The notes: generated by a model from the sequence alone, not told the origin. 64,000 nucleotides of DNA from an uncultured Candidatus Pelagibacter sp. (GCA_964415115.1 CAYPYB010000005.1:53827-117826); one strand, 5' to 3'; numbered from the stretch's first letter, positions 1 through 64,000 are shown. Program-made: numbers and translations.

Positions 1-216
1 TATTTTTTAAAATACGTTATTAGGTAGTATGCGATTGTTCACAAAAAAGTGCAAAGGTTTTTTAATGTGATCTGCTTTTATCCGAACAATTTAACTATTT
101 TTCTCCCAAGATTAATTCTTTCAAGAGGAGATTTTTTTCCACACGACGAAACAAGAAAACAAACTAAAATAAAAAGAATTGATTTTTTCACAAATCACAC
201 TTTTGAAACGATGAAA

Positions 217-291
217 TGGTGGGTGATGAAGGGATTGAACCTCCGACCCTCTCGGTGTAAACGAGACGCTCTACCGCTGAGCTAATCACCC
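217..291 (-). tRNA. tRNA-Val (anticodon TAC), CCA encoded
   Basis: The reverse complement folds as GGGTGAT-TA-GCTC-AGCGGTA-GAGC-G-TCTCG-TTTACAC-CGAGA-GGGTC-GGAGG-TTCAATC-CCTTC-ATCACCC-A-CCA. This is a complete 75-nt cloverleaf with anticodon loop TT-TAC-AC. Confidence 0.93.
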
Positions 292-421
292 AATAGAAAC
301 TAATATAAGTTTTTTTTTTTCGTAATGCAAGATCTTTTTTTGACTTATACAATATCTTATATGCCTTACAAAGGCTGTACCTTGATAAATTTAATTCTTA
401 ACTCAACATTTTTATTAACAA

Positions 422-1345
422 CTATTCTTCACTATCATCTCTCTCACTTTCGTCAAAATCTTCCTCTTCAGCAGCATTCTTTTCTTCCATAGATTTTTTT
501 TTCTGTTCAACATTTCTATCTTGCGTTTGCTCTGCATTCATTTGTGGGGTCATCTTATCCGGAGCCAAACTTTGCTTCTCACTCGTTTCATTTTTCTTAT
601 CACCTGTCATTGACTCTTGAAATTCTGGCATAATCATTTGAGGTTTAAGTATTTCAGGTAATTTTGGGATGACCAGCCCTGGTATTCCTGTTGGAGGCTG
701 CAATAACTTATCAGGCATGGGGGGGAAAACAATAACTGGAATTCTAGATAACATTTGTTGACCATTTGGCATTTTCAAAAGCCTAGTTTGTATATTTTCT
801 CTCATCATCATTCCTTCAGCTATAGTATTTTCAATTCTAGAAATGAGCAAATCAAACTTAACTTCTAATGCAGTTAATCGTGAACATAAACCTACAACAA
901 CTTGCCCAGCGGAAGGTATGGCCATAGCAGCTGTTAAAACAGGAGAACCGCACTGAAATGCAAAAGTTTTAAACATGATAATAGGGGGCATTACTCTAAA
1001 ATTGATGGATTGTACATAGAGTTTATAAACCTCTAAACCGATTAACATATAAGATTTTAAAAGCACCTCTGCTGGCACTACAGGTGATTGAAGTGTTAAA
1101 CGTGCCGTTTGTATATTTGCCTTTGTTTTAACTAAAGCTGTTCCGAAGGATTCAAATAATCCAGGGAATGCTGTAAGAAACTTAATAATTTCACCACCTG
1201 GATTTTTACCACCACCTATTAAACCTTTAAATTTTTTACCAATTTTAAAACTATATGCATCAGAAGCCATCATTGTGGCTATGCATAAACAGAAGATAAA
1301 ATTTTTAAATAACTTAACCATTAAAAAATAAGGTATATTTTTCAT
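422..1345 (-). CDS. hypothetical exported protein with a Pro-rich segment and a strongly acidic C-terminal tail
   Basis: 307-aa ORF. It has a hydrophobic N-terminus (FIFCLCIATMMA), a Pro-rich stretch (IPVIVFPPMPDKLLQPPTGIPGLVIPKLPEILKP) and ends EEEDFDESERDDSEE. I recognise no family. Confidence 0.6.
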   Translation of the reverse strand: MKNIPYFLMVKLFKNFIFCLCIATMMASDAYSFKIGKKFKGLIGGGKNPGGEIIKFLTAFPGLFESFGTALVKTKANIQTARLTLQSPVVPAEVLLKSYMLIGLEVYKLYVQSINFRVMPPIIMFKTFAFQCGSPVLTAAMAIPSAGQVVVGLCSRLTALEVKFDLLISRIENTIAEGMMMRENIQTRLLKMPNGQQMLSRIPVIVFPPMPDKLLQPPTGIPGLVIPKLPEILKPQMIMPEFQESMTGDKKNETSEKQSLAPDKMTPQMNAEQTQDRNVEQKKKSMEEKNAAEEEDFDESERDDSEE

Positions 1346-1552
1346 TAAATTATGGGAAATTAGTATTAATTTTTAATTAATTTCAATTTATCTATATATA
1401 ATGTATCCTAAAAATTTGATATATTTATCCATATATATTTCGTTTGTATTAAATACTATATTTCAACCCACAAAACATAAATTTAAATTTTTAAATCATT
1501 ATTAATATTTTATTTGTAACATTTATATAGAAATTAATTATCTTCATATATT

Positions 1553-2755
1553 ATGTTTTCTTTAAAATCTTTAAAAACATCTTCTATCTTTTCTCTCCAT
1601 TTATTGAGTCTTGCATATTTTCCAACAAACCATGTATTTTCTACACAAGCCAGTATTAGTTATATCATCGGTGGCGGAACTGCAAATCCGCCTCGAATAA
1701 ACACATCAACAGCATTTCCCGATGCATTAGCCATTTCTTTGAAAAATGTCCAAGCTGTAGTGCAAGATTCAAAAGGCAACATTTATGTTGCAGACTCTGA
1801 ACGAACATCGATTTTAAAAGCAACATTGGGCTCTAATTCCCAAGCACAACCAACCTATACCATTTCCACCATAGCTTCAGGTGTCCCAGGCTGTTTTGTG
1901 TTAGCCATAGATTCTAAAGATAATTTATATACGGTCGATAACGTTCAACACCAAGTCATAAAAATTAATACAACAACAGGTCAAAATTCAGTTATCGCAG
2001 AAAACGCACCTTCATCTAATAGCGCAGGAAATGAAAATAATCCCCTTAATTTTGGAATTATCCGAGGCGTTGCTGTCGATTCAAATTTCAATGTATTTAT
2101 AACAGATACCGATCAAAATATGATCAAAAAAATTCCTACTAGCGATCAAGGAAATACATATCAGCCCATTATAACCATTGCAGGTGTGGCACCGTCAAAA
2201 TTGATCAGCACCAATAATCTCTGCGTACCAGCAGCACTTGCTGATAATGCTGGGTATGTAGATGGCTTGGCTACTCAAGCTAAATTTAATTCCCCAAGAG
2301 GCCTTGCTGTTGATAATGCAGGCAACCTATATGTAGCTGATATGCAAAATCACCTGATTAGAAAACTAACTAATCAAAATGGAACATATACTGTTTCAAC
2401 CCTTGCTGGCGCAATGTCTGCAAATGGGCAACCTAATCCAGGTTTCATGGGCGATAACGGACAAGCACGATCGGCCCAACTTAATGGACCAACAGGTGTT
2501 AGCGTATCAAAAGATGGCAACAAAATTTACTGGGTTGAGTTTCAAAACAACTTAATAAGAAGTCTAGACAGTCAAAGCAACATCATCACAACACTAGCTT
2601 CCAATTCGGCAACACCCAATGCCACCATGTCGTTGCAAAATGCCATGCTAGCAAACCCTGTTAGACTATCTATGTTTCACAAACCAGACGGATCACCACA
2701 AGGTCTTCTTATTGCAGATCGCAACAACAACTTGGTGAAAAAACTACTTTTCTAA
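1553..2755 (+). CDS. NHL-repeat beta-propeller protein, probably exported
   Basis: 400 aa with a signal-like N-terminus. Six recurring blades match the NHL signature: NIYVADSERTSILK, NLYTVDNVQHQVIKI, NVFITDTDQNMIKKI, NLYVADMQNHLIRKL, KIYWVEFQNNLIRSL, LLIADRNNNLVKKL. Confidence 0.8.
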   Translation: MFSLKSLKTSSIFSLHLLSLAYFPTNHVFSTQASISYIIGGGTANPPRINTSTAFPDALAISLKNVQAVVQDSKGNIYVADSERTSILKATLGSNSQAQPTYTISTIASGVPGCFVLAIDSKDNLYTVDNVQHQVIKINTTTGQNSVIAENAPSSNSAGNENNPLNFGIIRGVAVDSNFNVFITDTDQNMIKKIPTSDQGNTYQPIITIAGVAPSKLISTNNLCVPAALADNAGYVDGLATQAKFNSPRGLAVDNAGNLYVADMQNHLIRKLTNQNGTYTVSTLAGAMSANGQPNPGFMGDNGQARSAQLNGPTGVSVSKDGNKIYWVEFQNNLIRSLDSQSNIITTLASNSATPNATMSLQNAMLANPVRLSMFHKPDGSPQGLLIADRNNNLVKKLLF

Positions 2756-3642
2756 TGTTCGTTGATGATCTCTTGAATAAAGAAATCTTTGTTATTCCAT
2801 TCTTCCTTAATTTTAACAAATAAGAATAAATGAATTTTTTTACCCAATAGTTTTTCTAATTCACCTCTAGCTTTTTGACCAATTTGTTTAATCATAGCGC
2901 CGCCTTTTCCAATCACAATTTTTTTCTGTGTATCTCTAGAAACAACTATGGTTTGAGATATTTTTATAGAACCATCTTTAAAGGTTTCGAACAAATCTGT
3001 TGTGACAAAAGTTTCGTAGGGTAATTCTTGATCGAGAAAAAGAAAAAGTTTTTCGCGTGTAATTTCACTAGACCATGTTCGTTCCGATAGGTTTGTCATG
3101 TCTTCAGAGTCATAAAACCATGGTTGCTCGGGAAGATATTTAGGGATCTCAGCAATAAGATCTGAAACACCCTTATTTTTTTGAGCAGAAATCATAAAGG
3201 TTTTTTCAAATCTTATGAATTCATTTTCTAAACTGGCAAATTTTTGTGTAATTTCAATTAAACGTTCTGGCTTAACCAAATCAATCTTATTCAAGACCAA
3301 AATATTTTTCCGTCTCGACAAAAGCTTTTTAATAAATTTTGCATCTTCTGCCATGGAATCATTTTTGACATCAAAAAGATACAAATTTAAATCGGCATCG
3401 CCTGGCGCAGACATTGCTTCCTTTACAATCGCTTTTTCTAATGCTTTCTTTGGTTCAAACAAACCCGGTGTATCGACTAAAACGATCTGATTCACATCGT
3501 CAGTAAATATTCCCAATATGCGACGACGTGTTGTTTGGACTTTGGGAGAAACGATAGAAACTTTAGACTGAATAATAGTATTGACTAAAGTTGATTTTCC
3601 AGCGTTTGGACGCCCTAAAATAGATACGAAACCACACTTCAT
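2752..3642 (-). CDS. era: GTPase Era
   Basis: The N-terminus FVSILGRPNAGKSTLVN is a P-loop. DTPG and NKID motifs and a C-terminal KH-like region (GKGGAMIKQIG) are present. The start overlaps the upstream stop as ATGA. Confidence 0.93.
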   Translation of the reverse strand: MKCGFVSILGRPNAGKSTLVNTIIQSKVSIVSPKVQTTRRRILGIFTDDVNQIVLVDTPGLFEPKKALEKAIVKEAMSAPGDADLNLYLFDVKNDSMAEDAKFIKKLLSRRKNILVLNKIDLVKPERLIEITQKFASLENEFIRFEKTFMISAQKNKGVSDLIAEIPKYLPEQPWFYDSEDMTNLSERTWSSEITREKLFLFLDQELPYETFVTTDLFETFKDGSIKISQTIVVSRDTQKKIVIGKGGAMIKQIGQKARGELEKLLGKKIHLFLFVKIKEEWNNKDFFIQEIINEH

Positions 3643-4433
3643 GAAGGTACACTTTCTTCATTAATATTTGACAACCCATCATTTTCAATATTTTCTTTAA
3701 TCTTTTTTTTGGGTTTTATTTTTGCATTTTTTGCAGTTGACGCATTTTCATCTATTTCAACTTTTACCGTTTCAACAGAAACATCATTTTTAGGATCTTT
3801 GGTATCTGTATGCTTAGAAGGTTCCGTGGTAGCATGTTCTGAATGGGTATGTTTAATAAATCTTCTTTTTTTATTGATATGATGCTTGTTCGCTGAATCA
3901 GAATCTTTTGATTCAATATCTAAAGCATTTCTATTATTATCCGTATCTTTGCTCAACGAATCATTAATTGCGTTTTCAATTTTATTTTTGTATTTCTCAT
4001 TTTTGACTTCTGGATTCTCAGCAACTAAAGAATCAATAATAGGATTCCTTTTGGCAGCATGTTGATGAGGAGTTGATGATGTGTTTCCGTCAGTCGGGTT
4101 TCTATAATGCTGGGGATTTCCACTCTGAGGTTGATTCCTTGCAGCATTATTTCTTTGATTTTGTATATTTTGTTGTTCTTGATCATAACGTATGCGCTCA
4201 TTCAAAAAACGCAAATAATGTTCAGCGTGTTGAAAATAGTTTTCAGCATCAATTCTATCCCCAGCTCTCAAGGATTCTTTGGCATAATTGGTATACTTAT
4301 CGAAACTTTGTTGGTAGAATGCTCTATTTTTTAATTTCACATCATCTTTTGAATCCACATATGATGAACCAGAATGAACATTTCTTTGTTGTGGTCTTTG
4401 ATTGGAAGGACGTGGACGTGTTTTTTTAAGCAT
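3639..4433 (-). CDS. DUF4167-family protein (conserved alphaproteobacterial protein of unknown function)
   Basis: The N-terminal block YQQSFDKYTNYAKESLRAGDRIDAENYFQHAEHYLRFLNE matches the DUF4167 signature as I recall it. The rest is a low-complexity basic, N/Q/K-rich tail. Confidence 0.7.
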   Translation of the reverse strand: MLKKTRPRPSNQRPQQRNVHSGSSYVDSKDDVKLKNRAFYQQSFDKYTNYAKESLRAGDRIDAENYFQHAEHYLRFLNERIRYDQEQQNIQNQRNNAARNQPQSGNPQHYRNPTDGNTSSTPHQHAAKRNPIIDSLVAENPEVKNEKYKNKIENAINDSLSKDTDNNRNALDIESKDSDSANKHHINKKRRFIKHTHSEHATTEPSKHTDTKDPKNDVSVETVKVEIDENASTAKNAKIKPKKKIKENIENDGLSNINEESVPS

Positions 4434-4622
4434 TCTTTCCTCTTGGATAAATATATATAAATTTCATAACTAAAAAATTAGTTTATGCATTTTTTAATTT
4501 CAATAAACATTGCATTATAATAAAAAAAATCAGTTTTTATGGACCATTTTTTTCATTATGTTATAGTATTATTATAGATTGTCTTTTTTTTCATGCAAGT
4601 TTTAATTTTCTAAGTAGGTATA

Positions 4623-5729
4623 ATGAAACAAAATCAAAATAAAATAAATGTTATTCTCTTTAATTTAGGTGGTCCATCAGATCTAAAATCTGTCCGTTCC
4701 TTTTTATTCAATTTATTCAATGATTCACTCATTATAAGATTGCCTGGTTTTTTTCGATTATGTTTAGCTTGGTTAATTTCAACGCTTCGAACTAAAAAGG
4801 CTCAGCATATTTATTCTTTGATCAATGGCAAATCACCCATTTTAGAAAACACAGAAAAACAAGGCAAAGCCTTATTAAATGCACTAAGCAAACTAGGTTA
4901 CGAAAACGTAGAAATCCACACTGTTATGCGTTATTGGAATCCTAGAGCCAAAGATGTCATCAACACCATGGAATGGAATATGAATCAAGAAACATTGTTA
5001 CTATCTCTTTATCCTCAGTATTCTACAACAACGACATTGTCATCCATGTATGAATTTATATCGTTAGCACAAAAGAAGTATCCCAATTTCAAATACACTA
5101 AAATTGGTTGTTATCCTATTTTGCCAGGCTTAATCCAATACTACACAAAGGCTATTTCCAATGTTATTTCATCAAATAGTTTAGAAAAACCACATATTTT
5201 ATTTTCAGCTCACGGACTTCCTATTGACGTCATCCAAGATGGAGATCCCTATCAACATCACGTGCAACAAACTATCCTTGCTATCCAATCTCAATTAGAA
5301 TTGTTGCATTCGGAAATTTTCACCTATGAATGCTACCAAAGCAAAGTTGGTCTTAAAAAATGGTTAACCCCATCGACAGAACATTTAATCCAAGAACTTT
5401 CCAAACAAGATAAAAACATCATCGTCGTCCCCATAGCGTTTGTATCAGAACATTCAGAAACTTTAGTCGAATTAGATATTGAATACAGGGAAATTGCTCA
5501 TGAATATGGTGCAAAAAGTTATCATAGAATAGCTACACCTAGTGATGATGAGGGTTTTATTCAAAGCTTAGCTCAACTCATCTCATCCACTCTAGATGAA
5601 AAAAATAAAGATCTCTATTGCTCCAATTCTCACAACTGTTTTTGTCATGCTCAATTAAAAAATAAAGGAAATTCTTATGTTAAATGTGCCCATAATTTCT
5701 GCTTCAACAACATCTCTGAAAAAAAATAA
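4623..5729 (+). CDS. hemH: ferrochelatase with a Cys-rich C-terminal extension
   Basis: Matches include VILFNLGGP, the MRYWNP and YPQYS blocks, FSAHGLP and FVSEHSETL. The C-terminal ~40 aa contain 5 Cys. Confidence 0.9.
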   Translation: MKQNQNKINVILFNLGGPSDLKSVRSFLFNLFNDSLIIRLPGFFRLCLAWLISTLRTKKAQHIYSLINGKSPILENTEKQGKALLNALSKLGYENVEIHTVMRYWNPRAKDVINTMEWNMNQETLLLSLYPQYSTTTTLSSMYEFISLAQKKYPNFKYTKIGCYPILPGLIQYYTKAISNVISSNSLEKPHILFSAHGLPIDVIQDGDPYQHHVQQTILAIQSQLELLHSEIFTYECYQSKVGLKKWLTPSTEHLIQELSKQDKNIIVVPIAFVSEHSETLVELDIEYREIAHEYGAKSYHRIATPSDDEGFIQSLAQLISSTLDEKNKDLYCSNSHNCFCHAQLKNKGNSYVKCAHNFCFNNISEKK

Positions 5730-5730
5730 A

Positions 5731-6726
5731 ATGCTAGATATTCAATCAAGAACGCAAATACTTAACCGCGCTAAAGAAGTTATACAGGTTGAAACAAAAG
5801 GCCTTGAAGCTTTAGAAAAATCACTGGATATCCATTTTTGCAAAACTATTGAAGCTATTTATTCAACTGAGGGACGAGTCATTGTAAGCGGAGTTGGAAA
5901 AAGTGGTCATATAGCACGAAAAATTGCAGCTACACTTGCATCAACAGGTCAACCTTCATTTTTTGTACACGCAGCAGAAGCGGGTCATGGTGATCTTGGC
6001 ATGATTACATCACAAGATATATTGCTACTTATTTCATATTCAGGCGGAGCAAAAGAATTACTGCCCATTATAAACTTTGCCAAACGTTTGGGAATTTCAA
6101 TTATTTCTATAACAAGCAGAAGCAAATCGACACTTGCACAACAATCTGAACATTTACTTCTATTGCCAGATCACCCTGAAGCATGTCCATTAGGCCTTGC
6201 ACCAACGACGTCAACAACTTTGTCTCTTGCATTGGGTGATGCTATCGCTGTTTCTCTGCTTGAATTAAGAGGATTAACGCATTCTGACTTTAGAAATTTT
6301 CATCCAGGTGGACAACTAGGTCTTCAATTAAAGCCAATATCAGAATTGCTTCATCCCCTTAATGACAACATGATGGTGAGTGATCATGATCACATCCAAG
6401 TGTGTTTAGAAAAAATTTCAAAAGGTAAATTAGGGTGCATTGGTGTTTTTCAAAATCAAAGGCTTATTGGCATTATCACAGATGGAGATGTTCGCCGATT
6501 TTTGATGAATACAATAGATACAAAATGTTCTGCAAACATTGCAACCGCAACAGCTGTTGATATCATGACGAACAATCCACTTACGATTAAAAATAGTGCT
6601 TTGATGGGCGAAGCCCTTAATCTTTTTGAAACAAAAAGTATAAGCAATCTGTTTGTAAAAGAGTGTGACGAAACTATTCAAGGTATTATCCATATTCACG
6701 ACTGCATTAAAGCAAAAGCTATATAA
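5731..6726 (+). CDS. kdsD: arabinose-5-phosphate isomerase (SIS domain plus tandem CBS)
   Basis: SIS motif VSGVGKSGHIARKIAATLASTGQPSFFVH, followed by C-terminal CBS-like repeats. The tracked ORF starts at 5677 and overlaps hemH. The internal ATG at 5731 directly follows the hemH stop, so I prefer it. Confidence 0.88.
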   Translation: MLDIQSRTQILNRAKEVIQVETKGLEALEKSLDIHFCKTIEAIYSTEGRVIVSGVGKSGHIARKIAATLASTGQPSFFVHAAEAGHGDLGMITSQDILLLISYSGGAKELLPIINFAKRLGISIISITSRSKSTLAQQSEHLLLLPDHPEACPLGLAPTTSTTLSLALGDAIAVSLLELRGLTHSDFRNFHPGGQLGLQLKPISELLHPLNDNMMVSDHDHIQVCLEKISKGKLGCIGVFQNQRLIGIITDGDVRRFLMNTIDTKCSANIATATAVDIMTNNPLTIKNSALMGEALNLFETKSISNLFVKECDETIQGIIHIHDCIKAKAI

Positions 6727-6740
6727 GGATTAAGAAAAAA

Positions 6741-7418
6741 ATGAGAACTGTTTATCAACATACACTATGCCCTTATTCAAGAAAAGTTCGACTTATGTTG
6801 CATGAAAAAAAATTAGACTTCACCATGGTGAACCATAATTTTTGGGATAAAACACCAGAATTTTTAGAGCTTAACCCCACAGGACAAGTCCCTGTTTTTG
6901 TGGATTTAAACGGTACCGTTATTTGTGATAGCCAAGCTATTTGCGAATATCTTGATGAAGCTTATCCTGAAAAAAATCTTATTGGCGATTCCATTGTTGT
7001 CAAAGCAGAAGTGAGGAGAATCGTAGCTTGGTTCGATTTAAAAGCTGCTGGTGAATTTACACTACCCCTACTTTTTGAAAAAGTAGTCAAACGAAATTTA
7101 AAGACTCAAGGAAACACAGGTCCATGTTCTCAGCGCATTCGTCAGTCTAAAACTATGCTTTTAAAGCATTTAGAATATATAGCGTGGCTTTGTGATCGCA
7201 GGAATTGGTTAGCGGGAGACAATTTTTCCCTAGCTGACATTACTGCAGCAGCACATATTTCCATTATAGACTACATGGGAGATATTCCTTGGGCACAACA
7301 TGAACTGGTTAAGAACTGGTATGTCAGAGTCAAATCGCGACCTAGTTTTAGAGCATTGTTACAAGATAAAGTTCCTGGTCTTTCACCATGGGAAACTTAT
7401 CCTCTGTTGGATTTTTAA
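6741..7418 (+). CDS. glutathione S-transferase family protein
   Basis: 225 aa. It has an N-terminal thioredoxin-like GST fold with CPYS, NPTGQVPV and SQAICEYL, and a C-terminal helical domain (FSLADI). An FzlA-like GST-fold cell-division protein cannot be excluded. Confidence 0.75.
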   Translation: MRTVYQHTLCPYSRKVRLMLHEKKLDFTMVNHNFWDKTPEFLELNPTGQVPVFVDLNGTVICDSQAICEYLDEAYPEKNLIGDSIVVKAEVRRIVAWFDLKAAGEFTLPLLFEKVVKRNLKTQGNTGPCSQRIRQSKTMLLKHLEYIAWLCDRRNWLAGDNFSLADITAAAHISIIDYMGDIPWAQHELVKNWYVRVKSRPSFRALLQDKVPGLSPWETYPLLDF

Positions 7419-7505
7419 CATTTTTTTGATAATATTAATTTGAAATATTCTGCATTTTCCTGTAATCTCTAAATTCATCTGAGTGTTCATCTATTAAGTT
7501 TTTCA

Positions 7506-8426
7506 ATGAATAAGAAACATGCATATATTTTACTGACCCTTTGTTTGATTGTTATTTTTAAAAAAAATCTTAAAAAAGAATTTTATTGTTATCAAAATAA
7601 AGTTTATGACATCATACTCAGTAAAAATGACCCCTATTCAAACTACGCCAAAAATCTGAAACCAGCCATTCCAAGATCAGAATTTATCAAATCTATTGAT
7701 ATTACAAAAAAAACATTAGAAATTGGTCCGTTCACAAATCCAATTTTGAAAGGTAATAATGTCAATTATTTTGATATTTTTGATCAAGAAGGTCTAAGGC
7801 AAAAGATCATAACTGATCAATTTTATGGCATCAAAGAAAAATACGATTCAGAATCAATAAAAGTACCATACATTAAATACGTTGATCCCCATGGAGATAT
7901 GAGTAAAATTAAAGACCAATTTGATATTGTATTTTCTTCTCATAATATAGAACATCAAGTTAACCTCATTAAACATTTACAGCAAATCCAAAAATTGATT
8001 CACTCAAAAGGTAAAATTTTTCTGATTGTTCCTGATAAACGCTATTGTTTTGATCACTTTATTTCAACAACAAACCTCTCCGACATTATCGACAATTTTG
8101 AAAACAACCCCAAAAAACATGATTTAAAAACTATTTTAGCAAACCGTTGTGAAATTACACATAATAATAATTTCGAACATTGGCAATCAAAACATGGAGA
8201 ACATAAAAGCGAACAAATTGATAACTGCTATATCAGTGCATTAAAAGAGTATAAAAATTCAGGAGATAACTATATTGACAGTCATCGATGGAGATTTACA
8301 CCACAAAGCTTTTATAAAATTATCTCTCAATTGAACGAAATGAAATACATTCAATTAAAAATTGATACCATTCATGCTACTAAATTTGGAAGTTGTGAAT
8401 TTTATGTTGTTTTAAGTCTGCAATAA
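7506..8426 (+). CDS. putative membrane-anchored class I SAM-dependent methyltransferase
   Basis: It has an N-terminal TM helix (AYILLTLCLIVIF), a motif-I-like LEIGPFTNP, an acidic-loop FDIFD, a post-II FDIVFSSHNIEH, and KGKIFLIVPD. The assignment is by pattern only. Confidence 0.45.
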   Translation: MNKKHAYILLTLCLIVIFKKNLKKEFYCYQNKVYDIILSKNDPYSNYAKNLKPAIPRSEFIKSIDITKKTLEIGPFTNPILKGNNVNYFDIFDQEGLRQKIITDQFYGIKEKYDSESIKVPYIKYVDPHGDMSKIKDQFDIVFSSHNIEHQVNLIKHLQQIQKLIHSKGKIFLIVPDKRYCFDHFISTTNLSDIIDNFENNPKKHDLKTILANRCEITHNNNFEHWQSKHGEHKSEQIDNCYISALKEYKNSGDNYIDSHRWRFTPQSFYKIISQLNEMKYIQLKIDTIHATKFGSCEFYVVLSLQ

Positions 8427-8500
8427 TTTTTTGGATTCTTACTGTACCAAATATAAAAATCAAAATATTTCCCCCCTCCTATATCTTGGATATCAATCCA

Positions 8501-11083
8501 TTAATTGTTTTTTATGATCACTTTCTCACCATCTAAATCAGCGATAATACTATTTCCTTCATGAATTTCACCAGATAAAATTTTCATAGCCAAAACATCA
8601 ACTACCTGCGACTGAATAAGTCTCTTTAAGGGTCTGGCTCCAAATAAGGGGTCAAATCCTCGTTCTGCCAACCAATCTATCAACTGATCAGATAACGTCA
8701 GATGTATGCGTTGTTCCTCCAAACGTTTCATCAAACTTTTTAACTGGATATTTACAATAATTTGCATATCTTCTAAACGAAGGCGATTGAAGATCACAAT
8801 TTCATCTAAACGATTTATAAATTCGGGTCTAAAATTAGCATGTACTTGTTGCATAATTTGCTGTTTTGTACCTTCAGACAGAATACCTTCTACATTATAA
8901 GAACCTTCAGCAAACAAAAGATTTGCACCAATATTAGACGTTAAAACAATAATAGTATTTTTAAAATCAACAGTATGACCTTGACTGTCTGTTAAACGGC
9001 CATCATCAAGAACTTGAAGCAGGATGTTAAAAACATCTGGATGCGCTTTTTCTACTTCATCAAATAAAATAACAGCATAAGGACGACGTCTTATGGCTTC
9101 TGTTAATGTTCCACCTTGATCAAACCCTACATACCCAGGAGGGGCTCCTATCAATCTTGAAATGGAATGTTTTTCCATATATTCTGACATGTCAAAACGG
9201 ATCATATTTTCTTCATGATCAAATAAGTTATGCGCCAATGCTTTGCACAATTCTGTTTTACCCACACCCGTTGGTCCTAAAAATAGAAAAGACCCTAAAG
9301 GTCTACGTAGATCTTGTAAACCTGAACGTGCGCGTCTAACTGCATTACTTAATGCTTTCAAAGCATCGGTTTGGCCCACAACTTTTTTAGATAATTCGTC
9401 TTCTAAATGAATCAGTTTTTCTTTTTCACCTTGAAGCATTTTTTCTAAAGGAATGCCTGTCCAACGTGAAACTACAAAAGCAATATCTTGTTCTGTAACC
9501 TCTTCTTTACGTGCTTGTCCTGCTTGCATTGCATATAAATTTTCTAACTTAGCTTCTAATGCTGGCAAACGACTGTATAAGATTTCACTAGCTTTTGTGA
9601 AGTCTCCGTTGGTTTGTGCTTTTTCTTGCTCCATTTTCAAATGATCTATTTCAGTTTTAATGGACCTTATATAATCTAAAAGCTTTTTATCTTTTTGCCA
9701 AACATCATTTAACGTTTGAGAATTACGATATAAATCTTCCAAGTCGTTTTCAAGCTTCTTTAATCGTTCTTGCGATGCTGAATCTGTTTCCTTTTTTAAT
9801 GCTTCTTTTTCAATACGTAATTGTAAAATACGGCGATCTAATTCATCAATATCTTCTGGTTTAGAATCCACAACCATACGCAAACGACTTGCTGCTTCAT
9901 CCATTAAATCAATAGCTTTATCAGGCAAAAACCGATCGGCAATATAACGATTGGAAAATGTACTGGCAGCAACAATCGCGGAATCACTAATACGAATACC
10001 ATGATGAAGTTCATACTTCTCTTTTAATCCACGAAGGATAGAAATCGTATCTTCAACGGTAGGTTCAGAAACATAAACTGCTTGAAAACGACGTGCTAAA
10101 GCGGGATCTTTTTCAATATGTTGCCTGTATTCATCTAAGGTTGTCGCACCAATGCAATGCAATTCACCACGCGCTAAGGCGGGCTTTAACATATTGGATG
10201 CATCCATAGCACCATCAGATTTTCCAGCACCAACCAATGTATGAAGCTCATCTATGAATAACACAATATTTTCATCAGATTCTGTCACTTCTTTTAAAAG
10301 TGATTTAAGTCTTTCTTCAAAATCTCCGCGGTATTTCGCACCAGCAAGCATAGATGCAAGATCTAAGACCCTGATGGTTGCGTTATGTAGAATTTCTGGA
10401 ACATCTTTTTTTATAATACGTTGAGCTAAGCCTTCAACAATTGCGGTCTTACCAACCCCCGGTTCACCAATAAGAACAGGATTATTTTTGGTACGACGAC
10501 ATAATACTTGAATAGCTCTTCTTATTTCTTCGTCTCTGCCAATGACAGGATCTAATTTTCCATCCCTAGCTGCAGCTGTTAAATTATGGGTGAATTTTTC
10601 AAGATTCTGATAAGATTGATCTTTGGTTTCTGTATCCACTTTAGAACCCCTTCGCATTTTCAATATATTTTTTTCAACATTTTCCGGTGTTATCGTATTG
10701 CCACAAATTTTTTTAATTTCATGATTTAATGTTAGAGAATAAAACAAGCACTCTTGTGAAACAAAAGAATCACCCCATTTTTCTGCAATTTTAAGTGCTT
10801 CTTGTAAAGATTTTGCAAGATTTTGAGAAATATAAATTTGCTGACTCGATGATTGAACTTGAGGGATTTTTTTCAATTCTTCAAGAATTTTATTTTGTAT
10901 AATTTTTAAATCAATCGATTTACCATGATGATCTACAGTGTAATAATGAACATTATCATCATCTAAGGATGCTTTAAAAACATGAATCGATTCAACAAAT
11001 TGATGGTTGCTTTGCAAAGTTAACTGGTGTGCTTTTTGCAAAGTCTCTTGTGCTTTTAAAGTAAAACGTGTTAAATCAAACAT
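8501..11083 (-). CDS. clpB: ATP-dependent disaggregase ClpB
   Basis: 860 aa with two AAA+ modules ([13 protein letters not shown] and [15 protein letters not shown]), a middle coiled-coil and a GARPLKR sensor motif. Confidence 0.95.
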
Positions 11084-11180
11084 CGATACACCTACCCCTT
11101 ATGCGTACACATTAATTTAAATGCTTCAAATTAATAATATTTTAATTTGCACACTTTTATAATATACCAAAAATAAGCTA

Positions 11181-12431
11181 ATGAAAATAGATATGAAATC
11201 ATTTTTGAAAATTGCTAGTTCAATTGCCATATTATACGGTATTTTTTCTTACAATTCAGTAAAAGCTAATGCTTTATCATGGGAACCAACAAAACAATTA
11301 TGGGAAGAAAGTGTTTTATTGGCATCTGAAGCACTGGAAAAATACAAAACAAATAACCCAGGACTATCTTACGATAAGATAATACAACAATCTAAAATAG
11401 ATGCTGTCCTTTGGTACAATACAATGTTCACAAACTTTATGAAACAAACAGAAGTTTCTGCAATTTTATCACAAACAGGAATATCACATGATAGAATACA
11501 AAAAAAATCAAAAAATCAGTCTTTAAAAGAAAACTTTTTAAAACGTTTATTTTTACTGAGCATAATGTCTAATTTTAAATATATTTCAAACCAAATTGCA
11601 GAAGGCGCGAAAATCAATAGCACTTCAGCGACATCTATAGAATGGCCTTATCCTGTGTCATTAATCTATTCTCATGGAACAAGGGTTCTGGTAAAAATTG
11701 GTGGAAATCAGAATACATCCGAAACAATTTTTAATTGGTTAACGACAGGAAATCAAAATACGGAACCCTCATTTACACATTTACGATCCATATCGAGTCA
11801 CGGTACTGCCAAAAAAGGTGATTGTTCTACTTTATCGAATGCATCGTGTGAAATTAAAGAATTAAAACAAACGAGTTTTTCAGGAGTGTTTAAAAGTGCA
11901 ACCGACTCGTTAAGATCCCAACATAGATATATAAATGTTGCATTAGGAGGATTAGGTTATCTTGATTATTTTAATAACATCATCTCTTACAATGGTCACC
12001 GCATAAAAAGAAATAAAAACAACCAGTATGTTTTAGATGAATCAACTCAACATGGACATGTTTATACCTATTTAGGACCAGCTTCATTGTTGATAGGCGT
12101 AGAATCTTCCGCTCCAGGAAAACACGATATGTTTGAAAAAAATCATGATTTTACAAGTGGATTTAAAGACTCCACGGAATTACCATCCCCAACAGGCGGT
12201 CCAAAGATGCAAAAACTTTTAGGAACAAATGCGCCCAGTCAATATAACGGGATGATGGTGTATTTAGAAGAACAAGACTTTGAATTGATAAAAGAAAAAA
12301 TTAGATTTATTTTAGAACAGCCTTCATATAAACAAGCTTTACTATTTCAAGAACTTTTACTAAAAAACATATCTCATGGCAAAAATATTATTAACTCCTT
12401 TATTCAAAAGAATTCACCCCCGGCACAGTAA
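11181..12431 (+). CDS. hypothetical exported protein
   Basis: 416 aa with a signal-like N-terminus ending VKANA. I recognise no family. A His/Gly-rich block lies at aa ~285-345 (QHGHVYTYLGPASLLIGVESSAPGKHDMFEKNHDFTSG). Confidence 0.6.
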   Translation: MKIDMKSFLKIASSIAILYGIFSYNSVKANALSWEPTKQLWEESVLLASEALEKYKTNNPGLSYDKIIQQSKIDAVLWYNTMFTNFMKQTEVSAILSQTGISHDRIQKKSKNQSLKENFLKRLFLLSIMSNFKYISNQIAEGAKINSTSATSIEWPYPVSLIYSHGTRVLVKIGGNQNTSETIFNWLTTGNQNTEPSFTHLRSISSHGTAKKGDCSTLSNASCEIKELKQTSFSGVFKSATDSLRSQHRYINVALGGLGYLDYFNNIISYNGHRIKRNKNNQYVLDESTQHGHVYTYLGPASLLIGVESSAPGKHDMFEKNHDFTSGFKDSTELPSPTGGPKMQKLLGTNAPSQYNGMMVYLEEQDFELIKEKIRFILEQPSYKQALLFQELLLKNISHGKNIINSFIQKNSPPAQ

Positions 12432-12445
12432 ACCATAAGAAAATC

Positions 12446-12473
12446 AAAGTCTTAGTGATATCACTAAGACTTT
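12446..12473. terminator. perfect 28-bp palindrome between convergent genes (candidate bidirectional terminator)
   Basis: AAAGTCTTAGTGAT|ATCACTAAGACTTT has 14-nt perfect arms. It lies 15 nt after the + gene stop and 10 nt after the - gene stop. The flanking U-runs are modest. Confidence 0.6.
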
Positions 12474-12482
12474 CTTTGATTG

Positions 12483-13523
12483 TTAAGCGTTTAAATTCAT
12501 CTTCTTTAACTGATTTAAAATATTTGTGTACTCATCACCTTGCACTTTTGCAAGCCTCATGATCAGCCAATCTTTTTTCGTTACATGTTGAACTGCAAAT
12601 TCAGAATTACCTTTTTCTAAGATGCGATGAACTAATTTAAAGACTTTTTCCTTTACAGTTGCCATTTGAATTTGTTTTGATAATCCTTTTAAAGATTTAT
12701 GTTTCTCCATTTTTGAAAGTTGATCATCTATTTGATTTAAAGATAATTGTTCTTTTAAATAGGCTGATGCACTTTTAGATTCAGATCTACATTTTGATTC
12801 AGTAATAAAAATTTCAGGGTCATCTGATTCGTCAATATAGATACCATCAAATCCGTGGTTATTTCCCATCTTTGCATCGTTTAGATAATACTGAAAGGAC
12901 AGCATCGATAATTCCGTAGCTAATTCTCCTAAAACACCTCTTTCATCGTTGTTAGCTTTTTGATTGTTAAAGATCGTTGAAAAATCTTTAGTGAATTTCT
13001 TCAGATACTTTTCATTTTGTTCATCCCTTAATAATTCAATTTTAAATTTTTGATAGGAACTATATGACTTACTGACTTGCTTCATAATTGATTTTGCAGT
13101 TTTTACACCAGAATCGTCTTTCCAAAACAGCAAATAATTCCCGACATAATGCCTATTTTTTTGAATTTTTTTAGGAAAAATAAGATCTCCCTCTTGTATA
13201 TTATCCGTATGGATACTTAATGCATGAGTATCGAAATTGATATTGGCAATGTTAATTTCAAAGTTTCTTTTTCTTTTTATAAAATCTAAGACAACATTAT
13301 TGCCTAATGCATAGTGAACTTCTGTATCATTTTCAAGTTGATAATACCGAATGCTTTGAAATCTATGATGCCCTGTATCATATTCCACAAAACGAATAAG
13401 ATCTTTATTTTCATTACGAACAACATCGATATCTACAAAAATAAGGCATAAAGCATTTATTTTTAAAAGAAAAAAACCAATGGCTATTTTATAAAAAATA
13501 TTAATCATAAAAATGTCTATCAA
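12483..13523 (-). CDS. hypothetical membrane-anchored protein with a PD-(D/E)xK nuclease-like motif set
   Basis: 346 aa with an N-terminal TM helix (IAIGFFLLKINALCLIF). The C-terminal half carries RGVLGELATEL ... HGFDGIYID ... EIFITESKC, i.e. helix-E, strand-D and strand-ExK in the order and spacing typical of restriction-endonuclease-fold proteins. Confidence 0.55.
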   Translation of the reverse strand: MIDIFMINIFYKIAIGFFLLKINALCLIFVDIDVVRNENKDLIRFVEYDTGHHRFQSIRYYQLENDTEVHYALGNNVVLDFIKRKRNFEINIANINFDTHALSIHTDNIQEGDLIFPKKIQKNRHYVGNYLLFWKDDSGVKTAKSIMKQVSKSYSSYQKFKIELLRDEQNEKYLKKFTKDFSTIFNNQKANNDERGVLGELATELSMLSFQYYLNDAKMGNNHGFDGIYIDESDDPEIFITESKCRSESKSASAYLKEQLSLNQIDDQLSKMEKHKSLKGLSKQIQMATVKEKVFKLVHRILEKGNSEFAVQHVTKKDWLIMRLAKVQGDEYTNILNQLKKMNLNA

Positions 13524-13572
13524 TTACGGAATCGTATTATTATTAGAATATATACGAATAAAGAATAAATGA

Positions 13573-14685
13573 CTACGTGTATTTACTTAAAAATTCAACA
13601 AAAACTGAAATATCCATATTTTCGATGAACTGAATTTGTGTTTTTAATGAAAAATGAGGATGCTTTTCACATGGCATGTATACATCACAAGGAAAGGCAA
13701 AAGCAATTTTATGACCAGATTTTTTTTTGTCCATTTTTAATGACGTTTGAAAAATTTCCTGGTTCAGATTTCCAAGAACTTGAAGAGCTGACCTATTCAT
13801 ATTTAAAATTTTATGTAACGTATGCTTCAAAAGATCAAGATCTGGTGTAATTTCTCCAACCTGCTGTTGATACAAAAATAGTTCAGCTAATATGCCTACA
13901 CCTACTGCCAAACCATGTTCCATTTTATGAAAAGTTGCACTTTCAATAGCATGACCAATAGTGTGTCCAAAGTTTAGATTTTGTCTAATATTTTGATCAA
14001 ACTCGTCTATCTCTACAATGGTTGCTTTGATATTCAAAGATAATTCAATGATAGATGTAATATCAACTTTTATGGTTTCGTTTTTTATAACAAAATATTC
14101 AAGAAATTGATTTAATTTAGATCCTATAAATGCTGTTTTTAGGGCTTCAATCAAACCAGATGAAAATTGCGATAGTGTTAATGTATCGACAAAGTCAGGG
14201 TAAACAAATACTTGATAAGGCGGGTATACTGTCCCTACCACATTTTTTAATGACTGATAATTAACCGCACATTTTCCACCAATACACACATCAACCATAG
14301 ACACCAAAGTCGTTGGGACATATGTCCACTCCATACCTCTCATGTACGTTGCAACTGCGAAACCGCAAACATCATGCATAACACCACCACCAATTACCAG
14401 TATGCGTGCTGATTTTGTTAGTTTAAGATAAAGAAAAAAATCAATAATTTTTTGGTAAGTGATAAATGACTTTTCATCCTCTGAAATATCTAGAAACAAT
14501 ACTTTAGAATGATAAGGGATGAATGCTTTAAAATAACTATCAACTAAAACAGCGTCGTAATAATGAACTAAATGAATATCAAAAGGGTCTTTGAATATGT
14601 TTACTTCATAATTTCTTGATGATGATTTGACGATTCTTGAAACATTATCTGTTCTAGATTCATCTATCAATCTCTCAAAACACAT
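13573..14685 (-). CDS. aroB: 3-dehydroquinate synthase
   Basis: GGGVMHDVCGFAVATYMRGMEWTYVPTTLVSMVDVCIGGKCAVN, NFGHTIGHAIE, HGLAVGVG and a late DKKK block align with E. coli AroB as I recall it. The start lies 3 nt after the rho stop. Confidence 0.85.
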   Translation of the reverse strand: MCFERLIDESRTDNVSRIVKSSSRNYEVNIFKDPFDIHLVHYYDAVLVDSYFKAFIPYHSKVLFLDISEDEKSFITYQKIIDFFLYLKLTKSARILVIGGGVMHDVCGFAVATYMRGMEWTYVPTTLVSMVDVCIGGKCAVNYQSLKNVVGTVYPPYQVFVYPDFVDTLTLSQFSSGLIEALKTAFIGSKLNQFLEYFVIKNETIKVDITSIIELSLNIKATIVEIDEFDQNIRQNLNFGHTIGHAIESATFHKMEHGLAVGVGILAELFLYQQQVGEITPDLDLLKHTLHKILNMNRSALQVLGNLNQEIFQTSLKMDKKKSGHKIAFAFPCDVYMPCEKHPHFSLKTQIQFIENMDISVFVEFLSKYT

Positions 14686-14688
14686 ATA

Positions 14689-15957
14689 CTAGCTGTTCAT
14701 CGCGTGAAAAAAATCTTCATTTTTCTTGCTTAAGCGTAACTTATCCGATAAAAATTCCATAGCTTCTACAGAACCCATAGGATTAAGCAATCGTCTTAAT
14801 ACCCACATCTTTGTTAATTCGGCTTTGTCAGTGACAAGAAGTTCTTCACGACGTGTGCCCGAACGGTTAATATCAATGGCTGGGAACAATCGTTTATCAG
14901 ATATTTTTCTATCCATCACGATTTCAGAATTACCTGTACCTTTAAATTCTTCAAAGATGACTTCGTCCATTTTAGAACCTGTTTCAACTAATGCAGTTCC
15001 TATAATAGTTAAAGAACCACCCTCTTCGATATTACGTGCAGCACCAAATAATCTTTTGGGTCGTTGTAATGCATTTGCATCCACACCACCTGTCAAAACT
15101 TTACCTGAAGAAGGAATTACGGTGTTGTAAGCACGAGCCAATCGGGTAATTGAATCTAGTAAAATGACAACGTCTTTTTTCTGTTCGACTAATCTTTTTG
15201 CTTTTTCAATAACCATTTCAGCAACTTGAACATGTCGTTGTGCTGCTTCATCAAAAGTAGAAGTAATCACCTCGCCCTTTACAGAGCGCAGCATATCAGT
15301 TACTTCTTCAGGACGTTCATCAATAAGAAGCATGATAAGATGAATTTCTGGATAGTTGGTTGAAATCGATTCTGCAATTTTTTGAAGCATCACAGTTTTA
15401 CCTGTTCGAGGAGGAGCAACCAACAAAGCACGTTGACCTCTACCCATAGGTGAAACCATATCTATAATTCGTTGCGTTAAATTTTTGTCTGATCCTGGCT
15501 TTGGATTCTCGATTTCAAAACGCAATCTTTCATCAGGGTGTAAAGGCGTTAAATTGTCAAAGTGAATGCGTTGTTTCGATAATGCAGGGTCACCATAGTT
15601 GACTTTATCCACAGTAATTAATGCGAAATATTTTTCAGTCTCACTAGGAGCTTCTATCGTACCATCTATGGTATCACCCGTTAATAATCCATATTTTTTA
15701 ATCAAATGTGGCGGCACATAGATATCGTCTGAACATGGTAGATAGTTTGAATCGGCGTGACGCAAAAAACCGAAACCGTCAGATAGAACTTCTATGACAC
15801 CATCACCGTAAATGGCTTGCCCTTGTTCGGCATATTTTTTTAAAATATTCACAATCAAGTCTTGTTTGCGACATGAACCTGAATATTCAAGTCCTAATTC
15901 ATCAGACATTTTAAGTAAATCCGTCGGGGATTTCTTTTTCAAATCTTTCAAAAACAT
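14689..15957 (-). CDS. rho: transcription termination factor Rho
   Basis: N-terminal Rho_N region ([18 protein letters not shown]), an RNA-binding GFGFLR motif, Walker A PPRTGKT and LIDERPEEV. Confidence 0.96.
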
Positions 15958-15979
15958 ATGGTACTAACTCGCTGAAAAT

Positions 15980-16420
15980 TTAGAATGGTTTGTAAACAAC
16001 CAAAAGTAAAATAAAAACTAAAATTATTGTGGGAACTTCATTAAGAATTCGAAAATACTTGCCTGAATATTTTTCAGAACGTAGAGCTAATTGCTCGCTG
16101 CAAGCTTTCATGTAATATTGAAACATAATTAAGAGCAATATGCAACATAATTTCGCATGCAACCACCCTGCTTGTTGATTGTGAGGCAAAAGAAACAGCA
16201 AACATCCAAATAAAAGAGAACTGTGCATAGCCGGAACCATGATCACTTTAAAAAGTTTAGATGCCATAAGATCTAGTGTTTTTTTGGTATCGTTTAATTC
16301 TGTTTCACAGTGATAAACAAGCAATCTTGGAAAATAAAATAATCCTGCCATCCAAGCAAAAACTGATAAAAGATGGAAAAATTTTATCAAGGAATAATGT
16401 TTAATTAAAAATGACATCAT
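15980..16420 (-). CDS. hemJ: protoporphyrinogen IX oxidase HemJ (UPF0093 family)
   Basis: 146-aa four-TM protein with FHLLSVFAWMAGLFYFPRLLVYH, the family hallmark. Confidence 0.85.
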   Translation of the reverse strand: MMSFLIKHYSLIKFFHLLSVFAWMAGLFYFPRLLVYHCETELNDTKKTLDLMASKLFKVIMVPAMHSSLLFGCLLFLLPHNQQAGWLHAKLCCILLLIMFQYYMKACSEQLALRSEKYSGKYFRILNEVPTIILVFILLLVVYKPF

Positions 16421-16448
16421 GTAAAAAGGGAGCTTTCGCCCCCATAAA

Positions 16449-16586
16449 TTAATGAGATATAATCTCTTTGGACTTAAAAATATTATAGTGTTTTAAAATA
16501 CGCATAACAACATAATTGCTCACCATTTTTTCAATTGCATAACCATATTCAGCTGTGTGGCTTACTTCTAAATTTAATTCTTTCAT
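16449..16586 (-). CDS. possible small protein (45 aa)
   Basis: An internal ATG of the tracked 70-aa ORF is preceded by GGAG 7 nt upstream (GGAGATTTGCAATG). The product is MKELNLEVSHTAEYGYAIEKMVSNYVVMRILKHYNIFKSKEIISH. No family is recognised. Confidence 0.3.
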   Translation of the reverse strand: MKELNLEVSHTAEYGYAIEKMVSNYVVMRILKHYNIFKSKEIISH

Positions 16587-16667
16587 TGCAAATCTCCGAC
16601 CAATTATTAGAAATATATTAACAAATAAAGAGCAATATGTAAAACAATAAATAATTATCAATATAGA

Positions 16668-17372
16668 CTAATCGATATTAATGGAAATATTGCGATACAT
16701 AATTCCTTCATCATTTTTTTGAATAGTGATATTTATTTTTATATAATTTTTATGAATGTATGGCTCTGCCAACTGGGGCCATTCGGTTAAAACCAAATAA
16801 TCATCCGCATTAATATAGTCCATAAATTCGATGTCAAATAAATCATCTGTGGTTTTCAAACGATACAAATCTGCGTGGACGATTTTGGTCTGCTCACACT
16901 GATATTCTTGCATAATATTAAAGGTAGGGCTTTTAATTTCAGAAAGATAAACCTGAGTTAATTTTGAAATCAGCAACTTAGACAATGCTGTCTTTCCAGC
17001 ACCCAAATCACCAACCAACCCTATATTAAAACCTTTATTAGAGTGTGTTTTTAACCATAAAGCTAAGCCTTCAGACCAAAAGTTCAGCTCTTCAAGATTA
17101 TGAATTGCAAATTGCCTACCTTGCCATGCATCTAACAAAAGAAAACTAAACCTCTTAAATGGGTTTGGAAATTCTTGATCATGAATAAACCACTGCATTA
17201 AAGCTTCTTCTGAATGATTGAGCAGGTCCAGAAATAACTGCCAATCATCTGTACTCCAATATTTTACCGCATTATCTTTATAGCTATCTAGAAAACGCTT
17301 GAAAATAAAATCGAGTTCTCTTGTTCCCCGGTATTGCGCTTTATACAAAGCTTCCTTGATCAAAGATTCCAT
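16668..17372 (-). CDS. tsaE: fusion protein: SdhE/SDHAF2-like flavinylation factor (N-terminal) plus tRNA t6A ATPase TsaE (C-terminal)
   Basis: The N-terminal ~85 aa (YKAQYRGTRELDFIFKRFLD ... DDWQLFLDLLNHSEEALMQW) match SdhE. The C-terminus (GLVGDLGAGKTALSKLL, SPTFNIMQEY, HADLYRL, LTEWP) matches TsaE. The tracked start at 17405 overlaps surA. The ATG at 17372 (MESLIKE) removes that overlap. Confidence 0.8.
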   Translation of the reverse strand: MESLIKEALYKAQYRGTRELDFIFKRFLDSYKDNAVKYWSTDDWQLFLDLLNHSEEALMQWFIHDQEFPNPFKRFSFLLLDAWQGRQFAIHNLEELNFWSEGLALWLKTHSNKGFNIGLVGDLGAGKTALSKLLISKLTQVYLSEIKSPTFNIMQEYQCEQTKIVHADLYRLKTTDDLFDIEFMDYINADDYLVLTEWPQLAEPYIHKNYIKINITIQKNDEGIMYRNISINID

Positions 17373-17382
17373 AAACACACAT

Positions 17383-18657
17383 TTAGCGTTGCATTCTGTA
17401 TTCAATTTTCGCTCTTGCTTTAACCTTATTGAATTCGATTATAGCAAGGTCCTGAATCTTCTTTTCCATCAATGCTTGCTTAATCATTTTCTTAGTAGGA
17501 ACCACGTCTTTACCTGCTTTTGTTTCAGAACATTTCATCAAAAAAAGCAATTCATTTTCTGAAATTTTCAAAGGTTTATCAATACGTCCTACTTTCATTT
17601 GATACACAATTTTTTGAAGTACATCGGGGAGTTCACCATATGCTTTGTTGTCCACTTTAGAAACTTCCAGCCCGTGTTTTTCACCACTTTTCGCAAAAGA
17701 ATCGCATGTGACTGAAGAAGATGTTTCATTCATATAATTCTGAAGCGTTTCTGGAACTTCGGAAACATTAGTATCTTGAAATATATATTTTGCCATAACA
17801 TAGCTAACTTTTGCTTCTTTTTCAGAAAGTTCTCCTGATTTTTTGCGATCTAAGCATTGGAAAATTACCCAACGATTTCCTATTTGTATAGGCTGGGTAA
17901 ACTCCCCTACTTTTAAATTCTTCGCCTGTTCTGGAGCAAGATGAATATCCATCCACCCAATAACACCACCTTGAGCACTAGAAGGAACTTGTGAAAAATT
18001 TCGAGCAACAACTACGAAAGGTACACCTTGCTGTAAATTCTTATGAGCTTCCTTAATTTTGCTTTCGGTGTGCCCCAAGCTGTCTTTTGTGTTTGTAAAA
18101 TAAACAATTTCACCCATTAAAATTTGATCTTTTTTACTCAAAGCCTCAAGTCTAGCCTTTTCCTTTTCCACATCTGTCTGTGTAACTTGAATAGTTGAAC
18201 CAAACACTGCACGAACTGTTTTCATCCATAATATGTTAACTTTTATACGTTCAGCAAGTGTTGAAACAGGAACACCCTTTTCAGAAAAAAACTTCTTCAT
18301 TTGATCCAAATTCATATTATTTTCTGATGCTAAATGAGCCAAAGATTCATTAATTTCTTCCATAGAAACACTAATATCTGCTTTTTCGGCCAACTGTTTT
18401 TGCAATTTTTCCTGAACAAGAGCCTCTAAAACCTGTGATTTTAATTCTGCTGTTATAGGATCGTCTACTCTACCTGATGAGAGAAGAATGAGCTTAGCTC
18501 TTTTATAAATATCACCGTAAGTTACAACATCCTGATTCACAACAACAGCGATCTGTGCTTCAGAGGCATTGTTAATAACTCCACCAGAAGGCGTTACAGC
18601 CATTACAGCCAACGAACTAAAACAATACCATGCTAAAATTAAATTTCTCTTCATCAT
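17383..18657 (-). CDS. surA: periplasmic chaperone / parvulin-type PPIase SurA
   Basis: Signal peptide, a SurA N-domain (AVVVNQDVVTYGDIYKRAKL) and one parvulin domain (FVVVARNFSQVPSSAQGGVIGWM ... GNRWVIFQ). Confidence 0.85.
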   Translation of the reverse strand: MMKRNLILAWYCFSSLAVMAVTPSGGVINNASEAQIAVVVNQDVVTYGDIYKRAKLILLSSGRVDDPITAELKSQVLEALVQEKLQKQLAEKADISVSMEEINESLAHLASENNMNLDQMKKFFSEKGVPVSTLAERIKVNILWMKTVRAVFGSTIQVTQTDVEKEKARLEALSKKDQILMGEIVYFTNTKDSLGHTESKIKEAHKNLQQGVPFVVVARNFSQVPSSAQGGVIGWMDIHLAPEQAKNLKVGEFTQPIQIGNRWVIFQCLDRKKSGELSEKEAKVSYVMAKYIFQDTNVSEVPETLQNYMNETSSSVTCDSFAKSGEKHGLEVSKVDNKAYGELPDVLQKIVYQMKVGRIDKPLKISENELLFLMKCSETKAGKDVVPTKKMIKQALMEKKIQDLAIIEFNKVKARAKIEYRMQR

Positions 18658-18817
18658 TATTTATTTCCTAAAATCACAACATTTTATAGTAGGCTGAAAA
18701 AAGATAGTGCCGAACACGTTAATTATTCATCTAATATAATGCAGTTCATGATATCATATTTTTTGTGGTTTTGTAAAAAGAATAAAAGAATACTGATTCG
18801 GAAATTAAAAATTGTTA

Positions 18818-19894
18818 ATGAATAAAATTGATCTTTATATAATAAAAAAAATATTTTTTATCTACCTCACTATTACATCTGTTTTTGGATTAATTGTTTG
18901 GCTTATTCAATCATTACGGTTTCTTGATACTATCGTAAATTACCACCTACCATTATCCAGTTTTCTATCTTTTGTGGCATACCTACTACCCGATCTATGG
19001 GTTATGCTTTCACCCATCACCTTTTCTCTATCCGCTGTTATTGTTTTTTCCAGACTTTCTTCTACCCATGAATTGGACGCCATCAAAGCATTAGGCATTA
19101 ATTTTTGGGGAATAGGACGATCTACCATTTTATCTTCTGTTGTTGTTTGCGTTTTCTTATTGTCATTAAGTCTTTATTTTGTACCTTTATCATTTAAGAA
19201 ATTTAGAGACAAACAACACCTGATGCAAAATATTCTGGTTGGTCATCTAATGAAAGAAGGTCGTTTTAATTCATCCAAAAATTTCACGATATACATTAAC
19301 GAGCAAAATAAAAATGGTGAAATTAAAGGCTTTTATATGTTTCAAAAAATGGATGACACCTTAAAAGAAAAAATTATTACGGCTCAGTCAGGTAAAATTA
19401 TTAATAACAACCAACAAATTATTCTTCAACTTAATGCAGGATATCAATTAGAAAAAGATAATCTCAAAAATAAAAAATCAACGATCTCTTTTGATTCGCT
19501 TTCCCTCGATGTTTCAGAAATCTTCATACAGTCACAAAAAAAAAGAGATGATCAAAAACCATCTGAACTTTTCATTGAACAATTACTCAATCCCAATATT
19601 AATCTTATAGAAGATGTAAAAAGAAAATTCAAAGTAGAAGCTCATCAAAGAATTCTCATTCCATTAATGACCATACTTAATATTTGCTTGGCTCTTTGGA
19701 TGTGTTTTAAAACTGAACATCAAAGACAAAAACAACAAACATCTTTTAAAATTGTTGCTCTTGTCTTTGTCCAACATCTTTTACTGATTATGAGCGCATC
19801 GTTGGGATTAATTATGGATTACATACATATTCCCCTTTACAGTATCTACGTAATATTAACTACTTTTTATCTCTATAAAATAATTAAAAGTTAG
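18818..19894 (+). CDS. lptF: LPS export ABC permease LptF
   Basis: YjgP/YjgQ-type protein (MNKIDLYIIKKIF) with 6 TM helices and a large periplasmic loop. The tracked start at 18812 is TTG. The ATG at 18818 is preferred. Confidence 0.85.
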   Translation: MNKIDLYIIKKIFFIYLTITSVFGLIVWLIQSLRFLDTIVNYHLPLSSFLSFVAYLLPDLWVMLSPITFSLSAVIVFSRLSSTHELDAIKALGINFWGIGRSTILSSVVVCVFLLSLSLYFVPLSFKKFRDKQHLMQNILVGHLMKEGRFNSSKNFTIYINEQNKNGEIKGFYMFQKMDDTLKEKIITAQSGKIINNNQQIILQLNAGYQLEKDNLKNKKSTISFDSLSLDVSEIFIQSQKKRDDQKPSELFIEQLLNPNINLIEDVKRKFKVEAHQRILIPLMTILNICLALWMCFKTEHQRQKQQTSFKIVALVFVQHLLLIMSASLGLIMDYIHIPLYSIYVILTTFYLYKIIKS

Positions 19895-19903
19895 AGGATT
19901 AAC

Positions 19904-21001
19904 GTGGGCCCTATTTTTTTTGGAAAACTCTATTTTTCTTTACTTAAAAGTCTTTCTAAAACTGTGCTTTTCAGTTTTTTCTTCTTATCGGGATTATTTT
20001 TCATCTTTGAACTACTCGAAAAAATGCGTAATTTTCTTGCCCGTTCGGATGTTAGCTACGCTTTTATTGTCAAATTATCATTAATGGCCCTACCACAACA
20101 TATCTTATCCTTAAGCCCTTTTATTTTCTTTTGTTCAGCATGTTGTGCTATGTGGAAACTGAGTGAAAGAAATGAAATTATTATATGGAAAAATATTGGT
20201 GTATCAGGATTGCGCGCAACATTCATGATCATGACTATTTATTTATTGCTGGGATCTTGCTGGGTCATGATCATTAATCCTATATCTGCTTTTTCAAACC
20301 AACTATCTAACCAGATGTATGATAAATTTATACGAAAAGAAGAAACACCACTTACTCAAACACCTACTGGTTTTTGGATTAAAGAGGTTATTAACAATAA
20401 TTATCGCATCATCAGATCGACCAAAGTCAACATACGGTCTAAAACATTTGAAAATGTCTCTATTTGCGATTTTACAAATACTCATAAACTTTCTAAAATG
20501 ATTCTTGCTAAAGAAGCAACAATCGATAAAAATGTATGGTATGTCAAAGGTATTCAACATGTTTTTGGATTTGAATTCACCCCATCAACAACATTACCTA
20601 CGAACTTAACCATTCATAAAATTAAAATAACATCAAAGCCTCCTAAACATATACCCTTTTGGCAAATCAGATCGATCATCAAAGAACAAAAAAAGAACGG
20701 ATTATCCTATCTAGCTTATGACCTTCATTTTTATAATTTTTTTGCAGAAATACTGAACATTATTTTTTTAAGTGTTTTTGCTATCGGCATTTTTTGGAAT
20801 AAAGAAAGAAACCCAAATTATTACATTCATACTTTTAAAATAGTTTCTATCGGATTTTCCTTTTTCTTTTTGTGCAAAATACTTCATGCTTATGGTGAAT
20901 CACAAAATATTTCTGTCTATACAGCTTGTTTTCTACCTACTCTTTTAACGGCTTGTTTGTCTTTAGCTTATGTTCTGCATAAGGAGGAATTTACATCATG
21001 A
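19904..21001 (+). CDS. lptG: LPS export ABC permease LptG
   Basis: Second YjgP/YjgQ paralogue immediately downstream of lptF. It has a GTG start, and its stop overlaps the lptD ATG as ATGA. Confidence 0.85.
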   Translation: MGPIFFGKLYFSLLKSLSKTVLFSFFFLSGLFFIFELLEKMRNFLARSDVSYAFIVKLSLMALPQHILSLSPFIFFCSACCAMWKLSERNEIIIWKNIGVSGLRATFMIMTIYLLLGSCWVMIINPISAFSNQLSNQMYDKFIRKEETPLTQTPTGFWIKEVINNNYRIIRSTKVNIRSKTFENVSICDFTNTHKLSKMILAKEATIDKNVWYVKGIQHVFGFEFTPSTTLPTNLTIHKIKITSKPPKHIPFWQIRSIIKEQKKNGLSYLAYDLHFYNFFAEILNIIFLSVFAIGIFWNKERNPNYYIHTFKIVSIGFSFFFLCKILHAYGESQNISVYTACFLPTLLTACLSLAYVLHKEEFTS

Positions 21002-23259
21002 AAAAAAACATGTCTTATCTGTATTTTTTTTTATTAGCATCCACTAGTGTTATACCTACCTATTCTCGAAGTGAAACCTATGAAATCCAAATACAGTCTC
21101 AAAATTTTTCGCTAGATAACAACAAACATTCCATATCTGCTCAAGGAAAAGTTGAAACCATTATAACTAAGGATAATCAAAAGAAGATTAAAATATATTG
21201 TGACAAACTAGAACACAACATGTCATCTAGGGCTTTTTCTCTGAAAGGTTCCTCTCTCTATCCTCTTTCCATTCTTACCGATAAGGGTGAAGTGCTACAA
21301 TCTGAGGAGGCAGAAATTTCTTGGGATTTAAAAGATATTCAACTTGAACCGTTTGAAATTAAATTTGGCGAAAATTATACATTTAACGGCAAAAGTGCTG
21401 TAAGAAAAAATGCCAAAGTTAGCATTATGAAAGACTCTCATTATACAACATGTAAAACGTGTAAAAACCAAGATCCATTTTGGTCCATTAACGCCAAAGA
21501 AATTCAAAGAGATGAAGAAGAAGAAACCGTAAGTTACAAAAATATTTTCTTAAAAATTAAAAGCACACCCGTCTTATATTTACCCTATTTTTCCCACCCT
21601 GACCCTAGAGTCAAAAGAAAATCAGGTTTTATTAAACCCATTTTATCCAAAAGCAATGATTTAGGATATGTTTTGGGAACGCCTATATTTTATATTTTTG
21701 ACTCAACCCAAGACATGACTGTTACACCTGTTTTTATGAGTGCCCAAGGAGGCCTTTTTAAAAGCGAATACAGAAAAATGCTAAAAGAAGGTTTGTTTTC
21801 TGTTGATGGATCTATCACTCGAACGCAAAAAACTGTGCAGCAGATTTCTGCTGATGAAACGCCGTTAAGGTCTTTGGAACGTTGGTATATACATTCCAAT
21901 GCAGATTTTGCAATAAACGATGAACAAAGTATAGCTTTTGATCTTGCAAAAGCCAGTGACACAACATTTCTTGCCAGATATGCAACGCCTTTAGAAAGAC
22001 CCCTTTTGATTACCAACAGAACCATACCATCTTATGCTCGGTGGAATTATGATGCAAAATCGTATTATGTGTTTATCGACGCGCATAGTTTCCAAACAGA
22101 CCAACCTGATACGGCACCTCTCGTTTTGCCACGTTTAGAATTGGAATATTTTCATCATAACGATTTTGGATTATTTAGAATCCAAGCTAATTACACACAT
22201 ATTCAAAGGCATTCTTTTTTAACTTATTCAAACTCCCTATACCCTAAAAGAAATCAAAGATTCTTAATGAATACGGAATGGGAAAATATGTTTATCTCTT
22301 CATCCGGATTTGTATTTGAACCTAAATTAGTCATTTCTCAAAGTTTTTATTTTATTAAAACAAGCAATGGGTCTGTTGCACATTCTGAATCGGTTCAAAA
22401 AACATTTTCTCGTTTATTTCCCCAAGGTTCATTAAAAACATCTCTGCCGTTACAAAGTAAATTTGAAAATTCTTCTTATATTTTTGCACCCATGTCCTTT
22501 CTTATTATAGCGCCGGAATTAAGCCCAAAATACAGAACAATCCCAAATGAAGACAGTCAATTTTCAGATCTTGACGATATTTCTATTTTATCAACGAATC
22601 GTCTAGGGGGGTATGATCAAATTGACCAAGGTTCCAAGCTTGTTTTAGGCATAGATAACACACTCGATTTTGATTCTGGTAGAAAATTTGAATTTTTCAT
22701 AGGTCGATCCTTTAGGTTAGATAGGCAAGAGGTGCTGGGGGCCGTAAAAGGAGAAGCAGACCGTAAATCAGATTATCTTTTGCGTTTTTTAGTCAATTAT
22801 AATGAGCATCTAAGCTTTAGATCAAGATATGCATATAGTCCAGTTTTAAAAAGTTTCAGATACATGGAACATGGCATGATATTTGATCAAGAAAAAATCG
22901 CTGTAGAATGTGCACATATTCATCTAAATAAAAATATGATGAATACACAAAAAAATTTATCACAGCTTCATACCAATATTAAATTAAAAATCACACCTGA
23001 ATGGATGCTATTAGGTGGTCAGCTTCGTAATTTAAATAAATCCAACGGATCACCAACACTTGCTACCTACGGTGCGGCTCGTTATGAAAACGAATGTTTT
23101 TCTATGGAATTGGGTGTTTCTCGTTCAGCGCAAAAAGCGCGTGATCTGCGACCTGATACATCTTTCATTTTATCTTTAAATTTCAAAAGTATTTCAAATT
23201 TTAACTTTAGTCAATCATCAGCACTTCCCAATCACCCCTTTGTAAACTTTTTGAAGTAA
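20998..23259 (+). CDS. lptD: LPS-assembly outer-membrane protein LptD
   Basis: 753 aa with a signal peptide, an OstA-like N-domain and a large beta-barrel region (PVLYLPYFSHPDPRVKRKSGFIKP). Confidence 0.88.
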   Translation: MKKNMSYLYFFLLASTSVIPTYSRSETYEIQIQSQNFSLDNNKHSISAQGKVETIITKDNQKKIKIYCDKLEHNMSSRAFSLKGSSLYPLSILTDKGEVLQSEEAEISWDLKDIQLEPFEIKFGENYTFNGKSAVRKNAKVSIMKDSHYTTCKTCKNQDPFWSINAKEIQRDEEEETVSYKNIFLKIKSTPVLYLPYFSHPDPRVKRKSGFIKPILSKSNDLGYVLGTPIFYIFDSTQDMTVTPVFMSAQGGLFKSEYRKMLKEGLFSVDGSITRTQKTVQQISADETPLRSLERWYIHSNADFAINDEQSIAFDLAKASDTTFLARYATPLERPLLITNRTIPSYARWNYDAKSYYVFIDAHSFQTDQPDTAPLVLPRLELEYFHHNDFGLFRIQANYTHIQRHSFLTYSNSLYPKRNQRFLMNTEWENMFISSSGFVFEPKLVISQSFYFIKTSNGSVAHSESVQKTFSRLFPQGSLKTSLPLQSKFENSSYIFAPMSFLIIAPELSPKYRTIPNEDSQFSDLDDISILSTNRLGGYDQIDQGSKLVLGIDNTLDFDSGRKFEFFIGRSFRLDRQEVLGAVKGEADRKSDYLLRFLVNYNEHLSFRSRYAYSPVLKSFRYMEHGMIFDQEKIAVECAHIHLNKNMMNTQKNLSQLHTNIKLKITPEWMLLGGQLRNLNKSNGSPTLATYGAARYENECFSMELGVSRSAQKARDLRPDTSFILSLNFKSISNFNFSQSSALPNHPFVNFLK

Positions 23260-23364
23260 GAAGAAGTTCCAAACCGTTAAATCCTATGATCATTGAAAGC
23301 AAATAGCCCAAAACATACTTTCTTGAATTTTATATATATTTATGTCAATCTTGTAGATATCCGT

Positions 23365-23441
23365 GCATCCGTAGCTCAGCTGGATAGAGTGTTGCCCTCC
23401 GAAGGCAAAGGTCGGACGTTCGAATCGTCTCGGATGCGCCA
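23365..23441 (+). tRNA. tRNA-Arg (anticodon CCG), CCA encoded
   Basis: GCATCCG-TA-GCTC-AGCTGGATA-GAGT-G-TTGCC-CTCCGAA-GGCAA-AGGTC-GGACG-TTCGAAT-CGTCT-CGGATGC-G-CCA forms a complete 77-nt cloverleaf. Confidence 0.93.
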
Positions 23442-23470
23442 TTTATTATTTTTAGAAATTAATATTTATA

Positions 23471-23603
23471 ACTTGATTGCTTATAAAATAATTTCTCGCA
23501 ATTGCGTTTCATGGGTAGAAGTAAAACCTGTTGCCGTTAAAGCCGCAGATGGTCTTGAAATACACTTTATTTTTATGCCTTCAGTATTTTTAAATAGGTT
23601 GGC
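23471..23603 (-). pseudogene. orphan fragment duplicating the 3' end (last ~40 codons) of sucA
   Basis: It aligns with 24462-24596. By hand I count 12 mismatches in 108 nt plus a 2-nt indel. The fragment conceptually reads RANLFKNTEGIKIKCISRPSAALTATGFTSTHETQLRE, against sucA WPNLFKNIEGIKIKCISRPYAASTATGFSSIHETELQE. Confidence 0.8.
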
Positions 23604-23657
23604 ACGTGTAGATATATAATCATTTATACTTTCATACTTAGAAATACTTTTTCAAGA

Positions 23658-24398
23658 CTACTTATCTTTTTTGTGAAAGCGTAAAAGTTGATCTACTGTT
23701 ACAAATTTATAACCCATCTTTTTCACTGCTGGAATAAATAAATCTAGGGATTTTACAGTATTATTTTTGTCTGCATTGGCATCGTGCATCAAAATAATTG
23801 AACCTGGTCGTAGTTCACTCATAATAGTTTTTACGATATCTTTTACAGAGGGAACTTTGTGATCTCTAGGATCAATATCGCACAAAATATTAAATTTTTT
23901 AATTCTTTTGAGCACCCAAGGTAAGTGAATGGGAATCTTAAGATAAGGCGAGCGAAAATGTATAGGATCTAAGTATCCAAAATTTCTGATTATTTGGTCT
24001 GTCTTTTCAATTTCAGATATTATTTCACTGGGCCATAAGTATTTTAGTTTAGGATGCGTCCATGTGTGATTTCCAATTTCGTGACCTTCTTCATAGGTTC
24101 TTTTAAAAATATGAGGCAATTTTTCAACATTTCTTCCAAGTACAAAAAATGTTGCTTTTATATCATGTTTTTTAAGTAAATCTAGAATTCGTTCAGTATA
24201 TTCTTTTGAAGGTCCGTCATCAAATGTAAGAGCAACCATTTTTTCTGTAGTATTTATTTTTTCAAAATACAAATCTAGTGCTGGGTCAAAATAACTAAAA
24301 TACATCCACTTTATTAAGTAATAAAAACACAATGAAAAAATAAAAAATGAGAAAAATTTTTTATTCTTGCTGCTTCTTAAATTAGCCCATAGAGACAT
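23658..24398 (-). CDS. polysaccharide deacetylase (NodB / CE4 family), membrane-anchored
   Basis: N-terminal TM helix, NodB motif 1 (LTFDDGP), motif 2 (HTWTHP) and later RSPY and LMHD blocks. Confidence 0.85.
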   Translation of the reverse strand: MSLWANLRSSKNKKFFSFFIFSLCFYYLIKWMYFSYFDPALDLYFEKINTTEKMVALTFDDGPSKEYTERILDLLKKHDIKATFFVLGRNVEKLPHIFKRTYEEGHEIGNHTWTHPKLKYLWPSEIISEIEKTDQIIRNFGYLDPIHFRSPYLKIPIHLPWVLKRIKKFNILCDIDPRDHKVPSVKDIVKTIMSELRPGSIILMHDANADKNNTVKSLDLFIPAVKKMGYKFVTVDQLLRFHKKDK

Positions 24399-24467
24399 TT
24401 TAACATTGACCGCATAATATTTTTAATATTTTAACAATAGAAATGTTAATTTATAGCTAAAACATGA

Positions 24468-27215
24468 TTAAAAAGATTTTAATAATATTTCTTGCAATTC
24501 CGTTTCATGGATAGAACTAAAACCTGTGGCCGTTGAAGCTGCGTAAGGTCTTGAAATACACTTTATTTTTATGCCTTCAATATTTTTAAAAAGGTTAGGC
24601 CAAATACTCATATAAAAATGTGTCCAGGCACCAGCATTTTGTGGTTCTTCTTGGCACCAAATCAAATCAGAATAAGGGTGTATCTTTTTGCATAATTGAT
24701 GAATTTGGTCGGAATTAATAGGGTACAATTGTTCAAAACGGATTAAAATAATTTTATCATTCAAATTTTGTTCTTCTATAGCTTGCGCCAAATCGTAATA
24801 AATTTTTCCTGAACATAAAATATATTTTGCAACACTTTTTTCTCTGCCTTTATAATCGATCAAAATTTGTTGAAAGTTTTCGTGCTGATCTACTGAAAAT
24901 TCAGATATGTGCGATACAGCTTTTTTATGACGCAATAATGATTTTGGTGTGAATATAACCAATGGTCGCTTCTCTGGTTTGATCACATGATCCATCAACG
25001 CTCTATACAAACTTACAGGTGTCGTACAATTCACAACTTGAATATTATCTTGAGCACATAATTGTAAAAAACGTTCAATTCGTGCCGAAGAATGTTCTGG
25101 GCCTTGACCTTCAAATCCATGGGGTAGCATTAAAACAAGATTACTATTTTGATTCCATTTTGATCGCCCAGATGCAATAAATTGATCAATCATCACTTGA
25201 GCACCATTTGCAAAATCTCCAAATTGTGCTTCCCAAATATTTAAATCATGGGAATGAACTAAAGAATAACCATATTCAAAACCCAAAACCGCCAATTCAG
25301 ATAAATAGCTATCCCAAATATTAAAAGAACCTCTGTCGCCAAAATATTTCGGGTTAAACAATCGATAAGGCTGATTTTTTTCTTGGTCATACCAAACAGC
25401 GTGACGATGCGAAAAAGTGCCACGCACCGAATCTTGACCACTGATACGTACAGATCTTCCCATCAGTAATGTGGTTGCATATGCAACCCATTCGCCGCAA
25501 CCCCAATCTAAATTAATTTTGCCTTCTAGCATTTGCAGACGATTTTCTAACAAACGTTTGAGTTTAGAATTCAGATTTAATGTTAAGCCCTTTCGTATGG
25601 CATTTTTTAAAGCTTCAATAGCTTTCAATACAACGTTTTCTTCAGGCAAATTATTTTTAACATTTATTTCTTCTAAGGAATGGATAGTCGAACTCTTATT
25701 GGAGAGACTCTCCTTTACATCCAAAAGTAAAGATTCATAGTGATTTTTTACATCTTTAACTCTTTGTAACGCATTATCACGAATTTGACTGTTGTAAGAA
25801 GTTTGAATTTCTAGAATTTTTAAATATTCTTCAAAAGCTGGCTTTAAATGTGAAATAGTCTTGTACATGGAGGGTTGTGTAAAAACTGGTTCATCTCCTT
25901 CATTATGACCATATTTACGGTACCCTATTAAATCAACGATAATATCTTTTTTAAATTGTTTTTTGTATTCAAATGCAAGCTTTGAAGCTTTAATAACAGC
26001 ATCAATATCGAGCGCATTAACATGAATAACAGGAATGTTAAAAGCCTTAGCAATATCGGTGCAATAATACGTTGAACGACTATCTTGTGGATCGGCAGTA
26101 AAACCTATTTGATTATTAGATATGATATGAATCGTACCATCTGTTTTATACCCTTCTAAGTTCATAGCTTGCAAGGATTCATATACTATTCCCTGTCCTG
26201 CTATCGATGCATCACCGTGCACCAAGACCCCCATAATATTTTCTTTATCAACACTTTCTGCTAAATCCTTAAGACCACGTACATAGCCTAAAACTACAGG
26301 GTTTATAAACTCTAGATGAGATGGATTTGGCAGTAATTTTAAAGTTAAAGACTTTTGGTCTTTTTCTCGAATAGATTCTTGTCCTAAATGATATTTCACA
26401 TCCCCTGAATAGTAAGAAGTATCACCTTTTTCATATTCTCCTAAAAACAGTTTTAAAACATCTTGTACAGGAAGATCTAAACATTGAGTCAAAACGCTTA
26501 ATCTACCCCGATGAGTCATACCCAAAATAATATGAGATTGTGAATATTGTTGGATAGATTGATCAAAAATCACTTCAAGAAAAACAGCCAGTGCTTCGCA
26601 CCCTTCTATGCTAAAACGTTTTGCACCAGGAAATTTTGTATGAAGAAAATTTTCAAATACGTGTATATCCACCAATTTATGAAGTGCTTTTTCTTGTTCT
26701 GAAACTGTGCAGGTTTCATTTTTTTCAACAAACAAGAATAACCAATTTTTTTCATTCTCTGAATCGATATGATCAAATTCATAACCTACTGTTCCGCAAT
26801 ATAGTGGATATAAATCATGATTTTTGAATGATTCTAATTTTGAGTTTTTGGAATCTTCTAAAACAGAACTTTCAACTGATTTATTCAAAGGATTCAGATT
26901 AGCACCTAAATGTCCAAATCTACGCAAATAATCAAGCGATTGAAAATTATTCAAATCACTATAAGGTATACAAAGCTTTTTAGCTAAACTTTGTTTTTGT
27001 CTTGGTAAAAATAGTGGCAATTGTTCATTAGTGAACAAGGCTTCTTTCAACTCTGAAAATTTTTCAATGAATTGATTTTTATTTTCCTTCTGATATTCAT
27101 CCACATCTGAAGTATCACATAACATTTGTGTCAGATATTGAAAGTTTTCGCTTACCAATGCATTGTCTGCATTGTGTCTTGCAGATTTTTTTGGACTTAA
27201 ATCAGAAGAATCCAT
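24468..27215 (-). CDS. sucA: 2-oxoglutarate dehydrogenase E1 component
   Basis: 915 aa with GMTHRGRLSVL, HGDASIAGQGIVYES, a ThDP-binding region, and EAQFGDFANGAQ and LLPHGFEGQGPEHSSARIERFLQ. Confidence 0.95.
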   Translation of the reverse strand: MDSSDLSPKKSARHNADNALVSENFQYLTQMLCDTSDVDEYQKENKNQFIEKFSELKEALFTNEQLPLFLPRQKQSLAKKLCIPYSDLNNFQSLDYLRRFGHLGANLNPLNKSVESSVLEDSKNSKLESFKNHDLYPLYCGTVGYEFDHIDSENEKNWLFLFVEKNETCTVSEQEKALHKLVDIHVFENFLHTKFPGAKRFSIEGCEALAVFLEVIFDQSIQQYSQSHIILGMTHRGRLSVLTQCLDLPVQDVLKLFLGEYEKGDTSYYSGDVKYHLGQESIREKDQKSLTLKLLPNPSHLEFINPVVLGYVRGLKDLAESVDKENIMGVLVHGDASIAGQGIVYESLQAMNLEGYKTDGTIHIISNNQIGFTADPQDSRSTYYCTDIAKAFNIPVIHVNALDIDAVIKASKLAFEYKKQFKKDIIVDLIGYRKYGHNEGDEPVFTQPSMYKTISHLKPAFEEYLKILEIQTSYNSQIRDNALQRVKDVKNHYESLLLDVKESLSNKSSTIHSLEEINVKNNLPEENVVLKAIEALKNAIRKGLTLNLNSKLKRLLENRLQMLEGKINLDWGCGEWVAYATTLLMGRSVRISGQDSVRGTFSHRHAVWYDQEKNQPYRLFNPKYFGDRGSFNIWDSYLSELAVLGFEYGYSLVHSHDLNIWEAQFGDFANGAQVMIDQFIASGRSKWNQNSNLVLMLPHGFEGQGPEHSSARIERFLQLCAQDNIQVVNCTTPVSLYRALMDHVIKPEKRPLVIFTPKSLLRHKKAVSHISEFSVDQHENFQQILIDYKGREKSVAKYILCSGKIYYDLAQAIEEQNLNDKIILIRFEQLYPINSDQIHQLCKKIHPYSDLIWCQEEPQNAGAWTHFYMSIWPNLFKNIEGIKIKCISRPYAASTATGFSSIHETELQEILLKSF

Positions 27216-27232
27216 ACGATATCATCACCCTT

Positions 27233-28114
27233 TTATTTCAAAATATCTAATAAAGTTGAACCGATTTTTGCAGCATTAGATGCCACAGCAATTCCCGCTT
27301 TTTTTAAATATTCCATTTTAGCTTCTGCAGATTCATCGGCACCCGAAATAATGGCACCCGCGTGCCCCATTCTTTTGCCCTTAGGTGCTGTTTGTCCTGC
27401 AATAAAGCCCACAACAGGTTTAACTTTACCTTTTTTATACTGATGCTGAATAAAATCTGCTGCCATTTGTTCTTCCTGACCACCAATTTCACCAATCATA
27501 ATGATTGATTCAGTAGCATCATCATTCCAAAACATTTCAAGAGTTTCATTAAACGAAATACCTTTAATGGGGTCGCCGCCAATTCCAACACATGTTGTTT
27601 GTCCTAAACCTAACTGTGTCGTTTGATAAACAGCTTCATAGGTTAGTGTTCCAGAACGTGAGATAATTCCAACAGACCCTTTTTTATGAATAAAGCCTGG
27701 CATAATACCAATTTTACATTCTTCGGATGTAATAATTCCTGGACAATTTGGACCAATCAAAATTGATTTTTTGCCCTTCATGTATTGCTTGACTTTCAGC
27801 ATATCTGACACAGGTATTCCTTCAGTAATACAAACGATTAACTCTATACCGCAATCTACGGCCTCTAATATGGCTTCTGCTGCAAAAGCTGCTGGCACAT
27901 AGATCATAGTGGCTGTTGCATCTGTTTGTTTTACGGCATCATATACCGTATTGAAAACAGGCAGATCTAAATGTTGCGTTCCACCTTTACCAGGTGTTAC
28001 ACCGCCTACAAGTTTTGTTCCGTATTTCAAAGCTTGTTCAGAATGAAACGTACCGTGTTTACCGGTAAAACCTTGACAAATTAATTTCGTATTTCTATCA
28101 ACTAAAATAGACAT
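27233..28114 (-). CDS. sucD: succinyl-CoA ligase alpha subunit
   Basis: [24 protein letters not shown] and the phosphohistidine loop MGHAGAII. Confidence 0.96.
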
Positions 28115-28131
28115 CTAATCTTTACCTTCCG

Positions 28132-29292
28132 CTATTGTGCTAAACAAACAGCGCTTGCTGCTGCTTGGTCAAAATCATCAAAAACACTTATTTTCAAACC
28201 TGATTTTTCTAACAGTTCTAAACCCTCTTGTTTGTTAGTACCTTGTAATCTTACAATTAAGGGCAATGAAAGAGATGTTTCTTCAACAGCTTTTAATATG
28301 CCTTCTGCTATCACATCACATCGCATAATTCCGCCAAAGATGTTAATAAAAATAGATTTCACATTAGGATCGCTACAAATAATTTTAAACGCTGCAGATA
28401 CTTTTTCAGCCGTAGCACCTCCTCCAACATCTAAAAAGTTAGCAGGTGTTCCACCATGAAAATGAATCATATCCATCGTTGCCATAGCAAGACCTGCGCC
28501 ATTTACCATGCATCCAACGCTACCTTCAAGTTTAACATAATTTAAATCATGTTTTTGCGCTTCACGATCGATGTCGCTTGATTTTTGAGAACGATATATT
28601 TCTAATAAATGAGGCTGTCGATATAATGCGTTTTCATCAAAACTTGCTTTGGTATCAAGTACAAGAAATTTATGATCTTTTGTTAAGACAAGTGGGTTAA
28701 TTTCAAGCATCATGGCATCAAGTTCAACAAAGGATTTGTATATCTTTTTAATTAACGATACAAATTCGGAATGCAATGAAGCATCTAAGTTAAGGCTAAA
28801 TGAAACTTTTCGAATAACATAATCTTTTAAACCCAACATTGGGTTAATTTGTTCTGTTAAAATAGCATCGGGTGTATCGTGAGCGACCTGTTCAATATCC
28901 ATGCCACCTCGCGATGAAGCAACAAGACTAATACAATTTTGATCTCTATTGATTAAAAAACTAATATAAAATTCTTTCGCTATATCGCATCCTTCTTCTA
29001 TTAAAACGGATTCCACATATTCACCTTCAGGACCCGTTTGGTGGGTCACAAGTGTTGTTTTTAAAAGTTTTTCAGAAGCCGTTTTAACTTCGTCTAATGA
29101 ACGAGCTAGCACAACACCTCCTGCTTTTCCACGTCCCCCAGCATGAACTTGTGCCTTAACTACCCAAAGATTAGTCTTAATTTCAGACGCAATTTTTACG
29201 GCTTCATCAGGAGTATTAGCAACTCCATTTCTCAGTAATGAAACATTATAATTTTGCAGTAATTGTTTTGCTTGATATTCATGTATATTCAT
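28132..29292 (-). CDS. sucC: succinyl-CoA ligase beta subunit
   Basis: MNIHEYQAKQLL, an ATP-grasp region (KAQVHAGGRGKAGGV) and GCMVNGAGLAMATMD. Confidence 0.96.
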   Translation of the reverse strand: MNIHEYQAKQLLQNYNVSLLRNGVANTPDEAVKIASEIKTNLWVVKAQVHAGGRGKAGGVVLARSLDEVKTASEKLLKTTLVTHQTGPEGEYVESVLIEEGCDIAKEFYISFLINRDQNCISLVASSRGGMDIEQVAHDTPDAILTEQINPMLGLKDYVIRKVSFSLNLDASLHSEFVSLIKKIYKSFVELDAMMLEINPLVLTKDHKFLVLDTKASFDENALYRQPHLLEIYRSQKSSDIDREAQKHDLNYVKLEGSVGCMVNGAGLAMATMDMIHFHGGTPANFLDVGGGATAEKVSAAFKIICSDPNVKSIFINIFGGIMRCDVIAEGILKAVEETSLSLPLIVRLQGTNKQEGLELLEKSGLKISVFDDFDQAAASAVCLAQ

Positions 29293-29295
29293 TTA

Positions 29296-30261
<966 letters not shown>

Positions 30262-30305
30262 TTATAAATAATCAAACAAATTTTAAAAAAAATATATTAA
30301 TAATA

Positions 30306-30935
30306 TTATAATTCTATAAATATTTTATCAATAAAAGAGATCCCCTTATTAATACCATCCATATCAATGGAATGTTCTAATCCAGAAATAACATGCTGTT
30401 CAAAAGGTATAGAATATTTTTCTAAACTCTGAACAGATTTCACATGCTGCTCTATTGTTACAACCTGATCTTGATTACCATGAATTAAAAGAGATGGTAT
30501 GTTTTTCACAGGTTTTCCATATTCAAAAAAACCACCCGAATAAGATATAATTCCTGCGTAACTCACATCACCATATAAGCAATTTAAGGACATCATCCCA
30601 CCTTGTGAAAACCCGCCTACAATTGTATCTTCAGCAAGAATTTGGTGATCTTTTAAAACTGTATCTATTTGGTCGGCAAGGCTACTTCCTGAAAATTTTA
30701 AACCTTCTATAATTCCCTTTCCTTCAATATCAGGTAAAGGAAACCACTGAAATCCAAATTCATCATGTGGCCAGACGTTAGGCGCCTGTAACGCACAATA
30801 ATGATATTGCGGTCTTTTAATTTGAAAAACTTCCAAAATATTTACAATATTTTCAGCGTTAGAACCGTAGCCATGTAGGAAAAATATAATTTTATCATCG
30901 AGGAAAGTAGTATCTTTTTTTTTAAGGAAAAACAT
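30306..30935 (-). CDS. phospholipase/carboxylesterase-family alpha/beta hydrolase
   Basis: 209 aa with FLHGYGSN, the nucleophile elbow GFSQGG, and a late HG..D / GLEH arrangement. Confidence 0.8.
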   Translation of the reverse strand: MFFLKKKDTTFLDDKIIFFLHGYGSNAENIVNILEVFQIKRPQYHYCALQAPNVWPHDEFGFQWFPLPDIEGKGIIEGLKFSGSSLADQIDTVLKDHQILAEDTIVGGFSQGGMMSLNCLYGDVSYAGIISYSGGFFEYGKPVKNIPSLLIHGNQDQVVTIEQHVKSVQSLEKYSIPFEQHVISGLEHSIDMDGINKGISFIDKIFIEL

Positions 30936-31087
30936 CTTTAGAAACTTTATAAAAGCTGAGCATCTTACTTATAATTTTAGTAATATTTTAATAAAAATCA
31001 CAAGTAAGTTTATGGAGAATCGACTTTTAAAAATTTCCTTTGTAACTTTTATCAGACAAGAGTATTTTAAGATATAATTTATAAAAA

Positions 31088-32050
31088 ATGATAATCATGA
31101 CAAACGAATACCCCTCTAACTTATTCCAATTACGATTCAACGTACCTCACTGCTTAACAACAGAAATGGTGCAATACATTGAAAATATTGACCACCCATC
31201 TATTCAATCCATATGTTTTTTTGAAAATGAAGAATCTCCATCTCTTGAAATTACAGATGATAATGGTTTTCCTATTGCTTCCATCTTTTTTGTAGATCTT
31301 TATATCAACGACCAAAAGCAAGCAGAAAAAATTCAAATTCAAATTAATGAATTTTTAAAGCCCTTATGCCAAAACACTGAAGAGCTGAGCAAAATTTCGT
31401 CAAGTTTAATTGAGGTAGATAATACCAATTGGCTTGAAAAATGTTATATAGAAATGCCTGCGCAAACGATTGGTAAATTCTACGTTTTTGGCAGTCATAT
31501 CGAAGGTGACGCACCAAAAGACTCTATCCCCTTAGAAATTAATGCCGCCACAGCCTTTGGAAGTGGTGATCATCAATCTACATCTGGATGTCTGATGCTA
31601 ATCAGTAAAGTTTTAGAATCCAACGTTAATCCTGAAAAAATCCTAGATATGGGCTGCGGATCTGGAATATTGGGTATTGCATGCAAAAAAGCATGGCCTA
31701 ACTCACATGTTATCTTGGCAGATATTGAACATGAATCTGTTAAAGTTAGCGCCAACAACGCCATTCAAAACAAAGTTGACGTTGAGGTTTTTCATAGTGA
31801 AGGATTTTCTTCATCCAAGCAACTGGATCATACCTATAACATTATTATTGCCAATATCTTGGCAAAGCCCTTGTGTGAACTAGCCAAAGATTTTGAACAA
31901 AGATTAAGCGTTGATGGAACTGTCATATTGTCTGGACTTTTAACCCGTCAAAAAGATGAGGTATTAGAACATTATAACAAGCAAAATCTTATTCTTGTTG
32001 ATGAAATAATTATTAATGACTGGTCTAGTTTGATGCTAAAAAGGAAATAA
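31088..32050 (+). CDS. prmA: ribosomal protein L11 methyltransferase
   Basis: AFGSGDHQSTSGCL, the SAM motif ILDMGCGSGILGIA and IIANILA. Confidence 0.88.
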   Translation: MIIMTNEYPSNLFQLRFNVPHCLTTEMVQYIENIDHPSIQSICFFENEESPSLEITDDNGFPIASIFFVDLYINDQKQAEKIQIQINEFLKPLCQNTEELSKISSSLIEVDNTNWLEKCYIEMPAQTIGKFYVFGSHIEGDAPKDSIPLEINAATAFGSGDHQSTSGCLMLISKVLESNVNPEKILDMGCGSGILGIACKKAWPNSHVILADIEHESVKVSANNAIQNKVDVEVFHSEGFSSSKQLDHTYNIIIANILAKPLCELAKDFEQRLSVDGTVILSGLLTRQKDEVLEHYNKQNLILVDEIIINDWSSLMLKRK

Positions 32051-32059
32051 GTTCCAATT

Positions 32060-32758
32060 TTAGTTTCTTATCAAAAAATCTTGAATAGAATAGAGTTGCC
32101 CTGGCTTTTGATCCACAATCCATTTTGCAAGCGTTACAGCACCTTCACAAAATAATTGTCGGTCATCAGCTTCATGACGAACAGTAATGCGGTCGTAAGG
32201 ACCGAAAAAAGTAACCTCATGCACACCCTTCACATCTCCAATACGGGAGGCTTGAATATGAGGAGGATTTGAACACCCATCAACACAAGCTTGAACTAAC
32301 ATTTTTGCTGTTCCTGAAGGTGAATCAATTTTGTTTTTATGATGCACTTCTGAAATTAAAATCTCATAATTTTTCCCAAGAATCATCGATGCATTCTTAG
32401 CAAATTGACATATCAAACCAATTGACAAACTGGTATTAGAGGTCTGTATAATGGGTGAAGTAATTGCAAATTCGTGAAGTTCTTCCCACTGATATTGAGA
32501 AAAACCTGTTGTCCCAATCATCATTGGCATACTTATTTTTTTTTCTTTCAACAGTTTTACCAGTTGAAGAGTAGCCTGGGGCAGTGAAAAATCTATAATG
32601 ACATCAACGTCTTCAAGAGATAAGCCTTTATCTATAAGTTGTTGACGCGAAATATTTTGAACAATAAACAATTGTTCATCCTTTTCTAACAATTTTATAA
32701 TACCAGATCCAATGCGACCTGATGATCCCAGTAGTCCAATTTTAAGCACTTTTTTCAT
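32060..32758 (-). CDS. dapB: 4-hydroxy-tetrahydrodipicolinate reductase
   Basis: An N-terminal GSSGRIG Rossmann motif and the signature EVHHKNKIDSPSGTA. Confidence 0.9.
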   Translation of the reverse strand: MKKVLKIGLLGSSGRIGSGIIKLLEKDEQLFIVQNISRQQLIDKGLSLEDVDVIIDFSLPQATLQLVKLLKEKKISMPMMIGTTGFSQYQWEELHEFAITSPIIQTSNTSLSIGLICQFAKNASMILGKNYEILISEVHHKNKIDSPSGTAKMLVQACVDGCSNPPHIQASRIGDVKGVHEVTFFGPYDRITVRHEADDRQLFCEGAVTLAKWIVDQKPGQLYSIQDFLIRN

Positions 32759-33359
32759 ACATAATATCGCCCTTAGATACTGAATATGTCCATACCGTTG
32801 CTGGAGGAATATTTTTCATCACAACACCTGCACATCGTCCCTGAAGGCCCATTTTTTTATAACGAATAGGTGAAAAGAATCCGTAGGTGAACTGGATAAT
32901 TGATCCATCTTTGGACAATACTTTTGTAAAAACTTGAAACAGTTGCTTTCTTATCTTAACCGATAAATTAACAAGAGGAATGCCTGAAATAATGCTATCG
33001 ACTTCACAAACTTGTAATGTGCGTAAAACACTTTCTAAATCCAAAGCATTAGCTTGGATAATATTCAGTTGAGGGAATTTTTTTCTTAAATAAGAGCATA
33101 ATTCTAAATCAAGTTCTATGACAATTAAACGTTGGGGATCAATCCCTGAATTAATAAGCGTTTCTGTAAATCGACCTGTTCCTGCACCCACTTCGACTAT
33201 AAATCCAGAACCTGTTGCATCAACACATTCAATAACTTTATCAGCCAACCCTTGTGAGCTAGGTGCTACAGCACCCAAACGACGTGGGTTTTTAAACATC
33301 TTTTTAAAAAATAAAAAATGTTCGTTTTCTTTAATTCGTTCAAAAATGTCTATACCCAT
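32742..33359 (-). CDS. class I SAM methyltransferase, COG3963 / phospholipid N-methyltransferase (PmtA)-like
   Basis: The N-terminus FFKKMFKNPRRLGAVAPSSQGLA matches the COG3963 hallmark as I recall it. It is followed by VEVGAGTGRFT. The gene overlaps the dapB start by 17 nt. Confidence 0.6.
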   Translation of the reverse strand: MGIDIFERIKENEHFLFFKKMFKNPRRLGAVAPSSQGLADKVIECVDATGSGFIVEVGAGTGRFTETLINSGIDPQRLIVIELDLELCSYLRKKFPQLNIIQANALDLESVLRTLQVCEVDSIISGIPLVNLSVKIRKQLFQVFTKVLSKDGSIIQFTYGFFSPIRYKKMGLQGRCAGVVMKNIPPATVWTYSVSKGDIMYEKSA

Positions 33360-33448
33360 AGAAAATGTATACGCATATAAAATTGATCTTTTATTTTATC
33401 AATGAACCTATACTTTACATTGTAAAACAAACACCATTCAAAGACAAA

Positions 33449-34609
33449 CTAAATCAGTTTTTTAAAAAAATTTAACAAATCAAGTCTCTCCCAAGAAAAA
33501 TAATTTTGCTCTGCTATTCGACCAAAATGCCCGTAACACGCCGATCTTTGGTAAATGGGACAATTTAAATTCAGGTGTGTTCTCATTCCGTAAGGTGATA
33601 AATCTAAATTTTTTAAAATATAATTTAAAACAATTTCTTCTGGGACATAACCTTGATCACAAAAATCTAAAAACACAGAAACAGGTTGAGCTATACCTAT
33701 GGCATAAGATAATTGCACCAAACATTTGTTAGCTAATCCTGAAGCAACAATATTTTTAGCTAAATACCTAGTATAATATGCAGCTGAACGATCAACCTTT
33801 GTGGGGTCTTTTCCTGAAAAAGCACCACCTCCATGGGGGGCGTATCCGCCATAGGTATCAACTATAATCTTGCGTCCTGTCAGACCACAATCGGCATCAG
33901 GCCCACCTTTTACAAATCGACCTGTCGGATTAATCAGAAATTCTGCTTGATCAGTCCATCCCTTTGGCAAAGTATGTCGAATCATGGGAATGACTTTTGA
34001 TTTTAAGTTCTCTAATGTAAAATCTTGGTGGTGCTGTGTTGACAAAACAATTTTAGATGCACGAATGGGTAAACCATTTTCATATTCTAAAGTTACCTGA
34101 GTCTTGGCATCAGGCCCTAGTTCGTCTTTTAATTTTGAGGATCTTAAATGCTCAAGATTCATTAAAATTTGATGTGACCAAAACAATGCAGCAGGCATAT
34201 ACGTTTCCGTTTCCTTGCACGCAAAGCCAAACATCATGCCTTGATCACCGGCACCTTCATCTTGGGGGCATTCCTTATCTAAACCTAGTGAAATGTCTTC
34301 TGACTGTGCATGTAAAAGATTTTCAATTTTTAAGTTTTCATAATAAAAACCTTCGTGGCGATAATCTAGATCTTGAACCAATTGCCTAATCAAATGATCA
34401 ACAGTTTGATCATCTAAATGATATATACTTTTGATTTCACCCGCGACAACAACACGATTGGTAGTAGCTAGCACTTCTATTCCTGTGCGTGCATCAGGAT
34501 CACGTGTTAAAACATGATCCAAAAGCATATCTGATATTTGATCACACAATTTATCAGGATGGCCTTTAGCAACAGATTCACTCGTAAAACAAAAATTTCT
34601 ACTCTTCAT
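33449..34609 (-). CDS. metK: S-adenosylmethionine synthetase
   Basis: FTSESVAKGHPDK, GAGDQGMMFGFA and GGGAFSGKDPTKVDRSAAY. Confidence 0.96.
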   Translation of the reverse strand: MKSRNFCFTSESVAKGHPDKLCDQISDMLLDHVLTRDPDARTGIEVLATTNRVVVAGEIKSIYHLDDQTVDHLIRQLVQDLDYRHEGFYYENLKIENLLHAQSEDISLGLDKECPQDEGAGDQGMMFGFACKETETYMPAALFWSHQILMNLEHLRSSKLKDELGPDAKTQVTLEYENGLPIRASKIVLSTQHHQDFTLENLKSKVIPMIRHTLPKGWTDQAEFLINPTGRFVKGGPDADCGLTGRKIIVDTYGGYAPHGGGAFSGKDPTKVDRSAAYYTRYLAKNIVASGLANKCLVQLSYAIGIAQPVSVFLDFCDQGYVPEEIVLNYILKNLDLSPYGMRTHLNLNCPIYQRSACYGHFGRIAEQNYFSWERLDLLNFFKKLI

Positions 34610-36137
34610 TTTTATTTCCTTTATATATAGGCGATTTATTAATCTTCATAAATATTTTACTATAGGCTTGATTGATGGTCAAAATATAAGGACTAGGATG
34701 AAATCCAACTATAATAATGATAAAACACAAAACAAAAAGCATGATCCGTTTAATATTATTATTTTCAAAGATATTTTTATCTTTTTTTAATGCAACATCG
34801 CTTTCTAGCAATAATTTTATTTTTTTACTTAATTCTCCATAGAAAATATTTTTATTCAGGTTCAGCATATACACAGAACCTAAGACAATCCCTGGAAGTA
34901 CTAAAAAAGAATAAGGTATATATAAAGGAATAATTCCCATAAGAATCAAGAATTCGCCAACAAAACCAAATGTACCAGGAACACCTATTGCACCTAATGA
35001 AATAATAAAAAAACAAACGGATAGATAAGGCATTAATGCATTTAATCCTCCATAAAATTTAATTTCCCTGGATTTAAATTTGTCATAAATAATTCCTATG
35101 CAAAAAAACAATGCAGCAGAAATAATGCCATGCGACAACATTTGCATAACAGCACCAGTGTAGCCTTTACGAGTAAAGCTAAAAATACCAAGGATTACAA
35201 ACGCCATGTGAGCAATGGAAGAATAGGCTATCATTTTCTTCATATCTTCTTGGACTAAAGCAACCATTGAAGAGTAGATAACGCCTATAATCCCTAACCC
35301 TATAACATAAGGTGCAAAAATGATTGAAGCATCAGGTAATAGTGGAAGGACTAGTCTTAAAAAACCATATGCACCCAATTTTAATAATATTCCTGCCAAA
35401 AACATTGAACCCGCTGTAGGAGCTTCGGTATGCACTAAGGGAAGCCATGTATGCAAAGGAAAAATTGGAATTTTAATGGCAAAGGCTATAAATAAAGCAA
35501 CAAACAAAACAATTTGAACTTCGACGCTGAAGTGATAATTATAAATATCGAGAATATTCGTTGTCAAAACATGATTGTATATTTTGACAAAAGCAAACAA
35601 CATAAACAAAGATCCAAATAAGGTATAAATGAAAAATCTAAATGCTGCTTTTAGCTTCAATTCACCGCCCCAAATACCGATAATAATAAACATTGGGATT
35701 AAGACCGATTCAAAGAAAACATAAAATAATAGAATATCTAATGCACAAAAGCAGCCCGTTGAAAAACTTTGTAAAAACAAAAAGCAAACCACATACTCTT
35801 TAATTTTTTCAATCTTCATAATATACAGGCATAATATCGAAAACAAACTTATGAAAGATACCAGTATCACAAAATATATGGAAAGACTGTCCACACCTAA
35901 ATGAAAAGATGTTTTAAAAAATTTGATCCATTCATACTTTTCTACAAACTGGAAATCACCATACGAATTTTCAAAATTAAAATAGAGGTAAATTGAAACT
36001 AACAAACTTGCGAACGACGAGCACAGCCCAATATTTCTTGCATTCTTGGAGTTTTGCGAATCAGAAAGAATAACAAATAAACTTGAAAATAAGGGTAAGA
36101 GAATCAAAATAGATAAATAGGGAAAAACAACCTTCAT
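34599..36137 (-). CDS. nuoM: NADH-quinone oxidoreductase subunit M
   Basis: 512-aa polytopic protein with LHTWLPLVHTEAPTAGSMFLAGILLKLGAYGFLR. It lies directly after nuoL. Confidence 0.88.
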   Translation of the reverse strand: MKVVFPYLSILILLPLFSSLFVILSDSQNSKNARNIGLCSSFASLLVSIYLYFNFENSYGDFQFVEKYEWIKFFKTSFHLGVDSLSIYFVILVSFISLFSILCLYIMKIEKIKEYVVCFLFLQSFSTGCFCALDILLFYVFFESVLIPMFIIIGIWGGELKLKAAFRFFIYTLFGSLFMLFAFVKIYNHVLTTNILDIYNYHFSVEVQIVLFVALFIAFAIKIPIFPLHTWLPLVHTEAPTAGSMFLAGILLKLGAYGFLRLVLPLLPDASIIFAPYVIGLGIIGVIYSSMVALVQEDMKKMIAYSSIAHMAFVILGIFSFTRKGYTGAVMQMLSHGIISAALFFCIGIIYDKFKSREIKFYGGLNALMPYLSVCFFIISLGAIGVPGTFGFVGEFLILMGIIPLYIPYSFLVLPGIVLGSVYMLNLNKNIFYGELSKKIKLLLESDVALKKDKNIFENNNIKRIMLFVLCFIIIIVGFHPSPYILTINQAYSKIFMKINKSPIYKGNKNEE

Positions 36138-36145
36138 TTATGTTT

Positions 36146-38071
36146 TTATCCTTTGCTAGTAAAATGATGAATGAACAAGAAATAGGATAACACTAGAATA
36201 AAGAAAAAAAGGAGTAATCCCGATAAATAAACACTAATTTTCCTTGTTTCTAACGTACTATTTTTATGACCTAATCCTTTTGAAATTCTTGCCATCAACT
36301 CAGGACCCCACCAATCAATTCCTTGATCACACCTGTTTGCAAACCATAGGCTTAAGAACATAAAAGGTTTCATAAAAATGATTTGATATAATTTATCAAT
36401 GTAAAATTGATTTTCTAGAATATCTTTGATCTTCAATGAAATGGGGTGCTTCTTCATACTTACAAACAGATCAAGATTCTTCGAGAGGTATACGTAATAA
36501 CCAATAACAGCAGCTACAATTGCTTTACTGAGCAAAGCATAGATAAAAATTTTGCTATGGCTATGTTCCTTAAAATGCGATGCAATACTATCCCCCCATA
36601 AAGAACCTGTTGTGAAAAATGAGTTCGTCGCCTTTCCGAGTATCAAGCTAAAAAATGCCAAAATCATCATTGGTATAATCATAAATAGTGAAGGTTCATG
36701 AATATGGGCTGCAACTTTACCATAAGTGCGTGATTCACCGTAAAAAACAACGTAAAGCATTCGAACATTATAAAGTGTGGTTAAAGCCACAGATAAAAAG
36801 AAAGCAAAAAACAAGTAAGAGTTTTTTGATAAATAAAATGCTTTTAATAATTCTTCCTTAGAATAATAACCAGACGTAATGAAAGGTACGCCAATAATTG
36901 ACAACACACCAATCAGCATCATAGCATGTGTATAAGGGATTTTTTTCCAAAGCTCACCCATATTTCTAATATCTTGATCACCAGACATGGAATGAATAAC
37001 AGATCCGGCTGATAAAAATAAAAGTGCTTTAAAAAAAGCGTGCATCACTAAATGATATAGTGCAATTTGGTAAGCACCCAAACCGCAAGCACAAACCATT
37101 AATCCAAGCTGACTGCATGTAGAAAAAGCAATAATTTTTTTGATATCATTTTGCTTGGTTGCAATTAAACCCGCAAATATACTCGTAATCATCCCAAGCC
37201 ATGCTAAAAAATTTTGGATTCCAGAAGCATCAATAAAAAGATAATTTAAACGTATCAAAAGAAACACACCAGCTGTGACCATAGTGGCAGCATGCAACAA
37301 AGCAGATACAGGTGTTGGACCTTCCATCGCATCAGACAGCCAAGTATGCAACCCTATTTGAACAGATTTAGCCATGACGGCAATAATAATACCCATACAT
37401 ATGATGTGAATATCGACATAATTATGAAGAGAAGAGACCTGCAAATGGGAGAAAGTCAATAAAGTTTGAAGCGATGAAAAATCAAATATGCGAAAACGAT
37501 CATAGATTAAAGCAAGGGCAATAATAAACCCCGCATCCCCTATTCTATTCATGACAAAAGCTTTTATGGATGCCAGATTTGCCGAATCTTTATAGGACCA
37601 AAAACCTATGAGCAGAAACGACGCCAATCCAATCCCTTCCCACCCAAAAAACAGCTGAACTAAATTAGAAGATGAAACGAGAACTAGCATTGTCATCGTA
37701 AAAAACGATAATTGCGCTAAAAACTTGCCTTGATTTTCATCATGTTTCATATATTCAATGGAATAAATGTGCACTAAAAATGAAATGACGTTAATAACCA
37801 AAATCATAATAAGAGACAAAATATCGATACGAATATCCCATTTAATAGAAAATCTTCCTATATAAATCCAATCGAACAAATTAAAAGAATAAACCGAATG
37901 AATATTTCCAAAATAAAAAGCGAGCAAGAAAGAAGATATTACAGCGCAGCCCATAAAAAAATTACTAACAAGGCAAGCTGCATTTTTATACCTTCTTAAA
38001 AAATAAGTTGTCAGAAAACCTATCAATGGTGCATATATTGAAATTAAAGCACAATCAAAAAAAAATGTCAT
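36146..38071 (-). CDS. nuoL: NADH-quinone oxidoreductase subunit L
   Basis: 641 aa with FFGWEGIGLASFLLIGFW and HTWLSDAMEGPTPVSALLHAATMVTAGVFLL. Confidence 0.93.
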   Translation of the reverse strand: MTFFFDCALISIYAPLIGFLTTYFLRRYKNAACLVSNFFMGCAVISSFLLAFYFGNIHSVYSFNLFDWIYIGRFSIKWDIRIDILSLIMILVINVISFLVHIYSIEYMKHDENQGKFLAQLSFFTMTMLVLVSSSNLVQLFFGWEGIGLASFLLIGFWSYKDSANLASIKAFVMNRIGDAGFIIALALIYDRFRIFDFSSLQTLLTFSHLQVSSLHNYVDIHIICMGIIIAVMAKSVQIGLHTWLSDAMEGPTPVSALLHAATMVTAGVFLLIRLNYLFIDASGIQNFLAWLGMITSIFAGLIATKQNDIKKIIAFSTCSQLGLMVCACGLGAYQIALYHLVMHAFFKALLFLSAGSVIHSMSGDQDIRNMGELWKKIPYTHAMMLIGVLSIIGVPFITSGYYSKEELLKAFYLSKNSYLFFAFFLSVALTTLYNVRMLYVVFYGESRTYGKVAAHIHEPSLFMIIPMMILAFFSLILGKATNSFFTTGSLWGDSIASHFKEHSHSKIFIYALLSKAIVAAVIGYYVYLSKNLDLFVSMKKHPISLKIKDILENQFYIDKLYQIIFMKPFMFLSLWFANRCDQGIDWWGPELMARISKGLGHKNSTLETRKISVYLSGLLLFFFILVLSYFLFIHHFTSKG

Positions 38072-38082
38072 AAATATCCTTC

Positions 38083-38445
38083 TTAAGATTGTTTTGCTTT
38101 ATTTTGTTGAAAAAGGATAGATTCTTGATCGTCAAGATCTTCTTCTCCATCTTCTAAAACAGTACTGTCATACTGACGATAGAATAGGATGATCAGTGAT
38201 ATACCAATTGCCACTTCTGCTGCAGCTGTTGTTAGAATAAAAATTGAAAAAATTTGGCCGTTCAAATCTTTTAAGATATTTGAAAAAATAATGCAATTTA
38301 AATTCGTTGCCAAAAGCATAATTTCAAGGCTCATGAGGATTCCTATCATGCTCTTTCTATGACGCAGAATACCAATGAGCCCTATAAAGAAAAGCATACT
38401 TGAAAATGAAACTAAAAATGAAAACTCTGTGGTAACTTGTTCCAT
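38083..38445 (-). CDS. nuoK: NADH-quinone oxidoreductase subunit K (with an acidic C-terminal extension)
   Basis: GILMSLEIMLLATNL and LTTAAAEVAIGISLI. About 20 extra residues at the C-terminus read EDGEEDLDDQES. Confidence 0.9.
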   Translation of the reverse strand: MEQVTTEFSFLVSFSSMLFFIGLIGILRHRKSMIGILMSLEIMLLATNLNCIIFSNILKDLNGQIFSIFILTTAAAEVAIGISLIILFYRQYDSTVLEDGEEDLDDQESILFQQNKAKQS

Positions 38446-38447
38446 AC

Positions 38448-39143
38448 CTACTCTTTTCCAATAATCTGTATATCTTTCAATCCCGCATTATTTTTTGGAT
38501 TAACAAGAATAATTTTTCTGGTCGAAGGATGAGCTGATTTCTTTTTATGAACCTCGATTTTGGGATCATTTTTCTTTCGGTGACAATCAAAAATAAGAAC
38601 AATACAACCAATCATGGCAGCTAACAAAATGAAACCAGATATTTGAAAAGGTAGAACACAGTCTGTATATAAAATATTTCCAATGGACTGCACATTGCTA
38701 AATTCTTTGTGTCTTGGAAAAGCAATCATATCCCAAGCTTTTTCAGAAGGTTTAAAGGAATAAGAAATAAAACCCACGCCCACCAAACAAAAAGAAAAGA
38801 AAAAGTTTTTTAAAAAAGTTATTTTTAAAGATTCGTGTTCTTTTATTTTTTTCACATCTTCATCGTGGAAAAGCATGACAACAAAAAGAATAAGAACTAT
38901 GATTGCACCAATGTAAGCGATTAAAAGCATAAAACCCAAAAAATCATTATTTTGAGAAATACATAAAAAAGAAGCAAACAAAAACGTCATAATCAGACTT
39001 AATGCTGAATACATCATATTTCTATTCAGCACCACAAATAGTGCTGATATAAGGCAAAAAATTGAAATCAGATAAATCAACTTTAAAAACACATCTCTAT
39101 TTTCTATAATTAAGTTTATCATAGGTGAAAAAACTAAAAACAT
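38448..39143 (-). CDS. nuoJ: NADH-quinone oxidoreductase subunit J
   Basis: ALFVVLNRNMMYSALSLIMTF and LLIAYIGAIIVLILFVVML. It is the first gene of the local nuoJKLM block. Confidence 0.88.
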   Translation of the reverse strand: MFLVFSPMINLIIENRDVFLKLIYLISIFCLISALFVVLNRNMMYSALSLIMTFLFASFLCISQNNDFLGFMLLIAYIGAIIVLILFVVMLFHDEDVKKIKEHESLKITFLKNFFFSFCLVGVGFISYSFKPSEKAWDMIAFPRHKEFSNVQSIGNILYTDCVLPFQISGFILLAAMIGCIVLIFDCHRKKNDPKIEVHKKKSAHPSTRKIILVNPKNNAGLKDIQIIGKE

Positions 39144-39203
39144 TTTTCATCTTAGTAATTTTATTTTTAATTAAATTGAGTGCTAATTTAATACAATGTT
39201 TCA

Positions 39204-39944
39204 ATGGGGTCTCTGATGAACCAAACCTACTCACAAAAACAAGAAGAACTTTTTGATAGCTTATCGAATGAATGGTGGAATCCTAAAGGTTCATTTTTGC
39301 TACTGCATACCATGAATCCTTTACGCATTGAATTTATTCTTAAACAAATAGGAAGTTTAGAAGGGCTAAAAGTTCTTGATATAGGTTGTGGTGGTGGAAT
39401 TTTATCAGAACCTCTTGCAAGATTGGGTGCTTTAGTGACTGGAATAGATTTTTCTAAAGAAGCCATTCAAGTTGCAAAAAAACGAGCCTCAGACCAACAT
39501 TTGAATATTCAATACCTTCACGTTCAACCCCAGTGGATGGAAAACAACGACTATTTTGAGCAATACGATCTTGTCATAGCTTCTGAAATTATAGAACACG
39601 TTGAAAATCCATCTGTGTTTATGGAACAATGCCTTAGCTTTCTAAATCCTTTAAAAAATAAAGGCCTCATTCTATCAACCCTCAATAGAACACCTTCTTC
39701 CTATTTAGGCGCAATAATAGGTGCAGAATATATTTTAAAATGGGTTCCCATTGCAACGCATTCGTGGGGACAATTCTTAAAACCCAGTGAGATTGAACAA
39801 TTCACACAAAATTATAATCAAAAAAATAGCACACATTATCAATGGAATAAAATCTCAGGTTTGAAGCTGAACCCATTATCAAAGAAATGGTCCTTCAGCA
39901 ACAACGTAAACATCAATTATATAGGCCACATTATTCAAAAATAA
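39204..39944 (+). CDS. ubiG: ubiquinone biosynthesis O-methyltransferase
   Basis: WWNPKGSFLLLHTMNPLRIEFI, VLDIGCGGGILSEPLARLGALVTGIDFS, ASEIIEHV and GAEYILKWVPIATHSW align with E. coli UbiG as I recall it. Confidence 0.92.
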   Translation: MGSLMNQTYSQKQEELFDSLSNEWWNPKGSFLLLHTMNPLRIEFILKQIGSLEGLKVLDIGCGGGILSEPLARLGALVTGIDFSKEAIQVAKKRASDQHLNIQYLHVQPQWMENNDYFEQYDLVIASEIIEHVENPSVFMEQCLSFLNPLKNKGLILSTLNRTPSSYLGAIIGAEYILKWVPIATHSWGQFLKPSEIEQFTQNYNQKNSTHYQWNKISGLKLNPLSKKWSFSNNVNINYIGHIIQK

Positions 39945-39949
39945 ATTTC

Positions 39950-41764
39950 TTATTGAAGAAGTTTTCGCTCAATATCTTTATAAGATATTATTCCACTCCA
40001 GGATGAAGTCTTACCTGTAGAACCGTTGTAATACACCAAAAATGGTATACTATTGCTATCATGCTGGTTTAAAAATTTCGTAACATTGGGGTCGTGTCTT
40101 GACCAATCGGCTTCGACATATTGAATATTCTTTTTTTGAAGAAGCTCTTTAAATTGTTGAGAGTATAATACAAATTTTTTGTTCCACTGACATGTTATAC
40201 ACCAATCTGCTGTTACGTTAATTAAATATGATTTTTTTTCTTTTTTTAATTCATCGATAACGCTCGATTCATATTTCTGAACTTCGTGTCTTATTTGTTC
40301 CTGAACATTATTCACTTTTAAATTTTCTATTGTATAAATTGAATAAATCACAACAGTTGTAATAAGACCCCATCCCGCTAATGAAGAAAAGCGTCTAACT
40401 TTATCCGATCGATTGAGTGCCCCCAATTCTCCGATCCAAAAAAGAATACAAGACACAGACCAAAAAATGGTGAATGTGTGAAATAAAAATTGCGGATGTG
40501 CACGCAATAAAATCCACAACAACCAAAGACTGCTTCCTAAAACAGCAAAACCCATAGTTTTCTTAAGTTGCTCCATCCACTGCCCTGGTTTAGGTATAAG
40601 CATCAAAAAACGTGGATATAAAATAAATCCAGTAAAAGGAAAAGTTAAGCCCAATGCTAACGCCACATAAATAAGCAACGAAACCATCAAAGGAAGGCTA
40701 AGAGTTGCGCCCAAAGCTGCACCCATAAAAGGTGCTGTACATGGAGTTGCAACTAAGCATAATAAAACACCATTATAAAAATTTTTTACATATTCCTGAC
40801 GGGGAGAAGTATAAGAATCTCTGCTATTTTCTTTCACCATTCGTGAAGATAAAGCGAGGCCTATTTCAAATACGCCAAAAAAATTTAAACTCATAATAAA
40901 AAAGATAATGCTTAGAAAAAAAACAAATCCAGGCGATTGCAATTGAAAACCCCAACCAACCCAATACCCCAATGCATTGAGAGAATATTGCAAAATACCT
41001 AAACTTAAAAAGGAAAAGATAACCCCAGATATGAAACAGAGACACGTTGTTTTGACCTGACGTAAATGAGTAGAATCTTTTAAATTCTGAGACAAACGCA
41101 TTAAATCAAAAATTTTAAAGGATAAAACAGGAAATACACACGGCATTGCATTCAGCAATAAACCACCCAAAAAAGCAGATAATACAAGGAAAATGATTTC
41201 TTTCATAGAATGCTTTGTGGTGCCTAAAATAGATGTTTCAATATTTTTATCAAATTTCAAAATATTTATTTTTTTCAAATTTAGTATATCAAATTCAATT
41301 TCCTTTTCAACGACCTTACAAAAATCTTTGCACAAAGGAACAGAAACTTTAAATTTCAATACATTTTCATCTTTCAGATTTTTTTGTGTGTTGATTTCAA
41401 TTTCATAAATAGTCTGAAATTCAGAGCTATATCCTCTGTACACATAACCGTGTTTATTGATAGTTTCAGAAGGTGAGCATTCCGTTTTTATGATTTTCAA
41501 ACCAACAGGTAAAACCCATTTCAAGTCAATAGGTTTAGGTATAAAACCTTCATCTTCAATTTTGATTTGATCAAAAGATGCTATAGACCATCCAGGAGAC
41601 ATGTTCCATTTGATGACGACTCGTTTATGACCAACTGGAAGTGATTGAGCTTCATCAAGACCAATTTCAATTTTTACATCAGAGTCCAGTGAAAATTGCA
41701 AAGCACAGATTTCAACATTTTCAATAATATACATGTATAAAAAGGATAGAATAAATTTAAACAT
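39950..41764 (-). CDS. dsbD: thiol:disulfide interchange protein DsbD
   Basis: 604 aa. It has an N-terminal periplasmic domain, a TM core with AMPCVFPVL and ATPCTAPF, and a C-terminal thioredoxin fold with WCITCQ. Confidence 0.88.
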   Translation of the reverse strand: MFKFILSFLYMYIIENVEICALQFSLDSDVKIEIGLDEAQSLPVGHKRVVIKWNMSPGWSIASFDQIKIEDEGFIPKPIDLKWVLPVGLKIIKTECSPSETINKHGYVYRGYSSEFQTIYEIEINTQKNLKDENVLKFKVSVPLCKDFCKVVEKEIEFDILNLKKINILKFDKNIETSILGTTKHSMKEIIFLVLSAFLGGLLLNAMPCVFPVLSFKIFDLMRLSQNLKDSTHLRQVKTTCLCFISGVIFSFLSLGILQYSLNALGYWVGWGFQLQSPGFVFFLSIIFFIMSLNFFGVFEIGLALSSRMVKENSRDSYTSPRQEYVKNFYNGVLLCLVATPCTAPFMGAALGATLSLPLMVSLLIYVALALGLTFPFTGFILYPRFLMLIPKPGQWMEQLKKTMGFAVLGSSLWLLWILLRAHPQFLFHTFTIFWSVSCILFWIGELGALNRSDKVRRFSSLAGWGLITTVVIYSIYTIENLKVNNVQEQIRHEVQKYESSVIDELKKEKKSYLINVTADWCITCQWNKKFVLYSQQFKELLQKKNIQYVEADWSRHDPNVTKFLNQHDSNSIPFLVYYNGSTGKTSSWSGIISYKDIERKLLQ

Positions 41765-41944
41765 ATTTTAATATATCCTTCTCAATTTGTTATTTATTCA
41801 TTCAAATATTTTTTATTTAGATAATTGAATTTTAATATTAGATCAAAGATTTTTGTTATTCATTTCATAATAATTAAATTTATTTTCTGCTTCAACAAAC
41901 TTATTCCCGACATAAACATCAATATTTTGATCTTTATCACCGAT

Positions 41945-42325
41945 CTAAAATTTTTCAGCACTAAATTGTTCAAAATCTTGTTTTATTGATTTCTGAACAT
42001 TATCGTTATAATAATTATGATCAGAATTACCCAATACAAAATAAATTGGCTTTGATATTTTTTTTTCAATAACAGGCAATATTTCTAAGATATCATCATT
42101 TGCAATATCCCTTGTGATAAAAATATTTGAATATTTGCTTGAAGATGCTACTTCAATAAAATGATTGATTGACTTGTCTCTTAAGATAAAATGCGTGTCA
42201 GTGACCCATAAAATTTTCTGTGTATCTTCTGATTCTTTGAAAAATAAACGAATATTTGGATAAACAATAAATATAATGAAACATGTTAATATCATTAATA
42301 GAAAGATTGATAGTTTTTTACTCAT
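41945..42325 (-). pseudogene. truncated metallophosphoesterase (N-terminal half only)
   Basis: 126 aa with a TM helix, motif I (VTDTHF), a degenerate motif II (ITRDIANDD) and motif III (LGNSDH). No C-terminal His motifs are present. Reading through the TAG adds only 33 codons before the next stop. Confidence 0.5.
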
Positions 42326-42331
42326 AAATCG

Positions 42332-42952
42332 TCACTTATTCTTTTCATTTAATATCTTTTTTATCTCATCGATTATCAATATCAATGACTTAAAAGAACG
42401 ATTGATAAAAGGTCTAATTTTTTTAAGCATTCTATCTGTTAGATAGTACCCTTGTCTTTTTAAAATACTCTTAATAATTAAAAGCATAGCTTCATCATCA
42501 GGGGGCTCTATGTTGAAATGCTGTAATGTAGAGATTCTTGAATCAAGGTCTTTAAGCTCCTTCCATTCCATGGGATAATACGATGAAAATAACAGTAATT
42601 TTCCATCATAAGATATGACGTGATTATAGAGGTTAAATAACCAAGTCGCTGGCATTTTATGGGCATCGTCAATCAAAATAATGTGGTCTTTAAAATCGAA
42701 TGGGCTTTGTTTATGATGGATATTACCATCATAAACTTTTATATCATTGGATAAAGAAGATGTAATCAAGGCAAGATGGGACTTACCAGCCCCCTTCTCT
42801 GCTACAAGCAAGCATCCATTAACATTAAGATCCTCTTTCCAGTAAGAAATATTAAATAACCATTCAAAAGCTGCGTGGTTATGCGGACTAATAACATAAT
42901 TTTCTAAACTGTATTGAGGATCTGTATTAAAATTAAATTTTTTTTGTTTCAT
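42332..42952 (-). CDS. hdaA: DnaA-related regulatory protein HdaA
   Basis: 206 aa with FNF..L..YVISPHNHAAFEWL, an AAA+ Walker A (AEKGAGKSHLA), a Walker B (ILIDDAH) and DLDSRI and PPDDEAM blocks. Confidence 0.8.
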   Translation of the reverse strand: MKQKKFNFNTDPQYSLENYVISPHNHAAFEWLFNISYWKEDLNVNGCLLVAEKGAGKSHLALITSSLSNDIKVYDGNIHHKQSPFDFKDHIILIDDAHKMPATWLFNLYNHVISYDGKLLLFSSYYPMEWKELKDLDSRISTLQHFNIEPPDDEAMLLIIKSILKRQGYYLTDRMLKKIRPFINRSFKSLILIIDEIKKILNEKNK

Positions 42953-42970
42953 CAGCCAGTAATATACAGA

Positions 42971-43552
42971 TTACACAAAGGAACAAACTTCATCAAAACT
43001 AAAGCGTGGCAAACGATCATGTAGTTTTTCAGCATTCCCATAACCCAAATTACACATGAAATTAATAACGTAATCACTATCTTTAAAAAATGTTTCGTTC
43101 ACTTGGTCTTCGATGTATCCAGACATTGGTCCACAATCCAAACCATATGCTCGCGCAACTGTCATGAAATAGGCTGCTTGTAAACTTGAATTTCGTAGTC
43201 CATGAACAAAGGTATCTTTTTCACATTGTGTGAACCATGGTTTTGCATCAACAGGTGGAAACAAAAAATCTAATTTTTCGTAATATTTCATATCTGTTGC
43301 AAACAATGCTGTAACAGGTGCTGTCATGGTTTTTTCAACATTACCTTCATACAGACAAGATTTCAGCTTTTCTTTTTGTTCTGCAGATTTGACAAATATA
43401 ATGCGTAAAGGTGAGCAATTAGCGCTAGTAGGTCCGCATTTCATTTTATCATAAATGGTCTTTAACAGTAGATCGTCAACTGATTTTTCTTTCCAAAAGG
43501 AAAAACTCCTACCGTCTTCAAAAACTTCACATACATTTTTTAACATTTTCAC
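42971..43552 (-). CDS. nitroreductase-family protein, RutE-like (malonic semialdehyde reductase type)
   Basis: KCGPTSANCSPLRIIFVKSAEQKEKL, TAPVTALFA, RNSSLQAAY, LGLDCGPMSG and RLPRFSFDEVC closely parallel E. coli RutE as I recall it. Confidence 0.82.
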   Translation of the reverse strand: MKMLKNVCEVFEDGRSFSFWKEKSVDDLLLKTIYDKMKCGPTSANCSPLRIIFVKSAEQKEKLKSCLYEGNVEKTMTAPVTALFATDMKYYEKLDFLFPPVDAKPWFTQCEKDTFVHGLRNSSLQAAYFMTVARAYGLDCGPMSGYIEDQVNETFFKDSDYVINFMCNLGYGNAEKLHDRLPRFSFDEVCSFV

Positions 43553-43756
43553 ACCTTATAAAACACAAACCTTTATTTAGATCATAAACTTAAATGACAG
43601 CTAATATCAACACCCATTCAAAGTGACAACTGAAAGTTTAAAAAAATTGGAGGAGACATAGCAAAAAAAATAATTATTGACAATGCTTACACATTAATTG
43701 AAATAAAACTTTCAAATGAAAAACGGTGTCCATCGACGTATTGAAAGAATTATCAT

Positions 43757-43789
43757 AAAAAAAGAGGGGATAAAATCCCCTCTTTTTTT
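43757..43789 (-). terminator. strong intrinsic terminator (symmetrical, A-run / 8-bp GC-rich stem / T-run)
   Basis: AAAAAAAGAGGGGA-TAAAA-TCCCCTCTTTTTTT. It lies 10 nt downstream of the 38-codon ORF stop on the minus strand. It is the most GC-rich hairpin I found in the window. Confidence 0.85.
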
Positions 43790-43799
43790 ACTTTAGAAT

Positions 43800-43916
43800 T
43801 TATCTATTTCCTTTTCCAAGTTTTACAGCATGGACTTGATCGATTATCACATCCAACAATGTCATGGCTCCGCCTAAAACTAGTGCGGCTACAAAGAATT
43901 TATTTACTTTGTTCAT
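43800..43916 (-). CDS. small hydrophobic peptide (38 aa), translationally coupled to the Nudix gene
   Basis: This ORF is not in the supplied track because it is under 60 aa. Its ATG overlaps the Nudix TGA (CAATGAAC). The product is MNKVNKFFVAALVLGGAMTLLDVIIDQVHAVKLGKGNR: a basic N-terminus followed by one hydrophobic helix. It is followed directly by the terminator. Confidence 0.5.
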   Translation of the reverse strand: MNKVNKFFVAALVLGGAMTLLDVIIDQVHAVKLGKGNR

Positions 43917-45151
43917 TGATTTGATCTTTGATTCATCGTCCTCATGAGAAAGTTACTGATCTTTGAAGAATCATTCAAATATCTATTCTTTGCAAAATCA
44001 TTCAAATATCCACCAGACGTGCTTCTTTGCATGACCGGAGGTGTTGAAATAGAACCTTTAAAGTTATTGGGTAAATTCGGACCAAGATTAGAGACTTTAT
44101 TTTTTTTTGCTGCAGACGTAGACATTGTTGAATGAGTAGATACGACTGAAGTATTTGCTGTAACATCGTTTCTCTTTGGAATTTTATTTACAGCAATTAA
44201 TCTCTTACGTTCTGATGAATCATATGGGGAACCAATTTCTCCTTCATAATCAATAATCCCTTTATACAAAGGTGAAATTTCTTTTCCAAAATATATGCCA
44301 TTTAAATTATCAGCTGAAACCCACACATAATTGTGCACTTCTTTTCCATCTACATTAATGACCGTATCATAAGGAATAAAGGTGAAAAATGTTGCATCAA
44401 CATGGTTTTGTTTTCCATTACCTAAACCTGTACTATTTCTAAGATGGCACAGTTTTATATTTTTCACTTCTAAATGTAGTCCTGTTTCTTCTCGAACTTC
44501 TCTTACTACGGCATCTTGCACTAATTCTCCAGGATCAACATGACCAGCAGGGATTGTTAAATGCATTTTTTCTGGCTCGTCAATGAAAAGAACTTCATAC
44601 ACTGGGTTATCTGGTGGTAACCGCATAATCAAAATACTTCCTGTAAGAAAGGCAGTATCTAAAGAAGGAATACCTCTACCATTATCAAAAAGATATGTCA
44701 TTTCACAAGTTTCACGATTCCATTCATAGGGTTCAAAATCTTTTGATAACACAGAAGATATTATATTTTTATGAACGTCTGGAAAATGGACGTAACAACC
44801 ATGTCTTATCCATGTACTCTTCAATATATCTACAATTTCAAGAATATCGTTTTTCAACGACATCAATGTATTCTCATTGGAAGACAAAATTTCATCTGAT
44901 AAACGTATTCTTATATTATGATAAGGATCATCAAACCAGCAAGAAGATACGGTAAGTTCTGCATTTCCTTCAACCAAATGTGTGCATGAAGATAATGTGT
45001 CCCTTACCACCAAAGGCATGGTAGATTCTGCCATTTCAATTGTGGTTGCATTAAAGTTAGAAGGTAATTCTTCCCTTTCAATTGTGGTTGTTGCATTCAT
45101 AGCGTTGGAAACGGATGCTATACACTGCATTAAACATAGCCATTTTTTCAT
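43913..45151 (-). CDS. extended Nudix hydrolase-domain protein with a signal-like N-terminus
   Basis: Perfect Nudix box GHVDPGELVQDAVVREVREETGL (nt 44477-44545). The N-terminus is MKKWLCLMQCIASVSNA. The N-terminal region is ~170 aa of unknown function, and the C-terminal tail is ~100 aa rich in S/N/T/K. Confidence 0.8.
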   Translation of the reverse strand: MKKWLCLMQCIASVSNAMNATTTIEREELPSNFNATTIEMAESTMPLVVRDTLSSCTHLVEGNAELTVSSCWFDDPYHNIRIRLSDEILSSNENTLMSLKNDILEIVDILKSTWIRHGCYVHFPDVHKNIISSVLSKDFEPYEWNRETCEMTYLFDNGRGIPSLDTAFLTGSILIMRLPPDNPVYEVLFIDEPEKMHLTIPAGHVDPGELVQDAVVREVREETGLHLEVKNIKLCHLRNSTGLGNGKQNHVDATFFTFIPYDTVINVDGKEVHNYVWVSADNLNGIYFGKEISPLYKGIIDYEGEIGSPYDSSERKRLIAVNKIPKRNDVTANTSVVSTHSTMSTSAAKKNKVSNLGPNLPNNFKGSISTPPVMQRSTSGGYLNDFAKNRYLNDSSKISNFLMRTMNQRSNQ

Positions 45152-45310
45152 TACAATTTCTTTTAAAAAGTGTCAACAAAAAAATTATGAACTATAAAAA
45201 TAATTTCAACAAGTTCACATCAACTATTTTGTAAAAAAATATTAAAATTTAACTAAAATTATATCTTTTCATACTCAAAATTTCATTAATGTTACTATTT
45301 TTAAAATAAA

Positions 45311-46462
45311 TTAAGACAATAATGCTACGCCATTTTCTGGAAACCATTCCAAAAGTACTTTGTCGCCCCATGTTATATCACGGTCGATAAACCTTTTTTT
45401 ATTAGTTACATTGGCTTGAATAATTTTAGCATTAGGTAATTCGATATGATAAACGGACATATCTCCTAAATAAGCAATTTCTTTAACCAACCCAATGGCT
45501 GAATTAAATTCCTGGTGTGATTTTATTTTTTGATCTTCATCCCGATATAATGATAATTTTATTTTTTCAGGACGAATGGCAATTGTTACACGAGAACCAA
45601 CAGGAAGACTATTGATGTGAGAAACCCTCATTTCATTTTGTAAATCACCAGTTTGAACTGTAATATAATCTTCACATTGTTGCACCATAATACCTTCAAA
45701 GATATTCATGGATCCAATAAACTGTGCTACGTATTTTGAATTTGGAAATTCATACACATCATGCGGAACACCAATTTGTGAAACACGGCCACTTTCCATA
45801 ATAGCCATACGCGTCGACATGGTCATGGCTTCTTCTTGATCGTGGGTTACCATTACAAATGTAATTCCAACTTTTTCTTGAATGTTAACCAATTCAAATT
45901 GTGTTTGTTCCCTCAAATTTTTATCTAAGGCTGCCATGGGTTCATCAAGAAGAATTAGTTTTGGTTTTTTAACAAGACTACGGGCCAATGCAACTCTTTG
46001 TTTTTGTCCACCTGATAAATCCTGTGGTTTCCTATCTGCAAGTTTTTGCATTTGAACAAGTTCTAACATATCAAAAACACGTTCTCTGATTTGATTTTTA
46101 AGAACTTTGTCTTGTTTTAATCCAAATGCTATATTGTCAAAAACGCTCATATGAGGGAAAAGAGCATATGACTGAAACATCATATTTACAGGCCTTTTAT
46201 GGGGTGGTATGTTTGAAATATCAACACCATCTATTTTAATAGAACCCGATGATAACGGTTCGAATCCTGCTAAGGCACGGAGCAACGTACTTTTCCCACA
46301 TCCTGATGCGCCAAGGATAGAAAAAAATTCTCCTTTGTATATGGATAGAGATAAGTTAGATAAAACGCGATTATAGGCATATTGTACATTAACGTTATCA
46401 AGTGATACATAAGGTTTAGCATTGGGGTCAGTCCACGGGTCTTTTAAAATCGTTGTTGTCAT
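45311..46462 (-). CDS. potA: spermidine/putrescine ABC transporter ATP-binding protein
   Basis: GASGCGKST Walker A, LSGGQKQRVALAR signature, LLDEP Walker B and a C-terminal TOBE-like domain. Confidence 0.9.
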   Translation of the reverse strand: MTTTILKDPWTDPNAKPYVSLDNVNVQYAYNRVLSNLSLSIYKGEFFSILGASGCGKSTLLRALAGFEPLSSGSIKIDGVDISNIPPHKRPVNMMFQSYALFPHMSVFDNIAFGLKQDKVLKNQIRERVFDMLELVQMQKLADRKPQDLSGGQKQRVALARSLVKKPKLILLDEPMAALDKNLREQTQFELVNIQEKVGITFVMVTHDQEEAMTMSTRMAIMESGRVSQIGVPHDVYEFPNSKYVAQFIGSMNIFEGIMVQQCEDYITVQTGDLQNEMRVSHINSLPVGSRVTIAIRPEKIKLSLYRDEDQKIKSHQEFNSAIGLVKEIAYLGDMSVYHIELPNAKIIQANVTNKKRFIDRDITWGDKVLLEWFPENGVALLS

Positions 46463-47631
46463 TAGTCAATGCTCCTTTTATTCAATCGAAATGCAATCCA
46501 ATACTTATTACGCAACTTTTCAAAATAAGAATTCAAATCGGAGTTTTCAGAATAGATGATAAAATTTTTTCTCATCATCTCATCTGACGGGTATATGGCA
46601 GGATCATTTAGAATATCTGCATCAAGAAATTGATGAGAATCTTTCACAATAGTTGGAATACCTGTTGCGTTGGTAATACGTGCGGCAATTTTAGGTTGAA
46701 GTAAAAAATTAATAAATGCATGTGCATTTTTAGCATGAGGTGCAGCTTGAGGAATGGCTATGCAATCAATCCACAAAGCTGTTCCTTCTTTTGGAATAAC
46801 ATATTTAATATCAGTGTTGATTTCACGCAGTTCTTGCCTATGGGCATGAACTTCTCCAGACCACGCTTGCGATACACATAAGTCTTCCATGATTAAATCA
46901 TTCATAAAACGACCCGATGTGAAACGTCGAAAATAAGGCCTGATTGACATGAGATGTTGAAACGCTTCTTTAAAAACTACATCTGACTCTGCGTTAGGGT
47001 TCTTTTGAAGGTAAAGTTGTATATGTGGAAAGACATCAATCGATTCTATAAGTAGGCCTACTCCACATTTTTTTAATTTTTTTAATTTTTCAGCGTCAAA
47101 GAGGAATGCATAACTATCCACTTTTTCATTAGGAAAGATAGCATCTAATTTTTTCTTATTATAAGCTATGCCTAATGTGCCCCAATAGTAAGGAATGACA
47201 TAATCCATATTGGCATCAACTTTTTCCATTTTTTCCAATATGGTTTGATCAAAATTTTTAAGCCCTGGAAGAAGTTTTTTATCAAGTTTTTGATACAACA
47301 TCATCTTTATCTGGCGCAATGCATAAGGAGTTGCTGTTGGAAAAACAACATCATATCCAGGTTTCGTTGCTAAAAGTTTAGCTTCTAAAACATCGTTGCT
47401 ATCAAAAACATCGTATCTAACTTTAATGCCTGTTTCTTTTTCAAAATCTTTAAAGATATCCACAGAAAGCATTCCATACCAATCACAGATATTCACAACT
47501 TTTTCTTCGTCATAAATCTCTGACGGATTCACAGAAATATTTTCTTTGTTTTTACAACCTATAATAAAGATTAGTAAAATCAGAGAAAAGTATTGCCCTA
47601 TTATACGCGTAAAGCAGGATTTAATGTGCAT
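46462..47631 (-). CDS. potD: polyamine ABC transporter substrate-binding lipoprotein (PotD/PotF family)
   Basis: Lipobox IIGC at the end of the signal sequence. FEKETGIKVRYDVFDSNDVLEAKL and GYDVVFPT are present. The stop and start are adjacent to potA. Confidence 0.85.
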   Translation of the reverse strand: MHIKSCFTRIIGQYFSLILLIFIIGCKNKENISVNPSEIYDEEKVVNICDWYGMLSVDIFKDFEKETGIKVRYDVFDSNDVLEAKLLATKPGYDVVFPTATPYALRQIKMMLYQKLDKKLLPGLKNFDQTILEKMEKVDANMDYVIPYYWGTLGIAYNKKKLDAIFPNEKVDSYAFLFDAEKLKKLKKCGVGLLIESIDVFPHIQLYLQKNPNAESDVVFKEAFQHLMSIRPYFRRFTSGRFMNDLIMEDLCVSQAWSGEVHAHRQELREINTDIKYVIPKEGTALWIDCIAIPQAAPHAKNAHAFINFLLQPKIAARITNATGIPTIVKDSHQFLDADILNDPAIYPSDEMMRKNFIIYSENSDLNSYFEKLRNKYWIAFRLNKRSID

Positions 47632-48817
47632 AGCTCCATTTTTTTTCTACTTGGTCTAGAGTTTGGTTTTGCAAACCGTCTCTTATTTCTTCCATCAATT
47701 TATTCATAAAATAAATATTGTGAATTGAAATGGCTATTAAAGCGTTCATTTCTTTAGCTTTGAGAAGGTGATGAATGTAGCCTTTTGAAAAAGTTTGGCA
47801 TGTTTCACAACCACAATCTTTTTCAATGGGTGTGTCATCGTTTAGATACTGAGCGTTAAATAAATTAATATGTTCACGGGATGTCGGATGTGGATTATTT
47901 TCTGGTTTAACCAAAGCACCACCATGTCGTGCAACGCGTGTAGGATGGACACAGTCAAAAGTATCAATGCCGCATTTAACACCATTAAAGATATCCTTAA
48001 TTCCACCAATACCTAAAAGGTGAATCGGACGGTTAGGGTCTAATCTTTCAGATGTAAAATGAACAATATCATACATCTGAGACTGAGAAGCACCCAAGGA
48101 ACCACCAATTGCATGACCAAAAAAGGGCTGTGAATTCACAAAGTCCGTACTTTCAATGCGTAAATCTTGAAAAATTCCACCTTGTATAATTCCATAGAGT
48201 CGTTGATTACCATGCACATTTAAGCTGTTAAATTTATTTAAACTGCGAACGGCCCAACGATGGCTCATGTGCATGGAACGTTCTGTATAGGATTTATGCA
48301 CATTAAAAGGTGTGCATTCATCAAGAACTACAATAAAATCAGCACCTAATTTTTTCTGAATGGTTATGGATTCTTCAGGTGTTAAATGCCATTTCTTTCC
48401 ATCAATATAGGATCTAAAAGTGGCACCGTCCTCAGTAATTTTTAAAAGGCTTTTTTGAAGTTTTGATTGTCTTTTACCTTTAATTTCATTAGCAACCGAA
48501 CCGTGACCTAAACTAAAAATCTGGAATCCTCCAGAGTCCGTTAGCATAGGCCCTCTCCAACCAGTAAATTTTTGAAGTCCACCATGATGAGCAACAGCAT
48601 CAGCACCTGGCTGTAACATTAAATGATAGGTGTTGGACAAAATAAATTGGGTTCCAGCATCTCTCAGTTGTTTAGGGGTTACCCCCTTCACAGCAGCTTT
48701 AGTGCCACAAAAAATAAAAGCTGGCGTTTTCACTACGCCATGTGGGGTCACCAAAGTTCCAAGCCTAGAGCGTTGTGGTTGTGTTGATTGGTAAGTAAAG
48801 GAAAAATCAAAAGACAT
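47621..48817 (-). CDS. tgt: queuine tRNA-ribosyltransferase
   Basis: TPAFIFCGTKAAVKG, LTDSGGFQ, a GLAIGG-type block (HAIGGSLG) and the zinc site CGCETC ... H. Confidence 0.93.
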   Translation of the reverse strand: MSFDFSFTYQSTQPQRSRLGTLVTPHGVVKTPAFIFCGTKAAVKGVTPKQLRDAGTQFILSNTYHLMLQPGADAVAHHGGLQKFTGWRGPMLTDSGGFQIFSLGHGSVANEIKGKRQSKLQKSLLKITEDGATFRSYIDGKKWHLTPEESITIQKKLGADFIVVLDECTPFNVHKSYTERSMHMSHRWAVRSLNKFNSLNVHGNQRLYGIIQGGIFQDLRIESTDFVNSQPFFGHAIGGSLGASQSQMYDIVHFTSERLDPNRPIHLLGIGGIKDIFNGVKCGIDTFDCVHPTRVARHGGALVKPENNPHPTSREHINLFNAQYLNDDTPIEKDCGCETCQTFSKGYIHHLLKAKEMNALIAISIHNIYFMNKLMEEIRDGLQNQTLDQVEKKWSYAH

Positions 48818-49176
48818 TAGGCAGATACTTCAGAACTATGAACAACACCAACCTCTGTCAGTAGTTTTTGCAACTCACCCGATTGAAACATTTCTTTAAC
48901 GATATCACATCCACCTATAAATTCACCCTTAACATAAAGTTGAGGTATGGTGGGCCAATTCGTAAAATCTTTTATTCCTTGACGAAGTTCCGGATCTGCC
49001 AAAATATCGATGCTTTTAAAGGCAACGTTAAGATGTTTTAAAATTTGGGCAACAACAGATGAAAAACCACATTGTGGCATCTGCGCTGTTCCTTTCATAT
49101 AAAGAACAACATCGTTATCTGTGATGTCTTTTTTTATAATTTCAAAAATTTTTGATTCTTCACTCATTAAATGCAC
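48817..49176 (-). CDS. grxD: monothiol glutaredoxin (Grx4 type)
   Basis: VVLYMKGTAQMPQCGFS active site, WPTIPQLYV and GGCDI. Confidence 0.93.
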   Translation of the reverse strand: MHLMSEESKIFEIIKKDITDNDVVLYMKGTAQMPQCGFSSVVAQILKHLNVAFKSIDILADPELRQGIKDFTNWPTIPQLYVKGEFIGGCDIVKEMFQSGELQKLLTEVGVVHSSEVSA

Positions 49177-49209
49177 CTTAATTATTATTTTTATAATTTG
49201 AACTTTATT

Positions 49210-49446
49210 TTAAATATCCACAGCTTTTGTTTCAATCGACATCGCGTGAATATCATTACATAACTGTAAACCCAGAGCATCGTATACCATTTTATGCTGT
49301 TGAATAAGTCTTTTATTTTGAAATAAGGACGAATGAACGATTAATTTAAAATGATTTTGATCACCCACTGTGTCTATCACTGAAATAGTGGCATCTACAA
49401 AAACAGAATGCAGTTTATCATATATTATCCGCTCTAGCTTGGTCAT
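49210..49446 (-). CDS. bolA: BolA-family protein
   Basis: HF.L.V.S..F ... RLIQQHKMVY ... IHAMSIET pattern. I prefer the ATG at 49446 (MTKLERI) over the tracked start at 49473. Confidence 0.8.
   Translation of the reverse strand: MTKLERIIYDKLHSVFVDATISVIDTVGDQNHFKLIVHSSLFQNKRLIQQHKMVYDALGLQLCNDIHAMSIETKAVDI

Positions 49447-64000: not shown

Follow-up and report, generated by a model that had tools for sequence, protein, structure and literature searches.

A deacetylase gene spliced into the 3' end of sucA, with the original gene end stranded beside tRNA-Arg(CCG)

How did a single deacetylase gene come to lie between sucA and a tRNA-Arg gene, with a copy of the sucA 3' end on either side of it? 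The locus was analysed within a window of 64 kb, the whole stretch of DNA under study. The gene, sucA (24468..27215, minus strand) encodes an intact 2-oxoglutarate dehydrogenase E1 of 915 amino acids with the Pfam domains E1_dh, Transket_pyr and OxoGdeHyase_C, and closes the mdh-sucC-sucD-sucA cluster as its last gene. The OxoGdeHyase_C match places residues 768-915 on profile positions 2-151 of 151. The tRNA-Arg(CCG) gene (23365..23441, plus strand) was identified by ARAGORN and is convergent with sucA; it matches RF00005 at 62.9 bits, and Rfam returned no other match. An open reading frame on the plus strand (23293-23619) is spurious, as the first-pass annotation had held, because it overlaps the tRNA and is antisense to the orphan sucA fragment. 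The window also encodes shikimate, DAP, haem, TCA and complex I genes.

The two copies of the sucA 3' end are direct repeats that lie on a gapless diagonal at an offset of 996 nt (23491-23600 versus 24487-24596), with 98 of 110 positions identical (12 mismatches, 89%) and 886 nt between these core repeats. The same sucA-end repeat was reported by a repeat finder as a 139-nt family with 82% identity. A blastn search of the spacer between the tRNA and the deacetylase (23442-23657) against the rest of the window gave a single match (23457-23600 with 24448-24596; 149 nt, 82%, one gap, E=5.6e-38), while all remaining matches within the window had E>=0.13, so the similarity is far above chance for AT-rich DNA. 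These alignments agree with the earlier description of a direct repeat of approximately 89% identity (12 mismatches over 108 nt). The 2-nt indel that had been placed near the stop is actually 5 nt, with further indels, and past the 110-nt core the homology between the copies is not statistically secure alone. The longest identical block in the repeat is 33 nt and lies away from the exchange interval proposed below.

The working copy (24487..24596, minus strand) comprises the in-use sucA codons N873-E908, within the complete OxoGdeHyase_C match. It differs from a relative, L001, at 7 of 110 positions and from the orphan copy at 12 of 110. The orphan copy (23491..23600, minus strand) is a 110-nt fragment body equivalent to codons N873-E908 that is not translatable alone; it lies in the sucA frame, has no start codon and stops three codons past the shared block. 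All seven of its reported amino acid changes, and no others, were recovered across the 36 codons that the copies share (I>T, Y>S, S>L, S>T, I>T, E>Q and Q>R). Copy-specific sites number 11 in the orphan and one or two in the working copy (one within the 110-nt block, another at position 111). Conservation of the sucA 3' end is unusually high, synonymous sites included (pS 0.14 versus 0.41 gene-wide).

The gene between the copies (23658..24398, minus strand) encodes a CE4 (NodB-homology) polysaccharide/peptidoglycan deacetylase of 246 amino acids. It is the only cargo gene, and this PF01522 open reading frame is, as previously noted, the sole content of the 886 nt. PF01522 (Polysacc_deac_1) was matched at 128 bits against a cut-off of 23.1 over residues 48-157, and the protein has a hydrophobic N-terminal stretch. 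Among solved structures it most resembles deacetylases of peptidoglycan GlcNAc and MurNAc and of chitin, scoring 143 bits against 7y51 and 136 bits against 5o6y, with the alignment spanning residues 51-240. The CE4 motifs LTFDDGP, HTWTH, FRSPY and ILMHD were read from the translation, the first three aligned with 7y51, and the DxxDW motif reads DPRDH, with the Trp replaced by His. Scores fell below the substrate-specific NCBIfam equivalog cut-offs for PdaB (163 versus 237), PgdA1 (154 versus 400) and NodB (130 versus 240). The cargo is an intact CE4 enzyme, apparently anchored in the membrane. The nearest database homologues are 45-51% identical, the closest being 51%. The composition of the gene is host-like (GC z=-1.5, GC3 z=-0.9, synonymous-codon fit rank 46 of 50), and codon usage does not mark it as foreign. 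Oriented like sucA, it is probably co-transcribed with the mdh-sucCDA cluster. A spacer of 57 nt (23601..23657, minus strand) between the deacetylase stop and the orphan is insert-specific and includes the junction of the insert with the orphan arm; it matches nothing in L001, L087, L088 or the rest of the window, and its fold is no better than that of shuffles (z=+1.2).

The ancestral state of the locus was read from relatives. The window and L001 are collinear over 22.7 kb at approximately 85% nucleotide identity, with a synonymous divergence of 0.5-1.0 per site, and the only large indel is an extra unit of 996 nt in the window (23601..24596, minus strand), which consists of one repeat copy, the replacement tail, the deacetylase gene and the spacer. 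A single segment of L001 (12629-12738) matches both window copies of the repeat. The sucA stop faces a convergent tRNA-Arg(CCG) across 25 nt in L001 (sucA 85% identical in amino acids) and across 47 nt in L088 (64%), and both lack the deacetylase. Since this site is empty in both, the 996-nt unit is a lineage-specific insertion. About 1 kb of DNA thus entered the last codons of sucA in the lineage of the window, and the ancestral arrangement was a sucA end about 25-50 nt from a convergent tRNA-Arg(CCG), which is the fixed right-hand neighbour of that end. In L087, other genes occupy the sucA 3' junction. The nearest relative carries the public labels Pelagibacter and Puniceispirillum. A Logan contig of 1023 nt (L002, from SRR12762304, possibly also the source of the assembly of the window) is 100% identical across the working repeat, the deacetylase and the orphan repeat, and carries both junctions with copy-specific variants on each side; this integrated form is the sole form seen.

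The insertion gave sucA a substitute terminus and displaced the native terminus to the far end, beside tRNA-Arg. The replacement tail region (24399..24486, minus strand) contains the last five full sucA codons (LLKSF, 24471-24485, with base 24486 finishing the preceding Ile codon), the new stop (24468-24470) and a spacer of 69 nt to the deacetylase ATG. The working tail, EILLKSF-stop, diverges sharply from both the L001 tail and the orphan tail, with several indels, and its similarity gave p 0.08-0.09 in a shuffling test; its first codons, ILLK, match the outgroups L087 and L088. Despite this tail, sucA is full-length by Pfam. The native tail with the native sucA-tRNA intergenic DNA (23442..23490, minus strand) aligns with L001 over its full tail length of 49-50 nt, with five mismatches and one 1-nt indel as counted by eye. 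The local score was 36.5 versus 11.6 +/- 1.8 in shuffles, none of which reached it. The tRNA-proximal tail reads EII-L-stop-AIKL-stop, its L001 equivalent reads EIISQAIKL-stop, and both thus share the ending AIKL-stop. The premature stop (23481-23483) is a Gln codon in L001, and the ancestral stop (23466-23468) lies 24 nt from the end of the tRNA.

The copies are also mosaic. To the left of repeat position 104 it is the working copy that resembles L001 and the orphan that diverges, whereas to the right the pattern is reversed. At informative sites, L001 agrees with the working copy 11:1 and then with the orphan 14:1, the switch falling after column 188 of alignment A2 (Fisher p=1e-5). The proposed crossover interval is AGAAAT (23491..23496 on the orphan side, minus strand; repeat positions 105-110; 24487-24492 in the working copy), which is identical in both copies and lies at the 3' edge of the shared block. 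As read from these alignments, the mosaic pattern favours a reciprocal crossover over plain local duplication. The pattern could arise partly from unequal constraint: the working repeat is coding and the tRNA may hold the native tail under constraint, whereas the remaining two segments can drift. The changes in the orphan appear unlike plain decay: four of its 11 specific bases equal both outgroups, L087 and L088 (simulated p=0.006-0.013, in a test on 4-5 sites), and the changes are not AT-biased (GC 0.355 in the orphan versus 0.336).

On balance, the locus probably arose by a Campbell-type single reciprocal crossover with circular DNA that bore a diverged sucA 3' arm and the deacetylase gene. 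The incoming DNA would have carried a diverged sucA 3' end (approximately 110 nt of coding sequence and a tail) and, 69 nt on, the single CE4 deacetylase gene. We infer that it acted as a circle and underwent a single crossover, recombining reciprocally with the chromosomal sucA 3' end at AGAAAT. The attL-like product would join the native sucA body to the incoming tail (...ELQEILLKSF-stop), with sucA function kept. The attR-like product would join the incoming sucA-like arm to the tail and intergenic DNA of native origin that abut tRNA-Arg; this untranslated junction would then be decaying, with its premature stop and its replacements at conserved residues. The donor would be a relative from the same poorly sampled clade, as the arm shares 89% identity with the host copy versus approximately 63% with the next lineages and the cargo composition is host-like. 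A search for the donor and for a free or circular form found neither, and viral scans were empty.

The exchange could have been catalysed by host RecA on the approximately 110 nt of homology, or by a recombinase that acted in trans or has since been lost. Neither the insert nor the DNA beside it contains an integrase, a transposase, terminal inverted repeats or an attC-like fold, and no integrase or transposase family was found in any open reading frame of at least 150 amino acids in the window. Classical integrase systems place the exchange at the upstream edge of the duplicated terminus, whereas here it maps to the downstream edge, a point against the crossover explanation. The first-pass annotation had read the locus as the footprint of site-specific integration into the 3' end of sucA. 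The integration stands, given the empty sites, the native tail beside the tRNA and the replacement tail with a full OxoGdeHyase_C. Its site-specificity does not gain the same support: an integrase is lacking in and next to the insert, there is no second tRNA 3' fragment, and RecA-type recombination fits the topology equally. The statement that no integrase remains likewise agrees with the scanned open reading frames, but its wording presumes that one was once present. The suggestion in that annotation of a host-evasion cargo in an intracellular bacterium is speculative.

A duplication in situ is the most serious alternative, although we consider it unlikely. Foreign DNA with the deacetylase gene would have entered approximately seven codons ahead of the sucA stop through illegitimate recombination or a repair event, such as template switching or the filling-in of a long staggered break. 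In the process 110-160 nt of the sucA 3' end of the host itself would have been duplicated, after which the orphan decayed neutrally and the working copy was kept by selection. The copies are 89% alike versus 63% to L087 or L088, with no indels between them over 110 nt, and the orphan contains a premature stop as well as replacements at residues that are invariant elsewhere; its 11:1 excess of specific changes fits relaxed constraint. The lack of a detected recombinase or donor is also consistent with this explanation, and an AU-rich inverted repeat at the exact breakpoint (23454-23496, z=-2.8) could promote breakage or template switching. However, four of 11 changes matching both outgroups would be rare under random decay (p about 0.01), and the changes are not AT-biased in a genome of 33% GC. 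The working tail is far more divergent from the native tail (several indels) than the orphan body is from its partner (none), so that tail and body cannot both be equally old neutral copies. Target duplications of more than 100 nt are, to our knowledge, not a routine product of any repair route.

An integrase-bearing island or prophage that integrated site-specifically into the 3' end of sucA and was then reduced to one useful gene, with both att sites kept, is improbable; it is a sub-case of the Campbell-type explanation and not an exclusive alternative. Its topology equals that of e14 or phage 21 in icd, and the exchange falls in a discrete short interval, adjoined by a perfect 10-bp palindrome (CGCAATTGCG, 23497-23506) created by orphan-specific changes. 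The other genes held by L087 at its sucA 3' junction mean that the site may have been used repeatedly. However, the flanks of the cargo are 57 nt and 69 nt of non-coding DNA with no gene remnants, the scanned open reading frames of the 64 kb contain no integrase fragment, and the deletions must have spared exactly one gene and both junctions.

Slightly less probable again is an ancient insertion, present in the ancestor of the window and L001, that L001 later lost by recombination between the repeats, regenerating the sucA-tRNA junction. Direct repeats readily recombine to delete what lies between them, as documented for e14 in icd; such a history would explain both the orphan bases common to the outgroups and the derived bases common to the working copy and L001, and the tail of L001 is of the orphan (native) type. 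Against this, a neutral orphan older than the split (0.5-1.0 synonymous changes per site) is expected to show approximately 30 or more changes in 110 nt, and 11 were found. Moreover, the native-type tail of L001 still has its reading frame intact, the site is empty in the more distant L088 as well, and the exchange would have had to happen a second time at the same 6-nt interval. An assembly artefact or chance similarity in AT-rich DNA is effectively refuted: although the assembly is metagenome-derived and repeats can mislead assemblers, the match (E=5.6e-38) stands far from the next best (0.13), the 12 differing positions mean that the copies are not collapsed or duplicated reads, and the Logan assembly reproduces both junctions with copy-specific variants.

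The locus is thus a real, small-scale case of a known kind of gene acquisition, in which a deacetylase gene was spliced into the end of sucA, the gene received a new tail and the original end was left stranded by the tRNA. A further reading, which we hold to be a long shot, is that the 996-nt unit would be a minimal mobile cassette without a recombinase. One cargo gene and an approximately 110-nt mimic of a conserved housekeeping-gene terminus would move between related genomes by looping out and re-entry through RecA or a recombinase in trans, always repairing the target with its own tail. If so, the sucA/tRNA-Arg junction, which holds different genes in L087, would be a dedicated landing pad in the clade.

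Several known systems resemble this locus in part. The cargo shares with PgdA, PdaB/PdaC and NodB a full NodB-homology domain and the TFDDG, HxxxH, RxPY and LxH motifs; unlike these CE4 enzymes, it is below all NCBIfam equivalog cut-offs and has DPRDH for DxxDW. A transposon or insertion sequence was rejected, with no transposase, no terminal inverted repeats at the insert ends and a duplication of 110 nt or longer. Like an integron cassette, the insert is one promoter-poor open reading frame of about 0.9 kb in the same orientation as the upstream operon, but cassette insertion does not duplicate 110 nt of target. An integron cassette was also rejected on the lack of an attC-like imperfect inverted repeat, a significant spacer fold, IntI and attI. 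As in tRNA-targeted genomic islands, the insert lies directly beside a tRNA gene and is absent from relatives, whereas the repeat is sucA sequence rather than a tRNA 3' end, and the tRNA merely neighbours the true target. With up to three mismatches allowed, the final 24 nt of tRNA-Arg are found at a single place in the window, with no second tRNA fragment, and such an island was rejected as the flanking repeat contains no tRNA 3' part.

In Campbell-type insertion of a circular suicide plasmid by way of a cloned fragment homologous to the target, the insert lies, as it does here, between two direct copies, each a chimera of native and incoming sequence that switches at the crossover point. Such integration requires no more than host RecA and homology of about 100 nt or longer. 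The present case differs in being a natural event with no replicon or marker, and in an arm that is about 10% diverged, a divergence that normally depresses RecA-mediated exchange.

The closest analogue is e14/phage 21 in the icd gene of E. coli. Integration of these elements into the 3' end of icd was reportedly described by Hill, Gray & Brody in 1989. Their integration is reviewed in PMC6379469 and excision chimeras are treated in PMC13626634; e14 shows a 163-bp duplicated 3' end, an element-supplied terminus and an icdC pseudogene (PMC6379469, PMC13626634). The element e14 spans about 15 kb, encodes an integrase and an excisionase of its own and has SOS-inducible excision, whereas the insert here measures 886 nt and has a single gene, metabolic or cell-wall, and no recombinase. 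Its arm appears to come from the sucA of a close relative and not from a phage, and the exchange falls at the downstream limit of the homologous segment, so that only the last 5-6 sucA codons come from the insert. In other respects the two cases agree. Direct repeats built from the 3' end of the target gene flank the insert, as in the e14/phage 21-icd type, and that target is an essential TCA-cycle gene that still functions with a substitute terminus supplied by the insert. The displaced native terminus survives as a pseudogene fragment at the far end (icdC in E. coli), and the slightly diverged direct repeats, 163 bp in E. coli and 110-150 bp here, are comparable in size and would permit precise loss.

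The 3' end of sucA is present twice in the window. The sucA gene (24468-27215, - strand) is followed, in left-to-right reading of the + strand, by sucD, sucC and mdh. On its other side are a 246-aa ORF encoding a deacetylase (23658-24398, -), an orphan sucA-like stretch, tRNA-Arg(CCG) (23365-23441, +) and lptD (20998-23259, +), with the orphan located between the tRNA gene and the 246-aa ORF. The orphan (23491-23600) and the working copy (24487-24596) are identical at 98 of 110 positions on a gapless diagonal with an offset of 996, and were placed in the same family in a repeat search. In a blastn comparison of 23442-23657 with the rest of the window, this pair scored E = 5.6e-38 and every other match had E ≥ 0.13, and the repeat described in the first-pass annotation is thus confirmed by formal alignment. 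The minus-strand readings of the orphan and the working copy are NLFKNTEGIKIKCISRPSAALTATGFTSTHETQLRE and NLFKNIEGIKIKCISRPYAASTATGFSSIHETELQE, respectively; comparison of these translations bears out the earlier count of seven amino-acid replacements. The orphan and the deacetylase lie in one reading frame (23658-23613, -), separated by two stop codons (TAG, and TGA one codon on) and a short spacer; the shared frame is probably a coincidence (1 in 3). A sub-threshold Rfam match to HPnc0260 (23403-23537, -; 40 bits against a gathering score of 59, E = 0.019), which overlaps the tRNA and the orphan, was taken as chance, and no RNA families besides tRNA were found with Rfam. Exact look-ups returned no called-gene record for the deacetylase or sucA of the window.

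The closest relative is the locus L001 (PNMQ01000002.1), whose SucA shows 85% amino-acid identity and which represents the only close genome among species representatives. Locus and window align collinearly over 22.7 kb (about 85% nucleotide identity), and the sole large difference is a 996-nt block; L001 12629-12738 aligns to both window copies. Two more distant relatives (L087 and L088, 64% identity) were recovered with full-length sucA, and the remaining matches in that search (≤46%) were mostly from Rickettsiales or Holosporaceae. The full-length query was used because a 199-aa C-terminal query returned fragments only (≤45% identity), probably owing to a length filter. A metagenome scan yielded no close relatives; its best match was 55%, and matches were dominated by the universal WCQEEPQN motif. 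Public labels clash for the nearest relative, with L001 titled 'Candidatus Pelagibacter sp.' and its database protein P0242 named 'Candidatus Puniceispirillum sp.' at NCBI.

The gene order in L001 is sucA stop, 25 nt, convergent tRNA-Arg(CCG) and lptD, and in L088 it is sucA stop, 47 nt and tRNA-Arg. The comparison with relatives proposed at first pass therefore gives two loci in which the sucA stop abuts tRNA-Arg with no deacetylase between. No deacetylase homologue was found at the L001, L087 and L088 loci. In L087, the region 3' of sucA (10749-13840) contains no orphan sucA fragment and encodes a 374-aa protein without a family, an AFG1-like ATPase and a second unknown ORF; these genes stand where tRNA-Arg and lptD would be and have no homologue in the window. 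Within the clade, synteny breaks at the sucA 3' junction, and sucB follows sucA neither in the window nor in any of these three loci. These gene orders give sucA facing tRNA-Arg as the ancestral arrangement, with the deacetylase block inserted in the lineage of the window.

In a three-way alignment, collinearity with L001 extends from the orphan through its downstream DNA as far as the tRNA. The orphan tail (EII-L-stop-AIKL-stop) and the L001 tail (EIISQAIKL-stop) align over their full 49-50 nt; a visual count gives about 5 mismatches and a single 1-nt indel, and their local score is 36.5 against 11.6 in shuffles. The working copy tracks L001 only up to …CAAGAAAT and then departs with several indels; its tail reads EILLKSF-stop, and 69 nt of spacer separate it from the deacetylase ATG. 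Because the orphan is collinear with L001 to the tRNA and the working copy diverges, the tRNA-proximal copy holds the original sucA terminus. This native terminus contains a premature stop (23481-23483). The replacement tail showed no significant similarity to the native, L001, L087 or L088 tails against shuffles (p = 0.055-0.26), and sucA with the replacement terminus matches its C-terminal Pfam domain completely. The native sucA stop lies inside an AU-rich inverted repeat, AGAAATTA(N27)TAATTTCT (window 23454-23496, L001 12733-12775); the fold of this repeat beats shuffles for the orphan only (z = -2.8), and the sucA 3' ends of L001, L087, L088 and the working copy show no such excess.

The 110-nt block contains 11 orphan-specific, 1-2 working-specific and 6 L001-specific sites. 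When only sites where L001 agrees with one window copy were scored, the ratio of L001=working to L001=orphan was 11:1 through repeat position 104 and 1:14 after it (Fisher p = 1e-5), which places the switch point within AGAAAT (24487-24492 and 23491-23496). Among the 11 orphan-specific bases, four match both outgroups, L087 and L088 (p = 0.006-0.013 in simulated random decay), and five match at least one (p about 0.02); numbers in these mosaic statistics are small and the four segments differ in constraint. The AT content of the orphan is not above that of its partner, in a genome of 33% GC. The replacement tail opens with ILLK like the outgroups (EILLKAM…), and the native one reads II(S/L)(Q/stop)AIKL. 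The inferred crossover interval coincides with the 5' arm of the AU-rich inverted repeat and is directly bordered by a perfect 10-bp palindrome (23497-23506), in which orphan-specific changes at repeat positions 97 (G>C) and 104 (A>G) turn CGGAATTGCA into CGCAATTGCG; a protein may bind this palindrome, or it may have arisen by chance. Within sucA, the last 60 or so codons are those least diverged from L001 at synonymous sites (pS 0.14 for 24487-24670 against L001 12560-12738, versus 0.41 gene-wide), a further caveat on the mosaic pattern. This conservation points to additional constraint on the nucleotide sequence or to an old recombination tract.

Taken together, the site counts, the switch, the outgroup bases and the tail codons fit a single reciprocal exchange. 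Incoming DNA bearing a diverged homologous sucA end would have met the native end, and one exchange would have left the native body with the incoming tail on one side and the incoming arm with the native tail on the other. Such an event would behave as a Campbell-type integration. The insertion could also be ancient and have been lost in L001, but the orphan has accumulated too few changes: at a synonymous divergence of 0.5-1.0 per site between the window and L001 (nine genes), a copy neutral since before their split is expected to carry about 30 or more changes, and 11 are observed. On this count, insertion after the split is far more probable than an ancient insertion that L001 later lost.

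The integration footprint proposed earlier is upheld in substance by the repeats, the empty sites and the substitute terminus; the site-specific, intracellular and host-evasion parts of that proposal are conjectural. No integrase or transposase was found in the insert or in any window ORF of 150 aa or more. Neither terminal inverted repeats nor an attC-like fold was found at the insert, and searches of viral contigs gave no match to the deacetylase or to the 32-nt core of the repeat. A model of tRNA-att integration was rejected because no second tRNA-Arg 3' fragment is present in the window. An assembly artefact is ruled out by a Logan contig (L002, SRR12762304, 1023 nt) that is identical over the working repeat, the deacetylase and the orphan repeat, with both ends falling within the longest identical block of the repeat.

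The deacetylase ORF contains a full CE4/NodB-homology domain (PF01522, 128 bits) and a hydrophobic N-terminal segment. The motifs TFDDG, HxxxH, RxPY and LxH are present in its translation, and the first three also align to a solved relative. The protein is similar to deacetylases that act on peptidoglycan GlcNAc and MurNAc or on chitin, and scores below every NCBIfam equivalog cut-off. The best homologues outside the same genome show 45-51% identity, a gap no wider than that of sucA outside the clade (46% or less), so an exotic origin is not implied. Composition and codon choice are host-like, and the codon-usage check suggested earlier does not set the gene apart as foreign. The nearest homologues (P0003, P0007 and P0008) occupy ordinary chromosomal sites of other bacteria, either following ileS or close to rpmE, without sucA as a neighbour and outside any mobile element. 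The gene starts 69 nt 3' of sucA on the same strand, and promoter and terminator signals in 23000-25000 are no better than in shuffles; co-transcription with the TCA cluster would thus be the simplest expectation. As a predicted membrane-anchored CE4 deacetylase behind the TCA operon, the gene product could modify the wall or a polysaccharide of the cell surface.

Several other ORFs were noted in the window. A 416-aa ORF (11181-12431, +) between clpB and an unannotated ORF contains an Ntox11 ('novel toxin 11') domain and may encode a polymorphic-toxin-type protein. The ORF 16668-17405 (-) contains an Sdh5/SDHAF2-like flavinator domain (residues 19-82) and TsaE (116-230); it is a fusion, or else the mechanical ORF call has joined two genes. 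An NHL-repeat/beta-propeller protein of 400 aa is encoded at 1553-2755 (+). No Pfam family at E ≤ 1e-5 was found for the ORFs 422-1345, 7506-8426, 12483-13523, 49778-51490 and 63067-63975 (300-570 aa), and the first three of them lack an NCBIfam match at E ≤ 0.001 as well.

The locus is a clean, datable case in which a small-genome, poorly sampled alphaproteobacterial lineage acquires one gene with its essential operon undisturbed. The substitute gene end arrives with the incoming DNA, and the stranded native end documents the event, with the exchange point fixed within 6 nt. The useful feature is that polarity and exchange point can be read straight from the sequence. Should footprints of this kind turn up repeatedly at conserved gene ends, they would be markers of gene flow between relatives that escapes composition-based detection of horizontal transfer, as the cargo here is indistinguishable from its host by composition.

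A known parallel is the integration of e14/phage 21 in icd of Escherichia coli, where the element is flanked by a duplicated 163-bp 3' end, provides the icd terminus and leaves the icdC pseudogene at the far end (PMC6379469, PMC13626634). Unlike e14/phage 21, the insert described here carries no recombinase gene and differs in size and in the position of the exchange, but its topology is the same.
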